Assembly (NCBI GenBank): GCA_964542785.1
Contig: CAZIUK010000003.1
Coordinates: 12,946-76,945 of the forward strand
Length of the DNA: 64,000 nucleotides
Direction of reading: 5' to 3'
Origin: an uncultured Planctomycetales bacterium
GTDB lineage: Bacteria; Omnitrophota; Gorgyraeia; Gygaellales; Profunditerraquicolaceae
The position numbers and the translations under genes were made by a program. The notes beneath the pieces are model-generated. The model searched no databases, was not told the DNA's origin, and saw nothing but the letters and a program-made list of their open reading frames with translations. Positions within the stretch are counted from its first letter, which is position 1. The number at the start of each line of letters is the position of its first letter. Positions 1 through 64,000 of the stretch are shown in pieces.

Positions 1-6
1 ATTAGT

Positions 7-3000
7 ATGCGTTCTTTAGAAGATTTTAAGCTTAAAAAGAACCCACACGGGCAATACCGAGTAGATGATTTTTATTCTGTTTTAAAATATCTTAAATCTG
101 AATATCCCGAAGATATTTTATTTCTCTTTACCTCAACCGATTTAACTTCAAAATTTTATAGCCTAGTCCCTTATTACATCTTTGGCCGGGCGTGGATAGA
201 AGATAAAGTAATAGTTACCTCTATTTATCAATTCCATTCTTTTTCTGCTGAATTATTCAAAGAGCGTATTTATAAGCAGATTCTTCATGAATTAGGTCAT
301 ATATTAGGGCTTGATGATTGTCTTGATTCTAATTGTGCTATGCGTTTTTCTAGAAATATTATGGAATTGGATGAGAGAAAAAAAGAGTTTTGTAGCGGAT
401 GCAGGGGTTTTCTTAAGGTAGAATTAAGCAATTTCCGTGAGAATGACGGCGCTTATACCGCTAATAGTATTTATCTAATAGGGTCAGAAAAAGGCTTACA
501 GGGTGTTAGTTATTTTAGCCTTTATCTTTCGGGATCTGAGGATAAAGAAGGGTTTTTTGGCAATCTTACTAAGCAAGTGGTAGCTTACCATGGGTATAAA
601 GAGGTTGTAGAGTATGAATGTAGCCTGCAAGTTCATCAAAAAGCATTGCACGATATTTATGCAAAAGAGGTTAATTTTAAGACAGGATTAAGAAGGGATT
701 TAGAAACTTTAAAGAGACCTAGATTACCTAAAGAAACTAAAATAGAAAATGTATATCCTTTTAGGCTTTACAGCAAAGAGAGGATTGTAAGTAAGGCAGA
801 TATAGAAAACATAGAGTATTTAAAAGAAAGTCTAAAACGAAATATATACTACGTTAATGCTCCGTCGTTAAGAAAAGATCAGATTATTTTTAGGGTTAAG
901 GACCTTGTTAAAATAGTTTCGTTTATTAAAGCAGAAATAAACAAGCGTCTTCCCAAATTACAGATAATAAATATTTCTGTTTATGGGTCATATCTTTTTA
1001 GCGATGAGGAAGTTGTCCCAAGCGATATAGATATAATTGTTATTGTTGGCGGGAATTACTTTAGTACCGGCATTGAGATCCCGATTAGCCGTTTATGGAT
1101 ACCTTCTTTTGGCAATCTACGTTTGGCTAAGCAGTTTTCTATTTATGTTATGGGCGACGAAAATCTTAAGGACGGCATTTTGGATGAGACTGCAATTTTT
1201 AGCCCGCAGGAAAAAGTTAGATGGCTTGCAACGCAGAAGAGAGTTGTTGAGAATACCTCTTTTGTTTTATACAGAAGGAATGTTGTTTTAGACGGTTGTG
1301 ATTTTATAGCAAACGAAGAGATTTACCGCAGAAATATCTTAGCGCGTGTTTACGACCTTCTTTATAATGCCTACCGTAGGATGTATCTTCATCAACTTAA
1401 GACTAATGAAAAAGAGTTTGAAAGGTTTAAAATTGCTACTACTCGCTTATTAGACGCAGCATTATTTTTAAAAGACCATAAGCCTGTTAGTTTTGATTGC
1501 GAGGAGATATTTAACTTAAGAAAGAGGTTTGAAGAGACCTACGTGATAGACCGTAAGATGGCAAAGTTGGAAGTTCAAAGGGCATGGGTTCAATTATCAG
1601 AGGAATACTCTAGATTTTTAGGAGTTTCTAATTACCGCGATAATGGAGGCAGTTATAAAAATACAAAGCAGGGGTATAGTTGCCCTTTTTTTACAGTAGA
1701 TAGACATCAGGAGGCGTATACCCTAATTCAAGAGTATGTAAAGATAATTGATAAGCTACCTGTACTTATTAACTTTGATGCTCGTTTTGATATAGGGCAA
1801 ACAATTCCGCTTTTAATTGCAGGCCGTAATTGGATATCTTTCCTATTGGATAGTAAGCTAATCCGGAGTTGTTATTTTATTTCAAACAGGCCTAAGTATA
1901 GTAGCTTTATTTTGCATTATGACAATAAAGGAATGATTTTAAAGAGCAATAGTCTAAATTCTTTAGATTGCGCTGAAGAGAATGCTATTGTCAGCATTGA
2001 CTTAGACTATATTATTTCGAAAGATATTCCGGAAGAGATAGACGAAAGTAGGATAGCTTTAGTGGTTAATAGTATATTTAGAATTTTGCGGGAGAATAAT
2101 ATAAAGCCTTCTATGGTTATTGTATTGCGTTCTTCGGACTCCATTCTATCCGCTTTAGAGTGGAGAGCAAGGGCGAGGATTGAATCTTGTTTTCTAGAAT
2201 TTTTTGTGGAGATTAGAAGGAATACCGAATTAGAAAACGAGGCACAAGCTAGGCAGAAGGTTTTAAATAAGGCTACCCTTAAGAAGATAAAAGAGGAGGA
2301 TAATGCTAAGATAAGTATAGTCCTTGGTAATAAGTTAAGGACTTTTACTCTTTATAGATGGGTTAGGATATTTGATAGCATCCTTTTTTCTCTTGATAAA
2401 GAGAGTTCTTCCTTAAAGGGAATGGTTAAAGATATAGAAAGTTTCCGGTTTAGCAATAATTGCTTATCTAAAATACAGGGTTTTATGAATTTGGTAAAAG
2501 ACTCAAGGTTAGAGGAGAAAAAAGAGTCTTTCAGGAGGCTCCTTGTTGCTAAAGAGTTTATAGGGTTAGGAAGGGTTAATTTGGCGGTAGAATCAATGCA
2601 GGCGGTAGCTTTGTTAATAAGGTCGCGTATTGCTGATATTGAGTCTATGAGAGAGAGATTGTTTAAAGTTAGAAAAGAGCTTTTAACATTATCTAAAAAT
2701 AGATTGGAGAGGGTTCAAGGAGCTATTAGAGAAGTAACGGCAGGTTATTGCTATTCTAAAGATAGTAGTTATCTTAAGCAGTCTTTATTTCGGCTATTTA
2801 GATGGCCTTTTTTAGGGGAGCCGGATTTTATAGGGGTACGTAATCAGATTAAGCGCTTAGGAATAATCGTAAATAATCTGCAAAAGAATAAAGCTAGAGG
2901 GCTTCTTTTTGAAAGATTAAAGTTGATAGAGTCTATTTTATCTGAGGCGTTATTAGAGAATGAGTTTACAACAGATTATAGAAATAAGGTTAAATCTTTT

Positions 3001-3423
3001 AGCGGGAGGTTAGAAGAGTTTGATGTTTTATTTAAGGAGTGGGCCGTAAAAAATAGCCTTATTCGAGGCTCTCCGAGGTATTGGAGGGCGCGCCTCTTTA
3101 AGGCTCTCTTTATCTCGGAGAAATCCCCTTGTTTTGCTGCCTGCGATACTATGCTCTTAGTCATCAAGGTTACGAATTTTAGGTTGATTATTCATAGTTT
3201 AATTAAAAATAACCGCTCTAATCTTTTAGGGTTTATTCTTGGTTTTTTAAAATCAAACCCAGATATGCATTGCGCAAAAGATATTACCGGTAAAAATAGG
3301 AATCAATTCCTTATGGAGCTTATAGCAAATGCCTCTTCTGATTTTAATTTATTAGAAAAAGCCAAGGCAGAAGATATAGTAAACCTTTATAAGGCGTTTT
3401 TAATCAAGTTTCCTGGAAAATAG
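7..3423 (+). CDS. Multidomain fusion protein: archaemetzincin-like Zn-metallopeptidase N-terminus, Pol-beta-type nucleotidyltransferase core, possible ureohydrolase-fold relic and a long helical C-terminus
   Basis: 1138-aa ORF. Residues 94-133, HELGHILGLDDCLDSNCAM-x16-CSGC, fit the archaemetzincin signature HExxHxxGx3Cx4CxM...CxxC. Residues 327-342, GSYLFSDEEVVPSDID, fit the minimal NTase motif G[SG]-x(9-13)-DxD. RRMYLH (Rx4H) lies in the following helical segment. Residues 700-1138 are unassigned. Confidence 0.6.
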   Translation: MRSLEDFKLKKNPHGQYRVDDFYSVLKYLKSEYPEDILFLFTSTDLTSKFYSLVPYYIFGRAWIEDKVIVTSIYQFHSFSAELFKERIYKQILHELGHILGLDDCLDSNCAMRFSRNIMELDERKKEFCSGCRGFLKVELSNFRENDGAYTANSIYLIGSEKGLQGVSYFSLYLSGSEDKEGFFGNLTKQVVAYHGYKEVVEYECSLQVHQKALHDIYAKEVNFKTGLRRDLETLKRPRLPKETKIENVYPFRLYSKERIVSKADIENIEYLKESLKRNIYYVNAPSLRKDQIIFRVKDLVKIVSFIKAEINKRLPKLQIINISVYGSYLFSDEEVVPSDIDIIVIVGGNYFSTGIEIPISRLWIPSFGNLRLAKQFSIYVMGDENLKDGILDETAIFSPQEKVRWLATQKRVVENTSFVLYRRNVVLDGCDFIANEEIYRRNILARVYDLLYNAYRRMYLHQLKTNEKEFERFKIATTRLLDAALFLKDHKPVSFDCEEIFNLRKRFEETYVIDRKMAKLEVQRAWVQLSEEYSRFLGVSNYRDNGGSYKNTKQGYSCPFFTVDRHQEAYTLIQEYVKIIDKLPVLINFDARFDIGQTIPLLIAGRNWISFLLDSKLIRSCYFISNRPKYSSFILHYDNKGMILKSNSLNSLDCAEENAIVSIDLDYIISKDIPEEIDESRIALVVNSIFRILRENNIKPSMVIVLRSSDSILSALEWRARARIESCFLEFFVEIRRNTELENEAQARQKVLNKATLKKIKEEDNAKISIVLGNKLRTFTLYRWVRIFDSILFSLDKESSSLKGMVKDIESFRFSNNCLSKIQGFMNLVKDSRLEEKKESFRRLLVAKEFIGLGRVNLAVESMQAVALLIRSRIADIESMRERLFKVRKELLTLSKNRLERVQGAIREVTAGYCYSKDSSYLKQSLFRLFRWPFLGEPDFIGVRNQIKRLGIIVNNLQKNKARGLLFERLKLIESILSEALLENEFTTDYRNKVKSFSGRLEEFDVLFKEWAVKNSLIRGSPRYWRARLFKALFISEKSPCFAACDTMLLVIKVTNFRLIIHSLIKNNRSNLLGFILGFLKSNPDMHCAKDITGKNRNQFLMELIANASSDFNLLEKAKAEDIVNLYKAFLIKFPGK

Positions 3424-3588
3424 GGGGGTCTTTTTTGTAAGGGGGAAGGATTTGCAAGAAATTAAGAAGGGTTTTGTTTTTTATTTTAGAAGAGTAGTTG
3501 TTTGTTTCTGTTATATTGTATCGGAGTTTATGATATAATAATTTAGAGTTTAAGCAGGAAAAGCTACAGAGAGAAAGGATGTTAGAGT

Positions 3589-3945
3589 ATGGATGAGCGT
3601 AGAGCTTACCCTAGGATGAGAGTGGATAAAAATGCGGCTTGTACGATTGAAAACCGCTTTACTCCGCTTGCCTGTAATGTTGATGATATAAGTTTAAGTG
3701 GAGTAAGGATTACGATGTCAAAGAATCTTTTCCCGGAGGCTTTTTCTAATATAACCCTGGATATTCCGGAAACTTTATCTTTTAATGTCGGAACGCATGT
3801 CGCCTGGCATGATGAATACGAAGGAAAAAACACATATGGCCTTGCCTTCAATAGGTTAGATGATGGGGATAGAGATAAAATAGCCATTTTTATAAAAGAT
3901 AATTTGTTTAAGACTTTAAGTAAAGAATGGTGGAGGGGCTTATAA
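3589..3945 (+). CDS. PilZ domain protein (putative c-di-GMP receptor)
   Basis: 118 aa. Both PilZ motifs are present: RRAYPR (RRxxxR) and DISLSG (DxSxxG). Confidence 0.8.
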   Translation: MDERRAYPRMRVDKNAACTIENRFTPLACNVDDISLSGVRITMSKNLFPEAFSNITLDIPETLSFNVGTHVAWHDEYEGKNTYGLAFNRLDDGDRDKIAIFIKDNLFKTLSKEWWRGL

Positions 3946-3946
3946 T

Positions 3947-4633
3947 ATGTATGAACGCAGGAAGATATCCAGATGGCGCATTGATAAGCCGGCGAGGATT
4001 AAGTTTGAAGGATCCGTTTCTTTTATTGATTGCTTGGTCAAAGATATTAATTTTAAAGGCATGCAGATTGTAATGCCTTTAAGATTTAAGGCAGATACTT
4101 ATATAAAATTTAAGTTAAAATTGTCAGATCTTTTTTCTATAGAGAGTGAGGCATGGATAGCTTGGCATAAAAATAGCGATAGGCATAACATTTACGGCTT
4201 TTTATTTACAAGACTTACTGATGCAGATAAAGAAGTTATTTATAAATTTGTTTATCAGAGTGTCCCTGAAGCAATTTCGCATAATTTGTGGAAGGATGCT
4301 TTAAGGGAAGGAGGTGAAGATATGAATGACCGTAGGGTTTTCCAGAGGTTTAATATTCGTTTTTCTGTTAGGTTGTTTGATTTAAATAGCGGATATGAGT
4401 TTACCGGAGAGACAAGCGATATAAGCGCTAAAGGTCTAGGGGTATGGTTAAAAGACGATATACCTCCTAATACTCCTTTGGAGGCTTGGCTGAAGATCCC
4501 CGATAAAGGTGAACCTTTATACACAAGGGGGAGCGTGGCCTGGTCAAAGCCTGACCTTCAGGGTGAACACCGTTTAGGCATAAGCCTTGAACGGGCTGAC
4601 CTTATGGGTTTATCTAGGATATTGAGGATTTAG
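3947..4633 (+). CDS. Tandem PilZ domain protein
   Basis: 228 aa. Domain 1 has RRKISR and DINFKG (Ser replaced by Asn). Domain 2 has RRVFQR and DISAKG. The start lies 2 nt after the preceding PilZ gene. Confidence 0.8.
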   Translation: MYERRKISRWRIDKPARIKFEGSVSFIDCLVKDINFKGMQIVMPLRFKADTYIKFKLKLSDLFSIESEAWIAWHKNSDRHNIYGFLFTRLTDADKEVIYKFVYQSVPEAISHNLWKDALREGGEDMNDRRVFQRFNIRFSVRLFDLNSGYEFTGETSDISAKGLGVWLKDDIPPNTPLEAWLKIPDKGEPLYTRGSVAWSKPDLQGEHRLGISLERADLMGLSRILRI

Positions 4634-4670
4634 AAAAATATTTTAAAAATTTTAATCAGATTATAAAAAT

Positions 4671-5981
4671 ATGATAAGATCTAAGTTTTGCCTCTTTATT
4701 TTTGGTACTTTTTTTGCGTTTGCGATAGTATTATCAGGCTGTCTGCAAAAAAACAGGATAGATAAACCTACCCTTACTCTCTGGCATTGGATGACTGACC
4801 GAGAAACTCCCTTTAAAGAGTTAGCTAAAAAGTATGAAGCTAAGACAGGGATAAAGATAAACCTTGAGCTTTATGCGCCCTCAGAGGCTTATGCGCAAAA
4901 GGTGCGTGTTGCAGCACAAGGAGCAAACCTGCCTGATATCTTTGCCATCTTAGGGGAAAAGAGGGATCTTGCATCTTTTATTAAAGCCGGGCTTATCCTC
5001 GATCTTACCTCTTATATGCAAGAAGATTCCTTTAGGTGGGAGGGGCTTTTTTATCCTAAGGCGATAGCTGTAAATAGTTTTAGCAAGGATGACAGCTATG
5101 GAGTTAGTCCAGGGATTTATGGCGTGCCGATAGATATAATGACTATTCAAATGCTTTATAATAAGTCTTTATTTAAGAGCCTGGGGTTAAATCCGAATAA
5201 CCCCCCGAAAGATTTTACAGAAATTTTAAATATAGCAAAGAAGATTAAGGAAGAAGGTTTGCAAGGGTTTGTTTCCGGCTTTAGCGAGGTATGGTTGGTT
5301 TATTGCTTTGCCGAAAACTATGCCTTTAATATTATGGGTCCGGAAAAGATGTTAGCTACCATAAAAGGAGAGGTTCCTTATACTGATTCAGACTGGGTTA
5401 GAGTTTTAGAATTATTTAAGGATATGCAGGAATCCGGACTGTTGGCTAAGGGGATAGTTACTATGGTTAATAAGACCGCTGAACAGCTTTTTGCTAATGA
5501 GAAGGCGGTATTTGCTTTTAATGGCTCTTGGTCTGTAAATGTCTATAAAGCGATGAACCCAAAATTAAATTACGATGTTTTTTTTCCTCCTCGGGCAAGC
5601 TATAATTATCCTATGGTTATAAGGGGAGGGGCTGGTTCTTCATTTGTGGTTAATGCACGTTCGCCTAATAAAAAAGAGGCGGTAAATTTTTTACGTTGGC
5701 TTACTGAAGATGAGCAGCAGGTATATCTATCTGAAGCAACTAATAATCTTCCAGCGAATAAAAAGGCAACAGGTTCCCTAAGTGGAGTTTTAGCCGGTTT
5801 TGCCAAGGGTATAGATAGCGCCATACATCCTAATCTTTGGGAAGAAAGGGAATCGTCGTCGGTAATTGATGCTTTTGGCAGGGGGGTGCAGTCAATTATT
5901 ATAGGCAAGAAGACTCCTGAAGAGGCGGCTTTAGAGATCCAGAAGATAAAAGAGAAGGAGTTAATTAGAAAGCGCAAATAA
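4671..5981 (+). CDS. ABC transporter extracellular solute-binding lipoprotein (CUT1 sugar type)
   Basis: 436 aa. It has a signal peptide with a lipobox-like LSGC and overall sugar-binding-protein character. Two MalF/MalG-type permeases follow immediately. Confidence 0.8.
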   Translation: MIRSKFCLFIFGTFFAFAIVLSGCLQKNRIDKPTLTLWHWMTDRETPFKELAKKYEAKTGIKINLELYAPSEAYAQKVRVAAQGANLPDIFAILGEKRDLASFIKAGLILDLTSYMQEDSFRWEGLFYPKAIAVNSFSKDDSYGVSPGIYGVPIDIMTIQMLYNKSLFKSLGLNPNNPPKDFTEILNIAKKIKEEGLQGFVSGFSEVWLVYCFAENYAFNIMGPEKMLATIKGEVPYTDSDWVRVLELFKDMQESGLLAKGIVTMVNKTAEQLFANEKAVFAFNGSWSVNVYKAMNPKLNYDVFFPPRASYNYPMVIRGGAGSSFVVNARSPNKKEAVNFLRWLTEDEQQVYLSEATNNLPANKKATGSLSGVLAGFAKGIDSAIHPNLWEERESSSVIDAFGRGVQSIIIGKKTPEEAALEIQKIKEKELIRKRK

Positions 5982-5982
5982 G

Positions 5983-6864
5983 ATGAAGTTAGGGCCTAAT
6001 TTAGAAAATTATGCTTTGATTTTCCCGGCGTTATTGATCTTCTCTATATTTTATATCATTCCTTTTATATGGATTTTTCAGTTAAGTTTTTTTGATTGGG
6101 ACGGGATATTGCCCTATAAGTCTTTTTGCGCTCTGGCTAACTTCAAGGAGGTTCTTTTTGAGGATTTTAGTTTTTGGCAATCTATGCGTAACGCAGGGTA
6201 TATTACTCTTGTAGCGCTCTCTTTTCAGAATCTTTTAGCGTTCTTGTTAGCTTTGGCGTGTGACCGTCAGATACGTATGAAGAATTTTTATCAAGCGGTA
6301 TTTTTTATCCCCCCTATACTCTCTGAAATAGTTGTAGGTATAGTATGGCGTTTTATCATTAGCGATGTTGAAGGAGCTAATATAGTTAACCGTATCCTCT
6401 GCGGGATTGGGCTGCAAGAGCTTGCGCGCAACTGGTTGGCTGATCCTGATATTGCGCTTACCACTATATCTATAGTGCATAGCTGGAAGGGGTTTGGCTG
6501 GGGATTTTTAATCTTTCTTGCCGGGCTACAAACTATCCCTAAAGAGCTTTACGAGGCGGCGCGCATTGACGGGGCTAATGCTTGGGATTCCTTTAAAAAG
6601 ATTACCCTTCCTTCAATGGTGCCGGTAATAGTATTAGTATCAATATTAACAATTTTAGGGACGATGCAGGCATTTGCATTGATTATAGGGCTTGTAGGAG
6701 GGGAGTTTGCCGGGCATACCTCGGTTCCGGTTTTAAGGATATTAGCGGTTATGCGCGATTCATCGCGCTTTGGCTATGCCTGCGCACAAGGGTTGATCTT
6801 TGGGGCAGTTTTGGTAATAATCTCATTTATGCAATATAGGTTTTCTGGTAAATATCGTAAATAA
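5983..6864 (+). CDS. Sugar ABC transporter permease (MalF/UgpA-like)
   Basis: 293 aa and polytopic. The EAA-loop-like sequence is ELYEAARIDGANAWDSFKKITLP. Confidence 0.85.
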   Translation: MKLGPNLENYALIFPALLIFSIFYIIPFIWIFQLSFFDWDGILPYKSFCALANFKEVLFEDFSFWQSMRNAGYITLVALSFQNLLAFLLALACDRQIRMKNFYQAVFFIPPILSEIVVGIVWRFIISDVEGANIVNRILCGIGLQELARNWLADPDIALTTISIVHSWKGFGWGFLIFLAGLQTIPKELYEAARIDGANAWDSFKKITLPSMVPVIVLVSILTILGTMQAFALIIGLVGGEFAGHTSVPVLRILAVMRDSSRFGYACAQGLIFGAVLVIISFMQYRFSGKYRK

Positions 6865-7712
6865 TGGAAAGCGCTGTTTATTATAAAATAAAAAGATTTA
6901 TACAAGGTTTTTTTACGCACCTATTCCTTATCAGCGTGGCTTTAACCTGTCTGTATCCTTTACTATGGATATTCTTTGGTAGTTTTAAGACACAAGAGAG
7001 TATTTTTAATAGTATCTCGATTATCCCTGAAAAATTTCATTTTGAAAATTATTATTTTGCGTTAATTAAAAGTGATTTTAGCCGTTATTTTTTTAATAGC
7101 GTTTTCTATACTATTATCGTAGTAATTGCGGTAGTAATCATTTCTTCAATGGCAGGGTATGCCTTTAGCCGTTTGCGTTTCTTTGGGAGAAGGGCGGTAT
7201 TTTTAATATTTATAGCAGCGATGATGATTCCTTTACCCGGAAGTTTCGTAGCCCTATTTATCCTATTAAATAAATTGCATCTGCGCGATACTCCTTTAGG
7301 GTATATTTTATGTATGGTTAATGCCGGGCTGCCCGTAAGCATATTTTTGCTAAAGACATTTTTTGACACGATGCCTAAAGAGATTGAAGATGCCGCGCGC
7401 ATTGACGGTTGTTCTAAAATAGGTATTTGGCGGCATATAGCCTTGCCGCTTGCGCGGCCTGCCCTAGCGGTAGTAATTATTATTAACGTTTTAAATGTTT
7501 GGAATGAATATATCCTGGCTTTGGTAGTTTTTGACAACAAAAACTTTATGCCCCTTCAGCGGGCGTTAGTAGTTTTTCAGGGGGAGTTTTTAACTAACTA
7601 TCCGCTTTTAATGGCAGGACTTACCATAACAGTCATGCCCATAATTATTATCTATATCCTGATGCAAAAGCATATAGTCAAGGGGGTAACTTCCAAGGTC
7701 TTTTTTGGATAA
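6864..7712 (+). CDS. Sugar ABC transporter permease (MalG/UgpE-like)
   Basis: 282 aa and polytopic. The EAA loop is EIEDAARIDGCSKIGIWRHIALP. The start overlaps the upstream stop. Confidence 0.85.
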   Translation: MESAVYYKIKRFIQGFFTHLFLISVALTCLYPLLWIFFGSFKTQESIFNSISIIPEKFHFENYYFALIKSDFSRYFFNSVFYTIIVVIAVVIISSMAGYAFSRLRFFGRRAVFLIFIAAMMIPLPGSFVALFILLNKLHLRDTPLGYILCMVNAGLPVSIFLLKTFFDTMPKEIEDAARIDGCSKIGIWRHIALPLARPALAVVIIINVLNVWNEYILALVVFDNKNFMPLQRALVVFQGEFLTNYPLLMAGLTITVMPIIIIYILMQKHIVKGVTSKVFFG

Positions 7713-7720
7713 TAAATGTA

Positions 7721-7748
7721 TTTACAAGCATAGTAAATCTGTTATAAT
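7721..7748 (+). promoter_or_regulatory. Sigma70-like promoter for the symporter gene
   Basis: TTTACA (7721-7726), a 16-nt spacer and TATAAT (7743-7748), lying 77 nt upstream of the ATG at 7825. Confidence 0.5.
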
Positions 7749-7824
7749 ATATTTCTTAATTTTTGCCTATTTTGGCTTTACCTAATATATTAACTGTAGT
7801 TATAAGAGAAAGGACAGGCAACTT

Positions 7825-9336
7825 ATGAGCCAGCTGGAGGGTCAAGTTAAGCACCATCTTACAGCGCCAGAAGACCGTATCTCTATTTTTCAGCAGTTTA
7901 TTTATAGCTTAGGCGGGTTTGCAAATACTGCGCAGGCTGCTTTTATCGGGCAGATGGTTATTGTCTTAAACTTAGGTTTAGGGGTAAACCCAGCCTTAGT
8001 TGGTTTGGTAGGAGCTATCCCGCGCATAGTGGATGCTATCTCAGACCCTATAACCGGGTATTTTTCCGATAATTTACGTACCCGTTGGGGGAGGCGTAAG
8101 CCAATGATATTTTTAGGGGCTATAACCGGAGGGATTTGTTTTGCCTTGATGTTTCAGCTTTACAAAGGGTACAGCGAGATGTTTTACTTCTGGTATTTTT
8201 TGATATTCCAAATCCTTTATTTTATAGGGTTTACCTGTTTTTCTATTCCTTGGATAGCTCTTGGTTATGAGATGACCCCTGATTACCATGAAAGGACGCG
8301 GCTGCAAGGCGCAAGTAATATCGCCGGGCAGTTACCTTGGCTTATTGCTCCTTGGTGTTGGGCTATTATGCATAATCAAGCATGGTTCCCAGATATAGTT
8401 TACGGGGGGAGGGTTCTCTCGGTTATTATTGGGACCATTATCGTTATTTTTGGTATTATGCCGGCAATCTTTAATAAGGAGCGTTTTTATGCCTTGCCAA
8501 AGCCTGATGTAAGGGGTGCTTTAAATGTAACAAAGAGCTTTTTTTCCGGAGCCCTCATTACCCTTAAATGTAAATCTTTTCTTAAGCTGTGTTTAGCTAC
8601 CCTGCTTATCTTTGGCGGGTTCATGTGTGCCTCAGCTTTTACGATTTACGTAGTCTTCTTTTATGTTTTTCAGAATGCTCCTATTCTTGATCAGGCCTAT
8701 GCGAAGGGGGGAATTTTACTTGGATTCTACGGGACCTTCAGCGCTATTTGTACGATGGGGGTAATTTTTGTGACTACGTGGCTTTCTAGAAAGCTCGGCA
8801 AGAGAAACGCATTTTTTGTTACTATACCTATTTCAATTATTGGTTATGCCTTAAAGTGGATAGGCTATAATCCACAGTATCCTTATTTGCTTTTTGTTGC
8901 TGCTCCTTTTATCGTTTTTGGATTAGGGTCTCTTTTTACTCTAATGAGCTCTATGGTAGCTGATGTCTGTGACCTAGATGAGCTTAATACGACTACCCGG
9001 CGTGAAGGCATGTTTAGTGCAGTTTATTGGTGGATGGTTAAGTTAGGGATTGCGCTCGCCTCGATTATTTCGGGGGTACTCATAAATGCAACCGGCTTTC
9101 GTCAAGAGCTTGGTTTATTCCAGTCTGTAGATACCTTGCTTTGGCTTAGGATTTATGATATAGGTATCCCTATAGTAACTTCCCTTATTGCTATTTTTAT
9201 TATTATGACTTTTGATATTTCTGAGTCTAGGGCGTGCGATATCCGCCAGCAGATAGAAAGACGCAGAGGAGAAAGGCGTGCAGAAGAAGAGAAACATATA
9301 GAAGAAGAAAGGCGTAAGGGAGAAAGAAGGAATTAA
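7825..9336 (+). CDS. Glycoside-pentoside-hexuronide (GPH)/MFS cation symporter, MelB-like
   Basis: 503 aa with about 12 TM segments. The N-terminus (DRISIFQQFIYSLGGFANT...) is GPH-like. The charged C-terminal tail is RRRGERRAEEEKHIEEERRKGERRN. Confidence 0.75.
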   Translation: MSQLEGQVKHHLTAPEDRISIFQQFIYSLGGFANTAQAAFIGQMVIVLNLGLGVNPALVGLVGAIPRIVDAISDPITGYFSDNLRTRWGRRKPMIFLGAITGGICFALMFQLYKGYSEMFYFWYFLIFQILYFIGFTCFSIPWIALGYEMTPDYHERTRLQGASNIAGQLPWLIAPWCWAIMHNQAWFPDIVYGGRVLSVIIGTIIVIFGIMPAIFNKERFYALPKPDVRGALNVTKSFFSGALITLKCKSFLKLCLATLLIFGGFMCASAFTIYVVFFYVFQNAPILDQAYAKGGILLGFYGTFSAICTMGVIFVTTWLSRKLGKRNAFFVTIPISIIGYALKWIGYNPQYPYLLFVAAPFIVFGLGSLFTLMSSMVADVCDLDELNTTTRREGMFSAVYWWMVKLGIALASIISGVLINATGFRQELGLFQSVDTLLWLRIYDIGIPIVTSLIAIFIIMTFDISESRACDIRQQIERRRGERRAEEEKHIEEERRKGERRN

Positions 9337-9348
9337 GGTAATAGTACA

Positions 9349-11643
9349 ATGAAAAGATTAGAGAGTTTTTTAAGAATATTATTTATTTTCCCGCTGGCCT
9401 TGGCCCTTGTTAGTCTTTCTCAACCGGCGGTCAAAGTTTTAAAAGCCGGCGAAGAGCCTATTACAGCTTCCTCCGCAGAACTTATTAATAAGGCTTGGGC
9501 CGCGCATGGTAGGCGGAATATTGAGGCGACCTTTAAATACACCCAGCAGGTTATAGATCTTTATAAAGATAAGGCAGATAAAGACCAGGCGGGTTTAAGG
9601 TCGCTGCCTAAGAGCAAGGATGAGATAGAAGATGTAAGGGCTTTAAATGACGTAGCTACTGCTTATTTTATCCAGGCGGAGAGTTATCTGCGCCAAGATA
9701 AGCCTAAAGAGGCTAAGCAGTTGTTAGAATTGGTAGTTAGTAAGTATCCTTTTGCTCAAGCCTGGGACCAACGGGGATGGTTCTGGTCAATAAAAACAGC
9801 TGCGGAGCAAACGATTAAGAAGATAGAGACCGGTTCAATTGAGGTAGAAAAGAAAAAGAAGGTAAGCCAGTTAGTTACTGATATTAACCTTTATGATTCC
9901 GGGAAAGAGGATTTTTTAGATTATACCAAGTATGGGGAATTTAAGAATGTAGGGACAAAGGATTATAAGTATCATGTTACTGATCAGGCGGGTTTAATTG
10001 CCGCAGTAGGTGAAGGCATTTATCCTAACTCTACTTCTGTAAGGTGGGATCCTGCTTTTAAAAACGCATTAAAAGAAAAGAGACTTGAAGGGGAGCTTTG
10101 GGATTTTCTCCAATCCCCGGATTTAGAGGCTGCATTTTTTAAATGGGCCACAGCTTCAGAGCCGCAGGGGGTAAAATTATTCTATACGGCATTAATTTTA
10201 GAGAAGGCAGGTTTGATAAAACATGCGCTTAAATGTTATTATGCTATTGTTGTTCATTTTCCCGGGAGTTATGGGTGGACATACTTTAAGACCCCTTGGT
10301 ATGTAGGCCAAGCTGCTCTTTCTAAGATAAAATTTATTCTTAAGAATAATCCTCAGTTAGGGTATAAACTTGAGGGTGCAGATATAAAGATTGTTAATGG
10401 GTATGATAATAATGTTGCGAACGACATTGCAGTAGTAAGTCCGGGCAAGTTTGTTAAAGTCAAGAGAACTGAGGTATCTTCTAAAAATAGTATTAAGCCC
10501 TTGAAGATTAAAAGGCAGTCAGGGGCGGGCAAGGTTTATACAGTGCAGTATGAAAATGGAGACTGGCAACTTATGGTAGAAGGGAAACCTTATATAATAA
10601 AAGGGATTACCTATACTGCAACTAAGGTCGGGCAATCCCCAGATGAGGGGACATTGACCAGCTGGATGGAGGATGATTTTAATAACAATAAGAGGCCAGA
10701 CGGGCCGTACGATGCTTTTTTAGATACTAACCCTAATTTACCTATTGGGGATTTTAAATTAATGAAAGATATGGGGGTAAATACCATAAGGCTTTATCAT
10801 CATCCTGAGAAAGTAAATAAAGAGGTTTTAAGGGATATGTATAATACTTATGGTATCCGCGTAATTCTGGGGGATTTTTTAGGTAAATATGCTTTAGGCT
10901 CAGGTGCTGCGTGGGATCCGGGGACCGATTATAATAACGAGGAACATAAGAAGAATATGATTGAATCGGTTAAAAAGATGGTTTATGAACATAAGGATGA
11001 GCCGTATCTTTTATTTTGGGTTTTAGGAAATGAAAATGTCTACGGGTATGCGTGTAATGCTAATACTGATCCGGATGCTTTTTTTAAATTTGCCAATGAA
11101 GTGGCTAAGATCATTAAATCTATTGATTCTGACCATCCTGTGGCTATATGTAGTGGAGATATACTTTATCTAGATAGGTTTGGCAAGAGTTCTACGGATA
11201 TAGATATTTTTGGGGCTAATTCTTACCGCGGAGACTACGGCTTTGGCCGTTTCTGGAAGAGTGTTAAAGAGGAGGCAGGCATACCTGCCTTTATTACTGA
11301 GTATGGTTGTTCTGCATATGTAGAGGGGAAGTCTTTGCTTGAGGCAGAGGAGCTTCAGGCATCTTACCATAAAGGTTCTTGGGAAGATATAGCCTTTAAC
11401 ATGGCTTTTGGAGAAGGAGAAGGGAATGCTTTAGGCGGAGTAATATTTGAGTGGATGGATGAGTGGTGGAAGGGTTATGAGCCATTTATCCATGATACTA
11501 AAGGGCTTTGGGCAGGTCCATTCCCGGGAGGATATATGCTTGAAGAGTGGTTAGGCTTATGCGGGCAAGGGGATGGAAAAGAGAGCCCGTTTTTTAGGCA
11601 TCTGCGTAAAGCTTATTACACTTATCAAGAGATGTGGAGGTGA
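9349..11643 (+). CDS. Secreted clan GH-A (TIM-barrel) glycoside hydrolase with a TPR-like N-terminal region; family not assignable by eye
   Basis: 764 aa with a signal peptide. It carries NTIRLYHHP, the acid/base-type motif WVLGNENVYG, the nucleophile-type motif ITEYGCSAY and FEWMDEWWK. Confidence 0.65.
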   Translation: MKRLESFLRILFIFPLALALVSLSQPAVKVLKAGEEPITASSAELINKAWAAHGRRNIEATFKYTQQVIDLYKDKADKDQAGLRSLPKSKDEIEDVRALNDVATAYFIQAESYLRQDKPKEAKQLLELVVSKYPFAQAWDQRGWFWSIKTAAEQTIKKIETGSIEVEKKKKVSQLVTDINLYDSGKEDFLDYTKYGEFKNVGTKDYKYHVTDQAGLIAAVGEGIYPNSTSVRWDPAFKNALKEKRLEGELWDFLQSPDLEAAFFKWATASEPQGVKLFYTALILEKAGLIKHALKCYYAIVVHFPGSYGWTYFKTPWYVGQAALSKIKFILKNNPQLGYKLEGADIKIVNGYDNNVANDIAVVSPGKFVKVKRTEVSSKNSIKPLKIKRQSGAGKVYTVQYENGDWQLMVEGKPYIIKGITYTATKVGQSPDEGTLTSWMEDDFNNNKRPDGPYDAFLDTNPNLPIGDFKLMKDMGVNTIRLYHHPEKVNKEVLRDMYNTYGIRVILGDFLGKYALGSGAAWDPGTDYNNEEHKKNMIESVKKMVYEHKDEPYLLFWVLGNENVYGYACNANTDPDAFFKFANEVAKIIKSIDSDHPVAICSGDILYLDRFGKSSTDIDIFGANSYRGDYGFGRFWKSVKEEAGIPAFITEYGCSAYVEGKSLLEAEELQASYHKGSWEDIAFNMAFGEGEGNALGGVIFEWMDEWWKGYEPFIHDTKGLWAGPFPGGYMLEEWLGLCGQGDGKESPFFRHLRKAYYTYQEMWR

Positions 11644-11751
11644 AATCGGAGGAGAAAGGAGTGGAGAATAAACAGGTATATAAAAATAAAAAATATAAAT
11701 AATGGAGTAAGATATATATTAAGTTAAAAAGAAGGAAAGGAAGGTGCGGCA

Positions 11752-12888
11752 ATGAAAAAAATATTGGTAGTCTTGTTAATGTTAGGCTTGATTTTGCCTA
11801 TGGCTCATTCAGTTCAGGCACAGCCTAAGGAGTTTGTGGTTTATTTTGATAAGAACGCCAAGAATAATCATTATATCCCTGCCGGTTGGATGGGGGATAC
11901 AGGGGATATTACCCTTGATGATAATTCAGCAGATAATCCGTATTCAGGGACGACTTCTATGAAATTTGTTTATAGCGCCAAGAAATCCCAAAAACAAGGA
12001 TGGGCTGGAGTATATTGGCAGAGCTCTCCTAATAACTGGGGGAATAAGAAGAGTGGATTTGATCTCTCCGGTATGACCAAACTTACCTTTTGGGCGCGTG
12101 GGGCAAAGGGAGGAGAAGTAATACATAAGTTTGTAGTCGGAGGTTTAAAGGGTATTTACCCGGATTCAGCAACTATTGAGATGGGCCCTGTAGAACTAAC
12201 TAATTCTTGGAAGCAATATACTATTAACCTTGCCGGGAAAGACCTTACTTATATAAATGGCGGTTTTTCTTGGGTGACGAATGCGGATTTAAACCCCGAT
12301 GGTGCAACCTTCTACATTGACGATATTAAATTTGAAGCAGATTCTTCTATGAAACCGGAAGGAAAAAAAGAAGAAGCTATGCCTTTTTATGTTTTTTCTG
12401 ACAGGTCTTCTATGAACAATCATTTTATCCCTTCGGGTTGGATGGGTGATTTTGGCGATTTAAAGTATGATATATCTAAAGAAGATCCGTATTTAGGAGA
12501 TACCTGCATTAAATTATCTTATAGTGCTAAAAAGGCGCAGGGTGCTGGTTGGGCAGGTATATACTGGCAAAACCCGGCTCATAATTGGGGGACAGTTGAC
12601 GCAGGATACGATTTGTCTAAAGCTAAAAGCCTTACATTTTGGGCTAAAGGGGCTGAAGGAGAAGAGCGTATTGAGGAGTTTAAAGTCGGAGGAGTAATGG
12701 GAGAGTTCTCTGATTCTGATTCGGCAGTAATTGGCCCGGTTATTTTAAATAAGGAATGGACAAAATATACCATTGACTTAAAAGGCAAGGATATGTCCTA
12801 TATTATCAGCGGATTCTGCTTATCTGCTAACGCAGATAATAATCCTGAAGGCGCTGAGTTTTATTTGGATGAGATTAAATTCGAATAA
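11752..12888 (+). CDS. Secreted protein with two tandem CBM-like beta-sandwich repeats
   Basis: 378 aa with a signal peptide. There is an internal duplication of about 180 aa: NNHYIPAGWMGDTGD...WAGVYWQ...FYIDDIKFE versus NNHFIPSGWMGDFGD...WAGIYWQ...FYLDEIKFE. Confidence 0.6.
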   Translation: MKKILVVLLMLGLILPMAHSVQAQPKEFVVYFDKNAKNNHYIPAGWMGDTGDITLDDNSADNPYSGTTSMKFVYSAKKSQKQGWAGVYWQSSPNNWGNKKSGFDLSGMTKLTFWARGAKGGEVIHKFVVGGLKGIYPDSATIEMGPVELTNSWKQYTINLAGKDLTYINGGFSWVTNADLNPDGATFYIDDIKFEADSSMKPEGKKEEAMPFYVFSDRSSMNNHFIPSGWMGDFGDLKYDISKEDPYLGDTCIKLSYSAKKAQGAGWAGIYWQNPAHNWGTVDAGYDLSKAKSLTFWAKGAEGEERIEEFKVGGVMGEFSDSDSAVIGPVILNKEWTKYTIDLKGKDMSYIISGFCLSANADNNPEGAEFYLDEIKFE

Positions 12889-12897
12889 AAAAATCAG

Positions 12898-12949
12898 GGA
12901 CGGCTCTTGTGCCGTTTTAAAAGTGTCCCCTTTTTGTCTTTGGGGACAC
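12898..12949 (+). terminator. Two hairpins after the CBM-like gene (possible terminator)
   Basis: ACGGC-tcttgt-GCCGT followed by TTT (12900-12918), then GTGTCCCC-11 nt-GGGGACAC (12923-12949). Confidence 0.4.
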
Positions 12950-13021
12950 TTCTGCTTTATTTTTAGAGCCATCCCTATTTTTATTTTAGTTATTTTTAAT
13001 TTAGGCGCGGCTGTAAGGCCT

Positions 13022-14188
13022 ATGCCAAAAGCCTTTGTTAAAAAGTTAAAGAACAGCCATTACCAGCTCATCGTGGAAGGCAAGCCCTATGTTATAAAAG
13101 GTGTTTGTTATAATCCTATACCTATAGGCCAAAACCATGAATATAATTGGTGGGGTGATCCTAATAAGCCTTGGGAGATAGACGGCGAGCTTATGCAGAA
13201 GATGGGGGTTAATGCTATAAGGGTATATCAGGTGCAGGGCGAACCGGAAGAGGTAAAAAGAGTTATAAGGTATTTATATGAGAAGCACGGCATACGCACT
13301 ATATTAGGAGATTGGCTCGGTTTTTGGGAGTTTCCCTGTCCTTTTTATGGAGATAAAAGGTTTCAGAAGAAGATAAAAGAAGAGGTTTTAAATATGGTCA
13401 AAGAGTATAAGGACGAGCCCGGGGTCCTAATGTGGGTTTTAGGGAATGAGAATAATTATTCTTGTTTAGGGCATGTTAATCCTTGGGGTAATGAGGACAT
13501 TGACAAAGAGACCGACCCTCAGAAACAAAAGGCGATGCGCGCTAAGGTTTATTATTCTTTTGTAAATGAGATAGCGTTAGAGATAAAAAAGATTGATAAA
13601 GACCATCCGGTGGCGTTAGGGAACGGAGAGCTTGTGGGGTTAGAGTTTGCCAAAGAATATGCCCCGGATATAGACATAGTTGCTTGTATAATTTATCGCG
13701 GAAAAACCTTCGGCAACCTTTTTAACTCGCTTCGGCTTACCTTTGATAAGCCTATATTTTTATCTGAGTTCGGCGCGGATGCGTATGATGCGTATTTAAA
13801 AAAAGAAGACCAGAATATGCAGGCTTTTTTCTTAGAATCGCAGTGGCGGCAGGTTTATCAAAACTTAGCCGGCAATATAGATGGCGCGGGAAACTGCCTT
13901 GGTGGAGCAATGTTTGAATGGACGGATGAATGGTGGAAGCATGATGAACATAATCCGGATAGTTGGAGCGTGCATGATACCGGTTCAAATTGGTCTAATA
14001 GCAGTTATTATTTTGATATCAAGGCTGAAGGGAATAAGAATATGAATGAGGAGTGGTTCGGCTTGGTAGAGCTTTTAAAAGAAGAAGAGTGCGGGATAAA
14101 TAAAAGGCTGCCAAGGAAAGCGTATTATGTTGTAAGGGAATTTTGGAATGAGCCGGGCTTAAATAAAAATAAAAGGAATAAAAAATGA
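13022..14188 (+). CDS. Clan GH-A glycoside hydrolase, catalytic-domain-only paralog of 9349-11643
   Basis: It aligns by eye with the C-terminal half of the 764-aa protein (LIVEGKPYVIKGVCYNP, NAIRVYQ, WVLGNENNY, LSEFGADAY, FEWTDEWWK). The start is uncertain. ATG 13022 lies after the hairpins, in-frame GTG 12923 would add a hydrophobic N-terminus, and the ORF track starts at 12869. Confidence 0.65.
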   Translation: MPKAFVKKLKNSHYQLIVEGKPYVIKGVCYNPIPIGQNHEYNWWGDPNKPWEIDGELMQKMGVNAIRVYQVQGEPEEVKRVIRYLYEKHGIRTILGDWLGFWEFPCPFYGDKRFQKKIKEEVLNMVKEYKDEPGVLMWVLGNENNYSCLGHVNPWGNEDIDKETDPQKQKAMRAKVYYSFVNEIALEIKKIDKDHPVALGNGELVGLEFAKEYAPDIDIVACIIYRGKTFGNLFNSLRLTFDKPIFLSEFGADAYDAYLKKEDQNMQAFFLESQWRQVYQNLAGNIDGAGNCLGGAMFEWTDEWWKHDEHNPDSWSVHDTGSNWSNSSYYFDIKAEGNKNMNEEWFGLVELLKEEECGINKRLPRKAYYVVREFWNEPGLNKNKRNKK

Positions 14189-15780
14189 AAAAAATAACCT
14201 TATTTATTATACTTCTATTTTTTATTTTTTTTCCAAAGGTAAAAATTTTTGCCTTTGACTTAGATGAGTTAAAAAAATGCGCCTGCGAAGGAGTTTTGGA
14301 TAATAATCTTGTTAGAGGATGCCTTAATGAGGCTAAGAGCGGGTATCTAAAAGAGAATAGGTATTCGGAGTTTGTGGAGCTTCTAAAAAGCTTGTGCCCA
14401 AACAAAGAAGCAAATAGATTGTTAAATTACAATATAGCATTAGCGCGTTATGAGCAGTTAAAGTATTTAGAGGAGTCTAAGGGGTGGGATGAGTATTTTG
14501 CCATGGGGAATAATTACCGAAATGATATAGCAAGAGAAGCCGGTTTAGTTATTATCTCTTTACCTGAGGATAGCCGGGAGTCTCTTGAGGCGAGGCTCCT
14601 TCTTTATAGGTTCCATAAAGACCAGCAGGATTCTTTTGTTGAGGATGCGCTCTTAGACTTAATGGCCTCTGCACAAGGGTATGCAAAATTTGGCGATGAC
14701 CCAAGCCTTTTAAAAGAGGTTGCGGATACCCTTTTTTCTTACCAAGAGAGCTTCAGGTCTAAAGAGGCGTATAGGTTGTATGTTGCTTTACTTACAAGGT
14801 TAGATATAAAAGATGAAGAATTAAAAAAATTAGCGGTTCAATTTTATCAAGAAGGGAACTTAGAGTTAGCAGAGAATATTTATGATACCTATATGACAAG
14901 AATTAATGACTCTTTTCTGCAAGAGGATATTTTAAAAGAATTAAAGGAAGTAGCGAGGTTATTTTCTTATAAAGACTCAGGGCATTATGATTTAGATTAT
15001 GCTGAAAGTATTTTTCAGAAGATAGAGGACATAGACGGTATAGATGCTTTTGACGAAGATTTAATTTATATGCGTGGGTTTAACTTGGAGAAGAATAAAT
15101 CTTTTGAAAAGACAAAGAATATTTATTTAATGCTTTTAAAGGATTATCCTGAAAGCCGTTATGCTCAAGAGGTTATTTTTAAACTCGGCGTTATCTTTAC
15201 CTATGCCTTGAGGGACCCTAAAGAAGGGGAAGGGTATTTTAAGCTCCTTGCCGATAAGCAGGATTTAACTTCTTATTCTTTAAGTAGTTTATACCAGTTA
15301 GGATTAATAAAGCAGTGGGAGGCGGATACCGCTGCCGCTAAAAATTATTACAATAAATTAATTAGCAATTCTCAAATAAGTGAAGAAACGAACCTCGTTT
15401 TGGCGGCTAAGAAGAGATTAAAAGAGGTAGAGGATAAAGAGCCTATGGAGCATAACCTTAGATTTTTTATGGATGCTTCTCTTGGAAAAGAGTTTTCGGG
15501 TTTAGGCATGAGTAAGGTTGGTTTAAGGCCGAATATTTATATGCCTAAATTAACTGAAGACATAAATATAAGTTCTTACGTTTATCTTGCTGCAAGCGGT
15601 TGTTTTAATGTTGAGGTACAGTATCTCTGGTCAGGGGATTTAGGAGGGGCTGAACCCGGGGTAAAGGATCCCGGGTTTAACCTATCCTATAAAAATCCTG
15701 GGACAAAGATAGTAGGTCTGGTTTTAATCTCGCCAACAGGCATAACAGATTATGCCTTTGACTTTGTAGATGTCAGGTAA
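14185..15780 (+). CDS. Secreted TPR-like repeat protein
   Basis: 531 aa with a signal peptide and helical-repeat composition. An ATGA start/stop overlap links it to the upstream gene. Confidence 0.5.
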   Translation: MKKITLFIILLFFIFFPKVKIFAFDLDELKKCACEGVLDNNLVRGCLNEAKSGYLKENRYSEFVELLKSLCPNKEANRLLNYNIALARYEQLKYLEESKGWDEYFAMGNNYRNDIAREAGLVIISLPEDSRESLEARLLLYRFHKDQQDSFVEDALLDLMASAQGYAKFGDDPSLLKEVADTLFSYQESFRSKEAYRLYVALLTRLDIKDEELKKLAVQFYQEGNLELAENIYDTYMTRINDSFLQEDILKELKEVARLFSYKDSGHYDLDYAESIFQKIEDIDGIDAFDEDLIYMRGFNLEKNKSFEKTKNIYLMLLKDYPESRYAQEVIFKLGVIFTYALRDPKEGEGYFKLLADKQDLTSYSLSSLYQLGLIKQWEADTAAAKNYYNKLISNSQISEETNLVLAAKKRLKEVEDKEPMEHNLRFFMDASLGKEFSGLGMSKVGLRPNIYMPKLTEDINISSYVYLAASGCFNVEVQYLWSGDLGGAEPGVKDPGFNLSYKNPGTKIVGLVLISPTGITDYAFDFVDVR

Positions 15781-15821
15781 TCCTTACAACCTGGGCATTT
15801 CTCATTAATTCTTAATAATAC

Positions 15822-15850
15822 TTGACTTATGTTTTATTTAGTAGTATAAA
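15822..15850 (+). promoter_or_regulatory. Sigma70-like promoter for the ROK regulator operon
   Basis: TTGACT (15822-15827), a 17-nt spacer and TATAAA (15845-15850). Confidence 0.5.
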
Positions 15851-15892
15851 TAATTCAGTATATTTTGCCACGGAGATAAAGGAAATGTTTTT

Positions 15893-17059
15893 ATGCGCAA
15901 TTTTGATTTCGATAAAGAGGTCTCTAGCGAAAAAGGAAAACGCAATATTGAAATTTTAGATATTTTAAGAAAACGCGGTCCGCTAAGTAGGCCGGAGATC
16001 TCTAAGGATATGGGTATCAATGTCGTTACCATATCTAATTATATAAATGATTTTATAAAAAACAATTTGGTCTTTGAAAAAGAGCTTGATATCTCTGAAG
16101 GGGGCAGAAGGCCTTTGCTTTTAGATTTAAACCCGCAAGCCGGATTTGTTATCGGCGTGGGTTTAAATCTTACCAATATGGTCGGAGTATTAGTGGACCT
16201 TAAGGGGAATATAATTACTAAGACTCAAACCGCAAGACCAAAAGTTTTGGCTAAAGAGATATCTGAGTGTGCTCTGGAGATTATACGTGAAATACTGAGG
16301 CGCTCTAAAGAATATTCTTCCGAGATTAAAGGGATTGGCATTGGGGTTGCAGGGTTAGTTAATAAAGATACCGGCTTAATACACTGGCCCCAAAAGGCGG
16401 ATCGCTATTATACCTATCTTTCTTTAGACCTGCCTCTTAAAGAACTTATAGAAAAAGAATTCGGGTTTCCTTGTCTAATTGAAAATGATGCTACCAGCGC
16501 ATGTTTTGGGGAGCAGTGGTTTGGCGCTGGGCAGGGGTATAAGAATATTATATATATGTTCTCCGGAGTTGGTTGTGGCATAATGATAAATGGAGATGTT
16601 TACCGTGGGGCAAAAGGGTATGCAGGAGAGTTAGCTATTTATAGCCATAAAGAAGAGGATATCTTTAACTGTGATTTAGGCCCTGAATGTTTTGTTAAGC
16701 CTTGGGAGACAGATCTTAAGATGCTTAAAGATACGGGGAAACCAGATTTAAGGACTCTATTTAATCTTATTTGGCAAGGTGATGAGCAGGCTTCAAAAGC
16801 TATTATAAGAGCGGCAAAGAGGTTAGGGGTTAAAATAGCTTTTTTAGTGAATCTTCTTAACCCTGAGATGGTTGTTATTGGGGGAGGGCTAGAAGATGCA
16901 GGAGATAGTTTTTTAAAAGAGGTAAATAGTACTGTAAATGATTGGGCTTTTAGCGAATCTACCAAAGGCTTAAGAATAGTTTTTTCTCAATTGCGGGAAA
17001 ACTCAGTTGCCTTAGGAGCAGCCAGTATAGTAATACAAAGGGTTTTTGCGCAAGCATAA
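15893..17059 (+). CDS. ROK family transcriptional regulator (NagC/XylR-like)
   Basis: 388 aa. It has an N-terminal winged HTH (ILDILRKRGPLSRPEISKDMGINVVTISNYINDF) followed by a ROK sugar-kinase-like fold (GIGVAGLVN, ENDATSA). Confidence 0.8.
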   Translation: MRNFDFDKEVSSEKGKRNIEILDILRKRGPLSRPEISKDMGINVVTISNYINDFIKNNLVFEKELDISEGGRRPLLLDLNPQAGFVIGVGLNLTNMVGVLVDLKGNIITKTQTARPKVLAKEISECALEIIREILRRSKEYSSEIKGIGIGVAGLVNKDTGLIHWPQKADRYYTYLSLDLPLKELIEKEFGFPCLIENDATSACFGEQWFGAGQGYKNIIYMFSGVGCGIMINGDVYRGAKGYAGELAIYSHKEEDIFNCDLGPECFVKPWETDLKMLKDTGKPDLRTLFNLIWQGDEQASKAIIRAAKRLGVKIAFLVNLLNPEMVVIGGGLEDAGDSFLKEVNSTVNDWAFSESTKGLRIVFSQLRENSVALGAASIVIQRVFAQA

Positions 17060-17073
17060 ATTAAGGAGGATAG

Positions 17074-18228
17074 ATGGAGCAGAAGGAAAAGTTTATTATT
17101 GTAGGCCTCATTGGGGTTGCGGTTGTCTGCGCTTTTCTTTTAATTCAGTCAGCTGGCGATAGACAGCAGTTGACGCACGAACGAGACGAGCTAAAGAAGG
17201 AGAATGTAAGTTTAACTTTAAAGATAGACAGGTTTACTGCTGATTTGCGCGCCTATCAGGATAAGATAAATTCTTTAAATGCTGATTTAGATAAGGCTTA
17301 TCAGGATAAGGCGGAGTTTGAAAAAAAATATATATTAGTAAATAAAGCTCGGGAAGAGTTGGTAGAAAAATTAAAATCTCAAGCGCGCCCTGCTTTGGCA
17401 GTCCAAGAGACTCAACAGTCTTCTGCCCCACAGGCAAATGATGTTTATTGGGCAGATATACTAAAAACAAAGACTGACCTTGAGCTTCAGCTGAATAATT
17501 TAAGAGGAGAGCTTAAAAAGTTGCAGATAGATAATGAGCAGTTGCAAAGAGAAAAGGGTTCTTTTGAGTTAGAGCTAAATAATTTAAAGCGGGAGAAGGA
17601 CGATTTAAGCAGGCAGTTAGACTATAATAAAAAATTATTGGATAGTTTGGCGCAGGAGTTAGTAAGGGAAAAGAACGATAAAACTCAAATTCAGGATAGC
17701 TATAAACTTATACGTAATGAGAACTCTGTTTTAACCAGGCAGATAAATAGGCTTAACTTGCGCAAGGTAGATTTGGAGAGAAAGCTTCAAGAGGCAAATG
17801 AAGAAAGATCTAACCTTGAGCATAGGGCCCAAGAGATGGAGGTTATGCTTACCGAAAGGTTAAATCAGATTAATAACCTTAAAGAGAGGATAGAGAGTGT
17901 AAGGTCAGGCGAACCTCTTAAGGGGCAGAAGCAGGAATCGGTAAATTTGCCTGCTATAGTAGTAAAACCTAAAGATCCGGCTTACTACCATCAGGATGAT
18001 ACAGGCTCTAGCCTTATAGGAAAAATTATGGCGGTGAATAAGGAGAATAATTTTGTAATTATTGATTTAGGGGAAGAGGCAGGCGTGAAGGTAGGTGATA
18101 CGCTTAGGGTTTATAGGAATGATAAGCCTATTGCGAATATTGAGGTTACGCAGGTACGACGGAACATCTCTGCCTGTGATATAAAGCAGCAAGGTTCTAC
18201 AATAAAAATCGGCGATACAGTAAGGTAA
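17074..18228 (+). CDS. Membrane-anchored coiled-coil protein, function unknown
   Basis: 384 aa. It has an N-terminal TM segment, about 250 aa of heptad-rich sequence and a small C-terminal beta domain. Confidence 0.5.
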   Translation: MEQKEKFIIVGLIGVAVVCAFLLIQSAGDRQQLTHERDELKKENVSLTLKIDRFTADLRAYQDKINSLNADLDKAYQDKAEFEKKYILVNKAREELVEKLKSQARPALAVQETQQSSAPQANDVYWADILKTKTDLELQLNNLRGELKKLQIDNEQLQREKGSFELELNNLKREKDDLSRQLDYNKKLLDSLAQELVREKNDKTQIQDSYKLIRNENSVLTRQINRLNLRKVDLERKLQEANEERSNLEHRAQEMEVMLTERLNQINNLKERIESVRSGEPLKGQKQESVNLPAIVVKPKDPAYYHQDDTGSSLIGKIMAVNKENNFVIIDLGEEAGVKVGDTLRVYRNDKPIANIEVTQVRRNISACDIKQQGSTIKIGDTVR

Positions 18229-18235
18229 TTATTAA

Positions 18236-19261
18236 ATGGCACGCATTAAGAAGAATCCCACCGGAAGTATCTCTATAGAGGATGTTGCTAAAAGAGCAGG
18301 GGTTTCTATCACTACCGTCTCTAGAGTTATTAATAAGGTTGGGACGGTAAAGGAGAAAAACCGGCTTAAGGTTTTAAGCGCTATAAAAGAGTTAAAATTC
18401 CAACCTTCGGTTTTTGCCCAAAGGCTTGCTACGGGAAAAAGCAATGTGGTTGCTTTAATTATCCCTCGCTACGAAGGGGTATTTTATTCTTTTTATGCAT
18501 TAGAGTTAATTCGCGCTACGGGAAACCTCTGCGAAGTTTTTAATCTAGACCTTTTGCTTCATCTAACTGATAGCCATAAGAGAGCCCCGCTTAATTTAAA
18601 GGGCGTGGGGGGGGTTATGTTTTCGGATATTATCGGTACCCGTTTTCAGGTAGAAGAAGCAATAACTTCAGGCACACCAGCAGTTGTAATAAATAATTAT
18701 GTTAAAGACCTGCCGGTAAGTTGTGTGGCTATTGATAATGTAGGCGGCGCAGAAAACGCAGTTAATTATTTGGTAAGCCTAGGGCATAAAAAAATAGCGC
18801 ATATTACAGGAGACATAACAACGCAGGCAGCAGCCTTAAGGCTTGAGGGGTATATTCAGGCATTAAAAAAGAATAATATCCCGGTAAGAGAAGAGTATAT
18901 ATTAAAAACAGATTATTCTAGGGGGCAGGCTAGGTCTGCAGCAGAGACTTTATTTAAGCTTTCTAATATCCCTACGGCAGTTTTTGTGGCTTCAGATTCA
19001 ATGGCACTTGAGGTTATGACTTTAGCGCGCGAGATGGGCAAGAGTATCCCTACGGATTTATCTATTGTAGGATTTGATGATAACCCCTCAGGGCTTTACG
19101 GGCCCGTGGCATTGACTACAGTTAGACAGCCTTTAATTAAGATGGCGGAAGAGGGGGTAAAGGAATTAAATAGGTTGATGACCTTAAAAAAAGGAAGCCA
19201 AGTAAAAAAAGTTATTTTACCGACGGAACTAATCGTAAGGGAATCCTGCCGAAGCCTTTAA
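18236..19261 (+). CDS. LacI family transcriptional regulator
   Basis: 341 aa. The HTH is ISIEDVAKRAGVSITTVSRVIN, followed by a periplasmic-binding-protein-like sugar-sensing fold. Confidence 0.85.
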   Translation: MARIKKNPTGSISIEDVAKRAGVSITTVSRVINKVGTVKEKNRLKVLSAIKELKFQPSVFAQRLATGKSNVVALIIPRYEGVFYSFYALELIRATGNLCEVFNLDLLLHLTDSHKRAPLNLKGVGGVMFSDIIGTRFQVEEAITSGTPAVVINNYVKDLPVSCVAIDNVGGAENAVNYLVSLGHKKIAHITGDITTQAAALRLEGYIQALKKNNIPVREEYILKTDYSRGQARSAAETLFKLSNIPTAVFVASDSMALEVMTLAREMGKSIPTDLSIVGFDDNPSGLYGPVALTTVRQPLIKMAEEGVKELNRLMTLKKGSQVKKVILPTELIVRESCRSL

Positions 19262-19269
19262 TTTTTTTA

Positions 19270-19317
19270 ATACAATCAGTTGTATATCTATCGTTCTTAA
19301 AGCACAATATATTGTAA
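19270..19317 (+). promoter_or_regulatory. Putative tandem NrdR boxes upstream of nrdJ
   Basis: GCACAATATATTGTAA (19302-19317) matches 13/16 positions of the NrdR-box consensus acaCwAtATaTwGtgt. ATACAATCAGTTGTAT (19270-19285) matches 10/16. The centres are 32 bp apart. Confidence 0.45.
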
Positions 19318-19324
19318 TTTTTTA

Positions 19325-19354
19325 TTGACAAGTAAATGTCTCTTGTGTTATTAT
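19325..19354 (+). promoter_or_regulatory. Sigma70-like promoter for nrdJ
   Basis: TTGACA (19325-19330), an 18-nt spacer and TATTAT (19349-19354) preceded by TGTG. Confidence 0.4.
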
Positions 19355-19403
19355 TGTCTATAAAAATAAAATGTCTTTTTAATTTTTCTAATAGGAGATT
19401 GTT

Positions 19404-22400
19404 ATGAAGCCAAAATTATCCGAAAATGCATTGAAAGTTTTAGAAAGAAGGTATTTGAAAAAAGATGAAGAGGGGAAAGTTGTAGAAACCCCGCAAGAGC
19501 TTTTTAGAAGAGTGGCCTCTGCAATTGCTTCGGCAGATAGGTTATACGGAAAAACAGAAAAAGAGATTAAGGTGTTAGAGGAAGAGTTTTACAATATGAT
19601 GGCTTCTTTGGAGTTTCTCCCTAATTCCCCTTGCCTTATGAACGCCGGTAAGGATTTAGGGCAACTATCTGCTTGTTTTGTCCTTCCGATAGAAGATTCC
19701 ATGGACTCTATATTTGAGAGTCTTAAAGCAACTGCTATGATCCATAAGTGCCTTGTCCCAGAAACTATTGTTATGGTTGATAGCGGTTTAAAGGAATTAA
19801 AAGATGTTTCTCCCGGAGAGAGGATACTTACCGAAGAGGGGTATTATAAGGTAAGCGAAATACATAAAAATGGAACCAAAGATATTTTTGAAGTAGTTAC
19901 TGAAAAAGGATATGCAATTAGAGGCACTGCTAAGCACCGCCTATTTATTATTGATGAAAATGGCAATTATGCATGGAAAAAGATAAAAGATTTAAGCCCG
20001 GATGATTGGGTGGTTTTAAAGCCCGCTAAGTGGCATGGTAGAGAAGTAGTAAAGCTTTCTAATTTTAAGTATGATTATCATCCGGTTAATAACGGGTCTT
20101 TTAACTTAAAGAGGGTAAAGATTCCAAGCTTCCTCTCTGTGCAATTGGCAGAATTATGGGGGATGTATATAGGCGATGGCTCTAACCATCGCGACGGAAT
20201 CAGGTTTAGCGTTGGAGAAGAGAGCCGGGAGCTTGTTGATTACATCTCTAAAATCTCCTTAGAACTATTTAACAAAAAACCAAGTGTGAGTAGATATGAA
20301 AAGAAGAGTTGTTATGAGGTAGCTCTTCTTAGCGTTGAACTTAAAGAATGGTTTGCGTCTTTAGGCATAACCAAAGCCTCAGCGCGTAGCGCAAGGATCC
20401 CTAAGATTCTTAAAAACGCGGGAGAAGATTATATATGTGGTTTTTTAAGAGGGCTTTTTTCTACGGATGGCTGTATAAGGAAGAGCGGGCATATTGCTTT
20501 AAGTACTACATCAAGCGCTTTGGCAGAAGAATTACAGGTCATTATGCTTTATTTAGGGATACCTACGCAAAAAACATACCGTCCGGATACAGATAGTTAT
20601 CAAGTCTCAGTTTGTAATAAGTCAGGATTTGCTATTTTTAGGGATAAGATAGGATTTTTAATCCGCGCTAAGCAAGAAAGGTTAAGTTCCGTTAATATTG
20701 AGGAGATTTTTACTAAAGGGCAGATAATCCCGAACCAGAAGAATCGTTTAAGTTCTTGGTATAATAGCTTGGAAGATATCTTAGAAAGAAGAAGGGCGGC
20801 AGATTTTATAGAAGGAATAATCCATAGGCCATCCGGCTTTCGCCAGTTAACCCGGCAGAAGGCATTGCTTATGCAAGAAGATGGCTTAGGCCCCGAATTC
20901 CTTAAGCAGTTTTTACAGGATAACTTATTCTATACGAAAATAAGCAGTATAAAACATTGCGGCAAGAGCGTAGTGTATGACTTAACTGTTCCTTATAAAC
21001 ATTCTTATGTGGCGAATGGTTTTGTTAGCCATAATTCTGGTGGAGGGACGGGTTTTTCCTTTTCGCGCCTTCGGTCGAAAAATGCGGTAGTTAAGACTAC
21101 TGGGGGTGTTGCCTCGGGGCCTATATCTTTTATGCGCGTTTATGATGCGGCGACCGAAGCGGTAAAACAAGGCGGGACAAGGCGTGGCGCTAACATGGGC
21201 ATATTAAGGGTAGACCACCCGGATGTCTTAGAGTTTATTACCTGTAAAGATAATAATAAGCAGATTAATAATTTCAATATCTCTATCGCCTTAACCGATG
21301 AATTTATGCGCAAGTTAGAAAAGAATGAGGATTATGATTTGATAGATCCCCATACTCAAAAGGTAGTAGAGAAGGTTAACTCTAAGGAGGTATTTGACTT
21401 AATAGTAAAGCAGGCGCATAAGAACGGAGAGCCTGGGGTGATCTTTATTGACAGGATGAATGAATTTAATCCTACCCCTAAATTAGGCAAGTATGAGTCT
21501 ACTAATCCTTGCGGGGAGCAGGTCTTACTTCCTTATGAGAGTTGTGATTTAGGTTCAATAAACCTTTCTTTGATTTGCAAGCAAAGAGACGGGCTTTATG
21601 AGATTGATTGGAATAGGTTAAAAGAGGTGACGCATTTAGCTGTGTATTTTTTAGATAATCTAATTGACGAGAATAAGTTTCCTCTTTTGCAAATTGAAAA
21701 GGCGACAAAAGCGACCCGCAAGGTTGGGTTAGGGGTTATGGGTTGGGCTTCTCTGCTTATACGTTTGAATATACCTTATAATAGCGACGAGGCGGTTGCC
21801 TTGGCTGAGAAGGTTATGTCTTTTATTTTAGATGAAGCGGTTAAAAAATCTTTAGAGTTAGGCAAGGCAAAGGGTGCCTTTCCTGCATTTAAAGGAAGTA
21901 TCTATGATAAGAAGAACGCAACGGCTAAGATGCGCAATGCCACTCTTACTACGATAGCTCCGACAGGGACAATTAGTATTATTGCCGGTCCGTGCTCTTC
22001 TGGGATTGAGCCGTTGTTTGCGATATCTTATTACCGTAATGTAATGGACAATGATAAGTTAGTAGAGGTTGATCCTTTATTTGAAGAGGTGGCGCGTTTG
22101 CGCGGTTTTTATAGCCGTGAATTGATGGAGAAGATTGCTAAGAGCGGTTCCCTTGCGCATATTGAAGAGGTGCCTGAGGATGTAAAAAAGATTTTTGTTA
22201 CTGCCCACGATATATCTCCTGAATGGCATGTGCGTATGCAGGCGGCATTTCAGAGGTTTGTACATAATGCTACTTCAAAGACAATAAACTTTCCAGAGGA
22301 GGCTTCTATCGAAGATGTCCGTGAGGCCTATCTTTTAGCTTATGATTTAGGGTGTAAGGGGATAACTGTTTATCGCGATAAGAGCCGAGAGGAACAGGTC

Positions 22401-23003
22401 TTAAATATTGGTAGCTCTAAAGAAGACAAGAGCATAAAGACAGATACCTTTAAGCAGGATTTTAAGAAAGAGATTGCGCCTAGGCCTCGACCGGAGGTAA
22501 TTTTTGGCACAACGACAAAGGTCCCAACCGGCTGCGGGAATCTTTACGTTACTATAAATGTTGACGAAAAAGGAGAGCCATTTGAATTGTTTACTCAAAT
22601 GGGTAAAGCCGGGGGGTGCGCTGCTTCCCAACTTGAAGCCATAGGCAGATTAGTCTCTTTAGGTTTTCGTACAGGAGTAGAGGTCAAATCTATTATTGAA
22701 CAGCTTAGGAATATCCGCTGTCCGTCTCCTTCTTGGGAGAAAGGGCAACGTATATTTTCTTGTGCTGATGCTATTGCCAGAGTAATAGAGAGAAGGTTGG
22801 TAAATACGCAAACCTCAAAAGAAGGGCTTGAAGTAGCTCCAATAGCGATGAAGCACTCTTCTGATGATGAGCAAGTAGTAACTGAGATTAATAATAGCAC
22901 TAGCCGCGGGGATATTGTTGGAGTATGCCCTGATTGCGGGGGAGCTCTTCGCCATGAAGAAGGGTGTATGAAGTGTTATGCCTGCGGGTTTTCTAAGTGT
23001 TGA
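19404..23003 (+). CDS. nrdJ: Adenosylcobalamin-dependent (class II) ribonucleotide reductase, intein-containing precursor
   Basis: 1199 aa. Extein motifs are LPNSPCLMNAG, SGGGTGFSFSRLR, the thiyl-Cys context TNPCGEQ, and TIAPTGT. There is a C-terminal Cys4 ribbon (CPDCGG...CMKCYACG). Confidence 0.9.
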   Translation: MKPKLSENALKVLERRYLKKDEEGKVVETPQELFRRVASAIASADRLYGKTEKEIKVLEEEFYNMMASLEFLPNSPCLMNAGKDLGQLSACFVLPIEDSMDSIFESLKATAMIHKCLVPETIVMVDSGLKELKDVSPGERILTEEGYYKVSEIHKNGTKDIFEVVTEKGYAIRGTAKHRLFIIDENGNYAWKKIKDLSPDDWVVLKPAKWHGREVVKLSNFKYDYHPVNNGSFNLKRVKIPSFLSVQLAELWGMYIGDGSNHRDGIRFSVGEESRELVDYISKISLELFNKKPSVSRYEKKSCYEVALLSVELKEWFASLGITKASARSARIPKILKNAGEDYICGFLRGLFSTDGCIRKSGHIALSTTSSALAEELQVIMLYLGIPTQKTYRPDTDSYQVSVCNKSGFAIFRDKIGFLIRAKQERLSSVNIEEIFTKGQIIPNQKNRLSSWYNSLEDILERRRAADFIEGIIHRPSGFRQLTRQKALLMQEDGLGPEFLKQFLQDNLFYTKISSIKHCGKSVVYDLTVPYKHSYVANGFVSHNSGGGTGFSFSRLRSKNAVVKTTGGVASGPISFMRVYDAATEAVKQGGTRRGANMGILRVDHPDVLEFITCKDNNKQINNFNISIALTDEFMRKLEKNEDYDLIDPHTQKVVEKVNSKEVFDLIVKQAHKNGEPGVIFIDRMNEFNPTPKLGKYESTNPCGEQVLLPYESCDLGSINLSLICKQRDGLYEIDWNRLKEVTHLAVYFLDNLIDENKFPLLQIEKATKATRKVGLGVMGWASLLIRLNIPYNSDEAVALAEKVMSFILDEAVKKSLELGKAKGAFPAFKGSIYDKKNATAKMRNATLTTIAPTGTISIIAGPCSSGIEPLFAISYYRNVMDNDKLVEVDPLFEEVARLRGFYSRELMEKIAKSGSLAHIEEVPEDVKKIFVTAHDISPEWHVRMQAAFQRFVHNATSKTINFPEEASIEDVREAYLLAYDLGCKGITVYRDKSREEQVLNIGSSKEDKSIKTDTFKQDFKKEIAPRPRPEVIFGTTTKVPTGCGNLYVTINVDEKGEPFELFTQMGKAGGCAASQLEAIGRLVSLGFRTGVEVKSIIEQLRNIRCPSPSWEKGQRIFSCADAIARVIERRLVNTQTSKEGLEVAPIAMKHSSDDEQVVTEINNSTSRGDIVGVCPDCGGALRHEEGCMKCYACGFSKC
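19749..21035 (+). mobile_element. Intein (429 aa) with a LAGLIDADG homing endonuclease, inserted before the GGGTG motif of NrdJ
   Basis: It starts at Cys (CLVPETIVMVD), has block B TAKHRLF, and ends ...FVSHN with Ser as the +1 residue (SGGGTG). The two LAGLIDADG motifs are LWGMYIGDGS and FLRGLFSTDGC. The 1287-nt length is in frame. Confidence 0.85.
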
Positions 23004-23058
23004 TTTAGTTATTCGATTATTTTGTTTATCAGTTTGATAGTTAAATAAGGGGATTAAG

Positions 23059-24342
23059 ATGAAAAAAATTCTTTATGTAGTGCTTGATGGTTTAGGGGAT
23101 TTGCCGATAAAAGAGTTGGGAGGAAAGACCCCGCTTGAAGCGGCAGTTACTCCTAATATGGATAGGTTAGCGCAGTCAGGCAGAACAGGGATAGTTTATC
23201 CCGTAGGAAAAGGTATTGCCCCGGAGTCGGATGTAGCGGTAATCAGCCTATTAGGGTATGACGCGCATAAGTATTATACCGGACGCGGGCCATTAGAGTC
23301 TTTTGCCGAAGGTTTGAATATAAATGATGGGGATGTTGCTTTTAGAGTTAATTTTGCTACGGTAGGCGATGACCTAAAGACTATAAAAGACCGCCGCGTG
23401 GGGAGAAACCTCTCTACAGAAGAAGCCGCTGCTTTAGCTAAGGAGATAAATGCAAAGGTTACTTTGTCTAGCGCTACATTTGAGTTTAAGAGTACTATTG
23501 GACACCGCGGGATATTAGTGATAAGAGGGATGCATCAGAAGTTATCAGGTTGGATTACTAATACAGACCCTGCTTATGGCCGTTACGGAGTATTTGGCGT
23601 AGCCTTAGATGAGTTTGAAAATAGGGTAGCGGTATCTGTACCTATACAAGGACATGAGGAGGACTTAAGCGCTAAAGAGTCTTCTAAGCTTTTAAATGAA
23701 TTTACTGAAAAATCTATAAAGGTATTAAATGAATCAGCAATAAACAAGAAGAGGATTAGTGAAGGAAAGTTGCCGGGAAATTTAATCCTCTCGCGTGACG
23801 CAGGGGATCGGTTGCCTAAATTTCCTTCTATTTTAAGCATATTTAATTTAAAGTTTGGTTCTTTTGTGCAGATGCCTGTTGAGAAGGGAATAGCACTTTT
23901 AACGGGGATAGATGTTATTGAAGTTCCTCAATCAAGCGGCCATTTAGATGTGGATTATCCTATTTGGGCAAAGATAGCGTTAGATTCTATGCAAAAGTAT
24001 GACGGAATTTATGTGCATTTAAAAGGCCCTGATGAGCCTGCGCACGATGGAGATTTCTTGAATAAAAAAGAGAGTATAGAGGCAATAGACAAACATTTCT
24101 TCTCAAGTCTCTTACCTAAATTGGATATCGCTAATACTATTGTTGCTATAACCGCAGATCACTCTACTGCCTGCGCAATCAAAGCGCATACTGCAGATCC
24201 TGTTCCGCTATTAATATGCGGGGGGAATATTAGGCCTGATGGCTCAATGAGTTTTTCAGAGCGGGCAGCAGCCTTAGGCTCAATCGGAGAACTTTTAGGT
24301 AATCAGATACTGCCGTATTTAGTGGATTTATCTAAAGAGTAA
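23059..24342 (+). CDS. apgM: Cofactor-independent phosphoglycerate mutase, archaeal type
   Basis: 427 aa with VLDGLGD at the N-terminus and ITADHSTACAIKAHTADPVPLLI near the C-terminus. Confidence 0.8.
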   Translation: MKKILYVVLDGLGDLPIKELGGKTPLEAAVTPNMDRLAQSGRTGIVYPVGKGIAPESDVAVISLLGYDAHKYYTGRGPLESFAEGLNINDGDVAFRVNFATVGDDLKTIKDRRVGRNLSTEEAAALAKEINAKVTLSSATFEFKSTIGHRGILVIRGMHQKLSGWITNTDPAYGRYGVFGVALDEFENRVAVSVPIQGHEEDLSAKESSKLLNEFTEKSIKVLNESAINKKRISEGKLPGNLILSRDAGDRLPKFPSILSIFNLKFGSFVQMPVEKGIALLTGIDVIEVPQSSGHLDVDYPIWAKIALDSMQKYDGIYVHLKGPDEPAHDGDFLNKKESIEAIDKHFFSSLLPKLDIANTIVAITADHSTACAIKAHTADPVPLLICGGNIRPDGSMSFSERAAALGSIGELLGNQILPYLVDLSKE

Positions 24343-24363
24343 GGCATTGGTTTTATCTCTTAT

Positions 24364-24394
24364 GGGGCCGGAGTTATATCCGGCCCCTTTATTT
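24364..24394 (+). terminator. Rho-independent terminator after apgM
   Basis: GGGGCCGG-agttatat-CCGGCCCC followed by TTTATTT. Confidence 0.8.
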
Positions 24395-24426
24395 ATATAA
24401 TTATTTTAGGATTAGGTTTTTTAGCG

Positions 24427-26262
24427 ATGGAGAATTACGAGATTATAGTAATAGGTGCAGGGCATGCCGGGATAGAGGCTGGTTTGGCAGCTTCGCGGAT
24501 GGGGCGTAAGACAGCGATAGTTACCTTTAGAAAAGAGACCATTGGGCTTATGAGTTGTAATCCGGCGATTGGAGGAGTAGGCAAGGGGCAATTAGTCCGT
24601 GAAATAGATGCTTTAGGGGGAGAGATGGCTCATGCTATAGATTTTAGCGGGATACAGTTTCGCACTCTCAATGCTTCTAAAGGAGCGGCAGTTCATTCAT
24701 CCCGGGCTCAGGCAGACCGAAAGATTTATCAAAGATATATGCAAAAGAGGGTAACAAGTCAAAAAAATCTTACTCTTATAGAAAAGGAAACGACAGGTAT
24801 TATTAAGGAAGATAGGGCAGTTGGAGTTAGATGTGGTAAAGAGGTAATCCTCGCAAAAAAAATTATTCTTGCTGCGGGGACTTTTTTAAACGGAGTAATA
24901 CGTATTGGCTTAGATAAGTATAAAGGAGGCAGGGTTAATGAGCCTGTTAGTCAGAGATTGCCTTTAAGTTTAAAAAGTGCCGGGCTTAAAATGGGCCGGT
25001 TTAAGACTTGCACTACAATGTGCCTTGACAAAAGGACGATTGATTTTTCTAAGATGGCGCCCCAATTTGCAGATAGCAGGATAAGGCCTTTTTCTTCTGC
25101 TACCAAGAAGATAAATTTAAAACAAAAACCATGTTACTTAACTTATACTAATGATAAGACGCATAAGATAATCGCTTCCTCTTTAAAGGATAAAGAGTTT
25201 TTAGCTATCCTTAAAGAGGGGGTAAACCCGCGTTACTGTCCTTCTATAGAAGATAAGATCATGCGTTTTCCTGATAGAGAGAGGCACCAGGTATTCTTAG
25301 AGCCCGAAGGCATAGATACTGATGAGTATTATTGTAACGGGCTGTTTACTTTTCTGCCGAAAAATACACAAGAGGCTATAATCCGCTCTATTGTGGGGTT
25401 AGAAAAAGCCAAGATAACTAAGTTTGGTTATGGTATAGAGTATGATTACTTTGACCCGACTCAACTTTTTCCTACTTTAGAGGTAAAAAAAATTAGAAAC
25501 TTATATCTTGCTGGACAGATTAATGGCACAACCGGGTATGAGGAAGCTGGAGCGCAAGGGTTGATTGCCGGGATTAATGCGGCTTTAAGCATAAGCAAAA
25601 AAGAACCGTTAATACTTAACCGCGCTTTAAGTTATATCGGCGTCTTAATTGACGACCTTGTTACTAAGGGGGTTGAGGAGCCGTATCGTATGTTTACCTC
25701 GCGGGCAGAATACCGGCTTATATTAAGAGAGGATAATGCGGATATACGCTTAAGCAAAATAGGTTATGACTTAGGGTTAGTTAAAGATTGTCTTTATAAA
25801 AAGTCTTTAGTTAAGGCTGAAGAGATTAAAAAGGGGATACTTTTTTTAAGGGATACTCGGGTTAAATCTTTTAAAGCAGAGAGATTAAAAAAAGAGGCAA
25901 CGCTTGAAAGTTTATTAAAAAGGCCCGGTGTAGGGCTGGATGACTTTAAGGAGTATAACTATAAAGAGCTTAAAGGTGTAGAGGTTGATGTGTCTAAGGG
26001 CATAGAGATTGAGGTAAAGTATAGCGGGTTCATAAGCAGGCAGATAAAAGATGTTGAGAGGTTTATGCATCTTGAGAAGATAAAAATTCCTAATAGTATA
26101 GTTTATACTGATATTCCGGGGTTATCCAACGAGGCAAAGGAAAAATTAAGCAGGCTTAGACCTTTGACCCTTGGCCAGGCATCACGTATATCAGGGGTAA
26201 CTTTGGCGGCTATTTCAATATTGATGATCTATCTTAAGAAAGAGCGTTTAGGGGTAGTATAA
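24427..26262 (+). CDS. mnmG: tRNA uridine 5-carboxymethylaminomethyl modification enzyme MnmG (GidA)
   Basis: 611 aa. It has the FAD fingerprint VIGAGHAGIEAG, plus SCNPAIGGVGKGQLVREIDALGG and GQINGTTGYEEAGAQG. Confidence 0.92.
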   Translation: MENYEIIVIGAGHAGIEAGLAASRMGRKTAIVTFRKETIGLMSCNPAIGGVGKGQLVREIDALGGEMAHAIDFSGIQFRTLNASKGAAVHSSRAQADRKIYQRYMQKRVTSQKNLTLIEKETTGIIKEDRAVGVRCGKEVILAKKIILAAGTFLNGVIRIGLDKYKGGRVNEPVSQRLPLSLKSAGLKMGRFKTCTTMCLDKRTIDFSKMAPQFADSRIRPFSSATKKINLKQKPCYLTYTNDKTHKIIASSLKDKEFLAILKEGVNPRYCPSIEDKIMRFPDRERHQVFLEPEGIDTDEYYCNGLFTFLPKNTQEAIIRSIVGLEKAKITKFGYGIEYDYFDPTQLFPTLEVKKIRNLYLAGQINGTTGYEEAGAQGLIAGINAALSISKKEPLILNRALSYIGVLIDDLVTKGVEEPYRMFTSRAEYRLILREDNADIRLSKIGYDLGLVKDCLYKKSLVKAEEIKKGILFLRDTRVKSFKAERLKKEATLESLLKRPGVGLDDFKEYNYKELKGVEVDVSKGIEIEVKYSGFISRQIKDVERFMHLEKIKIPNSIVYTDIPGLSNEAKEKLSRLRPLTLGQASRISGVTLAAISILMIYLKKERLGVV

Positions 26263-26281
26263 TTTAAAGCAGAATATCTCC

Positions 26282-26310
26282 TTGACCCGGGATTTCCCCT
26301 AGTATATAAT
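26282..26310 (+). promoter_or_regulatory. Sigma70-like promoter immediately upstream of nadE
   Basis: TTGACC (26282-26287), a 17-nt spacer and TATAAT (26305-26310). The ATG lies 8 nt after the -10 element. Confidence 0.5.
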
Positions 26311-26318
26311 TCATTTTA

Positions 26319-27035
26319 ATGAAGAAGAAGATTGTAACTTGGATAAAAAAAAAGGTTAAGTCTGCAAGGGCTAGGGGGATTGTTTTAGGGTTATCCGGAG
26401 GGTTAGATTCAGCAGTTGTTGCCGAATTGTCTTTACAAGCAGTTGGGAGAGAGAATGTATTAGCTTTAATCTTACCTTGCAATAGCATAAGAGAGGATTT
26501 AAAGGATGCTAAGTTAGTTGTAAAGGCGCTTAAACTAAAGGCAAAAAATATAGACCTAACTAAGGTTTATGAGCTTTTTATAAAGCTTTTACCTTCGGCA
26601 GGCATCCTTGCTAAGGCTAATCTTAAACCTAGGCTGCGCATGACTGCGCTTTATTACTTTGCCAATAAGTTTAATTACCTTGTTTGCGGTACAAGCAATA
26701 AATCAGAGGTATCTATAGGGTATTTTACTAAGTTTGGGGATGGCGGGGCAGATATACTTCCTTTGGCGGGGTTGTTAAAATCTCAAGTAAGAGATTTGGC
26801 AAGAGAGCTAAATATCCCAAAGAGGATAATTTCTAAAGCTCCTAGTGCCGGACTTTGGAGGGGCCAAACTGATGAAGCAGAGCTAGGACTTACATACAAT
26901 GAGCTTGATGATATATTGATGCGGCTCGAGAAGGGGTTAAAGCAGTTGTCGTCTTTAGATAAGGTAAGAAAGGTAAAGAGTTTGATTTTACACTCTGCGC
27001 ATAAAAGAGGTAATGCGGCTGTTTTCCGTATTTAA
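26319..27035 (+). CDS. nadE: NH3-dependent NAD+ synthetase
   Basis: 238 aa with the PP-loop GLSGGLDSAV. No glutaminase domain is present. Confidence 0.85.
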   Translation: MKKKIVTWIKKKVKSARARGIVLGLSGGLDSAVVAELSLQAVGRENVLALILPCNSIREDLKDAKLVVKALKLKAKNIDLTKVYELFIKLLPSAGILAKANLKPRLRMTALYYFANKFNYLVCGTSNKSEVSIGYFTKFGDGGADILPLAGLLKSQVRDLARELNIPKRIISKAPSAGLWRGQTDEAELGLTYNELDDILMRLEKGLKQLSSLDKVRKVKSLILHSAHKRGNAAVFRI

Positions 27036-27050
27036 GCGAAAGGGGAAAAG

Positions 27051-27542
27051 ATGGATGAGATACTTAAGATATTAGAGAAAGATGCGCGCACAGCTCCTGA
27101 GGATATCGCTAAGATGCTTAAGAAAAAAAGGAGCCCTCAAGAGATAAGGGATAAGATTAAAAAGTATGAAAAAGACGGGGTGATTTTAAAATATAAGACA
27201 GTTTTGAATAAAGATTTAATTCGAAATAATGAATCATGTGTACGCGCTTTAATTGAGGTTAATGTCCTTCCGCAGAAAGATGTTGGTTTTGATAGGATAG
27301 CCGAGCGGATATATTCCTTTCCAGAGGTCTTAAGTTGTTATCTTATATCAGGCGCATACGACCTTCTTGTGATAGTGGAGGGTAAGAATATACATGCTGT
27401 ATCAAACTTTGTGGCAGAGAAACTTTCCTGCCTTGAGAATGTCCGCGAGACGACTACGCATTTTCTGCTTAAAAAATACAAAGAAGACGGAGTCGCCTTG
27501 AAGCGCAAAGAGGATAATAAAAGGATAGCTATCTCTTATTAA
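27051..27542 (+). CDS. Lrp/AsnC family transcriptional regulator
   Basis: 163 aa with an N-terminal HTH (ILKILEKDARTAPEDIAKML) and a RAM-like C-terminal domain. Confidence 0.7.
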   Translation: MDEILKILEKDARTAPEDIAKMLKKKRSPQEIRDKIKKYEKDGVILKYKTVLNKDLIRNNESCVRALIEVNVLPQKDVGFDRIAERIYSFPEVLSCYLISGAYDLLVIVEGKNIHAVSNFVAEKLSCLENVRETTTHFLLKKYKEDGVALKRKEDNKRIAISY

Positions 27543-27628
27543 TAAAATATTTTTTAGCTGCTATTTTTTTAAAAGGATTTTTATGCGAAAAGATAAGTTT
27601 TAGCAAGAAGCAATAATAAAGTAAAACA

Positions 27629-28789
27629 ATGAGAAATATCGTATCTAATAAAGTAGAGCAGATACAGCCTTCAGGCATCAGGGCTTTTTTTGATTTAGTC
27701 TTGGGAATGAAGGATGTTATATCATTAGGCGTAGGCGAGCCTGATTTTGTTACCCCTTGGGCGATACGTGAATCTGGGATAACTGCGCTTGAAGAGGGCT
27801 TTACTTCATATACTTCTAATAAAGGTTTATACAAGCTGCGCTTGGGTATAAGCCGTTATCTAAGGAGTAGATTCGGCATGGAGTATTCTGCGGATGAGGA
27901 GATTCTGGTTACTGTCGGGGTAAGTGAAGCTATGGATTTAGCTTTGCGTACGATTGTAAACCCTAATGACAAGATCCTAATACCTTCTCCTAACTATGTC
28001 TCTTACGGTCCGCTTGCGGAGTTAGCCTCAGGCATCCCCGTATATATAGATACGCAGAAGGATGGGTTTAAATTAACCGCCAAAAATCTAGAGAGGCATA
28101 TAGATGATAAGGTAAAAGGGATAATTTTTAATTACCCGTGTAATCCCACCGGAGTTTCTTACAAGAGAAAAGAGTTAAGCAGGATAAATGAGATTCTCTT
28201 AAAGAATAAGATTATATGTATATCGGATGAGATATACGGGGATTTAACTTATGATTTTGAGCATGTAGCCTTCCCCTCGTTGCCTAAGGCTAAAAAGAAT
28301 ACGATTTATCTTAATGGTTTCTCTAAGTCATACGCGATGACCGGCTGGAGGGTAGGTTTTGCCTGTGGGCCTAAAGATATTATCGCAGGAATGACCAAGA
28401 TACATCAATATACTATCATGTGTGTCCCTACAGTCTCTCAGATGGCAGCATCTGAAGCGTTGTATTCTGGGGAAAGGGAAGTTAGGGAGATGAAACGCGA
28501 GTATGCAAGAAGAAGGGAATTTATTATTGAAGGGTTAAATAAGTTAGGGCTTCTTTGCCATAAGCCGCAAGGAGCTTTTTATGCTTTCCCTAATATCAAA
28601 AAAACAGGGTTGACTGCTCTTGATTTTGCCCAGAGGCTTTTAAAGAAGAAGAGAGTTGCAGTGGTCCCGGGGACTGCCTTTGGCAGGGAATACAAAGACT
28701 ACCTTCGTATATCCTATGCTTCAAGTTTAGATAATCTTAAAGAAGCTTTAAAAAGGATCGGCGATTTTTTAATTAGCGGGGGTATCTAA
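27629..28789 (+). CDS. Class I/II PLP-dependent aminotransferase (aspartate aminotransferase-like)
   Basis: 386 aa with NGFSKSYAMTGWRVG, which contains the PLP-binding Lys. Confidence 0.85.
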   Translation: MRNIVSNKVEQIQPSGIRAFFDLVLGMKDVISLGVGEPDFVTPWAIRESGITALEEGFTSYTSNKGLYKLRLGISRYLRSRFGMEYSADEEILVTVGVSEAMDLALRTIVNPNDKILIPSPNYVSYGPLAELASGIPVYIDTQKDGFKLTAKNLERHIDDKVKGIIFNYPCNPTGVSYKRKELSRINEILLKNKIICISDEIYGDLTYDFEHVAFPSLPKAKKNTIYLNGFSKSYAMTGWRVGFACGPKDIIAGMTKIHQYTIMCVPTVSQMAASEALYSGEREVREMKREYARRREFIIEGLNKLGLLCHKPQGAFYAFPNIKKTGLTALDFAQRLLKKKRVAVVPGTAFGREYKDYLRISYASSLDNLKEALKRIGDFLISGGI

Positions 28790-28822
28790 AAAAAGGTTTA
28801 CGGAATAGAAGAGGAGATAAAG

Positions 28823-29209
28823 ATGGTAAAAAGACGTATTTTTATTGCAGATGACGAGCCGGAGGTCCTCTTTTTGCTAAAAGATTTTCTTACTGCTAAT
28901 AATTTTGATGTTAAAGTTTGCAAGGTATCTAAAAATGTTGTGCGCTTAATTCGTTCTTTTAAGCCCCATTTAATTCTCTTAGATTTATTGATGCCTGATC
29001 TAGGCGGTTTTGAGGTGTGTGAAATTTTAAATCACGATTCTTGTACTTGCGGGATACCGATAATTATTATTTCCGGGTTAGGCGACCCAAAGGATATTAA
29101 AAAAGCCTATAAATTGGGCATAGTGGGTTATCTGGTTAAGCCATTTTCTTTAGAGAGTATGCTTAAAAAAATTAATCAGGCCATTGCTAATAAGGAGAAA
29201 GTCTTTTAG
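28823..29209 (+). CDS. Single-domain response regulator (CheY-like receiver)
   Basis: 128 aa. The canonical residues are present: ADDEP, LILLDLLMP, IIIISG and LVKPF. Confidence 0.85.
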   Translation: MVKRRIFIADDEPEVLFLLKDFLTANNFDVKVCKVSKNVVRLIRSFKPHLILLDLLMPDLGGFEVCEILNHDSCTCGIPIIIISGLGDPKDIKKAYKLGIVGYLVKPFSLESMLKKINQAIANKEKVF

Positions 29210-29259
29210 CCTTTTTTTCCTTCACGACGGTAGATTTAAATAAAAATTAAAAATACTTC

Positions 29260-29307
29260 TTGACAAAAACCCCATTCTTTTATATCATTTGATATAGAGT
29301 TATATCA
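29260..29307 (+). promoter_or_regulatory. Promoter with an overlapping palindromic operator candidate upstream of the HTH/secretin operon
   Basis: TTGACA (29260-29265), a 17-nt spacer and TATCAT (29283-29288). The perfect inverted repeat TATATCA-tt-TGATATA spans 29281-29296, and a third TATATCA lies at 29301-29307. Confidence 0.45.
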
Positions 29308-29358
29308 AGTGCTATAACTTACCATATATCTATAATCCTTTTAACAGAGGAGACTCAA

Positions 29359-29586
29359 ATGGCCGAATCCTTAATTTCTCCCGCTGAAATAACTAAAATT
29401 CATAGCATATCTTATCAGACGGTTAACTACTATACTAACCTTGGGCTCTTAAAAGTCAAAAAGAGAGAGGCTAATAATCGTCTTTACAGCTCCAAGGAAG
29501 TCAGTTCTAGCTTAAAGAAGGTCTCTGAGCTTAAGAGCCGGGGGTATTCATTAAAGCTTATATGTGATTTATTAAGAAAGGGCTGA
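29359..29586 (+). CDS. Small MerR/excisionase-type HTH DNA-binding protein
   Basis: 75 aa. The HTH-like segment is ISPAEITKIHSISYQTVNYYTNLGLL, and the GAGGAG RBS lies upstream. Confidence 0.55.
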   Translation: MAESLISPAEITKIHSISYQTVNYYTNLGLLKVKKREANNRLYSSKEVSSSLKKVSELKSRGYSLKLICDLLRKG

Positions 29587-29590
29587 TGGG

Positions 29591-30415
29591 ATGAGCTATT
29601 ATTCCGCGCTGGGGTTAAAAAAGGAACCTTTTTCTAATAGCCCTGACCCCGATTTTTTCTTTGAATCCAATGAACATAAAGCTGCCCTTACCAGGCTTTT
29701 GATTGAAATACGTCTGCGTAGAGGCTTAAGCGTTATTTTAGGTGATGTAGGAGTCGGCAAGACTACTCTTTCCCGTAAACTTTTTCAAATGCTAAAAGAG
29801 CGTTTGGATATACTCTTCTTTATGGTCTTGGATCCAACCGCTGAAAGCGCAGAGTTATTCTTAGAGTCGTTAGTGCGTACCTTTAACCTGCAGGATGATA
29901 TCGGTGATTCTCCGACAATACTTGATTATAAAGAGGTTATTAAAAAATTTCTCTTTCAGAAGGGGGTGGAGGAGAATAAAACTATAGTTTTAGTTGTTGA
30001 TGAAGCTCAAAAGCTTAACCCCTTGTCTTTAGAGATCTTACGCGTCTTATTAAATTATGAAACTAATGATTTTAAGCTTTTGCAGTTAGTCTTATTGGGG
30101 CAGTTGGAGCTCTTGTCTAGAATAAAAGAGATTAAGAATTTTTATGACCGTATAGTCCTTAAATATGTAATAAACCCTTTAGATGAATTAGCGACAAGGG
30201 ATTTAATTGATTTTCGTTTGAAGCATTCTGGTTTTGATTCTGAACTAAAACTTTTTACAGAGGAAGCAGTTAGCGAGGTTTACCGTTATAGCCAAGGTTA
30301 TCCGCGCAGGATTAATTTAATTTGCCATAATTCATTAAGAAATTTTTTGATGAGCAAAAAAACTTTAATTGATGCAGATATAATTAGAGAAGCAATAACT
30401 AAAAGCGCCTTATAG
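29591..30415 (+). CDS. GspA/ExeA/MshM-like AAA ATPase (AAA_22 type)
   Basis: 274 aa. Walker A is GDVGVGKTT and Walker B is VLVVDEAQ. No peptidoglycan-binding domain is visible. Confidence 0.7.
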   Translation: MSYYSALGLKKEPFSNSPDPDFFFESNEHKAALTRLLIEIRLRRGLSVILGDVGVGKTTLSRKLFQMLKERLDILFFMVLDPTAESAELFLESLVRTFNLQDDIGDSPTILDYKEVIKKFLFQKGVEENKTIVLVVDEAQKLNPLSLEILRVLLNYETNDFKLLQLVLLGQLELLSRIKEIKNFYDRIVLKYVINPLDELATRDLIDFRLKHSGFDSELKLFTEEAVSEVYRYSQGYPRRINLICHNSLRNFLMSKKTLIDADIIREAITKSAL

Positions 30416-30417
30416 TT

Positions 30418-31077
30418 ATGGATAAACAGAGCTCTGACGAAAGACTCCTTAAGCTTATAGAAGGTCAATATAATACCACTACCTTAAAAGGACAGCAAAT
30501 CCCATTTCCCAAAGGACAGAAGCCCGCTATAGAGAAAATAGAGAGAAAATTTAACCTCAATAAATTATTATCTCAAATTAAGGAGCTAAAAATTGATTTA
30601 GTTTATATTAACAAAGGATTAATTTTAGCAGCTGTTTTTTTAGTTTTAGTTTTTTTATTTACTATCTTTACTCCTCCTGGGACTTCTCTTTTAAGCCTTG
30701 AGACTTTTAATAACGCTAGCTCTCGGCAGATAGAGCAGCTAATTAATATGGGGCAAAAGCAGGCGAGTTTGCGTAAATCTGCCTCCTTTAAGGATATAAA
30801 AAGGAATATATTTCTTCCTTTTAGCGCTCCTCAGGGTTTATTAAACCTACAGCAAGCTACAGAATTATCGGAAGAGATAAAAGCGTTAAAATTGGTGGGT
30901 ATTATTTGGTCGGCTGATCCTGAGGTTATGATTGAGAATGCAAAAGACACAAGGACTTATATACTTAAAAAAGGAGATACTTTTAATGAATCTTATAAGG
31001 TAAAAAATATAACACGCAATTCAGTAACCTTGCAGGTATCTACCCAAGATGGCCTAAAGGATTATGAGCTAAGATGA
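30418..31077 (+). CDS. Bitopic membrane protein with a GspB/GspC-HR/PilP-like C-terminal domain
   Basis: 219 aa with a central TM segment (LILAAVFLVLVFLFTIF). The C-terminus is LKLVGIIWSADPEVMIENAKDTRTYILKKGDTF..YKVKNITRNSVTLQ. Confidence 0.5.
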   Translation: MDKQSSDERLLKLIEGQYNTTTLKGQQIPFPKGQKPAIEKIERKFNLNKLLSQIKELKIDLVYINKGLILAAVFLVLVFLFTIFTPPGTSLLSLETFNNASSRQIEQLINMGQKQASLRKSASFKDIKRNIFLPFSAPQGLLNLQQATELSEEIKALKLVGIIWSADPEVMIENAKDTRTYILKKGDTFNESYKVKNITRNSVTLQVSTQDGLKDYELR

Positions 31078-32609
31078 GGATTTTATTTTATTTTTTCTTA
31101 TATTTATCTTTATTTTTATTTTATCCCGGGTTAATTTTATCAGGAGAGGAAGGTACGCAGGTAAGCGCAGTTAAGGAGGTTAAGTTAGACGGGGTAAATG
31201 ATGATAGTCAAGAGAGTATTGATAAGATTTCTTTGGATCTGAAAGGGGTTGATATCAATGAGCTTTTTAAGATAATTTCTGCAAAATCCGGAATCACCAT
31301 AGTTACCTCTCCTGAAGTAAGGGGCCGGGTTTCGGTTTTTATTGATAATTTAAGTTTTGATGATGCGTTAGACGTAATCGTGACCTTACAGGATCTTGCT
31401 TACGAGAAGAAGGGGAACGTAGTAAAGGTGATGACTATGGTAGAGTATGAGCGGGCCTATGGGAAAAAATTCGGGGAGAGGAAAGAGACCCGTACTATAC
31501 GGCTTACTTATGCTAAGCCTTCTAATGTCGTCAATGCAATTACCTCCTTAAAGTCTGACCTTGGCAAGATTATTGCCGATGAATCTACCGGGACTATTAT
31601 TATAACCGATACTCCGCAATCTTTAAGTGTCATTTTAGAAGCTATTAAAGAATTAGACCGTCCTTTAGAAACTTTAGTAATTGATATTAATTATGCGCGT
31701 TTTGGGGATATAAAAAATTACCTGAATGAATTAATTACCCCCGGGGTAGGGCAGATTATCTCTGATGATAGAAGCGGTAAAGTGGTGGTTTATGATTTTC
31801 CTCAAAGGTTGGCGCGCATTAAAAACCTTTTGCAGGAATTAGACGAACAGTCCCGTCAGGTGCTTATTACTGGAGAGATTATTGAAGTAGAGATAGGCGA
31901 TAAATTTCAAAGCGGTATTGAGTGGGAAAAAATATTTAAGTCTGTGCATATGGATAATTTGGATTTAGTAGCGAAATTTCCAGTTACCCCGGCTTTGGCT
32001 AATTACGGTAAAATTAGCATAGGAACCTTGACACAGGACCATTATAATATAATAATTAATATGATTAATGAATATGGAAAGACTAAGATACTTAACCGCC
32101 CTAGGATTGTGGCGGTTAATAAAGAAGAGGCTAGGATTCTTGTCGGGACTCGCGAGGCCTATGTTACCTCTAGCCAAAGCCAAAGCGAAACTTCTGTAGT
32201 TACCGCAGAGAACATCAACTTTGTAGATGTCGGGCTTAAGCTGGTGGTTATTCCTACTATTGGCTCTGACGGTTTTATTACTATGAAAATAAAGCCTGAA
32301 ATCAGCACAGTAAAGGAGTATTTAGATACTGAGGCAGGTGGCCGTGTGCCGATAGTTAAAACTGCTGAATCGGAGACTGTGGTTAAGGTAAAAGACGGAA
32401 ATATGTTAGTTATAGCAGGGTTGATGATAGATAGTGATTTAAAAGAGGCTAAGGGGCTGCCTGATTTGTCTAAGTTGCCTATTTTAGGCCATTTATTTTC
32501 TACGAAGACAAAGGAAAAGACAAAATCAGAAATAGTTATTTTTATAACGCCAACAATTATAAGCGGCACTAGTGATTTTGGGCGCGAGGAGAGAAATGCA
32601 ATCAGGTAA
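31074..32609 (+). CDS. Secretin (PilQ/MshL/GspD family), paralog 1
   Basis: 511 aa with a signal peptide and an N0/STN-like domain (ISLDLKGVDINELFKIISAKSGITIV...). The secretin core includes LNRPRIVAVNKEEARILVG, IPIVKTAESETVVKVKDGNMLVIAGL and VIFITPTII. Confidence 0.85.
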   Translation: MRILFYFFLYLSLFLFYPGLILSGEEGTQVSAVKEVKLDGVNDDSQESIDKISLDLKGVDINELFKIISAKSGITIVTSPEVRGRVSVFIDNLSFDDALDVIVTLQDLAYEKKGNVVKVMTMVEYERAYGKKFGERKETRTIRLTYAKPSNVVNAITSLKSDLGKIIADESTGTIIITDTPQSLSVILEAIKELDRPLETLVIDINYARFGDIKNYLNELITPGVGQIISDDRSGKVVVYDFPQRLARIKNLLQELDEQSRQVLITGEIIEVEIGDKFQSGIEWEKIFKSVHMDNLDLVAKFPVTPALANYGKISIGTLTQDHYNIIINMINEYGKTKILNRPRIVAVNKEEARILVGTREAYVTSSQSQSETSVVTAENINFVDVGLKLVVIPTIGSDGFITMKIKPEISTVKEYLDTEAGGRVPIVKTAESETVVKVKDGNMLVIAGLMIDSDLKEAKGLPDLSKLPILGHLFSTKTKEKTKSEIVIFITPTIISGTSDFGREERNAIR

Positions 32610-32628
32610 TATTATAAATGGTATAAAA

Positions 32629-32665
32629 GGGGACAGCGACTTTTTTATCAAAAAGTCGCTGTCCC
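32629..32665. repeat. REP-like inverted pair (hairpin) between the two secretin genes
   Basis: GGGGACAGCGACTTTTT-tatc-AAAAAGTCGCTGTCCC forms a perfect 16-bp stem. Confidence 0.95.
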
Positions 32666-32670
32666 TATTT

Positions 32671-34611
32671 ATGAAATGGGGTATCTGCCTATTTTTATTA
32701 TTTTTGCTGATAGCGCCTTTAGGGGCTTTTATTTTTGCGCAAGGCGATATTGATTATGATGAACAGATAGATAAGATTTCTTTAGATTTAAAGAATGTTG
32801 AAATTGTAGAGCTTCTGCGCATACTTTCTCTTAAGACAAAAAAGACAATTGTCCCCAGCAAAGATATCTCAGGGCGCGTTACTATTTACCTTAATAACGT
32901 CTCTTTTAATGACGTTTTAGATATAGTCCTTTTAACTCAAGGCCTGGCTTTAAACAAAAAAGATAATATTTATTATGTTATGAGCGAAGCTGAATTTAAA
33001 AAAATTTTCGGCCGGGATTACATTGACAATAGAAAGGTAGAGACGGTAAAGCTTGCTTATGCTAAGCCCTCGGTAGTTTTTAATGCCTTAGGCCAGTTAA
33101 AATCAGATCTGGGGAAATTAGTCGTAGATGAATCAAGCGGGACGGTTATTCTTATAGATATTCCCGAAAAACTTTCTCTGATGAAAAAGATGATAAATGA
33201 AATGGACCAGCCATTGACAACCAAGGTCTACAACCTTAACTACATTAAAGCTGCTGATGCTAAAACTCAAATAACTGCCGCTATTACGCAAGGCACAGGA
33301 GAGGTTATAGTAGATGAAAGAAGCAGTAAAGCTATTGTTTCAGATTTATCTAAGAAAATGGATAAGATAGGTATGCTTGTACGCGAGATAGACGAAGAAT
33401 CGCGCCAGGTTTATGTGGAGGCTGATATTGTAGAGCTTAGTTTAAGCGATAAGTTTGAGCGCGGCATAGATTGGGAGAAGGTTTATACCTCTGCGGCTAT
33501 GGATGGATTAACCTTTGCCGGTTATTTCCCTGCTACATTAGCGCAGTTTCAAAAAATATCCGTTGGCACTTTAGCCGTGGATCACTACAAGGCCATATTA
33601 AATTTTCTTAACACTTACGGCAAGACGAATATCATCTCTCAGCCTAGGATAGCAGTTGTTAATAATGAAGAGGCAAATATTATGATTGGCGTGCGTGAGG
33701 CTTATATAACACAGACGCAGAGTCAGGCTACTTCCACTACGGTTACTTCGGAAACGGTAGAGTTTATTGATGTTGGCGTTAAGCTTAAAATATCCCCAAG
33801 GATAGGCTCTGATGGTTTTATCACTATGAAACTTAAACCTGAGGTAAGCTCTGTAAAGGAGACAGTAGAGACTTCTTTAGGCAGCCGTATTCCGATAGTC
33901 CAGACTTCTGAGTCAGAGACGACGGTAAAGGTTAAGGATGGGACGATGATTATGATTGCCGGGATGACTAAGATTGAAAATGTAGATGCGATTAAGGGTT
34001 GGCCAGTGCTTTCTAAAATTCCCTTTCTTGATATATTCTTTGGCAATCGTACCAGCGAGAAAAAGAGAACAGAGGTTATAGTCTTTTTGACTCCGAGAAT
34101 AATGCGCAGTGATGAAGGCTTAAGAGGATTAGAGATTGCTAAGATTCTCCCTAAGGAATATCTGCCTGAGAAGCTGCAGGTTAAGATAGACAGGGACCAG
34201 AAGATAGATGACGCTTTGTTTGAGACTGAGGAGAATCCGCAGGAATTACTTACGGCGCGCGATTATTATTTTAAGGGGTTAGAGTCGCAGGCATCTTTGG
34301 ATAATAAAGAGGCCATACGTTATTTTAAGAAGGCTATAGAGTTAGATAGTAAATATGCCGCGGCTTATAACAATTTAGGAATTGCTTATGAGAAGGAGTT
34401 TATGCCGGAAAAAGCAGAAGAGGCGTATCTTCAGGTTATATCTATGGACCCTTCTTTTGTCTCTGCTTATTCTAATTTAGCCTTACTTAATGAAGACCGG
34501 CTTGATTATGCCCGGGCGCTTATTTATTGGAGAAAACGAGTCCTTTACGGAGACCCTAATGATGAGTGGACTAAACAGGCTGTTCAAAGGGTTAAGGAGC
34601 TTAGCCGTTAA
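32671..34611 (+). CDS. Secretin paralog 2 with a C-terminal TPR extension
   Basis: Domain order matches paralog 1, with roughly 45-50% identity by eye. It adds a TPR-like tail (AIRYFKKAIELDSKYAAAYNNLGIAYEK...). ATG 32671 directly precedes the signal peptide MKWGICLFLLFLLIAPLGAFIFAQG. The upstream in-frame ATGs at 32572 and 32596 read through the REP hairpin. Confidence 0.8.
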   Translation: MKWGICLFLLFLLIAPLGAFIFAQGDIDYDEQIDKISLDLKNVEIVELLRILSLKTKKTIVPSKDISGRVTIYLNNVSFNDVLDIVLLTQGLALNKKDNIYYVMSEAEFKKIFGRDYIDNRKVETVKLAYAKPSVVFNALGQLKSDLGKLVVDESSGTVILIDIPEKLSLMKKMINEMDQPLTTKVYNLNYIKAADAKTQITAAITQGTGEVIVDERSSKAIVSDLSKKMDKIGMLVREIDEESRQVYVEADIVELSLSDKFERGIDWEKVYTSAAMDGLTFAGYFPATLAQFQKISVGTLAVDHYKAILNFLNTYGKTNIISQPRIAVVNNEEANIMIGVREAYITQTQSQATSTTVTSETVEFIDVGVKLKISPRIGSDGFITMKLKPEVSSVKETVETSLGSRIPIVQTSESETTVKVKDGTMIMIAGMTKIENVDAIKGWPVLSKIPFLDIFFGNRTSEKKRTEVIVFLTPRIMRSDEGLRGLEIAKILPKEYLPEKLQVKIDRDQKIDDALFETEENPQELLTARDYYFKGLESQASLDNKEAIRYFKKAIELDSKYAAAYNNLGIAYEKEFMPEKAEEAYLQVISMDPSFVSAYSNLALLNEDRLDYARALIYWRKRVLYGDPNDEWTKQAVQRVKELSR

Positions 34612-35965
34612 CTTAAAACCAAAGAAGAGCTTTTTTCAGGAGAAACTCCTCCTCTTTTCTTTTTTCATCCTTATTTTTAGCACCTTTCTTATAGGATCTG
34701 TTGGTATATCCAAAATATATTGGTTTAATGCTAAAGTTAAAGATTTAGCCCAACATAACCTTAAATTAGAGTCCGCAGTTCTTGAGATGAGGATAAGGAA
34801 TGCTAATTTTGCGATGGGGGTGCGTAACTATGTTTTTTGGCGCGCTTCACGCTACTTGCAGTCTGTATCCATTGCCGGAGACTTAGATAAGATTTTTATT
34901 TCGGTAGAAGATTTTGAAGAGCATCTTAAAGCGTATCGCCAGAGTTCTTATCTAAAGGAGCAGAGGGATTGGGCAGATGAAGTAGCTTTAGCTTTTGATG
35001 GGGTTGTCCAGCAAGGCAAGAGGCTTGTTGAGCTGCTTGGAAAAGAAGAACCGGGAAAGATAAGCGAGCTTATAAACAGCCAGTTGATGAGCTTTGAGAA
35101 TAATGTTTACCGAATTGATGAATTTTTAGATAAGGCGATGGGCAAGTCTAATCTTGCTGAGGTAGAGCGCCAGATGCTTATTACAGCTCAGGATAAGGAG
35201 CAGGCTATTAGTTTTTTGAAGGTAAGCCTTATTGTATCTATTCTTATGGGGTTAGTTATTGCGTCTGTGGTATATCGCAGGATAGTCCGGGAAAAAGCTT
35301 ACCGCCAGAAACTCTTTGACCGGATTGTAAATCTTGAGGAGGACGAGCGTAAGAAGCTCTCTACCGCGGTTCATGATGAGATGGGCCAAGACTTAAGCGC
35401 CCTTAAGATTTATTTAGGGTTAATTTCTCAAGAGCTGCCGGATATAGCTGAAGATACTAAGAAAAAGCTTGATGAGTGCAAAAAGATCGCTTCCGGGCTT
35501 ATCGAGAAGAGCCATAATATTTCTTTTCTTCTCAGGCCCCCGGAGTTAGACGAGGTAGGGCTTTTAGAGAGCATAGAATCGCTTCTTCTTGAGGCTAAAC
35601 ATTTAACGGGGATAGAGTATTCATTTCAGAAGCCTAAGCTTTTGCTGGATTGTTCGGCAGAGAGGAGTCTTTTGCTTTACCGCGCCTCTCAGGAACTTTT
35701 AACCAATATGATAAAATATGCAAAGGCAAAAAATGTGGTTTTACGTTTAAATAGGATCGGTGATTCCGCTCAGCTTTTTTATTATGATGATGGTTGCGGG
35801 TTTGATCTTGCAAAGTTAAAGTATAAATTATTGCGCCGCAGAGAGGATAAGTTTGGCTTGGGGTTATTGGGCCTGAAAGAAAGGGTGGAGCTTTTAGGCG
35901 GGGATATAAAGATAAATTCGTCTTTGGGGGGAGGCACGACTATTATAGTCAATTTGCCGCTTTAA
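34559..35965 (+). CDS. Sensor histidine kinase (HisKA_3/NarX-DegS type)
   Basis: It has two TM segments flanking a sensor domain of about 190 aa. The H-box is AVHDEMGQDLSAL and an HATPase_c domain follows (ELLTNMIKYA, DDGCGF, GLGLLGLKERVELLGG). ATG 34559 has GGAG 6 nt upstream and overlaps the 3' end of the secretin gene. Confidence 0.8.
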   Translation: MMSGLNRLFKGLRSLAVNLKPKKSFFQEKLLLFSFFILIFSTFLIGSVGISKIYWFNAKVKDLAQHNLKLESAVLEMRIRNANFAMGVRNYVFWRASRYLQSVSIAGDLDKIFISVEDFEEHLKAYRQSSYLKEQRDWADEVALAFDGVVQQGKRLVELLGKEEPGKISELINSQLMSFENNVYRIDEFLDKAMGKSNLAEVERQMLITAQDKEQAISFLKVSLIVSILMGLVIASVVYRRIVREKAYRQKLFDRIVNLEEDERKKLSTAVHDEMGQDLSALKIYLGLISQELPDIAEDTKKKLDECKKIASGLIEKSHNISFLLRPPELDEVGLLESIESLLLEAKHLTGIEYSFQKPKLLLDCSAERSLLLYRASQELLTNMIKYAKAKNVVLRLNRIGDSAQLFYYDDGCGFDLAKLKYKLLRRREDKFGLGLLGLKERVELLGGDIKINSSLGGGTTIIVNLPL

Positions 35966-35967
35966 TC

Positions 35968-36609
35968 ATGCCTATAAGAGTCGCTATAGTCGATGACCAC
36001 GATATAATCCGTTTGGGGATAAAGAGTGTCTTAGAGAAAATCACAGATTATGAAATTTGCGCTGAAGGAGAGAATGGCGAAGAAGCCTTAAAGATCGCGC
36101 AAAGCTTATCTCCGGATATTATGTTGTTAGATATAACTATGCCTAAGCTTGGAGGGCTTGATATTATTTCCAGGATAAAACGTGCCAGTCCTAAAACCCG
36201 CATTGTGATTATTTCGGTGCATAAATTAGGGGCGTATGTTTTAAAGGCCTTAAGGCAAGGAGTAAGCGGGTATCTTAATAAGGAGAATGTTGCAGAAGAA
36301 CTACTTCTAGCACTTTCAAGCGTATCTAAGGGTAAGGTTTATTTTGGTCAAGAGATATCTCAGTATCTTGCAGAGACTGTTAAAAACCCGGACCAAAAAC
36401 CCTTGTCTCACAGCCTTCTGAGTGAAAAGGAATTGGATATTCTGCGTTTGGTAGTTGAAGGGAAGACAGCAAAAGAGATAGCAGAGGTTACTTTTCTAAG
36501 CCATCGGACAGTTGAAAATTATAAGAATAGTATTATGAAAAAGCTTAATTTACACAAGACAAGTGATTTGATTAAGTACTCATTAGAGAACAAAATACTT
36601 GATATTTGA
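35968..36609 (+). CDS. NarL/FixJ-family response regulator (REC + LuxR-type HTH)
   Basis: 213 aa with VDDHD, MLLDITMP and the C-terminal HTH TAKEIAEVTFLSHRTVENYKNSIMKKL. Confidence 0.9.
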   Translation: MPIRVAIVDDHDIIRLGIKSVLEKITDYEICAEGENGEEALKIAQSLSPDIMLLDITMPKLGGLDIISRIKRASPKTRIVIISVHKLGAYVLKALRQGVSGYLNKENVAEELLLALSSVSKGKVYFGQEISQYLAETVKNPDQKPLSHSLLSEKELDILRLVVEGKTAKEIAEVTFLSHRTVENYKNSIMKKLNLHKTSDLIKYSLENKILDI

Positions 36610-36616
36610 TCTTATA

Positions 36617-36644
36617 AATGTCCAATCTAAAATGTCCATTCTAA
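36617..36644 (+). repeat. Tandem 14-mer direct repeat
   Basis: AATGTCCAATCTAA is followed directly by AATGTCCATTCTAA, with one mismatch. The first copy starts 8 nt after the response regulator stop. Confidence 0.9.
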
Positions 36645-36656
36645 GGAGAAGGGAAA

Positions 36657-36670
36657 GGGGGACAGCGACT
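36657..36670 (+). repeat. Solo REP-like half-site
   Basis: GGGGACAGCGACT. Confidence 0.85.
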
Positions 36671-36791
36671 ATTTATAAGAGTAATATTTATAATAAAATA
36701 GAGTAGTTTTACGATTGTTATTTTAGGATAAATATAATATACTTAAGGTACAGGTTAAAAATAAAAAATGGCAGGTATAATGAAAATAATA

Positions 36792-36815
36792 AACAATAAC
36801 AATAACAATAACAAC
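36792..36815 (+). repeat. Hexanucleotide microsatellite (AACAAT)x3 + AACAAC
   Basis: Read directly from the sequence. It lies in the 5' leader of the DUF2341-like gene and produces the poly-Asn in the spurious ORF extension. Confidence 0.9.
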
Positions 36816-36818
36816 AAA

Positions 36819-36872
36819 GGGGACAGCGACTATTACTATTTTTGCGCTATGATAAAAAAAGTCGCTGTCCCC
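36819..36872. repeat. REP-like inverted pair with a 30-nt spacer, overlapping the start codon of the next gene
   Basis: GGGGACAGCGAC (36819-36830) pairs with GTCGCTGTCCCC (36861-36872). The ATG at 36849 lies inside the spacer. Confidence 0.9.
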
Positions 36873-39338
36873 ATTTTGGTTGCGTGTTTTTTTGTTGTCG
36901 CAGCGCAGGCAGAGGTCTTGGTAATTAAAGCTCCCTTAACTTGGGGGCTTGATAAATCCGCAGAATACCCTTTGCCAAAAGTATTAAACGGTATTTATAC
37001 AACTGACCAGTTTGTAGCTACTGAAGGACAAGTTAGCGCTATTACGATGAATTGGGAATCAAGGGGCGCTATATCAATGGAGGTAAGCGCTGATAATGGG
37101 CTGCATTATACTCCGGTAATAAATGGCGTTCCTTTAGAGAGCGGTTTTGTAAGTGGAGATAGGATTCGCTGGCGGGCACAAGCGCTAAATGAGGATGCGC
37201 AGTTAACAGCGGTGAATCTTTCTTATTCTGATACATCCGGAGTAATAGGGGATTTTGGCCAGCCACTTTTAAGCGGATTTATGTACCGTAAAGAATTTAT
37301 AGTGCGCAATGATTCTAGAGAAGATTTATACAATTATCAGATGAAGCTAAGAATAGGGGAAAGTGAATTAGCCAAGGATGCTGATATCTGCCTTTCTAAA
37401 AAAGCAAAAGAGGATTTTAGCGATATAAGAATTAGCGCATCTGATGGTAAGCGTATTTTATCCTATTATCTTGAAAGCATAGAAGGCGAGCTTCCAGGAA
37501 AGCGCAGTGCTGTAATTTGGGTTAATATTCCTCAACTGCCAAAAGAAAAAGATTTAAAGCTTTACCTATATTATGGGAATCCGCAGGCTTTAAGTTTATC
37601 AAGCGGCGAGCAGACGTTTGATTTTTTTGATGATTTTAAAGACCCTGCCAAGAGCAATGAGAAATGGATAACCTATACAGAAAAAAACGGTACCTTGCAA
37701 TTAAAAAATGGGGAAATTAAGCTTGATGCAGCCGAAGCCATTACAAAAGATTTTCTTTTTAAAGAAGGAATTGTTGAGTATCCCGTAGAGATTGAGAGCG
37801 GTTTTGAAAACAGTTTAAACTTGCGTGTCCAGAATGGTAACTCTTATGATATTCCGCTTTGGTCGGGTTATTCTTCTTTATACAAAGGTGCAGAGCATTG
37901 CATTGCTGTAGAGGGGACAGTAAGAAATAATGACACAACTGCTCTACCTTCTTTTGCCGGAAATAGGTATTACTACCGTTTTGAATATTTTAATGGTAAT
38001 ATAGTCTTTAGCCGTTTTGATGCTTTGACTAAAGAAAAGCAGGCAGAGGCAGTCTTTAAGTCTGATTCTTTGCAAAAAATAGGCTATCTGTCTTTGCGTT
38101 CCGGAGGTGACGGGAATGGCAAGAATGTTATTCGTTTTGGCGCTATACTTGTGCGTAAAGCTGCTTTAATCAAACCGTATTTTGTTTCAGCAGGAAAAGA
38201 AGAGCAACTCTCTTTGCCTATTTTTTCCGGTACAACTCTTTCTTCTTTTGGGAGCCTTACTTTGGCCAAAGGGGCAATGAGCGGGCATTATATTTCAAGT
38301 AATATCCGAAGCGAAGACCAGATAAGGATCATGATCCCTGACTGGGATATTGATTCTCTTGGAGGAGAGTTTATCTTACATCTTTCTGCTGATGCCGGCG
38401 GGTCATATAAGAAAGGCTGCGAAAAGGGGAAGTATTATTATGCTTCAAAAAAGGATTTTGTCCCCGGGAAAAACTTAAAGATACGCATTGACCTTTTAAA
38501 AGGGGCAGGCTCCGAAGTCGAAAAAGTCGCTGTCCCCTTTGTGAAGGTGGAGCATAGGGCAGGAAAGGTAAATATTATTTCACCTAATGGCAGAGAGGTC
38601 TGGGAGGTAGGAAGCAGTAAGAAGATTAGCTGGAGTGCCTTGGATTACGATGAAACTTATCTTTTTGATTTAGCTTACTCTGTCAATGGAGGAAAGGATT
38701 ATATTGAGATTATAGCCAATAAAGATAATGATGGAGTTTATACTTGGGTTGTCCCGGATAAAATTACTAAAATCGCAAAGATAAAGATATCTGATTCTTT
38801 GGATAAAGGTATTTATGATCTTTCCGATGCTTATTTTTCTATTGTAGCTAGAGAAGATTTAAGCATTCAGGAAGAGAAAAAAGAAGAAGCAGGGGTAGTA
38901 GTGCAGGCAGCGCTAAAAGATAAAGCCAGTAAAGAGAGCAAAGATAAGAAAGATAAAGTTACTAAAGAAAGCAAAAAGAAGAAAGATAAAGTTAGCAAAG
39001 AGAACAAAAAGTTGCCGGGGAAAAATCTTTATGATCTTTTAATTAAGATAGGCGATAGCAGGTCTTCCTACAGCGAGGGGGATATTGTTATCTTAAGGCC
39101 TTCAGGTTATATTTGGAGCGTTGAAGAGAGGGAGAAGTTTTTGATTGCGCAGGTATACCTAACTGAAAAGCAGGCTGAGGAATTAACCTCTCCTTTAAAA
39201 ACAAAGGATGGAGAGATATTAAGCCGCAGGAAATATAGGATTAACTTGCTTAAGCAGGGGCTTAAAGGTTTGACAGGGTCAATTAAAAGGCCAAAGGGCT
39301 CTTTTGAGGCAGGGGTTATTGAGGATAAGGCAAATTAG
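36849..39338 (+). CDS. Large secreted protein with a DUF2341-like domain, beta-sandwich modules and a Lys-rich segment
   Basis: The start is set at MIKKVAVPILVACFFVVAAQAEV (signal peptide). The DUF2341-like pattern is YRKEFIVRN...DFSDIRISASDGKRILSYYLES...AVIWVNIPQLP...LYLYYGNPQA. An IISPNGREVWEVGSSKKISW module is present. The K-rich repeat is KDKVTKESKKKKDKVSKENKK. Confidence 0.6.
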   Translation: MIKKVAVPILVACFFVVAAQAEVLVIKAPLTWGLDKSAEYPLPKVLNGIYTTDQFVATEGQVSAITMNWESRGAISMEVSADNGLHYTPVINGVPLESGFVSGDRIRWRAQALNEDAQLTAVNLSYSDTSGVIGDFGQPLLSGFMYRKEFIVRNDSREDLYNYQMKLRIGESELAKDADICLSKKAKEDFSDIRISASDGKRILSYYLESIEGELPGKRSAVIWVNIPQLPKEKDLKLYLYYGNPQALSLSSGEQTFDFFDDFKDPAKSNEKWITYTEKNGTLQLKNGEIKLDAAEAITKDFLFKEGIVEYPVEIESGFENSLNLRVQNGNSYDIPLWSGYSSLYKGAEHCIAVEGTVRNNDTTALPSFAGNRYYYRFEYFNGNIVFSRFDALTKEKQAEAVFKSDSLQKIGYLSLRSGGDGNGKNVIRFGAILVRKAALIKPYFVSAGKEEQLSLPIFSGTTLSSFGSLTLAKGAMSGHYISSNIRSEDQIRIMIPDWDIDSLGGEFILHLSADAGGSYKKGCEKGKYYYASKKDFVPGKNLKIRIDLLKGAGSEVEKVAVPFVKVEHRAGKVNIISPNGREVWEVGSSKKISWSALDYDETYLFDLAYSVNGGKDYIEIIANKDNDGVYTWVVPDKITKIAKIKISDSLDKGIYDLSDAYFSIVAREDLSIQEEKKEEAGVVVQAALKDKASKESKDKKDKVTKESKKKKDKVSKENKKLPGKNLYDLLIKIGDSRSSYSEGDIVILRPSGYIWSVEEREKFLIAQVYLTEKQAEELTSPLKTKDGEILSRRKYRINLLKQGLKGLTGSIKRPKGSFEAGVIEDKAN
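38521..38537 (-). repeat. REP-like half-site inside the coding sequence
   Basis: AAAAAGTCGCTGTCCCC is translated in frame as EKVAVPF. Confidence 0.85.
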
Positions 39339-39379
39339 GCAAAGGTATAACTTTTCTTCCTATTAAGGGGGTTTTTAAG

Positions 39380-40987
39380 ATGAGAAAGAAGTTATTAGTC
39401 TTCTGGGTTTTATTTTTTGCTTTAGTATTTTTAAAGAGTACCTTTGCCAATAATATAACTGTAAGCAACCTTTCGCTGGATAACCTGGATTCAGCTTCAG
39501 GCACAGTTGAGATAAAGTTTGATTTAGATTGGGAGAATAGTTTTTCCCCGGAACAAGACCCTGATGCTACAACATTTGACGCAGCGTGGGTATTTGTTAA
39601 GTTTTACAGCGGAGATCCTAAGAAGTGGCATCATGCGCGGCTAAGCGAAGGCGGGACCTTCCAGTTGTATAGCACGGAGACAAAATTAGGGATTACCGAG
39701 GATAGAGTAGGTGTTTTTTGCCGCCCGGGAAACAACCAAACCCTTATCTGGAACTATCGTGATGCAGGAGTCAGCTTGGAAGAGGAGGATATAAAGATTA
39801 AGGTCTTTGCCATTGAGATGGTATATATACCAGAGGGAGAGTTTTATATAGGTTCCGGTATGCTAGAAGCTTATTCGTTTTATGACGCCTCTGATCCTAC
39901 TCGGAGTCAGCCTATTAAAATTACTGCCTCTTCTCCCTGGCTCTCTGATAGGGCTAATGGCGCTGAAGGCACAGGAATACCAGGAGATATAGCGTTTAAT
40001 AAGACTACCAGTCCTGGCTATGGTAATCTGCCAGTAGTAAGAACCCAATTAAACCCTAACTATCCTACAGGATACAAGGGGTTTTATATCGCAAAGTATC
40101 CGATCTCTCAGGGTCAATACAGGGATTTTTTAAATACCCTGACTAGGGAAGAGCAGCATAGGCTGGTTGGGAAAACTATAAGTGACACTAACGCATCTTT
40201 CTCACTTCCTGACAATATCCCTCCAGGAACAACAGAGGTAACTAATGTATATGTAATGGAGAATTCTCCCGCCTTAACTAGGCGTGTTTCAATAAGATGC
40301 GATAGCCAGATAGATGCGTATGCTCCGGTAACTTTTTACTGCGACTTAAATGGAAACGGTATTCCTAATGAAGAAGATGATGGAGAGTGGCTCCCGATGA
40401 GTGACATCTGGTGGCACTTTAACGGAGCATTCTGTGATTGGGCAGGGTTGCGGCCTATAACTGAATTAGAATATGAAAAAGCCTGCCGCGGTCCAGTTTA
40501 TCCTGTCCCAGGGGAATTGGCTCATGGGCTTTCTAACGTTAATTATCTTTCGGTTTCCGCTGCCCAGGTAGGTAACCCCGGGCGAATTGATGAGTATGCA
40601 ACTAATAACGGGAACTTTCGTTGGATATATGGTACCTCGTGGATAATGCGGGTAGGTTTTGCCGCGACCCCTAATTCTACCAGGGAATCAGCAATTTCTT
40701 CTTATTATGGGGTAATGGATATGACATCCCAGGTTAGTACTCCTGTTGTAAGTGTAGTTGCTCTTACTTTTGACGGACAACATGGAGATGGAGAGTTAGA
40801 CGCGTCAGTAAACACAGTGCATAATGTGCCTAACTGGCCTACAGATCATGCAGGCTGGCGCTCCGGTGACAGGAATTATGTGAGTGCGGTTTCGTACCGT
40901 TATTCTGATAGCAATCTGGATCCTTTAGTATGGAAAAAGAATCGTACTGGAAATAGCAGTATACGTCCTTGCCGGACTGCTTATTAG
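39380..40987 (+). CDS. Secreted protein with a formylglycine-generating-enzyme (SUMF1/FGE-sulfatase) fold domain
   Basis: 535 aa with a signal peptide. It carries MVYIPEGEFYIGSG, YIAKYPISQGQYRDFLN and GLRPITELEYEKACRG. Confidence 0.6.
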   Translation: MRKKLLVFWVLFFALVFLKSTFANNITVSNLSLDNLDSASGTVEIKFDLDWENSFSPEQDPDATTFDAAWVFVKFYSGDPKKWHHARLSEGGTFQLYSTETKLGITEDRVGVFCRPGNNQTLIWNYRDAGVSLEEEDIKIKVFAIEMVYIPEGEFYIGSGMLEAYSFYDASDPTRSQPIKITASSPWLSDRANGAEGTGIPGDIAFNKTTSPGYGNLPVVRTQLNPNYPTGYKGFYIAKYPISQGQYRDFLNTLTREEQHRLVGKTISDTNASFSLPDNIPPGTTEVTNVYVMENSPALTRRVSIRCDSQIDAYAPVTFYCDLNGNGIPNEEDDGEWLPMSDIWWHFNGAFCDWAGLRPITELEYEKACRGPVYPVPGELAHGLSNVNYLSVSAAQVGNPGRIDEYATNNGNFRWIYGTSWIMRVGFAATPNSTRESAISSYYGVMDMTSQVSTPVVSVVALTFDGQHGDGELDASVNTVHNVPNWPTDHAGWRSGDRNYVSAVSYRYSDSNLDPLVWKKNRTGNSSIRPCRTAY

Positions 40988-41036
40988 GAAGTTAACAGGT
41001 TTTTGTAGGATTAAAGAGGATTTAAAAGAGGGAAAG

Positions 41037-43922
41037 ATGGAAAAGAAAGAGAGAATAAACATAATAATTTCAGTAATTCTTATTCTTACGGCAGCATCCC
41101 TGTTTTTTCCGCTTTCTTCTGCCTTTGCCGGCCAATTTACCGGAGGTATCGGCGACGGAGATGCTTGTGCAGAGGTCTCTCTCTCCTCTCTGGCTACGGT
41201 TCCAGAAGTAGTTTCAAAGATTATCCGGGCAGGGGAGGAGATATTATCTATCAGCCGCTTAAATAACAAAGTTACCGTTGTCTTGACTAACCCCTACCCT
41301 AATAATAACCTTAAACCCGGCCAGTATATTGTGATTTATACCGGGATCTCTGGGACTCCTTCTTTTAACGGCAGATTCTTAATTGATAGCGTCTTAAGCC
41401 AAAGCGAGTTTACCTATCAGCAGGGAGGCAGTAATGAGTCAGGGTCTATAGGAAGCTTTAGTTTTGCCGGAGGAGATTTTAGTACCCTTACTAGCTGGGA
41501 GGCTGATTTACCGTATGATTTAGCCAGTACAGGCACGCCGCATATCGCCGTATGTTATAATGATTGGGTATCAGGGCTTAAAGATAACCTTGTGGTTGAA
41601 GGACATACAACCACCCCTAAATATTATATAAAAATTACTCCTTTTAGGCTTGACCGAAATACTGGGAAACCAAAGTCAGGCTTTTTTATTGCTCCTTCAA
41701 GCGGAAATGCAATAATCCTCCAGGATAATGCTGATTTGGTGCTTGATAGTATTGAAGCTACTGCTCCGGTAGTGATCAATGCCGGAGTAGCCCGGGTTGA
41801 TGATCGTTCCATCTATTCAAAGTTAGAGGTAGGTAGCGGCGCGACCTTGGCTCTTAGCGGGGCGAATTTTGGTAATTTAAAAGAGATGGTTATAAACGCA
41901 GGTTCAACCCTTGAATATCTTGACGGTGATTCTTCTTCTTTAGACAACCCAATAGCCTTGCTTAACCAGGATCACCATCATCTTAAGCTTTCTAAGGGGT
42001 TTTTTAAGTTACCGGCAGATAATTTTACTATTATGGGTAATATTGATATCGGATCACAGGCAAGCTTGGATGCGACAGAAAATAATTATAATATCAAAGT
42101 TGCAGGAGATTGGTTCTGTTTGGGGAATTTTAATTCGCGCGTGGCAGGAGTGGAATTTAACGGAACTAACCAAAAGATATCCGGGTCAACTTCTTTCTTT
42201 AATTTTAGAAAAGATAACTCAGGCCCTGGTACCTTAATCTTGACCTTTGAAAGCGCATCTCTTCAGACTGTCAAAGGCAGGCTTGACTTAGGAAGAGGAA
42301 GCAGGGAAAATTTTTTAAAGTTGCGCAGCAGCCAGGAGGGGAGTCAGTGGGAGCTTGACCTTCAGGGAGATAGCTTAGCCGGGTTTGTAAATGTAAAGGA
42401 TTCTGATGCTTCCAGGGGAAATAAGGTTTATGCTACAGCTTCTTTGGATTCCGGGAATAATGATAATTGGGAGTTTAACAGCGCTGAAGGAGGGCCTATC
42501 CAGTCTGTGAGCGTTTCTCCTTCAAGCGGGTATCGAAAGATCGGAGAGAGTGTAGGGTTTACAATTAAAATCAAGCCGCAATATTCTAACAGCACTCTTT
42601 TGTATTATGAATCTTATTTTGGAAACCATTTAATTGAGCTAACCAGGGAAGAAGACGGTATAACTTTTAATGGTTCCTATATAGTTAAAGAGGGTGATCC
42701 TGATATAGCTGATCCTTCTTTGTCAGGCAGGCTTGAGATTATGCCTTTTGGGGGAGCTACATCTCTTTTTAGCGCGATTTTATCTAAAACCACTCTGTAT
42801 ATAGATGCTAATAAGCCGGTAGTAAGTAGTGGAAACATCTTAGTTACCACTAGTCCTGATAATGGTGAATTTTATCGCGCTGGCGAAGATATTACTCTTA
42901 CCTGGGATAATTCTGCTTCTGGAGACGGGAGCCATAATCCGGATATTGCCCTAGTTACCGCTGATTTTTCAGCTTTAGGCGGAAGTTCTGCTGTAGAGAT
43001 GTCAGAGAGCGAAGGTATTTATACCGCAAGCTATACAGTTTCTGCTGAGAGTATAAATGGTACCCATGATATCTTAGTTACTGTTACGGATAAGGCCGGC
43101 AACCAGACCTCTCTTGCCGCCCCTACAAAGGTAAGAGTTGTCTCTGGCTCTCTTACGCTTACCAGCCCCACTACCCCGGTAAGCTATGTTGCCGGAACAA
43201 CCCAGAAGATAACCTGGAATGCTTCTGGAGATATAAGTACGGTAAATTTAAAATATTCCATTGATTCAGGACAAAGTTATAAGACCATTAACACTGTAGG
43301 GTCTTTGACCGGGGGGAATACTTGTGACTGGGTAGTTCCTAGCGATATAACTTCTAAGGCCCGGGTTAAGGTTGAGGATACTGCCATTAAGCAGGTTTAT
43401 AGCGCCTCAAGCGTAGATTTTAGCATTGTTTATCCTTCTGTTACTATTACCAGTCCTAATGGAGGGGAGTCTTGGACAGCAGGCTCTAAACAGAATATTA
43501 CTTGGACAACGAATTCACCTTTAGTGACTCATCTTAAACTTGAATATTCTGTTGATGGAGGATCAAGCTGGAATTTAATTGCCGCAGCAGTTCCTAATAC
43601 AGGATCATATTTATGGAAACTGGATAACCTTTTTGCTGTAGATACTGTTAGGGTAAGGGCGACAGGCTTAGCCCGTAATCAAATGTTAACTTTAGGCGGA
43701 AGCGCTATGGACAAAGTTTCTTCTGGCGCTTGGCTGGAGGATAACTATAAGGTTTTAGCCATAGAGGTCTTAAGTGATTTTAACGCAGGAGACACTCTGC
43801 TGATATCTGGTCTAAAGTTCGGTAATTTTATTGTCTCTCCTGCGAATAACCTGAAGTTAAGCGCTGGAAGTAATTCTGTTATAGATGATAAGAAGATTAC
43901 AGTTATAGCGCCTTCTGTTTAG
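41037..43922 (+). CDS. Large secreted protein with repeated Ig-like/beta-sandwich modules
   Basis: 961 aa with an N-terminal signal/anchor. Repeated modules of the type ITSPNGGESWTAGSKQNITWT and LTSPTTPVSYVAGTTQKITWN are present. Confidence 0.55.
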   Translation: MEKKERINIIISVILILTAASLFFPLSSAFAGQFTGGIGDGDACAEVSLSSLATVPEVVSKIIRAGEEILSISRLNNKVTVVLTNPYPNNNLKPGQYIVIYTGISGTPSFNGRFLIDSVLSQSEFTYQQGGSNESGSIGSFSFAGGDFSTLTSWEADLPYDLASTGTPHIAVCYNDWVSGLKDNLVVEGHTTTPKYYIKITPFRLDRNTGKPKSGFFIAPSSGNAIILQDNADLVLDSIEATAPVVINAGVARVDDRSIYSKLEVGSGATLALSGANFGNLKEMVINAGSTLEYLDGDSSSLDNPIALLNQDHHHLKLSKGFFKLPADNFTIMGNIDIGSQASLDATENNYNIKVAGDWFCLGNFNSRVAGVEFNGTNQKISGSTSFFNFRKDNSGPGTLILTFESASLQTVKGRLDLGRGSRENFLKLRSSQEGSQWELDLQGDSLAGFVNVKDSDASRGNKVYATASLDSGNNDNWEFNSAEGGPIQSVSVSPSSGYRKIGESVGFTIKIKPQYSNSTLLYYESYFGNHLIELTREEDGITFNGSYIVKEGDPDIADPSLSGRLEIMPFGGATSLFSAILSKTTLYIDANKPVVSSGNILVTTSPDNGEFYRAGEDITLTWDNSASGDGSHNPDIALVTADFSALGGSSAVEMSESEGIYTASYTVSAESINGTHDILVTVTDKAGNQTSLAAPTKVRVVSGSLTLTSPTTPVSYVAGTTQKITWNASGDISTVNLKYSIDSGQSYKTINTVGSLTGGNTCDWVVPSDITSKARVKVEDTAIKQVYSASSVDFSIVYPSVTITSPNGGESWTAGSKQNITWTTNSPLVTHLKLEYSVDGGSSWNLIAAAVPNTGSYLWKLDNLFAVDTVRVRATGLARNQMLTLGGSAMDKVSSGAWLEDNYKVLAIEVLSDFNAGDTLLISGLKFGNFIVSPANNLKLSAGSNSVIDDKKITVIAPSV

Positions 43923-44022
43923 CAAGGCGGATTTGGGGATAGTTTTGTTTAGGTAAGGGGATTATAGAGGTTTTAAGATAAGAGTAGTTAGAGATGGTTA
44001 GAAGATGTGGGGTGAATAGATT

Positions 44023-47000
44023 ATGAAGAAAATACTCAAGGTATTATTAATAGGCGGGTTAGCGCTCTGGGGTTATTTTGAATCCGCATCCTTGGCTTTA
44101 GGAGCTAATCTTTCTATCTCAAGCGCGTCTGATCAGACCTTTATCTCTGAGGAAGCGCCTAAGGATGCGCAGGCTATAACCATTACTGATGTATCTGGAT
44201 CCGGCATAATCGTTTCAAGCGGGTTGAGGATACTTATCCCGGATTCTTTCGGGATGCAGTGGCATGGGGCTATGCTTAGGGATGATAGCGTGACTGATAC
44301 CTCTAACGCTGATTTTAGTGTTATTGCCGCGCAGATAATCTCTGCCGGGGTAACCTTGGAAAGTTCAGATGCCGGAGCAACCGGGAGCGTGGAGGTTAAT
44401 TTTACCAGTATAAACTCTATACCTGCTGATGCAAAGATAGTGATTACATTCCCGGATAATTTTGTTTTTAATTCTAAAAGCCCAACTCTTGCTTCTTCTG
44501 CCACAATGAGCGGGGATTTTAGTGTTAGTATTACTGGGCAGGTTATAACAGTTACCCGCAACTCAACTTCGGCTTCTTCTGCTGGAAGCCACTTAATTAC
44601 CTTAACTAATATTAAGAATCCGATTAGGCCGGGAACAACTGGGGCATATTCATTGAAGATCCAGACTCTGGCGGGGTTTGATATTGATGTGAATAATGAT
44701 TTAGCCGCTTCCACGATTGTCCCTGCGGCAACTTCCCGTATAACTTTAAATTCTCCGGATGATATGACTGCAGGCGCAGCGCGCGCAGCCTACACCTTAA
44801 CCCGTTATGATGAGTACGGTAATTTAAGTACACAAGAGGAAGAAGTCTTTGACATTTCAACTACCTCTACCGGGGATAATGCTGTTTTCTACAATGATGC
44901 TACTGCAAGCGAAGCCGGGAATATCATTACCAGTATCACTATCCCCCAGGGTTCTTCTTCGGTTAACTTCTGGTATGACGATACCAAGATGGGGGCGTAT
45001 ACAATTGCGGCTATTAAATCAGATCAGCCTGAGATTACCGTTTCTGATGGTATAAATGTAAAGCATGCTGAACCGGATCATTTAAGGTTTGTTTCTGATA
45101 TACCTACTGCGGATGCCAAGCAGGTCTCTGTGCAGTTTAACCTGCCTCAGCTTGCTGCTGTTGACCGTTATGATAATATACTTACTAATGACTACGGAGC
45201 TGCTGCTTATTCCGGGAATAAGGCTATAACCTATTCCTTAAGCGGTCAAAGAGACGCTCCCGACGGAAATGGGACAGATCTTTTTTATTCCGACAATGTA
45301 GCTTCGGCGAAGGTAAATTTTACTAACGGCCTCTCAACAAATGCCCTTAGCGCTAAGTTATACCGGGCGCAGAATACGGTTATATCCCCGGCGGATAGTA
45401 ATCTTCCCAGCGAGAGTCTTCCTTCTAACGAGATTATTGTTAACCCGGCTACAGCGACAAAACTGGTCTTTAAACAGCAGCCTTCTGGCAGTGCGATAGT
45501 CAACTCTGCCTTTTTACAACAGCCGGTAGTAGCTATCCAGGATCATTACGGCAACCAGACTTTGGATATATTCCCGATAAAGCTCTATGATTCTATCCGT
45601 TCGGAATTTCCTTATGCCGATGCTCCTGGAATTTTAACTTCTGACCACGAGGATAATACATTAAATGCCGTTGCAGGCGAGGCGTCTTTTAGCGGGGTTG
45701 AATATAATGCCTCAGGTGTAATATACCTGTATGCCCAAGGATTAGGCGCAGGCAGCAATGTTAACCCTGTTTTTTCAAATGAGATAACCCTGGCTACTTC
45801 CGTCACAACCATGGTTAAGGCCGCGGATACTCCTGTAGCTGACTTTAACCTAACTCCTACCAACGATACATTGGAAAAGAAGTTTAAGGTTTTAAAGTTT
45901 AAGGTAACTGATGCCGGAGAAGATAAGACTCCTACATTGATCGATCAGATTAAAATAGCAGTATCCGGCACCGGGGGTCATGCTTCTACAGATATTGCCT
46001 GGGCAGGTTTATATGTAGGAGAAGAAAAGGTGGCGGATGCTGCTTCTATAACAGATGACTTTATTACTTTTGGGCAGGAGCCTAACAGCGATTCTACTGC
46101 AGGTATCTACAGCGTGCCTGATAGTAGCTCTGTTGAATTTACCGTGTATATCCATATGAAGCCGGATAAGTTATCCGCCCTTGACGGCCAGTCGTATATC
46201 TTTACTACTGATGAAGATAGGGTAGGGGTTGACAGAGGGGCTTCTTCGCAAATGACGGCAAGCTCAGGCAGTATAGCCGCTGTTACCGGAACTATTAAAG
46301 TTGATATGACGCATCTTGAGATTGTAACTGAAGAAGGAGCCTCAACATTAACTGTCTCTGCTGGGGTGCCGGTAGAGCTGTTGGTGCGCGCTACCGACGC
46401 TAATAAGAACATAGATAGCGATTATAATGGTAGCCATACCTTAGTCTTCTCAGGGTTAAATAGTGTTGGTACCCTTTACCCAAAGATAGAGAGTGTCCTT
46501 TTTGGCTATAATATAACTATTTCTTTTTCAGGAGGTATTTCTGCTTCTCAAGGAGTTACCCTTACTCCTTATAAGAGCGAGGAAGGTATAATCGTTGTCC
46601 AGGAATCAGGAAAGTCTTACAGTCAGCATGGATTAACTGCCACGATTGTCCCTGCGGCGACTTCCCGTATAACTTTAAATTCTCCGGATGATATGACTGC
46701 AGGCGCAGCGCGCGCAGCCTACACCTTAACCCGTTATGATGAGTACGGTAATTTAAGTACACAAGAGGAAGAAGTCTTTGACATTTCAACTACCTCTACC
46801 GGGGATAATGCTGTTTTCTACAATGATGCTACTGCAAGCGAAGCCGGGAATATCATTACCAGTATCACTATCCCCCAGGGTTCTTCTTCGGTTAACTTCT
46901 GGTATGACGATACCAAGATGGGGGCGTATACAATTGCGGCTATTAAATCAGATCAGCCTGAGATTACCGTTTCTGATGGTATAAATGTAAAGCATGCTGA

Positions 47001-50000
47001 ACCGGATCATTTAAGGTTTGTTTCTGATATACCTACTGCGGATGCCAAGCAGGTCTCTGTGCAGTTTAACCTGCCTCAGCTTGCTGCTGTTGACCGTTAT
47101 GATAATATACTTACTAATGACTACGGAGCTGCTGCTTATTCCGGGAATAAGGCTATAACCTATTCCTTAAGCGGTCAAAGAGACGCTCCCGACGGAAATG
47201 GGACAGATCTTTTTTATTCCGACAATGTAGCTTCGGCGAAGGTAAATTTTACTAACGGCCTCTCAACAAATGCCCTTAGCGCTAAGTTATACCGGGCGCA
47301 GAATACGGTTATATCCCCGGCGGATAGTAATCTTCCCAGCGAGAGTCTTCCTTCTAACGAGATTATTGTTAACCCGGCTACAGCGACAAAACTGGTCTTT
47401 AAACAGCAGCCTTCTGGCAGTGCGATAGTCAACTCTGCCTTTTTACAACAGCCGGTAGTAGCTATCCAGGATCATTACGGCAACCAGACTTTGGATATAT
47501 TCCCGATAAAGCTCTATGATTCTATCCGTTCGGAATTTCCTTATGCCGATGCTCCTGGAATTTTAACTTCTGACCACGAGGATAATACATTAAATGCCGT
47601 TGCAGGCGAGGCGTCTTTTAGCGGGGTTGAATATAATGCCTCAGGTGTAATATACCTGTATGCCCAAGGATTAGGCGCAGGCAGCAATGTTAACCCTGTT
47701 TTTTCAAATGAGATAACCCTGGCTACTTCCGTCACAACCATGGTTAAGGCCGCGGATACTCCTGTAGCTGACTTTAACCTAACTCCTACCAACGATACAT
47801 TGGAAAAGAAGTTTAAGGTTTTAAAGTTTAAGGTAACTGATGCCGGAGAAGATAAGACTCCTACATTGATCGATCAGATTAAAATAGCAGTATCCGGCAC
47901 CGGGGGTCATGCTTCTACAGATATTGCCTGGGCAGGTTTATATGTAGGAGAAGAAAAGGTGGCGGATGCTGCTTCTATAACAGATGACTTTATTACTTTT
48001 GGGCAGGAGCCTAACAGCGATTCTACTGCAGGTATCTACAGCGTGCCTGATAGTAGCTCTGTTGAATTTACCGTGTATATCCATATGAAGCCGGATAAGT
48101 TATCCGCCCTTGACGGCCAGTCGTATATCTTTACTACTGATGAAGATAGGGTAGGGGTTGACAGAGGGGCTTCTTCGCAAATGACGGCAAGCTCAGGCAG
48201 TATAGCCGCTGTTACCGGAACTATTAAAGTTGATATGACGCATCTTGAGATTGTAACTGAAGAAGGAGCCTCAACATTAACTGTCTCTGCTGGGGTGCCG
48301 GTAGAGCTGTTGGTGCGCGCTACCGACGCTAATAAGAACATAGATAGCGATTATAATGGTAGCCATACCTTAGTCTTCTCAGGGTTAAATAGTGTTGGTA
48401 CCCTTTACCCAAAGATAGAGAGTGTCCTTTTTGGCTATAATATAACTATTTCTTTTTCAGGAGGTATTTCTGCTTCTCAAGGAGTTACCCTTACTCCTTA
48501 TAAGAGCGAGGAAGGTATAATCGTTGTCCAGGAATCAGGAAAGTCTTACAGTCAGCATGGATTAACTGCCACGATTAATGCGGGTGCTGCCAGTAATATT
48601 GCCCTATTAAGCGGCAATAACCAATCTGGAAAGATAGCCGCGCCTCTACTCCAGGCTTTTGTGGTGGCAGTTACCGATGTTTATGGTAATGGTATTGGAT
48701 CTGGGACCGGGGTTGATTTTGCTATTCTTAGCCAGCCTGAAGGTGCAACAGGAGCTTTATTAAGCACTATTTCTGGTGTAACTGATGCTAATGGCCATGC
48801 CTTTACAACCCTGACTGTAGGTAGCCTTGCTGGTGATTATCAGGTGACTGCTTCTTCAGCGGGGTTATCTGGTTCACCGGTAACTTTTATCGCTACGGGT
48901 TTACTCCCTAGTGCAATTCAGCTTTTAAGCGGAGATAACCAGTCTAAACAGGTAGTTTCTGCATTAGATGACCCTCTGGTAGTTAAAATAGTTGATTCAA
49001 CAGGTATTCCTATTCCTCGTGAGAAAGTGGATTTTACTATATCTTCTTATCCTGAAGGCGCGGTTGGGCAAGCGCTCTTGTCAGGCTCAGTGGTAACTGA
49101 TGATAACGGCCAGGCACAGACCAGCTTTACTTTAGGAGATAAGGCAGGGGTTTACAAGGTAACTGTTAATTGCGGTTCGCTTACTGCGGTTGATTTTAAT
49201 TTTAATGCTACTGCCAGGGCTCCTTATCAGGTAGCCTTAAGAGGTCCGGTTTCAGTCAAGGCAGGGGAGGTCTCTACCAAATTTACCGTCTCCATAGAGG
49301 ATGAATACAATAATCCTTCTAATTTATCCCAGGCAACTGTATTTTCATTAACCAATAATCCTTCTCGGCCAAGCGGAATATTTTATTCAAATAGCGACGG
49401 GACGTTAGCAATTAATTCTCTGACTGTAGCTAAGGGTACGAATAGCGCCAGTTTTTACTATAAGGATACAATAACTGGCATGGCGAATATTACGGCAACC
49501 CGTACTAGCGGGCAGTCTTTAATCCAGGGAATATCAAGCCAGGAAGTTACGGTTATCCCTTCGGATGCCTATCGTTTTACTATTGTTGGCAATACTGATA
49601 CTATAGAGACAGGGGAAAGTAAAGTATTGACCATAACCGCTTATGATAATTTAGGCAATGTAAAGAGCGATTATACCGGGAATGTTAATGTTCTCTTCTC
49701 TGGGGCTAGTGCTTCCCCAGCTCCTTCATCAAAGAAAGCCACAGCTTCTAACCATCTAAGTCAGGATATTGAATTTGGAAAGACTACCAGCCTAAACTTT
49801 ATTAATGGTGTAGCTGTTTCAACCTTGAAGTTTTATAAAGTAGAGGATGTGAATATAAAGATAACCAGCGGTTCAATAGTTACTGCTGAAGAGGATAGTC
49901 TAAGCTTTACCGTCAGGCATGGTCAGGCAGATCACTTGAAATTCGGCGGGAATCTTCCTGCTTTGCAGGAGGCGGGGGTAGAGTTTGATTTTGAAACTAC

Positions 50001-53000
50001 GCTGCAAGCGGTTGACCTTTATGATAATATCTGCAACGGCCTTAATGGTTCTTCCGGATTCTCTGGTTCAAAGAAGGTTACCTGGAGTTTAAGCGGAGCT
50101 TCTGATGGACCTGAGGGGAATGTTATTGATGAGTTTGTCAGTCCTGTAGAGTTTAGCTTAGGGGTATCCACTACTACTTTAAGCGCAAAGCTCTACCGTG
50201 CACAGGATACCACCATTACCGCTGCTATTTCTGCTTTAATAGGGGTAAATGTTGCTTCGAATACAATTACAGTTGAGCCTGGGGCAGTAGCAAAGCTAAG
50301 GTTCTCTCAGGAGCCTGCGGCTTCTTCCATTACCAGTCAGGCTTTAGAGGTACAGCCTAAGGTTGCGGTAAGTGATCAGTATGGTAACCCTGTTTCTACT
50401 ACCTCGGCTAACGTAAGCATTGCTGCTTCAACTAGCAATGATTCATTTGTACCTGTGGTTAATGGAGTATTAAGCGCTATTGGAGGACTTACAGCATCTA
50501 CAGTTAACGGAGTAGCTTCTTTTAGCGGAGTAACCTATAATTATCCTGAGACTATTTACCTTCGCGCCACAGTCGCAGGGGTAAGCCTGGTGCCGGTATT
50601 CTCTTCAGGTATAACATTTAGTACCGCTCAGGAAACAGCTCTCTCTGTTACTACACCAGGGCCTACTGCTATTTCTTCTCTTGCCTATACTACTGCAGAC
50701 AGAGTTGGGGTGCTTAATTTTAGGGTTGTTGATGGGGGGACTGATGGTTTCTCCAGTAAGATACGCCAGGTGATTGTAAAGCGCAACACCTCTGATACTA
50801 CCGGCGGGTGGACAAATTACCTGCAGGGAGTCTATATTACCGATGGAGCAACGCAGGTGGTTGGGAGGATAGAGGATGATCAGATTATTTTTGGCTTGGG
50901 GGGAAATGATATTTATGATGTTACTAACGGCACGACTAAGAATTTTACTGTGAGCGTATTTTTGAAGAATCCGCTCCCCTTAGATTCAGATAATAAGGTT
51001 TTGGGTTTCAAGCTTGATCCGGCTACAGATATAGTATTTGGTTCACCTAGCTCTAGGCTTGTCTCTTCTTCTGTGATGAGTTCAACTCCAAAGATCTCGG
51101 TTGTGGCTACTGATTTTGCTATTTTTGGCTCTCCTACCATGAATGCCGGAGATACCCAGCCGATTACGCTTAAGGCCGTAGATATACTGGGCAATATTGA
51201 TAAGGATTATGTTGGAGAAAAAACTTTAGTTTTTAGCGGACCAAGTATAACGAGTAAAGGAAATGAGCCCATCGAGACGACCTCAAATATTCCTTTTGGT
51301 ACGGATACCCCGGTTTCTTTTACCAACGGCCAGAGCTCATCTACCGTCGGGATTAAACTCTTTAAAGCCGAAACTGCTTATGTTAAGGCAGCCGATATTT
51401 CTGCGGGGATAACTACTCCTAATCAGAAAGCCTTGATTGTTACGGTTTACGGCGGAGCTGCCACGGGTTTAAGTTGGCTTACCCAGCCGGTGGGCGTAGT
51501 TGTCGAAAATGCCCCGTGGAAAGAGTTTAGTATTTCAGTTACCGATGCTTATGGCAATACCTCATCCAGCAGTACTGAGGTAACCGTAGCTCCTTCTAAC
51601 GGCAGTATCTCTACAGGTTCGCAGGCAACAGTTACCGCTCAATCGGGAATAGCCACATTCTATAATTTTGCGGTAAATGGTCTTAATGATGAAGAGAAGA
51701 TCACTTTAAGCGCATCAGCAAGCGGGGTAGCCGGTACCGGTCCTTCCAATGAAGTGCAGGTATTTAAGGTTTATAAGGTAACGGTCTTTGTAAAAGATTA
51801 TACTAGCGCTAGTAATCTTACTGAATGCGCTTTGGATGCCACATCTAACGGAGTAGTCGTAGATGGTTTTCCAAAGACAGGCAACAGCCCGTTTACTTTT
51901 AACTTGCCCTACGGGACGTATACCTTCCGGGTCTCTAAGGAAAAATATGTTGATGAAAACACCGAAAAGACAGCTGGTGTTGCCGCGGATTACCTGGACG
52001 GAGTATATGATGCAAAGATTACCTGGTCTTTGACTGCTACAAGTTTAGTTGAGGCTACTGCTGATTATAAAGCACAGAGCGCTTTTGTTTATGATGAAAG
52101 TACTGACAAGCTTTCTATCCGCGTCTGGCTGGAGAAGCGCGGGAAGATGGTAGTTAATGATGATGTTAATATTTTAGGTAATGCGGTTGTAGATATCTAT
52201 AATGATTCTACCGGGGGATGGCTTAAGTCAATTACCTTAGAGCCTCCTGCTGCGTCTAATACTGTAAATGGAGTTTATTTTAAGGAGATACCTAATGTAG
52301 TTTCTGTTGACGATGATTTTAACCTTGTTGCAGGCAAGACCTATTTTGCCCGTGTTGTCATTAATTATGGTGGGCTTACTGGTACAGGCAGAAGTTATGA
52401 AGGAGGAGCGACCTTTAGTGTTACTATAAACGAGAATCTGCGCGCAGTTACTAATTCTATTCAGACGGTTGCTACTAATATCGCCGGGCAGACTGCGGCA
52501 ATTCAAAAGACGATAAAGGATGAGATAGAAGGCCAGATTACTAGTGTTGTTGTGCCTAAGATTACTGATGTAAAGACTGAGACATCTAAGATTCTTTCTG
52601 CCACAGGCACAGAGTCTTTGCAGGATAAGATTGCCGAGGTAAAAACACAGGTAGTCCAGGAGGTTCAGCCGCATATTAAATCCGGTATATTAAATGGAGA
52701 GACTGCGGTAAGAACTGGCTCTAAACTAGCTGTTCGTTATCGAACTGATTCTGGACTTTCTCCAACGATATCCGTATATAGCCCCAAGAACAATCTTCTT
52801 ATCTCCGACAGGGCTATGGCAGAGATAGGGATAACGGGAATCTATGAGTATAATGTAACATTTTTACCGGCTTGGGGGAGGGGATCCTTTACTATTGTTT
52901 GTTCAGAGCCGGTAAAAGGAACAGCTGATGCCTTTGTGCTTAAGGTAAGTGATTCGGATATAGAGGATATATCAAGTAGTGTCTCTGCTGTTTTAGGTAG

Positions 53001-53370
53001 CACCTCTGGCATTACCAACCTTAAGAAAGTAACCGAAACCTTAAACGCGCAGTTTAGTGATATGGATAAGGCTATTGCCCAAATCAGCAAGAATATTACT
53101 GGAAAGGTTGAAGAGGTAAAAGGGGCTGCCGTTGAACTTGCCGGCGTATTTAAGCAGCTTGAGGATATGAGTAATACCATTAAGAGCTTAGGAGGGACAG
53201 CCGGTATAAATATTGATAAGATTTACGAGGTATCTAAAGATAAGCAGGAGGATATTAGTTATATTAAGAATAAGAGCGAAGAGCTTAAGGCGGCGATGGA
53301 GCTTAACCAAAAGATGATAGAGAATGTTGCTAAGAAGCCAGTAGTTCAAACCTGGTTTGAATTCAAGTAA
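44023..53370 (+). CDS. Giant (3115 aa) secreted surface protein with Big/Ig-like repeats and a coiled-coil-like C-terminus
   Basis: It has a signal peptide. Invasin/intimin-type Big-like units are visible (LLSGNNQSGKIAAPLLQAFVVAVTDVYGNG...DYQVTASSAGLSGSPVTF). A 643-aa module occurs twice almost identically, and a diverged third copy lies at about 49.5-51.5 kb. A carboxypeptidase-regulatory-like segment is also present (YKVTVFVKD...GTYTFRVSKEKY). Confidence 0.75.
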   Translation: MKKILKVLLIGGLALWGYFESASLALGANLSISSASDQTFISEEAPKDAQAITITDVSGSGIIVSSGLRILIPDSFGMQWHGAMLRDDSVTDTSNADFSVIAAQIISAGVTLESSDAGATGSVEVNFTSINSIPADAKIVITFPDNFVFNSKSPTLASSATMSGDFSVSITGQVITVTRNSTSASSAGSHLITLTNIKNPIRPGTTGAYSLKIQTLAGFDIDVNNDLAASTIVPAATSRITLNSPDDMTAGAARAAYTLTRYDEYGNLSTQEEEVFDISTTSTGDNAVFYNDATASEAGNIITSITIPQGSSSVNFWYDDTKMGAYTIAAIKSDQPEITVSDGINVKHAEPDHLRFVSDIPTADAKQVSVQFNLPQLAAVDRYDNILTNDYGAAAYSGNKAITYSLSGQRDAPDGNGTDLFYSDNVASAKVNFTNGLSTNALSAKLYRAQNTVISPADSNLPSESLPSNEIIVNPATATKLVFKQQPSGSAIVNSAFLQQPVVAIQDHYGNQTLDIFPIKLYDSIRSEFPYADAPGILTSDHEDNTLNAVAGEASFSGVEYNASGVIYLYAQGLGAGSNVNPVFSNEITLATSVTTMVKAADTPVADFNLTPTNDTLEKKFKVLKFKVTDAGEDKTPTLIDQIKIAVSGTGGHASTDIAWAGLYVGEEKVADAASITDDFITFGQEPNSDSTAGIYSVPDSSSVEFTVYIHMKPDKLSALDGQSYIFTTDEDRVGVDRGASSQMTASSGSIAAVTGTIKVDMTHLEIVTEEGASTLTVSAGVPVELLVRATDANKNIDSDYNGSHTLVFSGLNSVGTLYPKIESVLFGYNITISFSGGISASQGVTLTPYKSEEGIIVVQESGKSYSQHGLTATIVPAATSRITLNSPDDMTAGAARAAYTLTRYDEYGNLSTQEEEVFDISTTSTGDNAVFYNDATASEAGNIITSITIPQGSSSVNFWYDDTKMGAYTIAAIKSDQPEITVSDGINVKHAEPDHLRFVSDIPTADAKQVSVQFNLPQLAAVDRYDNILTNDYGAAAYSGNKAITYSLSGQRDAPDGNGTDLFYSDNVASAKVNFTNGLSTNALSAKLYRAQNTVISPADSNLPSESLPSNEIIVNPATATKLVFKQQPSGSAIVNSAFLQQPVVAIQDHYGNQTLDIFPIKLYDSIRSEFPYADAPGILTSDHEDNTLNAVAGEASFSGVEYNASGVIYLYAQGLGAGSNVNPVFSNEITLATSVTTMVKAADTPVADFNLTPTNDTLEKKFKVLKFKVTDAGEDKTPTLIDQIKIAVSGTGGHASTDIAWAGLYVGEEKVADAASITDDFITFGQEPNSDSTAGIYSVPDSSSVEFTVYIHMKPDKLSALDGQSYIFTTDEDRVGVDRGASSQMTASSGSIAAVTGTIKVDMTHLEIVTEEGASTLTVSAGVPVELLVRATDANKNIDSDYNGSHTLVFSGLNSVGTLYPKIESVLFGYNITISFSGGISASQGVTLTPYKSEEGIIVVQESGKSYSQHGLTATINAGAASNIALLSGNNQSGKIAAPLLQAFVVAVTDVYGNGIGSGTGVDFAILSQPEGATGALLSTISGVTDANGHAFTTLTVGSLAGDYQVTASSAGLSGSPVTFIATGLLPSAIQLLSGDNQSKQVVSALDDPLVVKIVDSTGIPIPREKVDFTISSYPEGAVGQALLSGSVVTDDNGQAQTSFTLGDKAGVYKVTVNCGSLTAVDFNFNATARAPYQVALRGPVSVKAGEVSTKFTVSIEDEYNNPSNLSQATVFSLTNNPSRPSGIFYSNSDGTLAINSLTVAKGTNSASFYYKDTITGMANITATRTSGQSLIQGISSQEVTVIPSDAYRFTIVGNTDTIETGESKVLTITAYDNLGNVKSDYTGNVNVLFSGASASPAPSSKKATASNHLSQDIEFGKTTSLNFINGVAVSTLKFYKVEDVNIKITSGSIVTAEEDSLSFTVRHGQADHLKFGGNLPALQEAGVEFDFETTLQAVDLYDNICNGLNGSSGFSGSKKVTWSLSGASDGPEGNVIDEFVSPVEFSLGVSTTTLSAKLYRAQDTTITAAISALIGVNVASNTITVEPGAVAKLRFSQEPAASSITSQALEVQPKVAVSDQYGNPVSTTSANVSIAASTSNDSFVPVVNGVLSAIGGLTASTVNGVASFSGVTYNYPETIYLRATVAGVSLVPVFSSGITFSTAQETALSVTTPGPTAISSLAYTTADRVGVLNFRVVDGGTDGFSSKIRQVIVKRNTSDTTGGWTNYLQGVYITDGATQVVGRIEDDQIIFGLGGNDIYDVTNGTTKNFTVSVFLKNPLPLDSDNKVLGFKLDPATDIVFGSPSSRLVSSSVMSSTPKISVVATDFAIFGSPTMNAGDTQPITLKAVDILGNIDKDYVGEKTLVFSGPSITSKGNEPIETTSNIPFGTDTPVSFTNGQSSSTVGIKLFKAETAYVKAADISAGITTPNQKALIVTVYGGAATGLSWLTQPVGVVVENAPWKEFSISVTDAYGNTSSSSTEVTVAPSNGSISTGSQATVTAQSGIATFYNFAVNGLNDEEKITLSASASGVAGTGPSNEVQVFKVYKVTVFVKDYTSASNLTECALDATSNGVVVDGFPKTGNSPFTFNLPYGTYTFRVSKEKYVDENTEKTAGVAADYLDGVYDAKITWSLTATSLVEATADYKAQSAFVYDESTDKLSIRVWLEKRGKMVVNDDVNILGNAVVDIYNDSTGGWLKSITLEPPAASNTVNGVYFKEIPNVVSVDDDFNLVAGKTYFARVVINYGGLTGTGRSYEGGATFSVTINENLRAVTNSIQTVATNIAGQTAAIQKTIKDEIEGQITSVVVPKITDVKTETSKILSATGTESLQDKIAEVKTQVVQEVQPHIKSGILNGETAVRTGSKLAVRYRTDSGLSPTISVYSPKNNLLISDRAMAEIGITGIYEYNVTFLPAWGRGSFTIVCSEPVKGTADAFVLKVSDSDIEDISSSVSAVLGSTSGITNLKKVTETLNAQFSDMDKAIAQISKNITGKVEEVKGAAVELAGVFKQLEDMSNTIKSLGGTAGINIDKIYEVSKDKQEDISYIKNKSEELKAAMELNQKMIENVAKKPVVQTWFEFK
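44711..48576 (+). repeat. Near-perfect in-frame tandem duplication, 2 x 1929 bp
   Basis: Copy 1 spans 44711-46639 and copy 2 spans 46640-48568. The shared 8-mer CCACGATT sits at all three boundaries (44711, 46640, 48569). I found one mismatch (A44730 versus G46659, synonymous). The translated copies are identical. Confidence 0.95.
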
Positions 53371-53390
53371 AAATAATGATAATGGATAAT

Positions 53391-53449
53391 GGGGACAGCG
53401 ACTTTTTTGATAAAAAGTCGCTGTCCCCCTAGAAAAAGTCGCTGTCCCC
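53391..53449. repeat. REP-like cluster (one forward and two reverse copies) after the giant gene
   Basis: GGGGACAGCGACTTTTT-tgat-AAAAAGTCGCTGTCCCC forms a 17-bp stem. A second AAAAAGTCGCTGTCCCC follows at 53433-53449. Confidence 0.95.
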
Positions 53450-53495
53450 TTTAAAAGGGTGACATATTTGAAAAATATGGTAAAATAAAATCAAG

Positions 53496-54200
53496 ATGAT
53501 AAAAATACTATTGAAGGGTAGGTTTAATTTTATTCTAATTATCTTTATTGCGTTATTTCTTTTTTTTGTTCCTGCGGAAGCTGGCATTACTATGCGCCTT
53601 ATGGCAGTAAACCCGGCTGATTCAGAGCAAACCGTTCCGATAAAGGTTTATCTTCCTGTAGAAGTCAAGCCCGAAGATATAATATATAAAGACGATTTAG
53701 ATGTAGCTTATGATACCCAGCAGGGAAGTTATTATGTTTTTGGAGAATTCCTCTTAGCCCCTAAAGAGGTATTAGAGAAAGAAATAGAGATAAAGGATAT
53801 CTGGGTTATAGATTTAAGCGAGGTTGAAATGTTACGCTTAGAGGCTAAGGATATGCTGAAGTCTTTTAAGAAGACAAAGTATTATGAACGCGCCCAGCTT
53901 ATTTATAATGGGATAGATAAAAAGCTTAAAGAGGTAGAAGAGGAGCAAGATTTGTCTTCTGCCAGCCCTGCTTATAAGATTTCAAATTATAGAAATTCTT
54001 TAAGTTTGATTGATTCTGTCAAGGCCGATCTTGTCTCAGCTAAAACCCTTTTATCTGAGGCTTTACCTAAAGGTATGGCTAAGCTTACTTGGGGAGTTAT
54101 TTTGTTTATTGTGCTTTTTTTAGGGGTTTTAGGGGGAGGATCTTTTTTTATTTGGCAACACCAGTCAAGGCTTGAATCTGAAGAGAAGACCAAGGAGTAA
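53496..54200 (+). CDS. Membrane-anchored hypothetical protein
   Basis: 234 aa with an N-terminal signal/TM and a C-terminal TM (LTWGVILFIVLFLGVLGGGSFFIW). I recognised no motif. Confidence 0.5.
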   Translation: MIKILLKGRFNFILIIFIALFLFFVPAEAGITMRLMAVNPADSEQTVPIKVYLPVEVKPEDIIYKDDLDVAYDTQQGSYYVFGEFLLAPKEVLEKEIEIKDIWVIDLSEVEMLRLEAKDMLKSFKKTKYYERAQLIYNGIDKKLKEVEEEQDLSSASPAYKISNYRNSLSLIDSVKADLVSAKTLLSEALPKGMAKLTWGVILFIVLFLGVLGGGSFFIWQHQSRLESEEKTKE

Positions 54201-54266
54201 ATAAAATAAATACAAATATTATCAGGACAGATAGGGCAAGCCCTTTTAATACCTAAACGTTAATTA

Positions 54267-55046
54267 ATGAAAAGGGAATTTGTTATTTTATTAGTAATTT
54301 TATTTTTTTTTGTGCATAGTTTAGGCGCGCAGGCTTCAGAAGGGCTTTGGAATACTGAAAAGACTCAGCATTTTATAATATATTACCAGTCTGCCCAGGC
54401 AAGTTTTATTCGGGATTTGGCTTATGCCGCTGAAAGGTATTATAACAGCATTATTGATGAGCTTGGTTTTAGGCGTATGGATTTTTGGAGTTGGGATAAC
54501 CGGGCTAAAATCTATATATACAATGGATTTGAAGATTATAAAAAAGAGGCTGACCGTAAAGATTGGTCTGGTGCGGTTGTTTTTGTGGATACCCGTACTA
54601 TTAAAAGTTTTTTAGGGCAGTTTGATTTTTTTGATTCTATCCTTCCGCATGAGATGACCCATATAATATTCAGGGAATTTGTGGGTAGAGAAGCAATCCT
54701 TCCTTTGTGTATAGATGAAGGAGTTGCAAGCTCTCAGGAGAAAGGCCATTTGCATGAGAGGTTATCTTTGATAAAGAAACTTATTTTGCAGGGAAAATAT
54801 ATGCATTTTGATAAATTATTCAATATCTACCAGGCTAAGGGTATAAGCCCTCAGGAGTTTTATGCCCAGTCAGCCTCGCTCGTTGTTTTTTTAATAAAAC
54901 AATATGGAAGAGAACGTTTTGTTGATTTTAGCCGTAAATTAAGGGACGGAATGCTTTGGGATAAGGCTTTATTAAGCGTATATAAGTTTAAGAGCTTTGC
55001 AGATATGGAGAATGAGTGGAAAGATTTTATTTTGAGAAATTTCTGA
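54267..55046 (+). CDS. Secreted gluzincin-type (peptidase MA-like) metallopeptidase
   Basis: 259 aa with a signal peptide. HEMTH is followed after 18 residues by E (HEMTHIIFREFVGREAILPLCIDEG), fitting HExxH-x18-E. Confidence 0.6.
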   Translation: MKREFVILLVILFFFVHSLGAQASEGLWNTEKTQHFIIYYQSAQASFIRDLAYAAERYYNSIIDELGFRRMDFWSWDNRAKIYIYNGFEDYKKEADRKDWSGAVVFVDTRTIKSFLGQFDFFDSILPHEMTHIIFREFVGREAILPLCIDEGVASSQEKGHLHERLSLIKKLILQGKYMHFDKLFNIYQAKGISPQEFYAQSASLVVFLIKQYGRERFVDFSRKLRDGMLWDKALLSVYKFKSFADMENEWKDFILRNF

Positions 55047-55075
55047 AATACTGCTATAATAAACAGTGATATAGT

Positions 55076-55711
55076 GGGGACAGCGACTTTTTGACTTTTT
55101 ATTTTTAGCTCTTTGATAATTTTTACTTAAATTTTTAAGTTAGATTTCCTTCCTTGCCGCGTCTATTGATAGTGAAGGTGATAGATGATATAGGGCCTAA
55201 AAGGAAGGGGTGGTATGGGGAGAATAGCCAGAATAGTAGGAGTAGGGTTGCCGCACCATATTACACAGAGAAGGAATTACCAATAATGTTGCTCATATGC
55301 GTTATTCGCAGTATTTTAATAATAAATTAAACCAGCGAGGGCATCTTTGGCAGGGAAGATTTTATTCTTGTATTTTGTCGCAAGCGCACCTTATGCTTGC
55401 TGCTTGCTATATAGAGCGTAATCCTGTACGCGCGGGTTTAGTAGATCAGCCATGGCATTGGCAATGGTCAAGTGCTGCCAGCCATACAAACCGTAAGATT
55501 GATGAGTTGGTTAATTCTGATGAGTTGTTAAAGCTTGTAGGTATGTCAAGCTCTTCTTGGGAGAAATATATAGAAACAAAGGAAGAAGAGAGTTTTTTGC
55601 AGGATATAAGGAAACATACTTTTACCAGTCGTTCTTTTGGCGTGGTTTAGGTTATTTTAAGGAGCAGGTCTAAGAAGGATAGGGTTGGGTTAAAAAAAAG
55701 TCGCTGTCCCC
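55076..55711 (+). mobile_element. Decayed REPtron: RAYT pseudogene bracketed by inverted REP-like half-sites
   Basis: GGGGACAGCGACTTTTT (55076-55092) and its exact reverse complement AAAAAGTCGCTGTCCCC (55695-55711) flank the RAYT remnant. Confidence 0.7.
55215..55650 (+). pseudogene. REP-associated tyrosine transposase (RAYT, IS200/Y1-like) with an internal deletion and frame break
   Basis: The N-terminal fragment MGRIARIVGVGLPHHITQRRNYQ* (55215-55286) resembles the RAYT N-terminus. The C-terminal fragment lies in another frame (55297-55650) and carries GHLWQGRFYS and YIERNPVRAGLV..WQWSS. The central segment of about 70 aa that normally carries the HUH motif (NHxHLL) is missing. Confidence 0.7.
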
Positions 55712-55735
55712 GTTTTAGTATGGAGGTTATTTAAG

Positions 55736-56614
55736 ATGCATAAAGATGTAGATATTTTAGTTATCAAAGGAGAAGAAAAAGCCACAGGGTTGATTGAATC
55801 TACGGTTCGTTCTGCAGGCTACAATGTTTGGTTGGCCAATGATCATAATGAAGGCTTGAAGCTTTTGCGTTCTAATACTTTCCCGATAGTAATTACAGAA
55901 GTACTTTCTGTAAAGATGGATGTTGCTCACTTTTGTAGAGAGGTCAACAAACTAAGCCCGTTGACTAACGTGATTGTTGTTGCCCTCTATTCTTTAATTA
56001 ATAACGCTATTAAGGCTATGGAGGCAGGGGCTTACGGGTATATTACTAAGCCACTAAATGTTTCTGAAATACGTATAGTCGTGGAGAGGGCAGTAGAGAG
56101 GTACTTTCTGTTTTCTGCCAGGGAAGATAAGGATTATTTTGTTGATTTAGCTGTAAGGGATGGGCTTACCGGACTTTTTAATCGGCGCTATTTTAATGAA
56201 TTAATAAAAATAGAGTTTAGCCGCATTAAGCGGTTACCGTCGTTTCTCTCTCTGCTAATTCTTGACATAGATAATTTTAAAAACTATAATGATACGCAAG
56301 GACATAGCGCAGGCGACATTTTATTAAAGAATGCCGCTAAAATTTTTAAGAGTTCTGTGCGTACCGTAGATATAGTTTTTCGCTATGGGGGAGAGGAGTT
56401 TGCAGTAATACTTCCTAGTACAGATAAAAAAGGGGCTCAGATTATTGCAGAGAGGATACGTATGCAGGTGAGCCTGTATCTACCTACTACTGTAAGTATA
56501 GGCATTTCTACTGCCCCAGAAGATGCCGAGGAGATAAGCCTATTGATAGAGAAGGCGGATAAGGCTTTGTATCAAGCGAAGAACAGTGGTAAAAATAAGT
56601 GGTGTGTTGCATGA
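55736..56614 (+). CDS. Diguanylate cyclase with a degenerate receiver domain (REC-GGDEF)
   Basis: 292 aa. The active site GGEEF has an RxxD I-site (RTVD) 5 residues upstream. In the REC domain the phospho-acceptor position reads IVITEV (Glu instead of Asp), and the acidic pair is replaced (ILVIKGEE). Confidence 0.8.
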   Translation: MHKDVDILVIKGEEKATGLIESTVRSAGYNVWLANDHNEGLKLLRSNTFPIVITEVLSVKMDVAHFCREVNKLSPLTNVIVVALYSLINNAIKAMEAGAYGYITKPLNVSEIRIVVERAVERYFLFSAREDKDYFVDLAVRDGLTGLFNRRYFNELIKIEFSRIKRLPSFLSLLILDIDNFKNYNDTQGHSAGDILLKNAAKIFKSSVRTVDIVFRYGGEEFAVILPSTDKKGAQIIAERIRMQVSLYLPTTVSIGISTAPEDAEEISLLIEKADKALYQAKNSGKNKWCVA

Positions 56615-56835
56615 GGGTTCTTATACTAGAGCCTAAAGGGACTATTTGGGAGGGGATAGCAGAGCAAGTGACCCTTCCGGCTAAAGAAGGTCAAATGTGT
56701 GTGCTTGATTTTCATCAGCCTTTTGCAGTTAGGTTGATAAATGGCAGCATTGTTTTTAGCAATAAAAGAATAAAAATAAAAGACGGGGTTGCTTATATGC
56801 GGTCTAACAATTTGACGGCCTTTGTGCAAACTTAA
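56611..56835 (+). CDS. atpC: F-type ATPase epsilon subunit, beta-sandwich domain only
   Basis: 74 aa from MRVLILEPKGTIWEGIAEQVTLPAKEGQMCVLDFHQPF.... This fits the pattern of the epsilon N-terminal domain, and no C-terminal helical hairpin is present. An ATGA overlap links it to the GGDEF gene stop. Confidence 0.6.
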   Translation: MRVLILEPKGTIWEGIAEQVTLPAKEGQMCVLDFHQPFAVRLINGSIVFSNKRIKIKDGVAYMRSNNLTAFVQT

Positions 56836-56840
56836 AAAAT

Positions 56841-57053
56841 ATGAGTAGTATAGGATTAATTATCGTTATGTTTTTAAGCACTGCCGGCCCGGCTGCAGTT
56901 ATAGCTTTTGTAGGATATGCTGCGGTTAAGGCGGTCGCGCGTAATCCTTCCGCGAGCCCAAAGATATTTACTGTTATGATTCTATCATTTATATTCGCAG
57001 AGGCGATAGCGATTTTAGCCCTTCTGATTATATATAATTTGTTTACCAAATAA
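56841..57053 (+). CDS. atpE: F-type ATPase subunit c
   Basis: 70 aa forming a two-helix hairpin. The loop is ARNP and the helix-2 carboxylate is in IFAEAIAILAL. Confidence 0.8.
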   Translation: MSSIGLIIVMFLSTAGPAAVIAFVGYAAVKAVARNPSASPKIFTVMILSFIFAEAIAILALLIIYNLFTK

Positions 57054-57060
57054 GATAAAT

Positions 57061-57774
57061 ATGTTGATTAACCTTTTGATTTTGCAAATTATTACCTTTA
57101 TAGGGGTTGTCTTACTTTTACGTTTTATATTTACCCGCCACTTAAAATCCGCGTTATCCAGGCTTAATGCCTTGCATGGGGAAAATTTATCTAAAGAAGA
57201 AGAGCTTAAGGAGGAGATCAGGCGTGTTAAGGAGCAAAGCGAAGCCTTTATTAAACAAAGCAGGGAAGAAGCAGAATTAATCATTGCTGAGGCTAATAAG
57301 AATGCTCAGAGAATTAGGATGAATATTGAGGAGCAGGCTAGAAATCAGGCAGAGAAGATCATCAGTGATTCTCGCATAGATAGCGAGAAAATTCAAAAGG
57401 AAGCACTTAAGAATATACAGGGACAGAGTATAGAGTTAGCCTTAAGGATGATTTCAGAATTGCTTACTGAAACAGATAAGGTAGCTTTGCAGTATGAGTT
57501 AGCCAACGGTATTATTGAAGAGATCTCCCGATTGCCTAAAGAACAGTTTAGTGTTCCCGGGGGGGAAGTCAACATTACTTCCAGCTTTCCGCTGTTAGAA
57601 AGGCAATGCAATAAAATAAAGAGTATTCTTACAGATAAATCAGGTTCGCCTGTAAATTTAAATCAAAAGTTAGACCCGGAGATTATCGGCGGGCTTATAG
57701 TTGAAATGGGGGGCATGGTCATCGACGGGACATTAAGAAGCAGGCTACAGAGGGTTGCTGAGGGGTTTAAATAA
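57061..57774 (+). CDS. atpF: F-type ATPase subunit b fused to a delta (OSCP) C-terminal domain
   Basis: 237 aa with an N-terminal TM and a charged helix typical of subunit b. The C-terminus VNITSSFPL...LDPEIIGGLIVEMGGMVIDGTLRSRLQRV matches the delta C-terminal pattern. Confidence 0.65.
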   Translation: MLINLLILQIITFIGVVLLLRFIFTRHLKSALSRLNALHGENLSKEEELKEEIRRVKEQSEAFIKQSREEAELIIAEANKNAQRIRMNIEEQARNQAEKIISDSRIDSEKIQKEALKNIQGQSIELALRMISELLTETDKVALQYELANGIIEEISRLPKEQFSVPGGEVNITSSFPLLERQCNKIKSILTDKSGSPVNLNQKLDPEIIGGLIVEMGGMVIDGTLRSRLQRVAEGFK

Positions 57775-57778
57775 GCTT

Positions 57779-59251
57779 ATGGCTGTTGAGGCGTTAGATA
57801 TTAAAGAAGTAGGCAAGGTTGAGGAGCTTAAGCAGGGGATCGTTAAAATTAGTGGTTTGCCTAATTGCGCCTTTGGGGATGTTATAACTTTTGATAATTC
57901 ATCTTTTAGCATTGATAGTATGCTTAAGGGGATGATTATTGAGTTTGATTCTAAATACGCCTTTGGCATTGTTTTTGGGGATGAGCATAGCATAAAAGTA
58001 GGGGATATTGTTTCTAGCCGTAAACATTTATTAAGCGTACCGGTTGGAGATAGTTTTATAGGTAGGGTGGTAGATGCCTTAGGTAATCCTTTGGATGGTA
58101 AAGGTAAGATAGAGAAGGATGAAGATTATCCGGTTTTTCGGCAAGCTGCCGGGATAATGGAACGCGAACCCATTTCTCAGACTTTGCATACGGGTATTAA
58201 AATTATAGATATGTTGATTCCTTTAGGCAAGGGGCAACGTGAGCTTGTTGTTGGGGATAGGCAAATAGGCAAAACTTCTATTGCCTTGGATATGATAATA
58301 AATCAAAAAGGCAGAGATGTTATATGTATATATTGCTGGATTGGAGGCAGTATATCTGCCTTTAATAAGGTTATTCAGACTATAAAAGAGCACGGGTGCA
58401 TGGATTTTACTTTAGCTGTTTGTGCTTCTGCCGGGTCATCGGTTAGCGAACAGTATATTGCTCCTTATACTGCCGCGGCTTTAGGCGAGTATTTTATGTA
58501 TAAAGGCAAGGATGTGTTAGTAGTTTTTGATGATTTGACTAAGCATAGCTGGGTTTATAGGCAGATGTCTTTGTTACTGGAGCGTGCCCCTGGGAGAGAA
58601 GCTTACCCCGGAGATATATTCTTTCTTCACTCTCAATTAATGGAACGTGCTGGGAGGCTTAAAAAAGAATTTGGCGGAGGAACTATGACTTTTTTACCTT
58701 TGGCTGAAACACTGCAAGGAGATATTACAGGCTATATCTGTTCTAATATCGTTTCAATGACTGACGGGCAAATCTATTTAAATACTGGGTTATTCCAAGA
58801 AGGTTTTAAGCCAGCAATTGATTTAGAGTTATCTGTATCTCGTATTGGCAGTAAGGTACAGTCTCCGGCCATTAAGAAGTTAAGCGAAGGATTGCGTTAT
58901 GAATATGTACATTACCGTTCTTTGTTGAGATTGACGCGCCTGCGGACAAAATTAAGCCCCGAGGCTACGCAACAGATTCAGCGCGGTAGGGCGCTCTATG
59001 AATTGCTTATACAAGAAAATTTTTCTCCTGTTTCTCAAGCAGAAGAGATTGTTTCTTTTTACGCTTTTCAACAAAAAATCCTCGAGTCGATAAATTTGGA
59101 CGAGGTAAAATTGTTTAAGAAAAACTTTTTCCCTTATTTAAGTAAAAATAATCAAGATTTGGTGGATATTTTGAATGATAAAGGTGAACTTACAGAAGAA
59201 GTCAAGCAGCTTTTAGACAAGGCGATAAAAGGTTTTTTTGCGCTTTCATAA
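57779..59251 (+). CDS. atpA: F-type ATPase alpha subunit (divergent)
   Basis: Walker A is GDRQIGKTS. Also present are DDLTKHSWVYRQMSLLLERAPGREAYPGDIFFLHSQLMERA. The start is set at ATG 57779, just after the b-delta stop, whereas the ORF track starts at 57755. Confidence 0.85.
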   Translation: MAVEALDIKEVGKVEELKQGIVKISGLPNCAFGDVITFDNSSFSIDSMLKGMIIEFDSKYAFGIVFGDEHSIKVGDIVSSRKHLLSVPVGDSFIGRVVDALGNPLDGKGKIEKDEDYPVFRQAAGIMEREPISQTLHTGIKIIDMLIPLGKGQRELVVGDRQIGKTSIALDMIINQKGRDVICIYCWIGGSISAFNKVIQTIKEHGCMDFTLAVCASAGSSVSEQYIAPYTAAALGEYFMYKGKDVLVVFDDLTKHSWVYRQMSLLLERAPGREAYPGDIFFLHSQLMERAGRLKKEFGGGTMTFLPLAETLQGDITGYICSNIVSMTDGQIYLNTGLFQEGFKPAIDLELSVSRIGSKVQSPAIKKLSEGLRYEYVHYRSLLRLTRLRTKLSPEATQQIQRGRALYELLIQENFSPVSQAEEIVSFYAFQQKILESINLDEVKLFKKNFFPYLSKNNQDLVDILNDKGELTEEVKQLLDKAIKGFFALS

Positions 59252-59264
59252 ATGGGATAAATGA

Positions 59265-59337
59265 AATGGGGGACGAAATGGGGGACAGCGACTTTTTTCT
59301 AAAAAAAGTCGCTGTCCTCCCATAAAGTCGCTGTCCC
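59265..59337. repeat. REP-like cluster between atpA and atpG
   Basis: A partial head AATGGGGGAC is followed by GGGGACAGCGACTTTTTT (59281-59298). Reverse copies are AAAAAAAGTCGCTGTCC (59301-59317) and AAAGTCGCTGTCCC (59324-59337). Confidence 0.9.
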
Positions 59338-59349
59338 TCCCATTAAAAG

Positions 59350-60192
59350 ATGATACCGGTTGGGAAGCTAAAAGTAAACCTGCAGTTTAATAAGAACCTC
59401 GGCAATTTAGTTGAGGTGATGAAGTTGGCGGCGACCTCGCAGTTTAATCAATTTCGTTTAAAGGGGGAGCCGTCTTCTGAGTATGTAAAGCTGCTTGGTG
59501 ATTTCTTTGGAACCCTTTTAAGTATTGGTATTGGCAATGATTTATTAAGGCCCAGGGAGGGCCTGCCGTCTCTTTTAGTCTTAGTAAGTTCCGATGAAGG
59601 TTTTTTAGGAGAGCTTAACTTTCTTTTAGTTAATAGTCTTCTTAATACTTTAAGGCGAAATGATATCATTGCTTGTTCAGGAACCTTAGGGGCCAACTAT
59701 TTAAAAGAGGTCCAAATTGACTTTTCTTATTTTGATTCTCCTGGAGAAAAGCTTGATACAAAAGCCCTATCTTCCTTAAGGGATTATATATTAAACCTTT
59801 ATTTAAAGAAGAAGGTTGGCAGGGTTTATATAATTTACTCTAAGTTTATAAACATCGGCGCTCAACAGATTGAGGTAGAGACTATATTGCCTTTGTTTCA
59901 AGATTACCAGATGCAAAGAGTCCCCATTCAAAATTTTTTAATTGAGCCTAACCTTAAGTCGGTAATAGAAGGATGGGTTAAAAGCTGGCTGGATTTTCGC
60001 CTTTATCAAATTTTTTGGTTAAGCAAGCTCTCAGAGTTTGCCGCTAGGATTATGCATTTAGAGGGTAGTGTCCAAGAGTTAAAAAGGATAAATGGCCGCT
60101 TGAATATAGAGTATTTTAAATATTTACATGCCTTATCTGATAAATCGATTAGGGAGATTACTGCGGCGCGTTTAATTAATAAATATAGGTAA
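59350..60192 (+). CDS. atpG: F-type ATPase gamma subunit (divergent)
   Basis: 280 aa, positioned between alpha and beta. The N-terminus (NLGNLVEVMKLAATSQFNQF) and C-terminus (LSDKSIREITAARLI) resemble the terminal helices of gamma. Confidence 0.6.
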   Translation: MIPVGKLKVNLQFNKNLGNLVEVMKLAATSQFNQFRLKGEPSSEYVKLLGDFFGTLLSIGIGNDLLRPREGLPSLLVLVSSDEGFLGELNFLLVNSLLNTLRRNDIIACSGTLGANYLKEVQIDFSYFDSPGEKLDTKALSSLRDYILNLYLKKKVGRVYIIYSKFINIGAQQIEVETILPLFQDYQMQRVPIQNFLIEPNLKSVIEGWVKSWLDFRLYQIFWLSKLSEFAARIMHLEGSVQELKRINGRLNIEYFKYLHALSDKSIREITAARLINKYR

Positions 60193-61599
<1,407 letters not shown>

Positions 61600-61601
61600 A
61601 T

Positions 61602-63227
61602 ATGTCTAATAAATTATTAGGAGAGATGTTGTTGAGGAAGAAGTTTATCAGCGAGGAACAACTTTCTCAGGCATTAATGGCTTGTTCTCAGAATGAATCT
61701 ATGTTGGGGGCATACTTAGTGGAGAAAGGTCTTATCAGGGAAGAGGAGCTTTTAAGTGTCTTGTCCGAACAGTTTAATATTCCTTTTCTTTCTAATTTAA
61801 GAGAGGTTAAGGTTTCTACTGAAGCGATAAAAGCTATCCCGGCAAAATTAGTACAACACCACGGGTTTATCCCCATAAGTTTAGATGGCCAAGTTTTAAC
61901 GGTTGTGGTTTTTAATCCCATGGATTTATGGCTTGCGGAAAATATTAAACTTAATTTAGGCTTTCAAATTAAGAGGGTACTCTCTACGCGAAATGAAGTA
62001 GAGAAGGCAATACACAAGTATTATGGTGCTGTTGCCGGTACTGTGGATAAAATCATGGAAGGAAGATTTAGGCCCGGGATAAAGATTGAAAAAAGAGAGA
62101 CCATAGAGGATATTGAAAAAAACTCCGATGAGGCCTCAGTGATAAAGCTGGTGAATCAGATTATTTCAGAGGCAATAAAAATAAACGCGACTGATATTCA
62201 CATTGAGATTTATGAGAAGAAGATAGAGTTGCGTTACCGCATTGATGGAGTTTTACGTGAAATGAAGTTGCCCCAGGATGCTTATTATATCGGCCCGGCA
62301 ATTGTATCCAGGGTTAAAATTATGTGCCGTTTGGATGTTGTAGAACACCGCTTGCCTCAGGATGGCAGGGCAAGGGTGCGTTTAATTAGCGGGCAAGAGG
62401 TAGATTTAAGGGTTTCGGTTTTACCCAGTTATTTTGGAGAGAATGTTGTTATTCGCATACTTCCTTCGGGAGTTTTGCTTTGTTTGGATAAGATAGGTTT
62501 TTTCCCCGAAGATCTAAAGAAGATAAAAATGCTTTTGCAAAAACCGCACGGGATAATCCTTATTACAGGGCCTACCGGAAGCGGCAAGACTACCACGCTC
62601 TATGCTTCTTTAAGCCAATTAAACCGTAAAGAGGTAAAGATAATCAGTATAGAAGATCCGGTTGAATATGCAGTAGAGGGAATTACCCAAATCCATATTA
62701 ATCCTAAAATCGGGCTTACTTTTGCCAGCGCATTACGCAGTGTATTAAGGCATGATCCGGATGTTATGATGATAGGGGAGATCCGAGATCCTGAGACTGC
62801 GGATTTAGCGATACGTTCTGCATTAACCGGCCATTTGGTATTCTCTACGCTTCATACCAATGATTCAGCATCTGGGGTTGCCCGTCTTATAGATATGGGG
62901 ATCGAGCCGTATCTTTTAGCTTCCTCAATTGAGGTAATTATAGCGCAGAGGTTAGTGCGCTTGCTCTGTACTGCTTGTTCAGGAAAAGGTTGCGAGGCTT
63001 GCAGTGAAACAGGGTTTAAGGGGAGAAGGCCGGTTTATGAGATTATGATTATAGATGATGAAATTCGTAATATGATTATATCTCGTAAAAGTTCGCAAGA
63101 AATAAAGGCTAAGGCGCGGCAGAACGGGATGCTTACCCTTATGGATAACGGCATGCTTTTAGTTGAACAAGGTTTAACTAGTAAGGAAGAGATTTTACGC
63201 GTTGTGGAGTTAGAGCAGGAAGGTTAA
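61602..63227 (+). CDS. GspE/PilB/MshE-family secretion ATPase with an MshEN-type N-terminal domain
   Basis: 541 aa. Walker A is GPTGSGKTTT. An Asp box, a His box and a tetracysteine cluster (CTACSGKGCEAC) are present. The N-terminus has two 24-aa MshEN-like motifs separated by 5 residues. Confidence 0.88.
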   Translation: MSNKLLGEMLLRKKFISEEQLSQALMACSQNESMLGAYLVEKGLIREEELLSVLSEQFNIPFLSNLREVKVSTEAIKAIPAKLVQHHGFIPISLDGQVLTVVVFNPMDLWLAENIKLNLGFQIKRVLSTRNEVEKAIHKYYGAVAGTVDKIMEGRFRPGIKIEKRETIEDIEKNSDEASVIKLVNQIISEAIKINATDIHIEIYEKKIELRYRIDGVLREMKLPQDAYYIGPAIVSRVKIMCRLDVVEHRLPQDGRARVRLISGQEVDLRVSVLPSYFGENVVIRILPSGVLLCLDKIGFFPEDLKKIKMLLQKPHGIILITGPTGSGKTTTLYASLSQLNRKEVKIISIEDPVEYAVEGITQIHINPKIGLTFASALRSVLRHDPDVMMIGEIRDPETADLAIRSALTGHLVFSTLHTNDSASGVARLIDMGIEPYLLASSIEVIIAQRLVRLLCTACSGKGCEACSETGFKGRRPVYEIMIIDDEIRNMIISRKSSQEIKAKARQNGMLTLMDNGMLLVEQGLTSKEEILRVVELEQEG

Positions 63228-64000
63228 ATGATATTTAGATATAAAGCTAAAAAAAATCTTAACGAGGCAGTAGAAGGAGAAATCAAGAGTGAAAGTTTAG
63301 AAAAAGCCCTAGCTAGCCTTCAGTCTGAAGGTTTGGTCCCAGTTTATATTGAACCTGTTAGCCAGGATATTCCTATTGAGCAGTTAGAGGTTAACCCTAA
63401 GAAAAATTTTGGCAAGTGGCAACAGAAGCAGTTAATTTTATTTACACAGAAGCTTTATAATTTAGTTAATTCTAATGTAGAATTGTTAAGGGCATTAATG
63501 CTTTTAGAGGAGGATTGCCGCAATCTTACGGAAAAGGTATTAATTGGAGAAATTATAAGGAGTATTAAAGATGGGGCTACTTTCTCTGCTTCTTTAAGCT
63601 TGTACCCGCAATATTTCCCTGCTATTTATGTTAATATGCTGCGCGCAGGAGAATCAACCGGGAGGATTAAGGATGCACTTTTTCAGGTCTTAGGCTACCT
63701 CTGTAGGGTTGAAGACTTAAAAAGTAAGGTTAAGCAGGCTTTGGCTTATCCGCTATTTATGGTGATAGTAGGGACGGGGACTATATTTTTAATGCTTACC
63801 TTTGTTTTACCCCGTATTGCCGGGATGTTTGAAGATTTTCAGGCAGAACTTCCTTTCCCTACGCGCGTACTCTTATCTACCTCTGAATTTATTAAAACCC
63901 ACTGGTTTTTTTTGTTACTTTTTGCTTTTCTTTTAGTTTTTATTATCGGGAAAAAAGGCAAAAAAGGAATTTTTGCCAGTATTAAATACCGCCTCCCCAT
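63228..64000 (+). CDS. GspF/PilC-family inner-membrane platform protein (3' end beyond the window)
   Basis: I translated this manually from ATG 63228, which directly follows the gspE-like stop, and the frame stays open to the window end. Motifs include LYPQYFPAIYVNMLRAGESTGRI and ALAYPLFMVIVGTGTIFLMLTFVLPRI. It is absent from the ORF track because it has no stop. Confidence 0.8.
   Translation, partial: MIFRYKAKKNLNEAVEGEIKSESLEKALASLQSEGLVPVYIEPVSQDIPIEQLEVNPKKNFGKWQQKQLILFTQKLYNLVNSNVELLRALMLLEEDCRNLTEKVLIGEIIRSIKDGATFSASLSLYPQYFPAIYVNMLRAGESTGRIKDALFQVLGYLCRVEDLKSKVKQALAYPLFMVIVGTGTIFLMLTFVLPRIAGMFEDFQAELPFPTRVLLSTSEFIKTHWFFLLLFAFLLVFIIGKKGKKGIFASIKYRLP

Follow-up and report, generated by a model that had tools for sequence, protein, structure and literature searches.

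Organization of the Locus

The window, the whole 64-kb stretch of DNA that was analyzed, opens within a long ORF that is followed on the same strand by two PilZ-domain genes (table 1). The ORF is present at 7–3423 on the plus strand as the initial annotation gave it, but neither its length of 1,138 aa nor a start at the ATG of position 7 holds. Bases 1–6 carry no stop in frame 1 ("att agt atg"), and JGI contig L002, which matches positions 1–3910 of the window with one mismatch, adds 1,648 bases upstream in which the frame remains open for 551 further codons and then runs off the end of the contig. The ATG at position 7 is therefore internal and the protein is at least 1,689 aa in size; a contig that reaches beyond L002 was looked for and not found. 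Neighborhood comparisons drew on only two related loci, L001, which lacks flanks, and L002, which represents the same population, and sampling of the lineage is very sparse, at three related sequences.

The additional sequence of L002 encodes a GlmM/PGM-like mutase, with matches to PGM_PMM domains I–IV and to Arch_GlmM (E = 2e-64, profile positions 70–433 of 444). The visible order is GlmM/PGM-like sugar-phosphate mutase, junction peptide, peptidase M54, junction peptide, an 81-aa spacer with an ANT-like nucleotidyltransferase (NTase), junction peptide, truncated ureohydrolase-like module with a helical module, and stop. Five different modules tile the 1,689 aa, as in multi-enzyme genes, and none is dominant. 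Absent from the initial annotation were the upstream mutase, the helical module at the C terminus, the recurrence of a junction peptide, and the context of Omnitrophota giant genes.

Table 1. Features at the left end of the window (residues are numbered from the ATG at position 7)
Feature	Position	Strand	Details
3' part of a longer ORF	1–3423	+	Open at the left edge of the window; TAG stop at 3421–3423
M54 module, C-terminal two thirds	1–432	+	HELGH 286–300, then GxxD, Cx4CxM, CSGC 391–402
Junction peptide FRENDGAY (aa 143–150)	433–456	+	About 7 aa past the end of M54 homology
81-aa segment (aa 152–232)	460–702	+	Homologues detectable in close relatives only
Polymorphic base	703	+	G in the window (GAA, Glu233), T in L002 (TAA stop)
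Module A, Pol-beta-type NTase with C-terminal helical bundle	703–1632	+	GS at aa 327–328, D340, D342, G-x-[DE]-N at aa 383–386
Junction peptide YRDNGGSY (aa 543–550)	1633–1656	+	1 aa past module A homology, 7 aa before module B homology
Module B, truncated ureohydrolase (arginase/agmatinase) fold, ~187 aa	1660–2220	+	Putative metal ligands H567, D591, D595, D665, D667
Module C, conserved helical module, ~400 aa	2221–3420	+	WPFLxEPDFxGxRN ... RGxPRYWRARLYKxxFISE[RK]S
Two PilZ-domain genes	3589–3945, 3947–4633	+	Pfam E = 1.6e-14 and 1.2e-24; 165 bp downstream of the ORF

Identity of the Modules

The call of an archaemetzincin-type peptidase is borne out by a match to PF07998 (E = 5.2e-21; 76 bits against a cut-off of 24.4) that spans aa 14–135 and profile positions 65–191 of 194. 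Because the match begins at profile position 65, the window edge truncates the domain, whose N-terminal third lies upstream. The motifs are located as described, HELGHILGLDDCLDSNCAM at aa 94 and CSGC at aa 129. The correspondence to the archaemetzincin signature, given as HEXXHXXGXXHCX4CXMX17CXXC in PMC3427221, was described as almost exact and holds for HExxH, the Gly, Cx4CxM, and CxxC, but not for the third zinc-binding His, which is replaced by Asp, or for the spacer, which is 16 residues. In an alignment of HELGHILGLDDCLDSNCAM-x16-CSGC with free-standing archaemetzincins, Asp is the third zinc ligand in both the window and P0002, the closest relative; zinc binding by Asp is possible, as described for Asp-zincins (HEXXHXXGXXD; PMC3890501). 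The complete module in L002 scores 85.3 bits against NCBIfam NF033823 archmetzin (profile positions 14–168 of 170), below the cut-off of 145, and is by its sequence a divergent member of the family. It scores 49.5 bits against an NCBIfam family of non-proteolytic archaemetzincin-like proteins. The Asp ligand, the score below the cut-off, and the existence of a non-proteolytic-like family make the proteolytic activity of the module uncertain.

Archaemetzincins are usually stand-alone proteins of ~180 aa. The best 120 M54 relatives are all stand-alone (112–266 aa), with termini that align with the ends of the module, and an M54 domain inside a long protein was found only in the window ORF and P0002. 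Embedding in only two sequences implies that M54 is no general processing enzyme of Omnitrophota giants, and it may simply be another cargo module. Endopeptidase activity and zinc-dependent self-cleavage are documented for the archaemetzincin AMZ-tk (PMC4681839).

HMMER matches to module A begin at about aa 233, and the preceding 81-aa segment may extend that module at its N terminus or act as a spacer. The NTase motif lies where it had been reported, with GSYLFSDEEVVPSDIDIIVIV at aa 327. Single-sequence Pfam searches of module A were below threshold (Polbeta, E = 0.025). The identification as an NTase is instead upheld by a profile of the 37-member family, which matches solved NTases in the PDB (9xbd_E, E = 7.8e-6; also 2rff and MntA 5yep), and by the fold of an AlphaFold model (pLDDT 92.4), in which an NTase domain is joined to a helical bundle as in ANT(3'')(9) and AAD(9). 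As modeled, module A resembles ANT/AadA-type adenylyltransferases and not cyclases. Across the 37 family members, G327 is retained by 36, and residue 328 is always S or G. D340 and D342 never vary, and 33 members have D or E at position 385. The RRMYLH segment is at aa 457 as described, but its reading as a HEPN-type Rx4H motif fails, with R457 kept in two and H462 in one of the 37 members; the HEPN Rx4-6H motif is not conserved across the family, and the shape of the helical bundle alone is HEPN-like.

Dozens of module A homologues are free-standing (270–310 aa) and end where the junction peptide starts. One belongs to an operon that encodes small enzymes (GT1, methyltransferase, HIT, NUDIX, kinase, and His_Phos), and in P0019, two neighbors from that operon are fused with their order kept.

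The motifs VDRHQ (aa 564), FDARFD (aa 590), and SIDLDY (aa 663) of module B are positioned as the initial annotation had them, and its call of a possible ureohydrolase-fold relic agrees with our assignment of module B to the arginase fold. No Pfam or NCBIfam family matched module B at threshold; UPF0489 (E = 0.014) and Arginase (E = 0.065) were hit by one homologue only, and NCBIfam pept_arginase scored 16.9 bits against a cut-off of 350. Ligands of module B were assigned from the order of motifs, not from superposition. At position 593, the window copy has Arg and P0039, P0070, and P0204 have His; the full binuclear-metal ligand set (H; DxHxD; DxD) is incomplete in the window copy. Module C recurs in giant Omnitrophota proteins of 2.4–7.8 kaa, and in other giants, modules A, B, and C occur in different orders and combinations. 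At the level of sequence, these free-standing or differently ordered homologues show that the modules are autonomous.

A Recurrent Peptide at Module Joints

The peptide [FY]R[DE]N[GD]G[SA]Y occurs three times in the 1,689 aa, each time at a joint between modules, and six-frame translation of the 64-kb window uncovered no further copy. The chance expectation is 0.0056 copies, and none of 200,000 shuffles had three; the pattern was defined post hoc and was confirmed in independent sequences. In P0002, the peptide likewise occurs three times at module joints, and in P0009, it directly follows module A and precedes a different module. Its codons vary synonymously (GAC AAC GGC GGT, GAT AAT GGA GGC, and GAT AAT GGG GGG), which implies selection on the peptide rather than on an RNA signal. 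The peptide occurs non-randomly, sits at joints, and is conserved at the amino acid level. YRDNGGSY is disordered in both structure models: pLDDT is below 50 where model A ends, and the residues just after the peptide, with which model B begins, are below 50 as well. Of the three sites in the window ORF, one reads N-D-G and the other two have G-G, as do all sites in P0002, P0009, and P0017.

Candidatus Omnitrophota MAGs account for nearly all named homologues, for P0002, and for most carriers of module C; P0003 is labeled Elusimicrobia. In other Omnitrophota giants, these modules are delimited by different short motifs. In P0070, SSSP[VA] (also written SSSP[VI]) occurs 14 times and bounds module B at residues 4732 and 4921; a Metallophos domain begins 5 aa past one copy and an HATPase_c domain ends 1 aa before another. 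The motif [AS]SSP occurs 20 times in P0020, where it flanks module C, RSEAR flanks module A in P0056, [LM]DNGG occurs six times in P0017, and [SE]D[PRA][AV]M is a further punctuation-type motif in other giants.

Positions 1–3423 of the window are best described as the 3'-terminal part of a giant multi-enzyme gene of the Omnitrophota type, with modules that are separate proteins in other organisms. We hold this reading, together with the identities of the modules and the junction motif, with high confidence.

Candidate Processing of the Product

A class of giant Omnitrophota proteins termed multi-enzyme metabolic clusters, in which PGM/PMM domains are common, has been defined in a preprint whose accessible text sets a length of at least 10,000 aa (10.64898/2026.06.07.730766). 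The giants are a puzzle of recent date, and published work raises the question whether they are single megaproteins or are cut up. Post-translational cleavage has been suggested, as far as the accessible text of the sources goes (10.64898/2026.06.07.730766; 10.1101/2023.11.21.568195; PMC10066038), but the accessible text of neither preprint (10.64898/2026.06.07.730766; 10.1101/2023.11.21.568195) describes cleavage points, and one states that such information is absent.

We suggest that the R-D-N-G-G-x-Y-type peptide could be a site of proteolytic processing between modules. The gene product would then behave as a polyprotein, with an operon fused into one frame and its product cut into single enzymes. 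One candidate for the protease is the embedded M54; a peptidase domain farther upstream in this ORF, or one encoded at another place in the genome, would be equally possible. We judge the chances about even that this tail of a giant multi-enzyme gene yields a polyprotein with processing sites at the junction peptides. The narrower claim, that the peptides are the cleavage sites, is plausible and falls somewhat short of even. The joint between modules B and C has no junction peptide, the 81-aa segment intervenes between the second junction and module A, and one of three sites departs from N-G-G, all of which count against processing. The broadest model, in which Omnitrophota multi-enzyme giants are bacterial polyproteins, that is, fused operons with lineage-specific punctuation peptides cut by cognate proteases, and here by the embedded Asp-variant archaemetzincin, is tentative and on balance unlikely.

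The strongest competitor is a megaprotein that stays uncleaved, its modules linked for substrate channeling, co-localization, or fixed stoichiometry, and R-D-N-G-G-x-Y serving as a flexible hinge or as a docking or recognition element. Giant ORFs of Omnitrophota have so far been treated as very long proteins, and peptides map to a 39,678-aa ORF of V. archaeovorus. The motif-free joint between modules B and C fits this alternative, as does the lack of a protease assignable to the motif, and Gly/Asn-rich turns are common linkers. But a plain linker need not keep eight residues between proteins that are 65–69% identical in their best-conserved domain, nor need it be swapped for another, equally fixed motif in each lineage. 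Module ends also fall within 1–7 aa of the termini of free-standing homologues, and a chain such as P0070, in which a 12-TM MatE transporter is joined to kinases and hydrolases of the cytosol, would be hard to fold as one. An uncleaved product is a real possibility, to which we give distinctly less than even weight.

Processing could instead be due to a double-glycine (C39-type) or other peptidase encoded upstream in the ORF or elsewhere, with M54 as cargo. C39 peptidases cut after Gly-Gly, and the G-G at most sites is consistent with such an enzyme, as is the rarity of embedded M54. According to the accessible preprint literature on the giants, C39 domains form the commonest architecture cluster in giant Omnitrophota proteins and lie near N-termini. 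In opposition, the 1,689 aa show no C39 domain, one site is D-G, and the SSSP[VI] and RSEAR motifs of other lineages cannot be C39 sites. Double-glycine leaders have a hydrophobic pattern before G-G that R-D-N does not seem to resemble. We consider this route improbable.

Two further explanations are very improbable. The view of the initial annotation, a discrete fusion of ~1,138 aa with three functions (peptidase, NTase, and ureohydrolase relic) that is coupled to PilZ via a nucleotide signal, is right in that all three domains are real and that the PilZ genes follow directly in the same orientation, with no clear terminator in between. But the ORF extends at least 551 codons further upstream, and in other genomes its modules are freely combined with other, unrelated partners. 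The signaling connection found no supporting evidence. Module A resembles the ANT/AadA type and not cyclases, and a search for a related locus with PilZ neighbors found none. Nor is the ORF likely to be an artefact, whether an assembly chimera, frameshift-fused neighbors, or a reassigned stop codon: the TAA at codon 233 does split it in the JGI assembly, which is the kind of split by which the initial annotation proposed to recognize an artefact, but two independent assemblies agree over 3,910 bases bar that one, the TAA does not give a sensible pair of genes (Met382, the next called start, is inside the NTase module and 3' of the catalytic motif), a second MAG has M54 in a long ORF with the same junction peptide (P0002, M54 69% identical), other genes in the window use all three stops (TAA 24, TGA 7, TAG 6), and chance is not expected to give a 5-kb open frame at 35% G+C.

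Returning to the polyprotein, what is new is a candidate punctuation peptide where autonomous enzyme modules meet; other giants show the same logic with other motifs. If processing is real, many enzymes would be co-produced stoichiometrically from a single ORF, a strategy of expression otherwise associated with viruses, and if M54 is the protease, the family would gain its first defined physiological substrate. If processing is not real, the gene is still a clear case of an operon fused into a megaprotein, with an M54 module and a minimal ureohydrolase as its rare content. The motifs make the question directly testable, and giants could be divided at them for structure prediction and annotation.

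Comparison with Known Systems

The M54 module shares with archaemetzincins (AmzA, AMZ-tk, and human AMZ1/2) the cysteine-rich zinc-site signature of HExxHxxG, Cx4CxM, and CxxC and a full-length domain match. It differs in its third ligand (Asp instead of His), its spacer (16 instead of 17), its score relative to the NCBIfam cut-off, and its location inside a long multi-enzyme ORF.

Like ANT(3'')(9)/AadA, AAD(9), ANT(4'), and MntA/HepT, module A has an N-terminal Pol-beta NTase domain (GS...DxD and a third carboxylate) and a C-terminal helical bundle, in agreement with the profile and fold matches. Sequence identity to these proteins is only 10–14%, and the NTase domain of module A carries an insertion, with an additional strand/helix region at the N terminus. 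In contrast to MntA/HepT-type pairs of NTase and HEPN proteins, its family does not keep Rx4H.

Motifs of the module B family (xxH, DxHxD, and DxD) have the same order and spacing as in ureohydrolases (arginase, agmatinase, and the peptide arginases OspR/FlmR) and UPF0489. Module B is ~187 aa instead of ~300 aa, and the window copy has Arg in place of the central His (FDARFD).

As in the published Omnitrophota giant ORFs (also PMC10066038), homologues are from Omnitrophota, one frame is made up of many unrelated enzyme domains, PGM/PMM domains occur, and module C is common to Omnitrophota proteins of 2.4–7.8 kaa. The published class is of at least 10 kaa, whereas the window ORF is visible over 1,689 aa only; an embedded M54 is not among the domains named in the accessible text of the two preprints, and the junction peptide would supply candidate cleavage points.

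Viral polyproteins, too, have several autonomous enzymes per ORF, a short lineage-specific peptide at joints, and a protease in the same chain. Unlike them, the gene in the window is cellular, that of a bacterium, and cleavage of its product is a prediction from sequence.

Extent and continuity of the giant gene

Most economically, the window is read as starting within a multi-enzyme giant gene of the Omnitrophota type, a structural description in which we have high confidence. The initial annotation read a plus-strand ORF at the start of the window (table) as a 1138-aa fusion of an archaemetzincin, a nucleotidyltransferase (NTase) and a possible ureohydrolase relic. The ORF is present, every motif quoted from it lies at the residue assigned to it, and the domain reading is accurate overall (M54, NTase, ureohydrolase-type fold). 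The framing as a complete tri-functional protein does not hold. The "1138-aa protein" is only the end of a longer ORF, which spans at least 1689 codons because L002, an overlapping JGI contig (Ga0565080_005036, 5558 bp), continues the same frame 551 codons upstream until it runs off the contig end. Positions 1649..5558 of L002 correspond to window 1..3910 with one mismatch. Within the window, no stop codon precedes the ATG at position 7 from which residues are numbered (att agt atg from base 1), and the M54 match starts at profile position 65 of 194; this ATG is not a demonstrated start. The upstream stretch of L002 encodes domains I-IV of a PGM_PMM mutase (best NCBIfam match Arch_GlmM, E=2e-64, profile 70-433/444), a short junction peptide and the N-terminal third of the M54 domain that is missing from the window. 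L002 ends inside the mutase module and the start of the gene lies further upstream; scans for the 5' end returned only the 3.9-kb contig of P0002 from GTDB genomes and no match from metagenomes.

A word-indexed protein search found two relatives only: P0001, a 757-aa JGI gene call on L002 that is 100% identical to the window protein, and P0002, a partial protein of 1320 aa from a Candidatus Omnitrophota MAG with 69% identity over the M54 part. At window base 703 (L002 2351), a G in the window is a T in L002, which changes Glu233 to an in-frame TAA in the JGI assembly. The TAA falls exactly on the N-terminal boundary of the NTase module, and the JGI gene call downstream of it begins at Met382, inside that module. 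Either a nonsense polymorphism, perhaps at strain level, or an error of sequencing accounts for the difference, which does not point to two genes. An artefactual ORF fails against the agreement of two assemblies, the same arrangement in a second MAG (that of P0002) and ordinary use of stop codons. Each of the three stop codons ends genes of normal size within the window, and an alternative genetic code is therefore rejected.

Identity and recurrence of modules

An exhaustive HMMER search with residues 150-1138 as query against 1.84 billion cluster representatives delimited three autonomous modules (A, B and C), each recurring separately. Preceding them, the M54 module is a full-length yet divergent archaemetzincin (85 bits versus an NCBIfam cut-off of 145) with Asp in place of His as third zinc ligand, in the window and P0002 alike. 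The best 120 of 519 M54 relatives from a profile search are all stand-alone proteins of 112-266 aa; M54 is rarely embedded in a long ORF.

Module A is an NTase with dozens of free-standing homologues of 270-310 aa. Across a 37-sequence alignment (A2), there is little or no variation at G327/S328, D340, D342, G383, R424 and G430 and almost none at N443 and R480, and 33 sequences have D or E at position 385. The family profile matches solved NTases (9xbd_E, E=7.8e-6; 2rff; MntA 5yep), and top Foldseek matches of the AlphaFold model (pLDDT 92.4, pTM 0.90) are ANT(4')-IIb, Hailong HalB, AAD(9) and AadA. The Rx4H motif, initially likened to HEPN-type partner domains, is not conserved within this family, and a HEPN RNase as NTase partner is therefore rejected. 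Membership in a defense system is likewise rejected; PADLOC returned only weak NTase-core matches for the window's own module A (PDC-S09, E=1e-4) and no match for two free-standing homologues, module B or module C. One free-standing gene, P0026, belongs to a closely spaced operon encoding small enzymes (GT1, methyltransferase, HIT, kinase, four His_Phos genes, NUDIX and PHP). In this operon a 408-aa protein is encoded ahead of two module A paralogues in tandem. P0019 (1268 aa) fuses the 408-aa protein and a module A NTase in the order of the operon, a Rosetta-stone link. The domain types of the operon are those listed for giant Omnitrophota proteins in two reports (10.1101/2023.11.21.568195; 10.64898/2026.06.07.730766).

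Module B is about 60% of the size of a normal arginase. Its three homologues (P0039, P0070 residues 4747-4919, and P0204) all have FD[AS]HSD and VDLD[YF]LIS, whereas the window copy reads FDARFD. One homologue weakly matches UPF0489 (E=0.014) and Arginase (E=0.065), and the window copy weakly matches the NCBIfam peptide arginase (E=0.0034). Together, the matches and the motif comparison bear out, at the level of fold, the earlier reading of a ureohydrolase relic with His replaced by Arg. P0039 (597 aa) and P0040 (1369 aa) belong to a separate family of signal-peptide-bearing multi-domain proteins with a common N-terminal L-x-x-x-S-[IL]-F-x-P region and a C-terminal domain (...CHI[IV]..SILP..QR.IL..LEQ.MR...). 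Since P0039 carries module B and P0040 carries module A in this shared framework, the two modules look like interchangeable cassettes in that family also.

Searches of Pfam, NCBIfam and PDB sequences with module C gave only coiled-coil noise. Copies of the module are present in P0004-P0008, P0015, P0017 and P0020, proteins in the range of 2.4-7.8 kaa; carriers with a source name are labeled Candidatus Omnitrophota, and P0003, labeled Elusimicrobia, carries it as well. By eye, three Omnitrophota giants share another module (P0002 ~315-513, P0004 ~700-900 and P0005 ~1000-1200; ...W..EH.LFL...P..YP.PGE ... LP[IV]WPVD..G.I...L..W ... P.[FA].YY...K.SL..LLPK), which in P0002 ends just before a VRDNGGDF peptide.

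Coordinates of modules, junctions, punctuation peptides and other genes
Feature	Location	Peptide or size	Remarks
Giant ORF, window part	window 7..3423 (+)	1138 aa	
Module A (NTase)	aa ~233-542		
Module B (ureohydrolase-like)	aa ~552-738		
Module C	aa ~739-1138		helical
Junction, mutase / M54	upstream of window, in L002	...RYRDNGGSY...	
Junction, M54 / next segment	window 433-456	...NFRENDGAY...	
Junction, module A / module B	window 1633-1656	...NYRDNGGSY...	
Punctuation, P0017		[LM]DNGG	6 copies; 1499-aa fragment
Punctuation, P0020		[AS]SSP[VILA]	20 copies; flanks module C at 19 and 456
Punctuation, P0070		SSSP[VA]	14 copies; Pfam domains between motifs
Punctuation, P0056		RSEAR	4 copies; flanks module A
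Punctuation, P0076		[SE]D[PRA][AV]M	7 copies; flanks module A
Punctuation, P0010		SSSP	2 copies; both sides of module C
Punctuation, P0004		N-G-D-G-S	highly over-represented short peptide
Tandem free-standing NTase paralogues	L003 (Logan contig) 3951..6822	276 + 273 aa	4-bp gene overlaps; after 408-aa protein
Two PilZ genes, then putative ABC sugar-transport set	window 3589..7712 (+)		PilZ: one single-domain, one two-domain
Ribonucleotide reductase large subunit, class II-type	window 19404..23003 (+)		intein inside
Long ORF	window 41037..43922	961 aa	
Second very long ORF	window 44023..53370 (+)	3115 aa	

A conserved peptide at module junctions

Variants of one peptide, [FY]R[DE]N[GD]G[SA]Y, occur at joints between modules. 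The peptide lies about 7 aa past the end of M54 homology and, at the next site, 1 aa past module A homology and 7 aa ahead of module B homology; it is disordered at the end of the model of A, as are the residues right after it where the model of B starts. By chance, the giant-ORF protein should contain 0.0056 copies of a looser pattern, R[DEN]N[GD]G, and 200,000 shuffles never produced three. A six-frame translation of the window holds no further instance of the strict pattern. Because the pattern was defined after the data were seen, its recurrence in independent sequences matters. Peptides in P0002 (FRDNGGEY, VRDNGGDF and RRNNGGDY) likewise separate different modules. In P0009, with 57% identity up to where module A ends, HRDNGGS occupies the corresponding position and an unrelated membrane segment follows.

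We propose that the giant-gene product is a polyprotein processed at R-[DE]-N-[GD]-G, and we put the chance that these peptides mark sites of cleavage somewhat short of even. The continuity of the ORF, what the modules are and their autonomy, and the placement, statistics and peptide-level conservation of the motif are observed, whereas cleavage and the choice of protease are inferred. The main rival is that the product stays an uncleaved megaprotein in which the junction peptide is a conserved hinge. A signal in RNA (a stop codon with a Shine-Dalgarno remnant, or an internal start) is rejected: some copies contain TAA and GGAGG (GAT AAT GGA GG), but others read GAC AAC GGC GGT or GAG AAT GAC GGC, and because codons vary at synonymous positions, conservation is at the level of the peptide and not of RNA.

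Punctuation in other giant proteins

Among homologous giants, the most over-represented short words are lineage-specific "punctuation" with protein-sized spacing, mostly 150-850 aa (table). In P0070, for which a 4766-aa piece was scanned against Pfam, Metallophos_2 begins 5 aa past a motif, HATPase_c stops 1 aa short of one, and module B is flanked by motifs at 4732 and 4921. The same chain holds a MatE transporter together with a methyltransferase, a LOG-like enzyme and a histidine-kinase ATPase domain. That each giant has its own over-represented peptide at protein-sized spacing suggests a general punctuation principle in these genes.

Other genes of the window

The two genes downstream of the giant ORF are PilZ genes, as initially annotated, and no terminator was found in the 165-bp gap before them; the speculated functional link to PilZ has no support beyond adjacency. 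The putative ABC set, with roles read by eye, comprises a 436-aa ORF that has a hydrophobic segment at its N-terminus, plus two permease-like ORFs of 293 and 282 aa. The ribonucleotide reductase gene (Ribonuc_red_lgC E=4e-128, TSCPD) encloses an intein with a LAGLIDADG homing-endonuclease domain (Intein_splicing, LAGLIDADG_3). The second very long ORF has no Pfam match at E<=1e-5 and no R-D-N-G-G-type junction peptide, and the 961-aa ORF is Pfam-dark as well. Across the window, 37 of 38 ORFs of at least 150 aa are on the plus strand, GC skew is persistently positive across the first 10 kb profiled, and G+C is 0.347 in the giant-gene tail versus 0.397 in the whole window.

Candidate protease and relation to described giant genes

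If the product is processed, the embedded M54 would be one candidate junction protease. M54 and the junction motif co-occur in both lineages where each was seen, and one archaemetzincin is known to act as an endopeptidase and to cleave itself (PMC4681839). Against this candidate stand the rarity of embedding, the altered zinc site, and an upstream ORF that lies beyond the available sequence; a C39-type or other peptidase outside the sequenced part is equally possible.

The giant gene belongs to a known, recently described kind, termed "multi-enzyme metabolic clusters" in a preprint (10.64898/2026.06.07.730766). West-Roberts et al. (10.1101/2023.11.21.568195) suggested that such proteins are cleaved but gave no information on cleavage points, for which the junction peptide provides a concrete candidate. 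The new and testable elements are the M54 module, the minimal ureohydrolase and, most of all, the punctuation peptides.

What the first reader, a model, noticed from the sequence alone, without database searches (positions are those of the whole stretch)
29260..36609. Stand-alone secretin module with its own HTH, GspA-like ATPase and two-component system, but no pilins or platform nearby
**Seen in sequence:**
- One tightly packed + strand block encodes a 75-aa MerR/Xis-type HTH protein, a GspA/ExeA/MshM-like AAA ATPase without a visible peptidoglycan-binding domain, and a bitopic GspB/C/PilP-like protein.
- These are followed by two secretins, then a HisKA_3 kinase and a NarL-type regulator.
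- Gaps between the genes range from small overlaps (4 nt for the PilP-like/secretin-1 pair, about 53 nt for secretin-2/kinase at ATG 34559) to about 60 nt, the largest being the REP hairpin between the two secretins.

**Established knowledge:**
- GspA-GspB (ExeAB) and MshM/MshN assist secretin assembly.
- Secretins normally occur once per T2SS, T4P or MSHA system, next to pseudopilins, a platform protein and an ATPase.
- None of those partners is adjacent here. The only GspE/GspF genes lie 25 kb downstream, behind an ATP synthase operon.

**Inference:** this may be an autonomous, regulated outer-membrane conduit module. It could serve the four giant secreted proteins encoded immediately downstream.
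Basis: partly seen in the sequence, partly recalled or inferred. Interest (0 to 1): 0.75.

Follow-up and report, generated by a model that had tools for sequence, protein, structure and literature searches.

The report
Outer-membrane half of split secretion machine
The block is real, but it is not a stand-alone pore: it is the outer-membrane half of a type II secretion-like machine, conserved across the uncultured phylum Omnitrophota, whose two halves bracket the genes for the large surface proteins it probably exports.

Summary
The block holds a 75-aa MerR-type HTH, a soluble GspA-like AAA+ ATPase and a bitopic protein with a GspC/GspB/PilP-type HR domain. Two paralogous secretins follow (48% identical, the second with a C-terminal TPR tail), then a HisKA_3 kinase and a NarL-type regulator.

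The window comes from Candidatus Omnitrophota. The same block, in the same order, recurs in 72 non-redundant related loci and is almost always followed by a DUF2341 lectin-like protein.

"Autonomous" is not supported.
- In three related contigs, the GspE-GspF genes at the window's end continue into GspL/M-like genes and GspG/J/K pseudopilins. That cluster has no secretin and no GspC.
- The two halves complement each other and are linked in three independent arrangements: cargo genes between them (window type), the AAA-HR pair inserted next to the F-ATPase-GspE operon (L040), and divergent direct neighbours (L089).

Conserved promoter and operator elements lie upstream of the MerR gene and of the DUF2341 gene.

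Verdict: a new variant of a known kind, a bipartite T2SS-type system with duplicated secretins. No experimental evidence exists.

The parts
29260..29317 (+). Conserved promoter and operator of the block. It comprises a -35 TTGACA (29260-29265), a -10 TATCAT (29283-29288) and the palindrome TTATAT-N6-CTATAA (29300-29317).
   Evidence: This is the best sigma-70-like match in the region, 11/12. TTGACA, the -10 positions and CTATA are invariant in an 18-locus alignment of the MerR upstream regions.
29359..29586 (+). MerR-type HTH protein of 75 aa, DNA-binding domain only.
   Evidence: PF13411, E 3.7e-9. It is present upstream of the AAA gene in 48/51 core loci and 13/14 distant loci.
29591..30415 (+). 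GspA/ExeA/MshM-class cytoplasmic AAA+ ATPase of 274 aa, with no TM segment and no peptidoglycan-binding domain.
   Evidence: AAA_22, E 1e-17, and TIGR03015-like at 172 bits, below the cutoff. Walker A (GDVGVGKT) and Walker B (VVDEAQ) can be read in the sequence. It is the most conserved gene of the block, at 74-80% identity.
30418..31077 (+). Bitopic GspB/GspC-type protein. It has a conserved cytoplasmic N-terminal motif (MDKxTSDERLLKLIEG), one TM helix, a variable linker and a C-terminal HR domain (residues about 155-219).
   Evidence: Alignment A1. The AF2 C-terminal domain has pLDDT about 90. The top four Foldseek hits are PilP/GspC/LspC HR domains. The profile's only PDB hit is GspC HR, 3oss_C. 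Distant members hit PF11356 T2SSC.
31074..32609 (+). Secretin paralogue a, 511 aa: signal peptide, N0, two Secretin_N domains and a secretin domain, with no C-terminal extension.
   Evidence: Pfam and NCBIfam. Residues 53-259 match GspD N0-N1-N2 crystal structures. It falls in clade a of the NJ tree.
32630..32665 (.). REP-like perfect palindrome (GGGACAGCGACTTTTT / AAAAAGTCGCTGTCCC) in the gap between the two secretin genes.
   Evidence: 14 arm copies in the window, against 0.03 expected. One search also scores it as a terminator-like hairpin on the minus strand.
32671..34611 (+). Secretin paralogue b, 646 aa, with a C-terminal linker and about three TPRs (residues about 540-640).
   Evidence: Pfam. 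It is 48% identical to paralogue a over 453 aa. The fusion is a single ORF even where the linker is longer, as in the 850-aa protein of L036. It falls in clade b.
34559..35965 (+). Sensor histidine kinase: two TM helices flanking a periplasmic region of about 170 aa, then HisKA_3 and HATPase_c.
   Evidence: An orthologue in L006 has a weak 4HB_MCP_1 hit in the sensor region. It is present in 25/27 core loci and 0/5 distant loci.
35968..36609 (+). NarL/FixJ-type response regulator (receiver domain plus GerE HTH).
   Evidence: About 70% identity across the phylum.
36617..36743 (+). Conserved regulatory region ahead of the first cargo gene. It holds two AAATGTCCA repeats (36617-36639), two GAGTA boxes exactly 22 bp apart (36679-36684 and 36701-36706), a -35 TTGTTA (36715-36720) and a -10 TATACT (36738-36743).
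   Evidence: The sequences of 15 loci line up without gaps. The promoter scan finds it. The box does not recur elsewhere in the window.
36849..39338 (+). DUF2341 protein, the first probable cargo or adhesin. It is an all-beta multidomain protein with ConA-like lectin/glucanase folds.
   Evidence: PF10102. AF2 gives pLDDT 85.9 and pTM 0.75. Foldseek hits are GH16 glucanases, legume lectins and CBM66. It follows the regulator in 18/22 loci.
39380..53370 (+). Three further large Sec-signal proteins: an FGE-sulfatase-domain protein of 535 aa, an Ig-like protein of 961 aa and a 3115-aa protein. These are the probable cargo. The last about 500-740 aa of the 3115-aa protein (from about 51136) are conserved in other genomes.
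   Evidence: The C-terminal region is 40-49% identical in L039, L040 and L041, although the N-terminal parts differ.
53496..55046 (+). A conserved pair after the giant gene: a 234-aa protein with a signal peptide and a C-terminal TM helix, and a secreted Peptidase_MA_2.
   Evidence: The same pair is in the same position in L039, L040 and L041. In the 42-kb contig only the 238-aa protein is in that position; no Peptidase_MA_2 gene is listed there.
55736..56614 (+). Response-regulator diguanylate cyclase (receiver domain plus GGDEF).
   Evidence: It is conserved just upstream of the F-ATPase genes in L039, L041 and the 42-kb contig.
56599..61599 (+). F-type ATPase genes (epsilon N-terminal domain, c, b/delta fusion, alpha, gamma, beta), joined to gspE.
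   Evidence: The pairing with T4aP-type genes in Omnitrophota is described in PMC10066038.
61602..64000 (+). Start of the inner-membrane half: GspE with an MshEN domain (61602-63227) and GspF (63228 onward, running off the window).
   Evidence: In relatives it continues with GspL-like, GspM-like, GspG, N_methyl, GspJ and GspK genes, with no secretin and no GspC.

Best explanation
The block is the outer-membrane and secretin-assembly half of a bipartite type II secretion-type machine (type IV filament superfamily) that is conserved across Omnitrophota.

**Shown**
- It encodes a GspA-class soluble AAA+ ATPase.
- It encodes a GspB/GspC-class bitopic protein whose periplasmic HR domain has the fold that binds secretin N0 domains.
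- It encodes two anciently duplicated, equally conserved GspD-type secretins. The second carries a fused TPR module that is a separate gene in more distant relatives.
- The matching inner-membrane half lies at the far end of the same co-directional cluster. It comprises GspE with a c-di-GMP-binding-type MshEN domain, GspF, GspL/M-like proteins and the pseudopilins GspG/H/J/K. It has neither a secretin nor a GspC.
- Genes for large lectin-like and Ig-like proteins with Sec signal peptides lie between the two halves.

**Inferred**
- The ATPase docks on the conserved cytoplasmic N-terminus of the HR protein.
- The HR domain holds the N0 rings of one or both secretins and connects them to the GspL/M/E/F platform.
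- The TPR tail replaces a separate pilotin-type or MshN-type accessory.
- The kinase-regulator pair senses an extracytoplasmic cue and switches on the conserved promoter with two GAGTA boxes in front of the DUF2341 and cargo genes.
- The small MerR-type protein acts on the palindrome at the block's own promoter.
- The cargo proteins cross the inner membrane by Sec and are then pushed through the secretin(s) by the pseudopilus to the cell surface or the medium, for glycan binding or attachment.
For: **Component identities**
- Established.

**Phylum-wide synteny of the block**
- AAA gene present in 54/55 loci.
- MerR gene present in 48/51.
- Two secretins in 34/37.
- Kinase and regulator in 25/27.
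- DUF2341 protein in 18/22.

**Complementarity of the two halves**
- In L039, L041 and the 42-kb contig the order is E-F-L-M-G-x-J-K, with no secretin and no GspC.
- The module itself lacks E, F, L, M and pilins.

**Three independent physical linkages**
- Same strand and same contig, 25-36 kb apart, in the window and in the 1.19-Mb contig (L036/L039). In addition, the contig lengths 101391, 42186, 245828, 50102 and 12447 are shared between the hit lists.
- The AAA-HR pair sits directly upstream of the F-ATPase-GspE-GspF genes in L040.
- A divergent b/delta-beta-GspE-GspF operon lies 433 bp from the MerR gene in L089.

**Secretin duplication**
- The tree shows two mirror-image clades.
- Both paralogues are conserved at 63-75% in the N0-N2 and secretin domains and 53-56% in the pre-secretin region.

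**Regulatory DNA**
- Conserved elements are shown.

**Cargo features**
- Sec signal peptides.
- A lectin/glucanase fold for the DUF2341 protein.
- A conserved C-terminal module in the giant protein.

**Precedents from the literature**
- The GspB HR domain binds secretin N0, and some GspA proteins lack the periplasmic part (PMC9239104).
Against: - No experiment exists, and the organisms are uncultured.
- The window itself shows only GspE and the start of GspF. The pseudopilin and L/M genes are seen only in relatives.
- Neither secretin reaches any NCBIfam equivalog cutoff (PilQ 227/284, GspD 223/351, MshL 173/250), so T2SS versus T4aP cannot be decided from sequence.
- Seymour et al. classed the E/F cluster as T4aP.
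- Whole genomes could not be scanned, so other secretins that might serve the E/F cluster are not excluded.
- In PDB sequence searches the TPR tail matches only generic TPR proteins, so its pilotin-like role is a guess.
- Assigning the regulator and the MerR protein to the conserved DNA boxes rests on adjacency only.
- Proteins of 3,000-6,000 aa are far larger than known T2SS substrates.
Confidence: 0.7

Rival explanations
1. The block is an autonomous, regulated outer-membrane conduit. It works without a GspE/GspF platform or a pseudopilus and exports the neighbouring giant proteins on its own. The GspA-like ATPase would be the only energy source.
For: - No E, F or pilin genes lie within 10 kb of the module in nearly all loci. 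GspE is within the fetched locus in only 2 of 72 core loci and 0 of 27 distant loci.
- A MerR-AAA-HR-secretin-TPR cassette stands apart from E/F in the distant clade too.
Against: - The module is physically linked to a secretin-less, GspC-less E/F/L/M/pseudopilin cluster in three different arrangements.
- The HR-domain protein is the kind of part that couples a secretin to an inner-membrane platform (PMC9239104).
- From established knowledge: a cytoplasmic AAA+ ATPase without a periplasmic part has no known way to drive transport through a secretin, and all characterised secretins work with a type IV filament machine, a T3SS or a phage inner-membrane machine.
Confidence: 0.07
2. The two halves build a surface filament (a type IVa or MSHA-like pilus) rather than a secretion piston. 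The secretins are the pilus exit pores. The DUF2341 and giant proteins are pilus-associated or independently anchored adhesins, not substrates of the pore.
For: [quoted passage not shown]
- GspE carries an MshEN domain, as MSHA pilus ATPases do.
- The secretins score slightly higher for PilQ than for GspD.
- DUF2341 is reported in PilY-type pilus-tip adhesins (PMC4858521).
- MSHA systems also combine a secretin, an ExeA-like ATPase and a TPR protein (own knowledge).
Against: - The pilin-like genes in relatives hit the T2SSG, T2SSJ and T2SSK families, and there are only about four of them.
- No PilT-type retraction ATPase, AMIN domain or PilM/N/O/P set was seen in the loci.
- The N-terminal half of the secretin matches GspD N0-N1-N2.
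- The cargo genes have Sec leaders, not prepilin leaders.
Confidence: 0.18
3. The secretin module exports or imports something other than protein. The candidates are exopolysaccharide or slime, as shown for GspD/PilQ in cyanobacteria and myxobacteria, or DNA uptake. The adjacency to large proteins would then be incidental.
For: - The ATPase's best NCBIfam match is the XrtA/PEP-CTERM exopolysaccharide-locus ATPase family.
- Secretins have been implicated in slime secretion (PMC12475490 abstract).
- One locus (L006) has PMT_2 glycosyltransferases downstream.
Against: - The TIGR03015 score is about half the cutoff, and no exosortase or polysaccharide-synthesis genes accompany the module in the other loci.
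- The gene that always follows is a secreted lectin-like protein under a conserved promoter.
- No competence genes were seen.
Confidence: 0.05

Closest known systems
Type II secretion system (Gsp/Pul/Xcp), including the GspA-GspB (ExeAB) secretin-assembly pair
   Same: - GspD-type secretin with N0-N1-N2 and a secretin domain.
- A bitopic partner with an HR domain.
- A GspA-class AAA+ ATPase encoded next to the HR protein.
- GspE, F, L/M-like proteins and G/H/J/K pseudopilins in the same cluster.
- Neighbouring proteins with Sec leaders.
- A GspA without a periplasmic part also exists in Alteromonas and Pseudoalteromonas (PMC9239104).
   Different: - Two paralogous secretins, kept side by side across the clade that holds the named Omnitrophota genomes.
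- A TPR module fused to the C-terminus of one secretin, in place of an S-domain and lipoprotein pilotin.
- A single HR protein that apparently stands in for both GspB and GspC, with no PDZ or coiled-coil domain.
- No peptidoglycan-binding domain anywhere in the module.
- A MerR-type HTH and a two-component system built into the operon.
- The cluster is split into two halves around the cargo genes, with an F-type ATPase joined to gspE.
- The putative substrates are 800-6,000 aa long.
MSHA pilus secretory genes mshL-mshM-mshN with MshE (Vibrio and Shewanella; recalled from own knowledge)
   Same: - A secretin, a soluble ExeA-like AAA ATPase and a TPR protein are encoded together.
- The assembly ATPase carries the MshEN c-di-GMP-binding domain (PF05157).
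   Different: - The secretins score 164-173 bits against the MshL model, whose cutoff is 250.
- No MshI/J/K proteins or MSHA pilins are present.
- The gene order differs.
- The TPR is fused to a second secretin.
- E/F are 25 kb away, behind cargo genes.
[quoted passage not shown] 2023, PMC10066038), and the T2SS-like loci upstream of giant genes (West-Roberts et al. 2023, bioRxiv 10.1101/2023.11.21.568195)
   Same: - The window's 56.6-64 kb segment is the F-ATPase plus E/F pairing that Seymour et al. describe.
- The general theme of secretion or pilus genes flanking very large Omnitrophota proteins matches both papers.
   Different: - Neither paper mentions secretins. The word "secretin" occurs zero times in either.
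- Neither mentions this MerR-GspA-HR-double-secretin-TCS block.
- The West-Roberts locus contains gspD/E/F together with rcpC and a Rotamase_2 protein, upstream of TM-rich genes longer than 25 kb. That is a different, Tad-like system.
T4aP PilQ with the PilP HR lipoprotein and a PilF/PilW/Tgl TPR pilotin
   Same: - A secretin, an HR-fold partner and a TPR accessory.
- The TPR tail's weak NCBIfam hits include Tgl (E 5e-7) and PilW (E 8e-6).
   Different: - No AMIN domains.
- The HR protein has a TM anchor and a cytoplasmic motif, not a lipobox.
- The TPR hits are generic in PDB searches.
- In the distant clade the separate TPR proteins have TM anchors or signal peptides without a lipobox cysteine.

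Membership tests
Type II secretion system (T2SS) | An outer-membrane secretin of GspD type (N0 and N1-N3 repeats plus a secretin domain). | tested here: met
   Pfam finds Secretin, two Secretin_N domains and N0/STN in both proteins. Residues 53-259 align to GspD N0-N1-N2 structures. Both proteins are nevertheless below the TIGR02517 equivalog cutoff, at 223 and 202 bits against 351.
Type II secretion system (T2SS) | GspC: a bitopic inner-membrane protein whose HR domain contacts secretin N0. | tested here: met
   The HR fold is found by AF2 and Foldseek and by a profile hit to 3oss_C. Distant family members hit PF11356. The PDZ or coiled-coil second domain of classical GspC is absent. Binding itself was not tested.
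Type II secretion system (T2SS) | A GspE ATPase, a GspF platform protein and a GspL/GspM assembly platform. | tested here: met
   GspE and GspF are in the window. GspL-like proteins (PilN Pfam hit, about 460 aa) and GspM-like proteins follow in L039, L041 and the 42-kb contig. The L and M assignments rest on weak or faint Pfam hits.
Type II secretion system (T2SS) | The major pseudopilin GspG and the minor pseudopilins GspH-K. | tested here: met
   T2SSG, N_methyl, T2SSJ and HHH_3/T2SSK hits occur in the relatives' clusters. This is not visible in the window, which ends inside gspF.
Type II secretion system (T2SS) | A prepilin peptidase GspO, and demonstrated secretion of folded periplasmic substrates. 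| not testable with these tools
   No peptidase gene was seen in the fetched loci. Whole genomes could not be scanned, and there are no cultures.
GspA-GspB (ExeAB) secretin-assembly complex | An AAA+ ATPase of the ExeA class encoded next to a GspB protein with an HR domain. | tested here: met
   An AAA_22 ATPase lies 2 nt upstream of the HR protein. The pair stays together in 54/55 core loci and 18/18 distant loci, and moves as a pair in L040.
GspA-GspB (ExeAB) secretin-assembly complex | GspA has a TM segment and a periplasmic peptidoglycan-binding domain (PF01471). | tested here: not met
   The protein is 274 aa, with no TM segment and no PF01471 hit. GspA variants lacking the periplasmic region are known (PMC9239104).
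MSHA pilus MshL/MshM/MshN | An MshL-type secretin with MshI/J/K proteins and MSHA pilins. | tested here: not met
   TIGR02519 scores 173 and 164 bits against a cutoff of 250. No MshI/J/K proteins or pilins were found in any locus.
T4aP secretin PilQ | AMIN domain(s), the PilMNOP alignment complex, a lipoprotein TPR pilotin and a PilT retraction ATPase. | tested here: not met
   There is no AMIN hit. TIGR02515 scores 227 and 208 bits against a cutoff of 284. No PilT or PilM/O genes were found in the loci. The TPR is generic.
XrtA/PEP-CTERM system-associated ATPase (TIGR03015) | A score above the family cutoff, in an exosortase/EPS locus. | tested here: not met
   The score is 172 bits against a cutoff of 324.5. 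No exosortase or PEP-CTERM genes are in the neighbourhood.

The most novel reading that the evidence does not exclude
The two co-inherited secretin paralogues do not form two separate pores. They form one hetero-oligomeric or two-layer channel, with the TPR-bearing subunit acting as a built-in pilotin or scaffold. This channel would be widened or otherwise adapted to pass rod-like proteins of 3,000-6,000 aa. The machine would draw on the co-transcribed F-type ATPase as well as GspE. All characterised secretin rings are, to my knowledge, homo-oligomers, so a heteromeric ring would be the first of its kind. A search of the held literature found no report of one.
Probability: 0.15. Interest if true: 0.8.

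Novelty: new variant of a known kind. Interest (0 to 1): 0.55.

Why it matters
**Biology of the phylum.** Omnitrophota are ultra-small, uncultured and probably predatory or parasitic bacteria. Their biology is thought to depend on very large surface proteins and on pilus-like or secretion-like machines. This analysis ties three features that have been discussed separately into one conserved gene cluster with a clear division of labour:
- the large secreted lectin-like and Ig-like proteins;
- the F-ATPase/"T4aP" locus;
- a secretin block that, as far as the held literature shows, has not been described.

It also gives that cluster specific candidate regulatory sites.

**Secretion-system biology.** The cluster offers a natural case of several unusual features:
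- duplicated secretins under equal purifying selection;
- a secretin-TPR fusion that replaces separate TPR genes;
- a single HR protein paired with a soluble GspA.

Each of these is directly testable by heterologous expression and cryo-EM.

**Scale of the unnamed family.** The HR-protein family is large and has no name. It comprises 2,342 clusters at 50% identity.

Tried and rejected
- **Fetching the window's own longer contig to read past gspF.** Look-ups with secretin 1, GspE and the beta subunit returned only contigs of 1.7-5.3 kb. Relatives were used instead.
- **Riboswitches or other RNAs controlling the cluster.** Rfam at gathering threshold found nothing in the window, and there are no tRNAs.
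- **Showing the TPR tail to be a PilF/PilW/Tgl-type pilotin.** The PDB sequence search returned only generic and designed TPR proteins. The separate TPR proteins of the distant clade have no lipobox. The pilotin reading is kept only as an inference.
- **Finding solved relatives of the AAA ATPase.** The best hit is ORC5 at E 0.015, which is uninformative.
- **Looking for the MerR-promoter palindrome and the GAGTAGTTT box elsewhere in the window as a regulon.** Neither is enriched.
- **Getting taxonomy for distant HR-family members.** The listing of cluster members returned no names.
- **Searching the literature for heteromeric or tandem secretins.** Nothing relevant was found.
- **PEP-CTERM/exosortase reading of the ATPase.** Rejected, because the score is half the cutoff and the context is absent.
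- **Filamentous-phage pIV/pI reading.** Rejected, because there are no phage genes and the block is conserved and vertically inherited.
- **Prepilin-type leaders on the large proteins.** Rejected, because they carry classical Sec signal peptides.

Full report
**Observation**

All genes in the window are on the + strand. Between 29260 and 36609 lie seven tightly packed genes.
- A 75-aa MerR_1 HTH protein.
- A 274-aa AAA_22 ATPase with no TM segment and no peptidoglycan-binding domain. Its best NCBIfam hit is TIGR03015 at 172 bits, well under the 324.5 cutoff.
- A 219-aa protein with no Pfam hit.
- Two secretins.
- A HisKA_3/HATPase_c kinase.
- A receiver/GerE regulator.

The spacings also match the description.
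- Gaps of 4, 2 and 2 nt.
- A 4-nt overlap between the 219-aa gene and secretin 1.
- A 61-nt gap between the secretins, once secretin 2 is started at ATG 32671 in front of its signal peptide. The gap holds a perfect 16+16 palindrome.
- A 53-nt overlap of secretin 2 with the kinase, whose ATG 34559 has a GGAG motif 6 nt upstream.

The downstream proteins of 829-856, 535, 961 and 3115 aa carry ordinary Sec signal peptides, not prepilin leaders. GspE and GspF begin at 61602, immediately after F-type ATPase genes.

**The 219-aa protein**

Homologues come almost only from Candidatus Omnitrophota, which also identifies the source organism.

The family alignment shows four parts.
- An invariant cytoplasmic N-terminal motif, MDKxTSDERLLKLIEG.
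- One TM helix.
- A variable linker.
- A strongly conserved C-terminal domain.

Three lines of evidence identify that C-terminal domain as an HR domain.
- AlphaFold2 predicts it at pLDDT about 90.
- Its four best PDB fold matches are all HR domains: Myxococcus PilP, ETEC GspC (TM 0.70, rmsd 2.8 A), Legionella LspC and Pseudomonas PilP.
- The family profile's single PDB sequence hit is the GspC HR domain of 3oss, and distant members hit Pfam T2SSC.

GspB has the same fold. It binds the secretin N0 domain and often works with GspA, and some GspA proteins lack the periplasmic region (PMC9239104). The ATPase-plus-HR pair is therefore best described as a GspA/GspB-like pair that may also supply the GspC function.

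**The two secretins**

They are 48% identical over the whole N0-to-secretin core. Each scores about equally against the PilQ and GspD models and below every equivalog cutoff. The N-terminal half aligns to GspD N0-N1-N2 crystal structures.

A neighbour-joining tree of first-position and second-position secretins from 16 loci gives two clades with mirrored branching.
- Mean identity is 66% within the first-position clade, 69% within the second-position clade and 50% between them.
- Every domain is similarly conserved in both clades.

The duplication is therefore old, and both copies are under constraint.

The TPR tail of the second copy is always in the same ORF, even where the linker is longer. 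In PDB searches it resembles only generic TPR proteins.

**Synteny of the block**

Loci were gathered from gene tables around homologues, a scan of one genome per GTDB species and a metagenome scan. They were compared by tblastn.

Among 72 non-redundant loci of the core clade (HR protein at least 33% identical to the window's), the counts below are out of the loci with enough flanking sequence.
- The AAA gene is present in 54/55.
- The MerR gene is present in 48/51.
- Two secretins are present in 34/37.
- The kinase and the regulator are present in 25/27.
- A DUF2341 protein follows the regulator in 18/22.

Toxin-antitoxin pairs are sometimes inserted into the gaps without changing the gene order.

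A more distant clade of 27 loci has a simpler cassette: MerR, AAA, T2SSC-like HR protein, one secretin, two separate TPR proteins and a Y1_Tnp-domain protein. It has no two-component system. This suggests that the secretin duplication, the TPR fusion and the acquisition of the two-component system are derived features of the core clade, which holds the genomes named Omnitrophota.

The HR family as a whole is large: 2,342 clusters at 50% identity with E <= 1e-3.

**The other half**

In the 1.19-Mb contig that carries locus L036, GspE lies about 36 kb downstream on the same strand. The intervening and following genes run in this order.
- A giant protein.
- A homologue of the 234-aa protein.
- Peptidase_MA_2.
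- A receiver-GGDEF protein.
- F-ATPase genes.
- GspE with an MshEN domain.
- GspF.
- A GspL-like protein.
- A GspM-like protein.
- GspG.
- An N_methyl protein.
- GspJ.
- GspK.
- Unrelated genes.

Locus L041 repeats this order and, like L039, has no secretin and no GspC-like gene. The 42-kb contig repeats it too, except that it lacks the Peptidase_MA_2 gene. The window from 53.5 kb to its end has the same order.

Five contig lengths are shared between the HR-protein and GspE hit lists, which indicates that the two genes lie on the same contigs.

Two other arrangements link the halves.
- In L040 the AAA-HR pair sits between Peptidase_MA_2 and the F-ATPase-GspE-GspF genes.
- In L089 a b/delta-beta-GspE-GspF operon is the divergent neighbour of the MerR gene, 433 bp away.

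The two halves have complementary gene content and are joined in three independent arrangements. These are the main grounds for reading the block as half of one machine rather than an autonomous pore.

**The genes in between**

The DUF2341 protein is predicted with high confidence (pLDDT 85.9) as a chain of beta domains. Its PDB matches are GH16 glucanases, legume lectins and CBM66, which points to a glycan-binding or glycan-cleaving surface protein.

The giant proteins differ between genomes in their N-terminal parts: Big_1, Kelch/beta-propeller or NHL/Vgb_lyase domains. They nevertheless share a C-terminal region of about 500-740 aa at 40-49% identity. In L039, L040 and L041 that region is followed by the same small membrane protein and the same MA-clan peptidase.

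This pattern fits a variable payload on a conserved export or anchoring module. That reading is an inference.

**Regulatory DNA**

Upstream of the MerR gene, 18 loci share three elements.
- An invariant TTGACA.
- A -10 element 17 nt downstream.
- A palindrome, TTATAG-N6-CTATAA.

Between the regulator gene and the DUF2341 gene, 15 loci line up without gaps over the following elements.
- Two GAGTA boxes exactly 22 bp apart.
- A -35-like TTG.
- A -10 element.

ATGTCCA repeats lie further upstream.

Conserved non-coding elements across such divergent genomes indicate real control sites. Assigning them to the MerR-type protein and to the NarL-type regulator rests on adjacency only.

The receiver-GGDEF gene and the MshEN domain of GspE suggest c-di-GMP control of the ATPase. 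This inference rests on the established c-di-GMP binding of MshEN domains.

**Comparison with the literature**

- Seymour et al. described non-respiratory F-type ATPase genes next to "T4aP" genes across Omnitrophota (PMC10066038). That is the right-hand half seen here.
- West-Roberts et al. described a T2SS-like locus upstream of genes longer than 25 kb, with gspD/E/F, rcpC and a Rotamase_2 protein. It has a different composition and is probably Tad-like.
- Neither paper mentions secretins, and neither describes this block.
- No paper on heteromeric or tandem secretins was found in the held library.

**Verdict**

The best reading is the outer-membrane half of a conserved bipartite T2SS-type system. 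The pilus reading (T4aP/MSHA-like) is the main rival, because sequence alone cannot separate the two.

It is a new variant of a known kind. The open and most interesting point is why two secretins are kept side by side.

Noticed in passing
window 32630-59337 (14 sites, e.g. 32630-32665, 36820-36871, 53392-53448, 59282-59337): A REP-like palindrome arm, GGGACAGCGACTTTTT, occurs 14 times against 0.03 expected. All copies lie between 32.6 and 59.3 kb, mostly as hairpins in intergenic gaps of the supercluster, and none lies in the first 32 kb. One arm encodes the start of the DUF2341 signal peptide (KKVAVP).
   Followed up: partly
window 55297-55650; L003 3147-3623; L039 17540-18145; L007 8352-9353; L101 15124-16110: A Y1_Tnp (IS200-like/RAYT-like) domain protein recurs near these clusters. 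The window has a truncated 117-aa copy. Core loci have full copies a few kb away. In the distant clade a protein of about 330 aa, with a Y1_Tnp domain plus a coiled coil and a TM helix, sits at a conserved position downstream of the secretin-TPR genes. It could be the RAYT for the REP elements, or a domesticated component.
   Followed up: partly
window 56599-61599: The F-type ATPase set has an epsilon subunit (N-terminal domain only, 78 aa), c, a b/delta fusion, alpha, gamma and beta, but no a-subunit gene beside it. The beta-subunit gene stops 2 nt before the gspE start codon. In L089 the set is reduced to b/delta plus one alpha/beta-type subunit.
   Followed up: partly
window 44708-45007 vs 46637-46936 (inside 44023-53370): The 3115-aa protein contains an internal direct duplication with a 1929-nt period at 99-100% nucleotide identity, equivalent to about 643 aa repeated. 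It is either a very recent duplication or an assembly artefact.
   Followed up: no
window 51136-53370; L039 309-1757; L041 98-2389; L040 189-1088: The C-terminal 500-740 aa of the giant protein are conserved at 40-49% between genomes whose giant proteins otherwise have different domains. In each of these three loci this region is followed by a protein of about 234 aa (signal peptide plus C-terminal TM helix) and a Peptidase_MA_2.
   Followed up: partly
window 19404-23003: The ribonucleotide reductase large subunit is interrupted by an intein with a LAGLIDADG endonuclease domain.
   Followed up: no
window 28823-29209: A single-domain CheY-like receiver lies directly upstream of the block, here and in the closest relatives (L010, L042). 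In other genomes its homologue lies about 8 kb upstream on the opposite strand, so it is probably not part of the block.
   Followed up: partly
L037 1301-6961: An unclassified MAG has AAA, an HR-like protein (263 aa) and two secretins without a TPR. Both secretins fall outside the Omnitrophota a and b clades, which suggests an independent secretin duplication.
   Followed up: partly
window 36617-36639: Two AAATGTCCA repeats 13 nt apart lie immediately after the regulator's stop codon. Similar ATGTCCA repeats are seen at the same place in L003, L017, L019, L021 and L025. They may be a second operator type.
   Followed up: no

What the first reader, a model, noticed from the sequence alone, without database searches (positions are those of the whole stretch)
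31074..34611. Two adjacent, diverged secretin paralogs, the second fused to TPR repeats and separated from the first by a REP hairpin
**Seen in sequence:**
- Both proteins share the same order: signal peptide, N0/STN-like domain, N-domains and secretin core. By eye they are about half identical.
- Paralog 2 carries an extra C-terminal extension of about 150 aa that ends in TPR-like repeats.
- A 16-bp perfect REP hairpin (32629-32665) sits exactly where a ribosome-binding site for paralog 2 would be. The only SD-like sequence (GAGGAG, 32587-32592) lies upstream of the hairpin.

**Established knowledge:** MshN and PilF/PilW-type TPR proteins act as separate secretin pilotins or accessory factors.

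**Inference:**
- The TPR fusion could be a built-in pilotin.
- The pair could form a heteromeric or alternative channel.
- The hairpin could set the expression ratio between the two.
Basis: partly seen in the sequence, partly recalled or inferred. Interest (0 to 1): 0.65.

Follow-up and report, generated by a model that had tools for sequence, protein, structure and literature searches.

The report
Paired secretins with in-frame palindrome insertion
Two neighbouring outer-membrane channel genes, the second ending in a protein-binding (TPR) domain, form a conserved gene pair in Omnitrophota bacteria, and the hairpin thought to separate them is a mobile palindrome inserted in frame inside the second gene's export signal.

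Summary
The sequence observations hold. There are two adjacent secretins (31074-32609 and 32596-34611) that are 48% identical. The second has a real C-terminal 3-repeat TPR domain. A perfect 16-bp hairpin (32630-32665) belongs to a dispersed repeat family.

The gene model given for the hairpin is wrong. In 34 non-redundant related Omnitrophota loci the pair is conserved. In the TPR-bearing relatives, secretin 2 starts at a conserved ATG 11 nt before secretin 1's stop, preceded by GAGG. In the window this is ATG 32596. The genes therefore overlap by 14 nt, GAGGAG is the real ribosome-binding site, and the hairpin lies inside codons 12-24 of secretin 2's signal peptide.

Close relatives lack the insert. 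Others carry unrelated palindromes at the same site. All 14 distinct inserts keep the frame open. The hairpin is therefore a tolerated, translated mobile element, not a conserved ratio-setter.

Both paralogs are under strong purifying selection (dN/dS 0.06-0.11) and form mirrored ortholog clades. The TPR was gained within a subclade and has no lipid anchor, so it is an accessory domain rather than a classical pilotin.

The operon also encodes an MshM/GspA-like ATPase and a GspC/PilP-type HR-domain protein. Whether the channel is heteromeric remains untested.

The parts
29359..29586 (+). Small MerR-type gene (75 aa), first gene of the conserved cassette.
   Evidence: ORF. The identical or orthologous 75-76 aa gene carries Pfam MerR_1 in L001, L012 and L014.
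29591..30415 (+). AAA_22 ATPase (274 aa) with MshM/GspA(ExeA)-like architecture and no peptidoglycan-binding domain.
   Evidence: Pfam AAA_22 at 1.1e-17. The best NCBIfam hit, TIGR03015, is below cutoff. The gene is conserved in every related locus that extends far enough upstream.
30418..31077 (+). Bitopic membrane protein (219 aa) with a C-terminal HR domain of the GspC/PilP/GspB type. This domain class binds the secretin N0 domain.
31074..32609 (+). Secretin paralog 1 (511 aa): signal peptide, N0, two ring domains and secretin core, with a short C-terminal tail.
   Evidence: Orthologs are 63-91% identical in related loci. dN/dS is 0.06-0.11.
32586..32591 (+). Shine-Dalgarno sequence (GAGGAG) for secretin 2, embedded in the last codons of secretin 1.
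   Evidence: GAGG is conserved at -10 to -7 of the start codon in nearly all of the TPR-bearing relatives with the canonical overlap.
32596..34611 (+). Secretin paralog 2 (671 aa from the conserved ATG). It contains an extended signal peptide, N0 (aa 60-138), N1 (147-203), N3 (207-268), secretin core (271-503), a helical linker (512-545) and TPR (554-670).
   Evidence: The start is fixed by ortholog comparison and matches the database gene call P0001. Domains come from Pfam and the AF2 model. The nearest folds are PulD/GspD, InvG and PilQ.
32630..32665 (.). REP-like 16-bp perfect hairpin, inserted in frame in codons 12-24 of secretin 2 (GDSDFFIKKSLS). This is the n-region of the signal peptide.
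   Evidence: Presence/absence and frame conservation are shown.
34111..34254 (+). Linker between the secretin core and the TPR. Its length varies among orthologs and it is partly helical.
   Evidence: AF2 secondary structure. Ortholog lengths are variable. It shows the highest dN/dS outside the signal peptide against L003 only (0.24); against L011 it is 0.06, lower than the TPR.
34255..34605 (+). TPR domain: three repeats plus a capping helix, with a strongly conserved C-terminal motif (YWRKRVLYGDPNDxWT).
   Evidence: Pfam TPR_1 at 1.4e-11 and other TPR models. pLDDT is above 90. The consensus-TPR structure 1na0 matches with TM 0.82. The conserved motif is seen. dN/dS is 0.08-0.20.
34559..35965 (+). 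HisKA_3-type histidine kinase. The listed ORF starts at 34490. The likely start is ATG 34559, which overlaps the secretin 2 3' end.
   Evidence: Pfam. Conserved directly downstream of secretin 2 in nearly all related loci that extend far enough. The start codon is inferred by reading the sequence.
35968..36609 (+). NarL/LuxR-type response regulator, the last conserved gene of the cassette.
   Evidence: Pfam Response_reg plus GerE. Conserved in related loci.
36820..36872 (.). Second REP copy that overlaps a secreted-protein start. Its 3' arm encodes the beginning of the DUF2341 protein's signal peptide (MIKKVAVP...).
53392..53448 (.). Intergenic three-arm copy of the same REP family, downstream of the 3115-aa gene.
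59282..59337 (.). Intergenic three-arm REP copy between two ATPase genes.
61602..63227 (+). MshEN + T2SSE assembly ATPase of a type IV filament machine, the likely inner-membrane partner system. It directly follows F-type ATPase genes.
   Evidence: Pfam T2SSE at 1.2e-129 and MshEN at 3e-14. The same synteny, with T2SSF and PilM/N, is seen in L015.

Best explanation
**What the region is**
- The region is the core of a conserved Omnitrophota operon.
- The gene order is a MerR-like gene, an MshM/GspA-like AAA ATPase, a GspC/PilP-type HR-domain membrane protein, secretin 1, secretin 2 with TPR, a histidine kinase and a response regulator.
- The two secretins come from an old duplication and both are maintained by selection.
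- Their genes overlap by 14 nt. Secretin 2's ATG at 32596 and its GAGG ribosome-binding site lie inside the end of secretin 1, so the two are co-transcribed and probably translationally coupled.

**How it most likely works (inferred)**
- Both secretins work in the same envelope machine. They form either a mixed ring or two coordinated rings.
- That machine is the outer-membrane gate of a type IV filament or T2SS-like system. Its ATPase is encoded 27 kb downstream.
- The HR-domain protein would dock on their N0 domains, and the AAA ATPase would assist assembly, as in GspAB/ExeAB.
- The TPR domain is tethered by a variable linker to the C-terminus, where S-domains and pilotins act in other secretins. 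It is a fused accessory domain that binds a partner. It would stabilise or scaffold the ring as TadD, MshN or PilF do in trans. It is not a Lol-dependent lipoprotein pilotin.

**The hairpin**
- It is a mobile REP-like palindrome that landed just after secretin 1's stop. This places it inside the n-region of secretin 2's signal peptide.
- It is tolerated because it stays in frame and that segment is cleaved off.
- It is translated as GDSDFFIKKSLS.
For: **Shown**
- The cassette order is conserved in all 9 genome loci and in deep lineages. A total of 34 non-redundant loci carry both secretins side by side.
- The sec1 and sec2 clades are clean and have mirrored topology.
- dN/dS is 0.06-0.11 for both paralogs, 0.03 for the secretin core and 0.08-0.20 for the TPR. 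Invariant residues are retained equally in both clades.
- The start codon lies at sec1 stop minus 11, with GAGG upstream, in the TPR-bearing relatives.
- 14 of 14 distinct insert-bearing junctions are open in the sec2 frame from that start. The other two frames are open in 0 of 14, with 3-12 stops each.
- The insert is absent in L004, L006, L007, L010 and L017. L003 versus L017 shows a clean indel.
- At least three unrelated palindrome families use the same site.
- Half of all strong hairpins found in 34 cassettes lie at this junction.
- The signal-plus-insert segment evolves nearly neutrally, with dN/dS of 0.43-0.89.
- The TPR fold is confident.
- A T2SSE/MshEN ATPase is in the window, and T2SSF and PilM/N are nearby in L015.

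**Literature context**
- A conserved T2SS-like locus lies upstream of Omnitrophota giant genes (10.1101/2023.11.21.568195).
- TadD is a TPR protein that binds the secretin C-terminal tail (PMC10499894).
- MshN is related to TadD (10.1101/576694).
Against: - No experiment or multimer model links the two secretins physically. Operon-wide gene overlaps (p219/sec1, sec2/HK) mean that coupling is not specific to the pair.
- No natural heteromeric secretin is known to me.
- The TPR is generic in sequence. Its best matches are designed consensus TPRs and OGT, not pilotins. Deep lineages do without it, so it is not essential to the pair.
- Translation of the insert is inferred from frame conservation and has not been observed. 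A downstream ATG (32671) exists right after the hairpin.
- The hairpin (local fold -39 kcal/mol) followed by a U-rich stretch could still attenuate secretin 2 expression in this particular genome.
Confidence: 0.6

Rival explanations
1. Obligate heteromeric channel. Secretin 1 and secretin 2 co-assemble in one ring. The TPR of secretin 2 grips the C-terminal tail of neighbouring secretin 1 subunits, or another partner. This gives a built-in half-stoichiometric accessory ring.
For: - The two genes are always adjacent and their trees are mirrored.
- The start and stop codons overlap.
- The cassette has a single HR-domain partner and a single AAA ATPase.
- TadD binds the last four residues of RcpA in its TPR groove (PMC10499894).
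- A 14:7 PilQ:TsaP complex exists (PDB 6ve2, listed).
- The secretin 1 tail motif EE(K/R)Nxx(K/R) is conserved in TPR-bearing lineages.
Against: - There is no direct evidence.
- Conservation of the secretin 1 tail is confounded by its overlap with secretin 2's SD and first codons.
- TPR-less lineages keep the pair.
- The paralogs are only 48% identical, with 7 fixed differences.
- I know of no natural precedent.
Confidence: 0.3
2. Two separate homomeric channels with different jobs, kept adjacent only for co-regulation. One could serve the type IVa pilus and the other could export large surface or giant proteins. The TPR would recruit system-specific partners to channel 2.
For: - Paralogous secretins in one genome usually serve different systems. 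An example is the three paralogs with distinct functions in M. xanthus (PMC12475490).
- Omnitrophota encode T4aP, Tad and T2SS-like genes (PMC10066038; 10.1101/2023.11.21.568195).
- Divergence is uniform at 40-52% across all domains, including N0.
- The TPR is present on only one paralog.
Against: - Strict adjacency and overlap persist across the phylum with only one HR-domain partner gene.
- No second set of machine genes lies beside either secretin.
- The mirrored phylogenies fit either model.
Confidence: 0.35
3. The hairpin is a selected regulatory device, either an attenuator or an mRNA stabiliser. It would lower secretin 2 relative to secretin 1. Different lineages would have recruited different palindromes to the same site for this purpose.
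For: - The junction holds 15 of 30 strong hairpins found in 34 cassettes, although it makes up about 2-3% of their length.
- Unrelated palindromes converge on this one site.
- The stem is very stable.
- A U-rich tail follows the stem in the window.
Against: - More than half of the orthologs, including close relatives, have no insert.
- The U-tract is not conserved in L003 or L011.
- The same repeat families also sit at other junctions and inside the kinase gene, and in the DUF2341 signal peptide. This fits opportunistic insertion into permissive, AT-rich gene-boundary sites.
- Coupled ribosomes reading through would melt the stem.
Confidence: 0.15
4. Paralog 2 is a decaying or mis-started duplicate whose translation is blocked by the hairpin.
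For: There is no SD before ATG 32671, and the stem ends 6 nt before it.
Against: - dN/dS is 0.08-0.09 over the whole gene and 0.03 in the secretin core.
- The Pfam Secretin match is full length at 146 bits.
- More than 100 ortholog clusters exist.
- The conserved upstream start has an SD.
Confidence: 0.02

Closest known systems
GspD / PilQ / MshL secretins (Pfam PF00263 superfamily)
   Same: - Full-length Secretin domain, Secretin_N ring domains and an N0/STN domain.
- The fold matches PulD, GspD, InvG and PilQ.
- The best PDB sequence hits are M. xanthus PilQ and P. aeruginosa XcpQ.
   Different: - Scores are below the curated cutoffs of all named subfamilies: PilQ 227 vs 284, GspD 223 vs 351 and MshL 173 vs 250.
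- There are no AMIN domains.
- The genes occur as a conserved tandem pair.
- One member carries a C-terminal TPR in place of an S-domain.
TPR secretin accessory proteins / pilotins: PilF, PilW, Tgl, TadD, MshN
   Same: - A TPR fold associated with a secretin.
- It sits at the secretin C-terminus, where TadD engages RcpA (PMC10499894).
- The operon also has an MshM-like ATPase, echoing the mshL-mshM-mshN trio.
   Different: - It is covalently fused rather than a separate protein.
- There is no lipobox or lipid anchor.
- It has only three repeats plus a cap, whereas TadD has five.
- Its sequence resembles consensus TPRs, not these families. Tgl scores 29 vs cutoff 225 and PilW 25 vs 154.
- It is absent from deep-branching orthologs.
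GspA-GspB (ExeA-ExeB) secretin assembly pair, and GspC / PilP HR-domain proteins
   Same: - An AAA_22 ATPase gene is followed by a bitopic membrane protein.
- Both genes lie immediately upstream of the secretins.
   Different: - The ATPase lacks the peptidoglycan-binding domain of ExeA/GspA and is MshM-like in length.
- p219 has no significant single-sequence match to T2SSB, T2SSC or PilP.
- p219 has a conserved cytoplasmic motif, MDKQTSDERLLKLIEG.
Rickettsia palindromic elements (RPEs): selfish palindromic repeats inserted in frame in protein-coding genes (Ogata et al. 2000, recalled from memory, not checked here)
   Same: - A dispersed palindromic repeat is inserted inside an ORF.
- The reading frame is preserved.
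- The insertion sits in a structurally permissive segment.
- Insertions are present or absent among relatives.
   Different: - The sequence family and phylum are unrelated.
- The element is much shorter, with 16-23 nt arms.
- The permissive site here is a cleaved signal-peptide n-region.
- The same site is hit by several different families.
REP / BIME elements of enterobacteria
   Same: - A short GC-rich imperfect palindrome occurs in many copies.
- Copies are mostly between genes of the same operon or after stop codons.
- Single, double and triple-arm arrangements occur.
   Different: - This copy, and the one at 36820-36872, overlap coding sequence.
- No RAYT transposase was seen in the window.
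- There is no sequence similarity and no Rfam match.
Conserved T2SS-like locus upstream of Omnitrophota giant genes (West-Roberts et al. 2023, bioRxiv 10.1101/2023.11.21.568195)
   Same: - The phylum is the same.
- gspD-type genes lie upstream of very large genes. Here these are 856-, 961- and 3115-aa ORFs at 36.8-53.4 kb.
- gspE/F-type genes are nearby.
   Different: In the text I could search, that report names gspD only generically. It does not describe tandem paralogs, the TPR fusion, the AAA/HR-domain partners or the palindrome insertions.

Membership tests
Secretin superfamily (PF00263) | C-terminal secretin domain above the Pfam gathering score | tested here: met
   Both paralogs score 146 bits against a cutoff of 27.5, covering profile positions 2-169 of 169.
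Secretin superfamily (PF00263) | N-terminal N0/STN domain plus Secretin_N ring domains, and a signal peptide | tested here: met
   Each has two Secretin_N stretches above cutoff. STN and GspD_N0 hits fall just below cutoff. The AF2 model shows N0, N1 and N3 folds. XcpQ N0-N1 structures match.
Type II secretion GspD (TIGR02517 equivalog) | Score above the curated cutoff | tested here: not met
   223 and 202 bits against a cutoff of 351.
Type IV pilus PilQ (TIGR02515) | Score above the curated cutoff; AMIN domains are typical of T4aP PilQ | tested here: not met
   227 and 208 bits against a cutoff of 284. No AMIN domain was found by Pfam.
MSHA secretin MshL (TIGR02519) | Score above the curated cutoff | tested here: not met
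   173 and 164 bits against a cutoff of 250.
Pilotin (PilF/PilW/Tgl/TadD class) | TPR fold | tested here: met
   Several Pfam TPR models are above cutoff. The model shows three TPR pairs plus a cap with pLDDT above 90.
Pilotin (PilF/PilW/Tgl/TadD class) | Outer-membrane lipoprotein with a lipobox cysteine, trafficked by Lol | tested here: not met
   The domain is the C-terminus of the secretin itself. The secretin 2 signal peptide ends ...GAFIFA/QGD with no lipobox.
Pilotin (PilF/PilW/Tgl/TadD class) | Specific sequence membership in a pilotin family | tested here: not met
   Tgl scores 29 vs 225 and PilW 25.5 vs 154. The best PDB hits are designed consensus TPRs and OGT.
Pilotin (PilF/PilW/Tgl/TadD class) | Required for secretin targeting or multimerisation | not testable with these tools
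   This needs genetics or biochemistry.
REP (repetitive extragenic palindrome) | Short palindrome present in many dispersed copies | tested here: met
   There are 14 arm copies in 64 kb against 0.07 expected. The same core is present in L003, L011 and L026.
REP (repetitive extragenic palindrome) | Extragenic location | tested here: not met
   This copy lies in codons 12-24 of secretin 2. The copy at 36820-36872 overlaps the DUF2341 signal peptide. The other copies are intergenic.
REP (repetitive extragenic palindrome) | Associated RAYT (Y1) transposase | not tested
   None was noticed among the ORFs scanned. Not all ORFs in the window, and none outside it, were searched.
In-frame palindromic insertions (RPE-like) | Repeat inserted within an ORF with the frame preserved, polymorphic among relatives | tested here: met
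   14 of 14 inserts are open in frame and 0 of 14 in the other frames. L003 versus L017 shows a clean indel.
In-frame palindromic insertions (RPE-like) | The insert is actually translated | not testable with these tools
   This is inferred from frame conservation only.
GspA/GspB (ExeAB)-type secretin assembly module | AAA_22 ATPase plus a partner with a periplasmic HR-fold domain, encoded next to the secretin | tested here: met
GspA/GspB (ExeAB)-type secretin assembly module | Peptidoglycan-binding domain on the ATPase | tested here: not met
   The 274-aa protein has only AAA-type hits.

The most novel reading that the evidence does not exclude
Omnitrophota build their main outer-membrane gate from two obligatorily paired secretin paralogs that form a natural heteromeric secretin ring. 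In one large subclade, one subunit carries a fused TPR domain. This domain would replace a separate lipoprotein pilotin or accessory ring by clasping a neighbouring subunit's tail or a periplasmic partner.
Probability: 0.25. Interest if true: 0.75.

Novelty: new variant of a known kind. Interest (0 to 1): 0.5.

Why it matters
- Secretins are normally described as homo-oligomers that depend on separate pilotins. A phylum-wide, selection-maintained tandem pair with one subunit fused to a TPR domain is a natural case for asking two questions. Can secretin rings be heteromeric? Can accessory functions be built in without a lipid anchor?
- The operon lies upstream of the very large genes that have been linked to the proposed predatory or parasitic lifestyle of Omnitrophota. 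This channel is therefore a candidate exit route for that machinery.
- The junction shows that the n-region of a signal peptide can act as a safe harbour for mobile palindromes. These are translated and then cleaved away.
- There is a practical consequence for annotation. Gene callers and human readers mis-place start codons at such sites. For example, P0002 and P0021 are called from downstream ATGs although the upstream frame is open.

Tried and rejected
- **Subfamily assignment.** Assigning the secretins to PilQ, GspD or MshL with NCBIfam failed. All scores were below cutoff.
- **Pilotin similarity.** A search for pilotin-specific similarity in the TPR found only generic TPR matches.
- **Terminator.** The promoter/terminator scan flagged the hairpin as terminator-like only on the minus strand. 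The U-tract is not conserved in L003 or L011, so I rejected a conserved terminator.
- **Rfam.** The whole window gave no family match.
- **Literature.** Searches for Omnitrophota plus secretin, for fused TPR secretins and for heteromeric secretins found no description of this arrangement.
- **p219 structure.** I redid it with database homologs.
- **Downstream genes.** The look-up of the window's T2SSE gene returned only a 5.3-kb contig. I could not see the pilus or T2SS genes beyond the window end, or check for a third secretin.
- **Alternative start.** ATG 32671 as the secretin 2 start was considered and rejected on comparative grounds.
- **Decaying duplicate.** Rejected from dN/dS and conservation.
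- **Searches not run.**
  - I ran no further search on secretin 1, because the 34 loci already show the pairing.
  - I did not run the exhaustive representative search, because the consensus-like TPR would return non-specific hits.

Full report
**1. What is in the sequence**

ORF listing and translation show a tight run of + strand genes:
- a 75-aa gene (29359-29586)
- a 274-aa protein (29591-30415)
- a 219-aa protein (30418-31077)
- a 511-aa protein (31074-32609)
- a long ORF open from 32572 to 34611
- a histidine kinase
- a LuxR-type response regulator

The 511-aa protein and the long ORF are both secretins by Pfam. Each has Secretin at 146 bits (cutoff 27.5), two Secretin_N stretches, and weak STN/N0 hits. 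The second also matches several TPR models above cutoff near its C-terminus. BLASTP between the two gives 48% identity over 453 residues.

The hairpin is exactly as described: 16 perfect base pairs (32630-32645 / 32650-32665) with a 4-nt loop. The local RNA fold is far more stable than shuffles (-39.2 kcal/mol, z=-5.2). Its 12-nt core occurs 14 times in the window against 0.07 expected. Most copies lie between genes, as one-, two- or three-arm units. The factual observations are therefore sound.

**2. Where the window comes from, and conservation of the pair**

The second secretin is identical to a database protein from a 101-kb contig. It has more than 100 cluster representatives, and nearly all named ones are annotated as Candidatus Omnitrophota.

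Nine loci from species-representative genomes all show the same gene order: AAA ATPase, p219, secretin 1, secretin 2, kinase, regulator. Identities to the window are:

| Comparison | Identity |
|---|---|
| Secretin 1 orthologs | 63-91% |
| Secretin 2 orthologs | 57-92% |
| Between the two paralogs, in every genome | 46-51% |

Three deeper lineages, reached through TPR-less homologs, have the same cassette with a MerR-type gene in front and DUF2341 and giant genes behind. Adding a metagenome scan gives 34 non-redundant loci that carry both secretins side by side.

A neighbour-joining tree separates a secretin 1 clade from a secretin 2 clade, and the two have the same internal branching order. 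The duplication therefore predates these lineages, and both copies were inherited together.

**3. Neither copy is decaying**

dN/dS against two relatives:

| Region | vs L011 | vs L003 |
|---|---|---|
| Secretin 1 | 0.11 | 0.06 |
| Secretin 2 | 0.09 | 0.08 |
| Secretin 2 core | 0.03 | 0.03 |
| TPR | 0.20 | 0.08 |

The two clades keep similar numbers of invariant residues in every domain. In the secretin domain, 53 positions are invariant across both. Divergence between the paralogs is even across N0, N1, N3 and the core, at 40-52% identity.

**4. The start of secretin 2 and the true position of the hairpin**

In the TPR-bearing relatives the secretin 2 reading frame begins with ATG (GTG once) exactly 11 nt upstream of secretin 1's stop, giving a 14-nt overlap. 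GAGG sits at -10 to -7 of that start. The deep TPR-less lineages (L012, L014) overlap differently (4 nt or 20 nt).

Orthologs without any insert read MK(x)NNK followed directly by the hydrophobic core of a signal peptide, for example MKRNNKICLPALSLIILAV. In the window the homologous codon is ATG 32596 and the GAGGAG is at 32586-32591. The database gene call (671 aa) uses the same start.

The hairpin therefore lies inside the ORF, in codons 12-24. It encodes GDSDFFIKKSLS, between the conserved first residues and the hydrophobic core (WGICLFLLFLLIAPLGAFIFA/QGD). That puzzle disappears with the correct start.

**5. The hairpin is a mobile insertion, translated and tolerated**

- *Presence and absence.* Close relatives differ. 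L011 has a three-arm version, L003 has a variant with compensatory stem changes, and L017 has none. L017 is as close to the window as L003. The L003/L017 alignment shows a clean indel.
- *Other families at the same site.* Other lineages carry unrelated palindromes there:
  - The GTCATTGCGAG...CTCGCAATGAC family is translated as VIASERSERSN...LAMT.
  - A 27-bp-stem element occurs in L051.
  - Further families are visible only as peptides.
- *Frame conservation.*
  - Fourteen distinct insert-bearing junctions measure 174-294 nt from the start codon to the conserved DKISLDL motif, against mostly 114-132 nt without an insert.
  - All 14 are multiples of three and open in the secretin 2 frame.
  - The other two frames are closed in every case, with 3-12 stops each.
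  - This pattern is expected only if ribosomes start at the conserved ATG and read through the insert.
- *Relaxed constraint.* The signal-plus-insert segment evolves almost neutrally (dN/dS 0.43-0.89), as expected for a cleaved leader.
- *Hot spot.*
  - This junction makes up about 2-3% of cassette length but holds 15 of the 30 strong hairpins found in the 34 cassettes.
  - The same repeat families also occur at other gene boundaries and even inside the kinase gene.
  - In the window, a second copy of the same repeat overlaps the start of the DUF2341 protein's signal peptide (MIKKVAVP...). In L011 that arm is duplicated in frame.

My reading is that palindromic elements in these genomes land preferentially at AT-rich gene boundaries. 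Because secretin 2 begins before secretin 1 ends, 'just after the stop of gene 1' falls inside the leader of gene 2. Only in-frame, stop-free insertions survive there.

A conserved role in setting the expression ratio is not supported. An incidental effect in this particular genome cannot be excluded. The stem is very stable and is followed by UAUUUAU.

**6. The TPR extension**

The AlphaFold model, built on 66 homologs, has a mean pLDDT of 75.8. Its domains are:

| Domain | Residues |
|---|---|
| N0 | 60-138 |
| Ring domain 1 (N1) | 147-203 |
| Ring domain 2 (N3) | 207-268 |
| Secretin core | 271-503 |
| Partly helical linker | 512-545 |
| Three TPR pairs plus capping helix (pLDDT above 90) | 554-670 |

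- *Fold neighbours.* Foldseek places the body next to PulD/GspD, InvG and PilQ. It places the tail next to an idealised TPR (1na0, TM 0.82).
- *Sequence similarity.* The TPR resembles designed consensus TPRs and OGT, not PilF, PilW, Tgl or TadD.
- *No lipid anchor.* The secretin 2 leader has no lipobox. The domain cannot be a Lol-trafficked lipoprotein pilotin in the strict sense.
- *Why a function is still likely.* The TPR is under purifying selection. It ends in a strongly conserved motif (YWRKRVLYGDPNDxWT). It hangs from the C-terminus, where S-domains and pilotins act in other secretins.
- *Precedents.* TadD is a TPR protein that rings RcpA by binding its last four residues (PMC10499894). 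MshN is reported as a TadD relative (10.1101/576694).
- *Distribution.* The TPR was acquired within a subclade. The deep lineages L012, L014 and L015 have acidic or low-complexity tails instead.
- *Conclusion.* I infer a fused accessory or scaffold domain that binds a partner.

**7. The rest of the module**

- The 274-aa protein is an AAA_22 ATPase of MshM/GspA type without a peptidoglycan-binding domain.
- The 219-aa protein had no family hit on its own. Its family is restricted to Omnitrophota.
- The operon therefore looks like a GspAB/ExeAB- or MshM-type assembly pair, followed by two secretins and a two-component system.
- A MshEN/T2SSE ATPase lies at 61602-63227, directly after F-type ATPase genes. 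In L015 the same neighbourhood continues with T2SSF and PilM/N.
- This matches two published descriptions. One is the non-respiratory F-ATPase next to type IVa pilus genes (PMC10066038). The other is a T2SS-like locus upstream of giant genes (10.1101/2023.11.21.568195). In the text I searched, neither paper describes tandem secretins, the TPR fusion or the insertions.

**8. How it most likely works, and what remains open**

*Shown*
- The operon is conserved and the two genes overlap.
- Both genes are under selection.
- The neighbouring protein has an HR fold.
- The TPR fold is confident.
- The insertion is in frame.

*Inferred*
- The two secretins act in one machine.
- The TPR binds a partner.
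- The AAA/HR pair assists assembly.

I could not distinguish a mixed ring from two coordinated homomeric rings. Adjacency, coupling, mirrored trees and a single HR partner lean toward co-assembly. The lack of any known natural heteromeric secretin, and the usual one-paralog-one-system pattern (for example, three functionally distinct paralogs in M. xanthus, PMC12475490), lean the other way. Conservation of the secretin 1 tail cannot be used as evidence, because that tail overlaps secretin 2's ribosome-binding site and first codons.

**9. Verdict**

The finding is real but partly mis-modelled. It is a new variant of known kinds:
- an uncharacterised secretin subfamily, below all curated subfamily cutoffs
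- a phylum-conserved tandem pair
- a TPR fusion in one large subclade
- an RPE-like in-frame palindrome in the leader peptide

Interest is moderate. It would be high if the pair proved to be a heteromeric channel.

Noticed in passing
window 36768-36900 (DUF2341 gene start); L003 7395-7500; L011 14097-14300: A second copy of the same repeat overlaps the 5' end of the DUF2341 gene. The likely start is ATG 36849, and the repeat's 3' arm encodes the first residues of the signal peptide (MIKKVAVPILV...). In L011 the arm is duplicated in frame (KKVAVPFLKKVAVPFL). Repeat-free orthologs start MNKYTVGIILG. An AAT/AAC run encoding poly-Asn lies just upstream.
   Followed up: partly
L005 about 5601-5606 and L019 (same sequence); L037 about 4089-4271: In two independent assemblies, an in-frame TAG stop lies in the linker between the secretin core and an otherwise intact TPR domain. 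In L037 the same linker has a frameshift. These could be recent loss of the TPR, read-through, or assembly errors in a K/E-rich low-complexity stretch.
   Followed up: partly
L015 8403-10012 and L016: Secretin 1 is called as a 478-aa protein that lacks the last beta-strands. The missing C-terminal segment continues in another frame up to a stop at 10012, where the usual 11-nt relation to the secretin 2 ATG is restored. The same is seen in an NCBI and a Logan assembly.
   Followed up: no
L020 7943-8023; L032 8063-8143 and 7143-7218; L037 810-885; L051 2446-2517 and 8164-8244: Palindromic elements of the GTCATTGCGAGG family and the L051 family also sit inside the histidine kinase coding region and at other gene boundaries of the same cassette. 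In-frame or boundary insertion therefore appears to be a general habit of these genomes.
   Followed up: partly
window 38525-38536: A single arm of the repeat (GTCGCTGTCCC) lies deep inside the DUF2341 ORF, where it is translated EKVAVPF. It could be a remnant of an old insertion or a chance match.
   Followed up: no
window 19404-23003: The ribonucleotide reductase large subunit is interrupted by an intein with a LAGLIDADG homing endonuclease domain.
   Followed up: no
window 57061-63227: F-type ATPase genes (b/delta fusion, alpha, gamma, beta) are followed without a gap by a MshEN/T2SSE ATPase. This is the 'symbiotic' F-ATPase plus type IVa pilus arrangement described for Omnitrophota. A GGDEF response regulator lies at 55736-56614 just upstream, and MshEN domains are known c-di-GMP binders (the latter from memory).
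   Followed up: partly
window 34490-34611: The histidine kinase ORF overlaps the 3' end of secretin 2. The likely start is ATG 34559, 7 nt after GGAG. The secretin 2/kinase junction would then be an overlapping, possibly coupled, junction too.
   Followed up: no
window 44023-53370: A 3115-aa ORF has no Pfam match at all. It lies downstream of the DUF2341, FGE-sulfatase-like (535-aa) and 961-aa Ig-like proteins. It is probably one of the large surface proteins typical of this phylum.
   Followed up: no
P0019, P0092, L005, L008 record titles: Some orthologs are labelled Methanoperedens, Parcubacteria or Planctomycetales in public records. However, they carry the same Omnitrophota-type cassette and are 60-70% identical to the window protein. 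These are probably binning or labelling errors.
   Followed up: no
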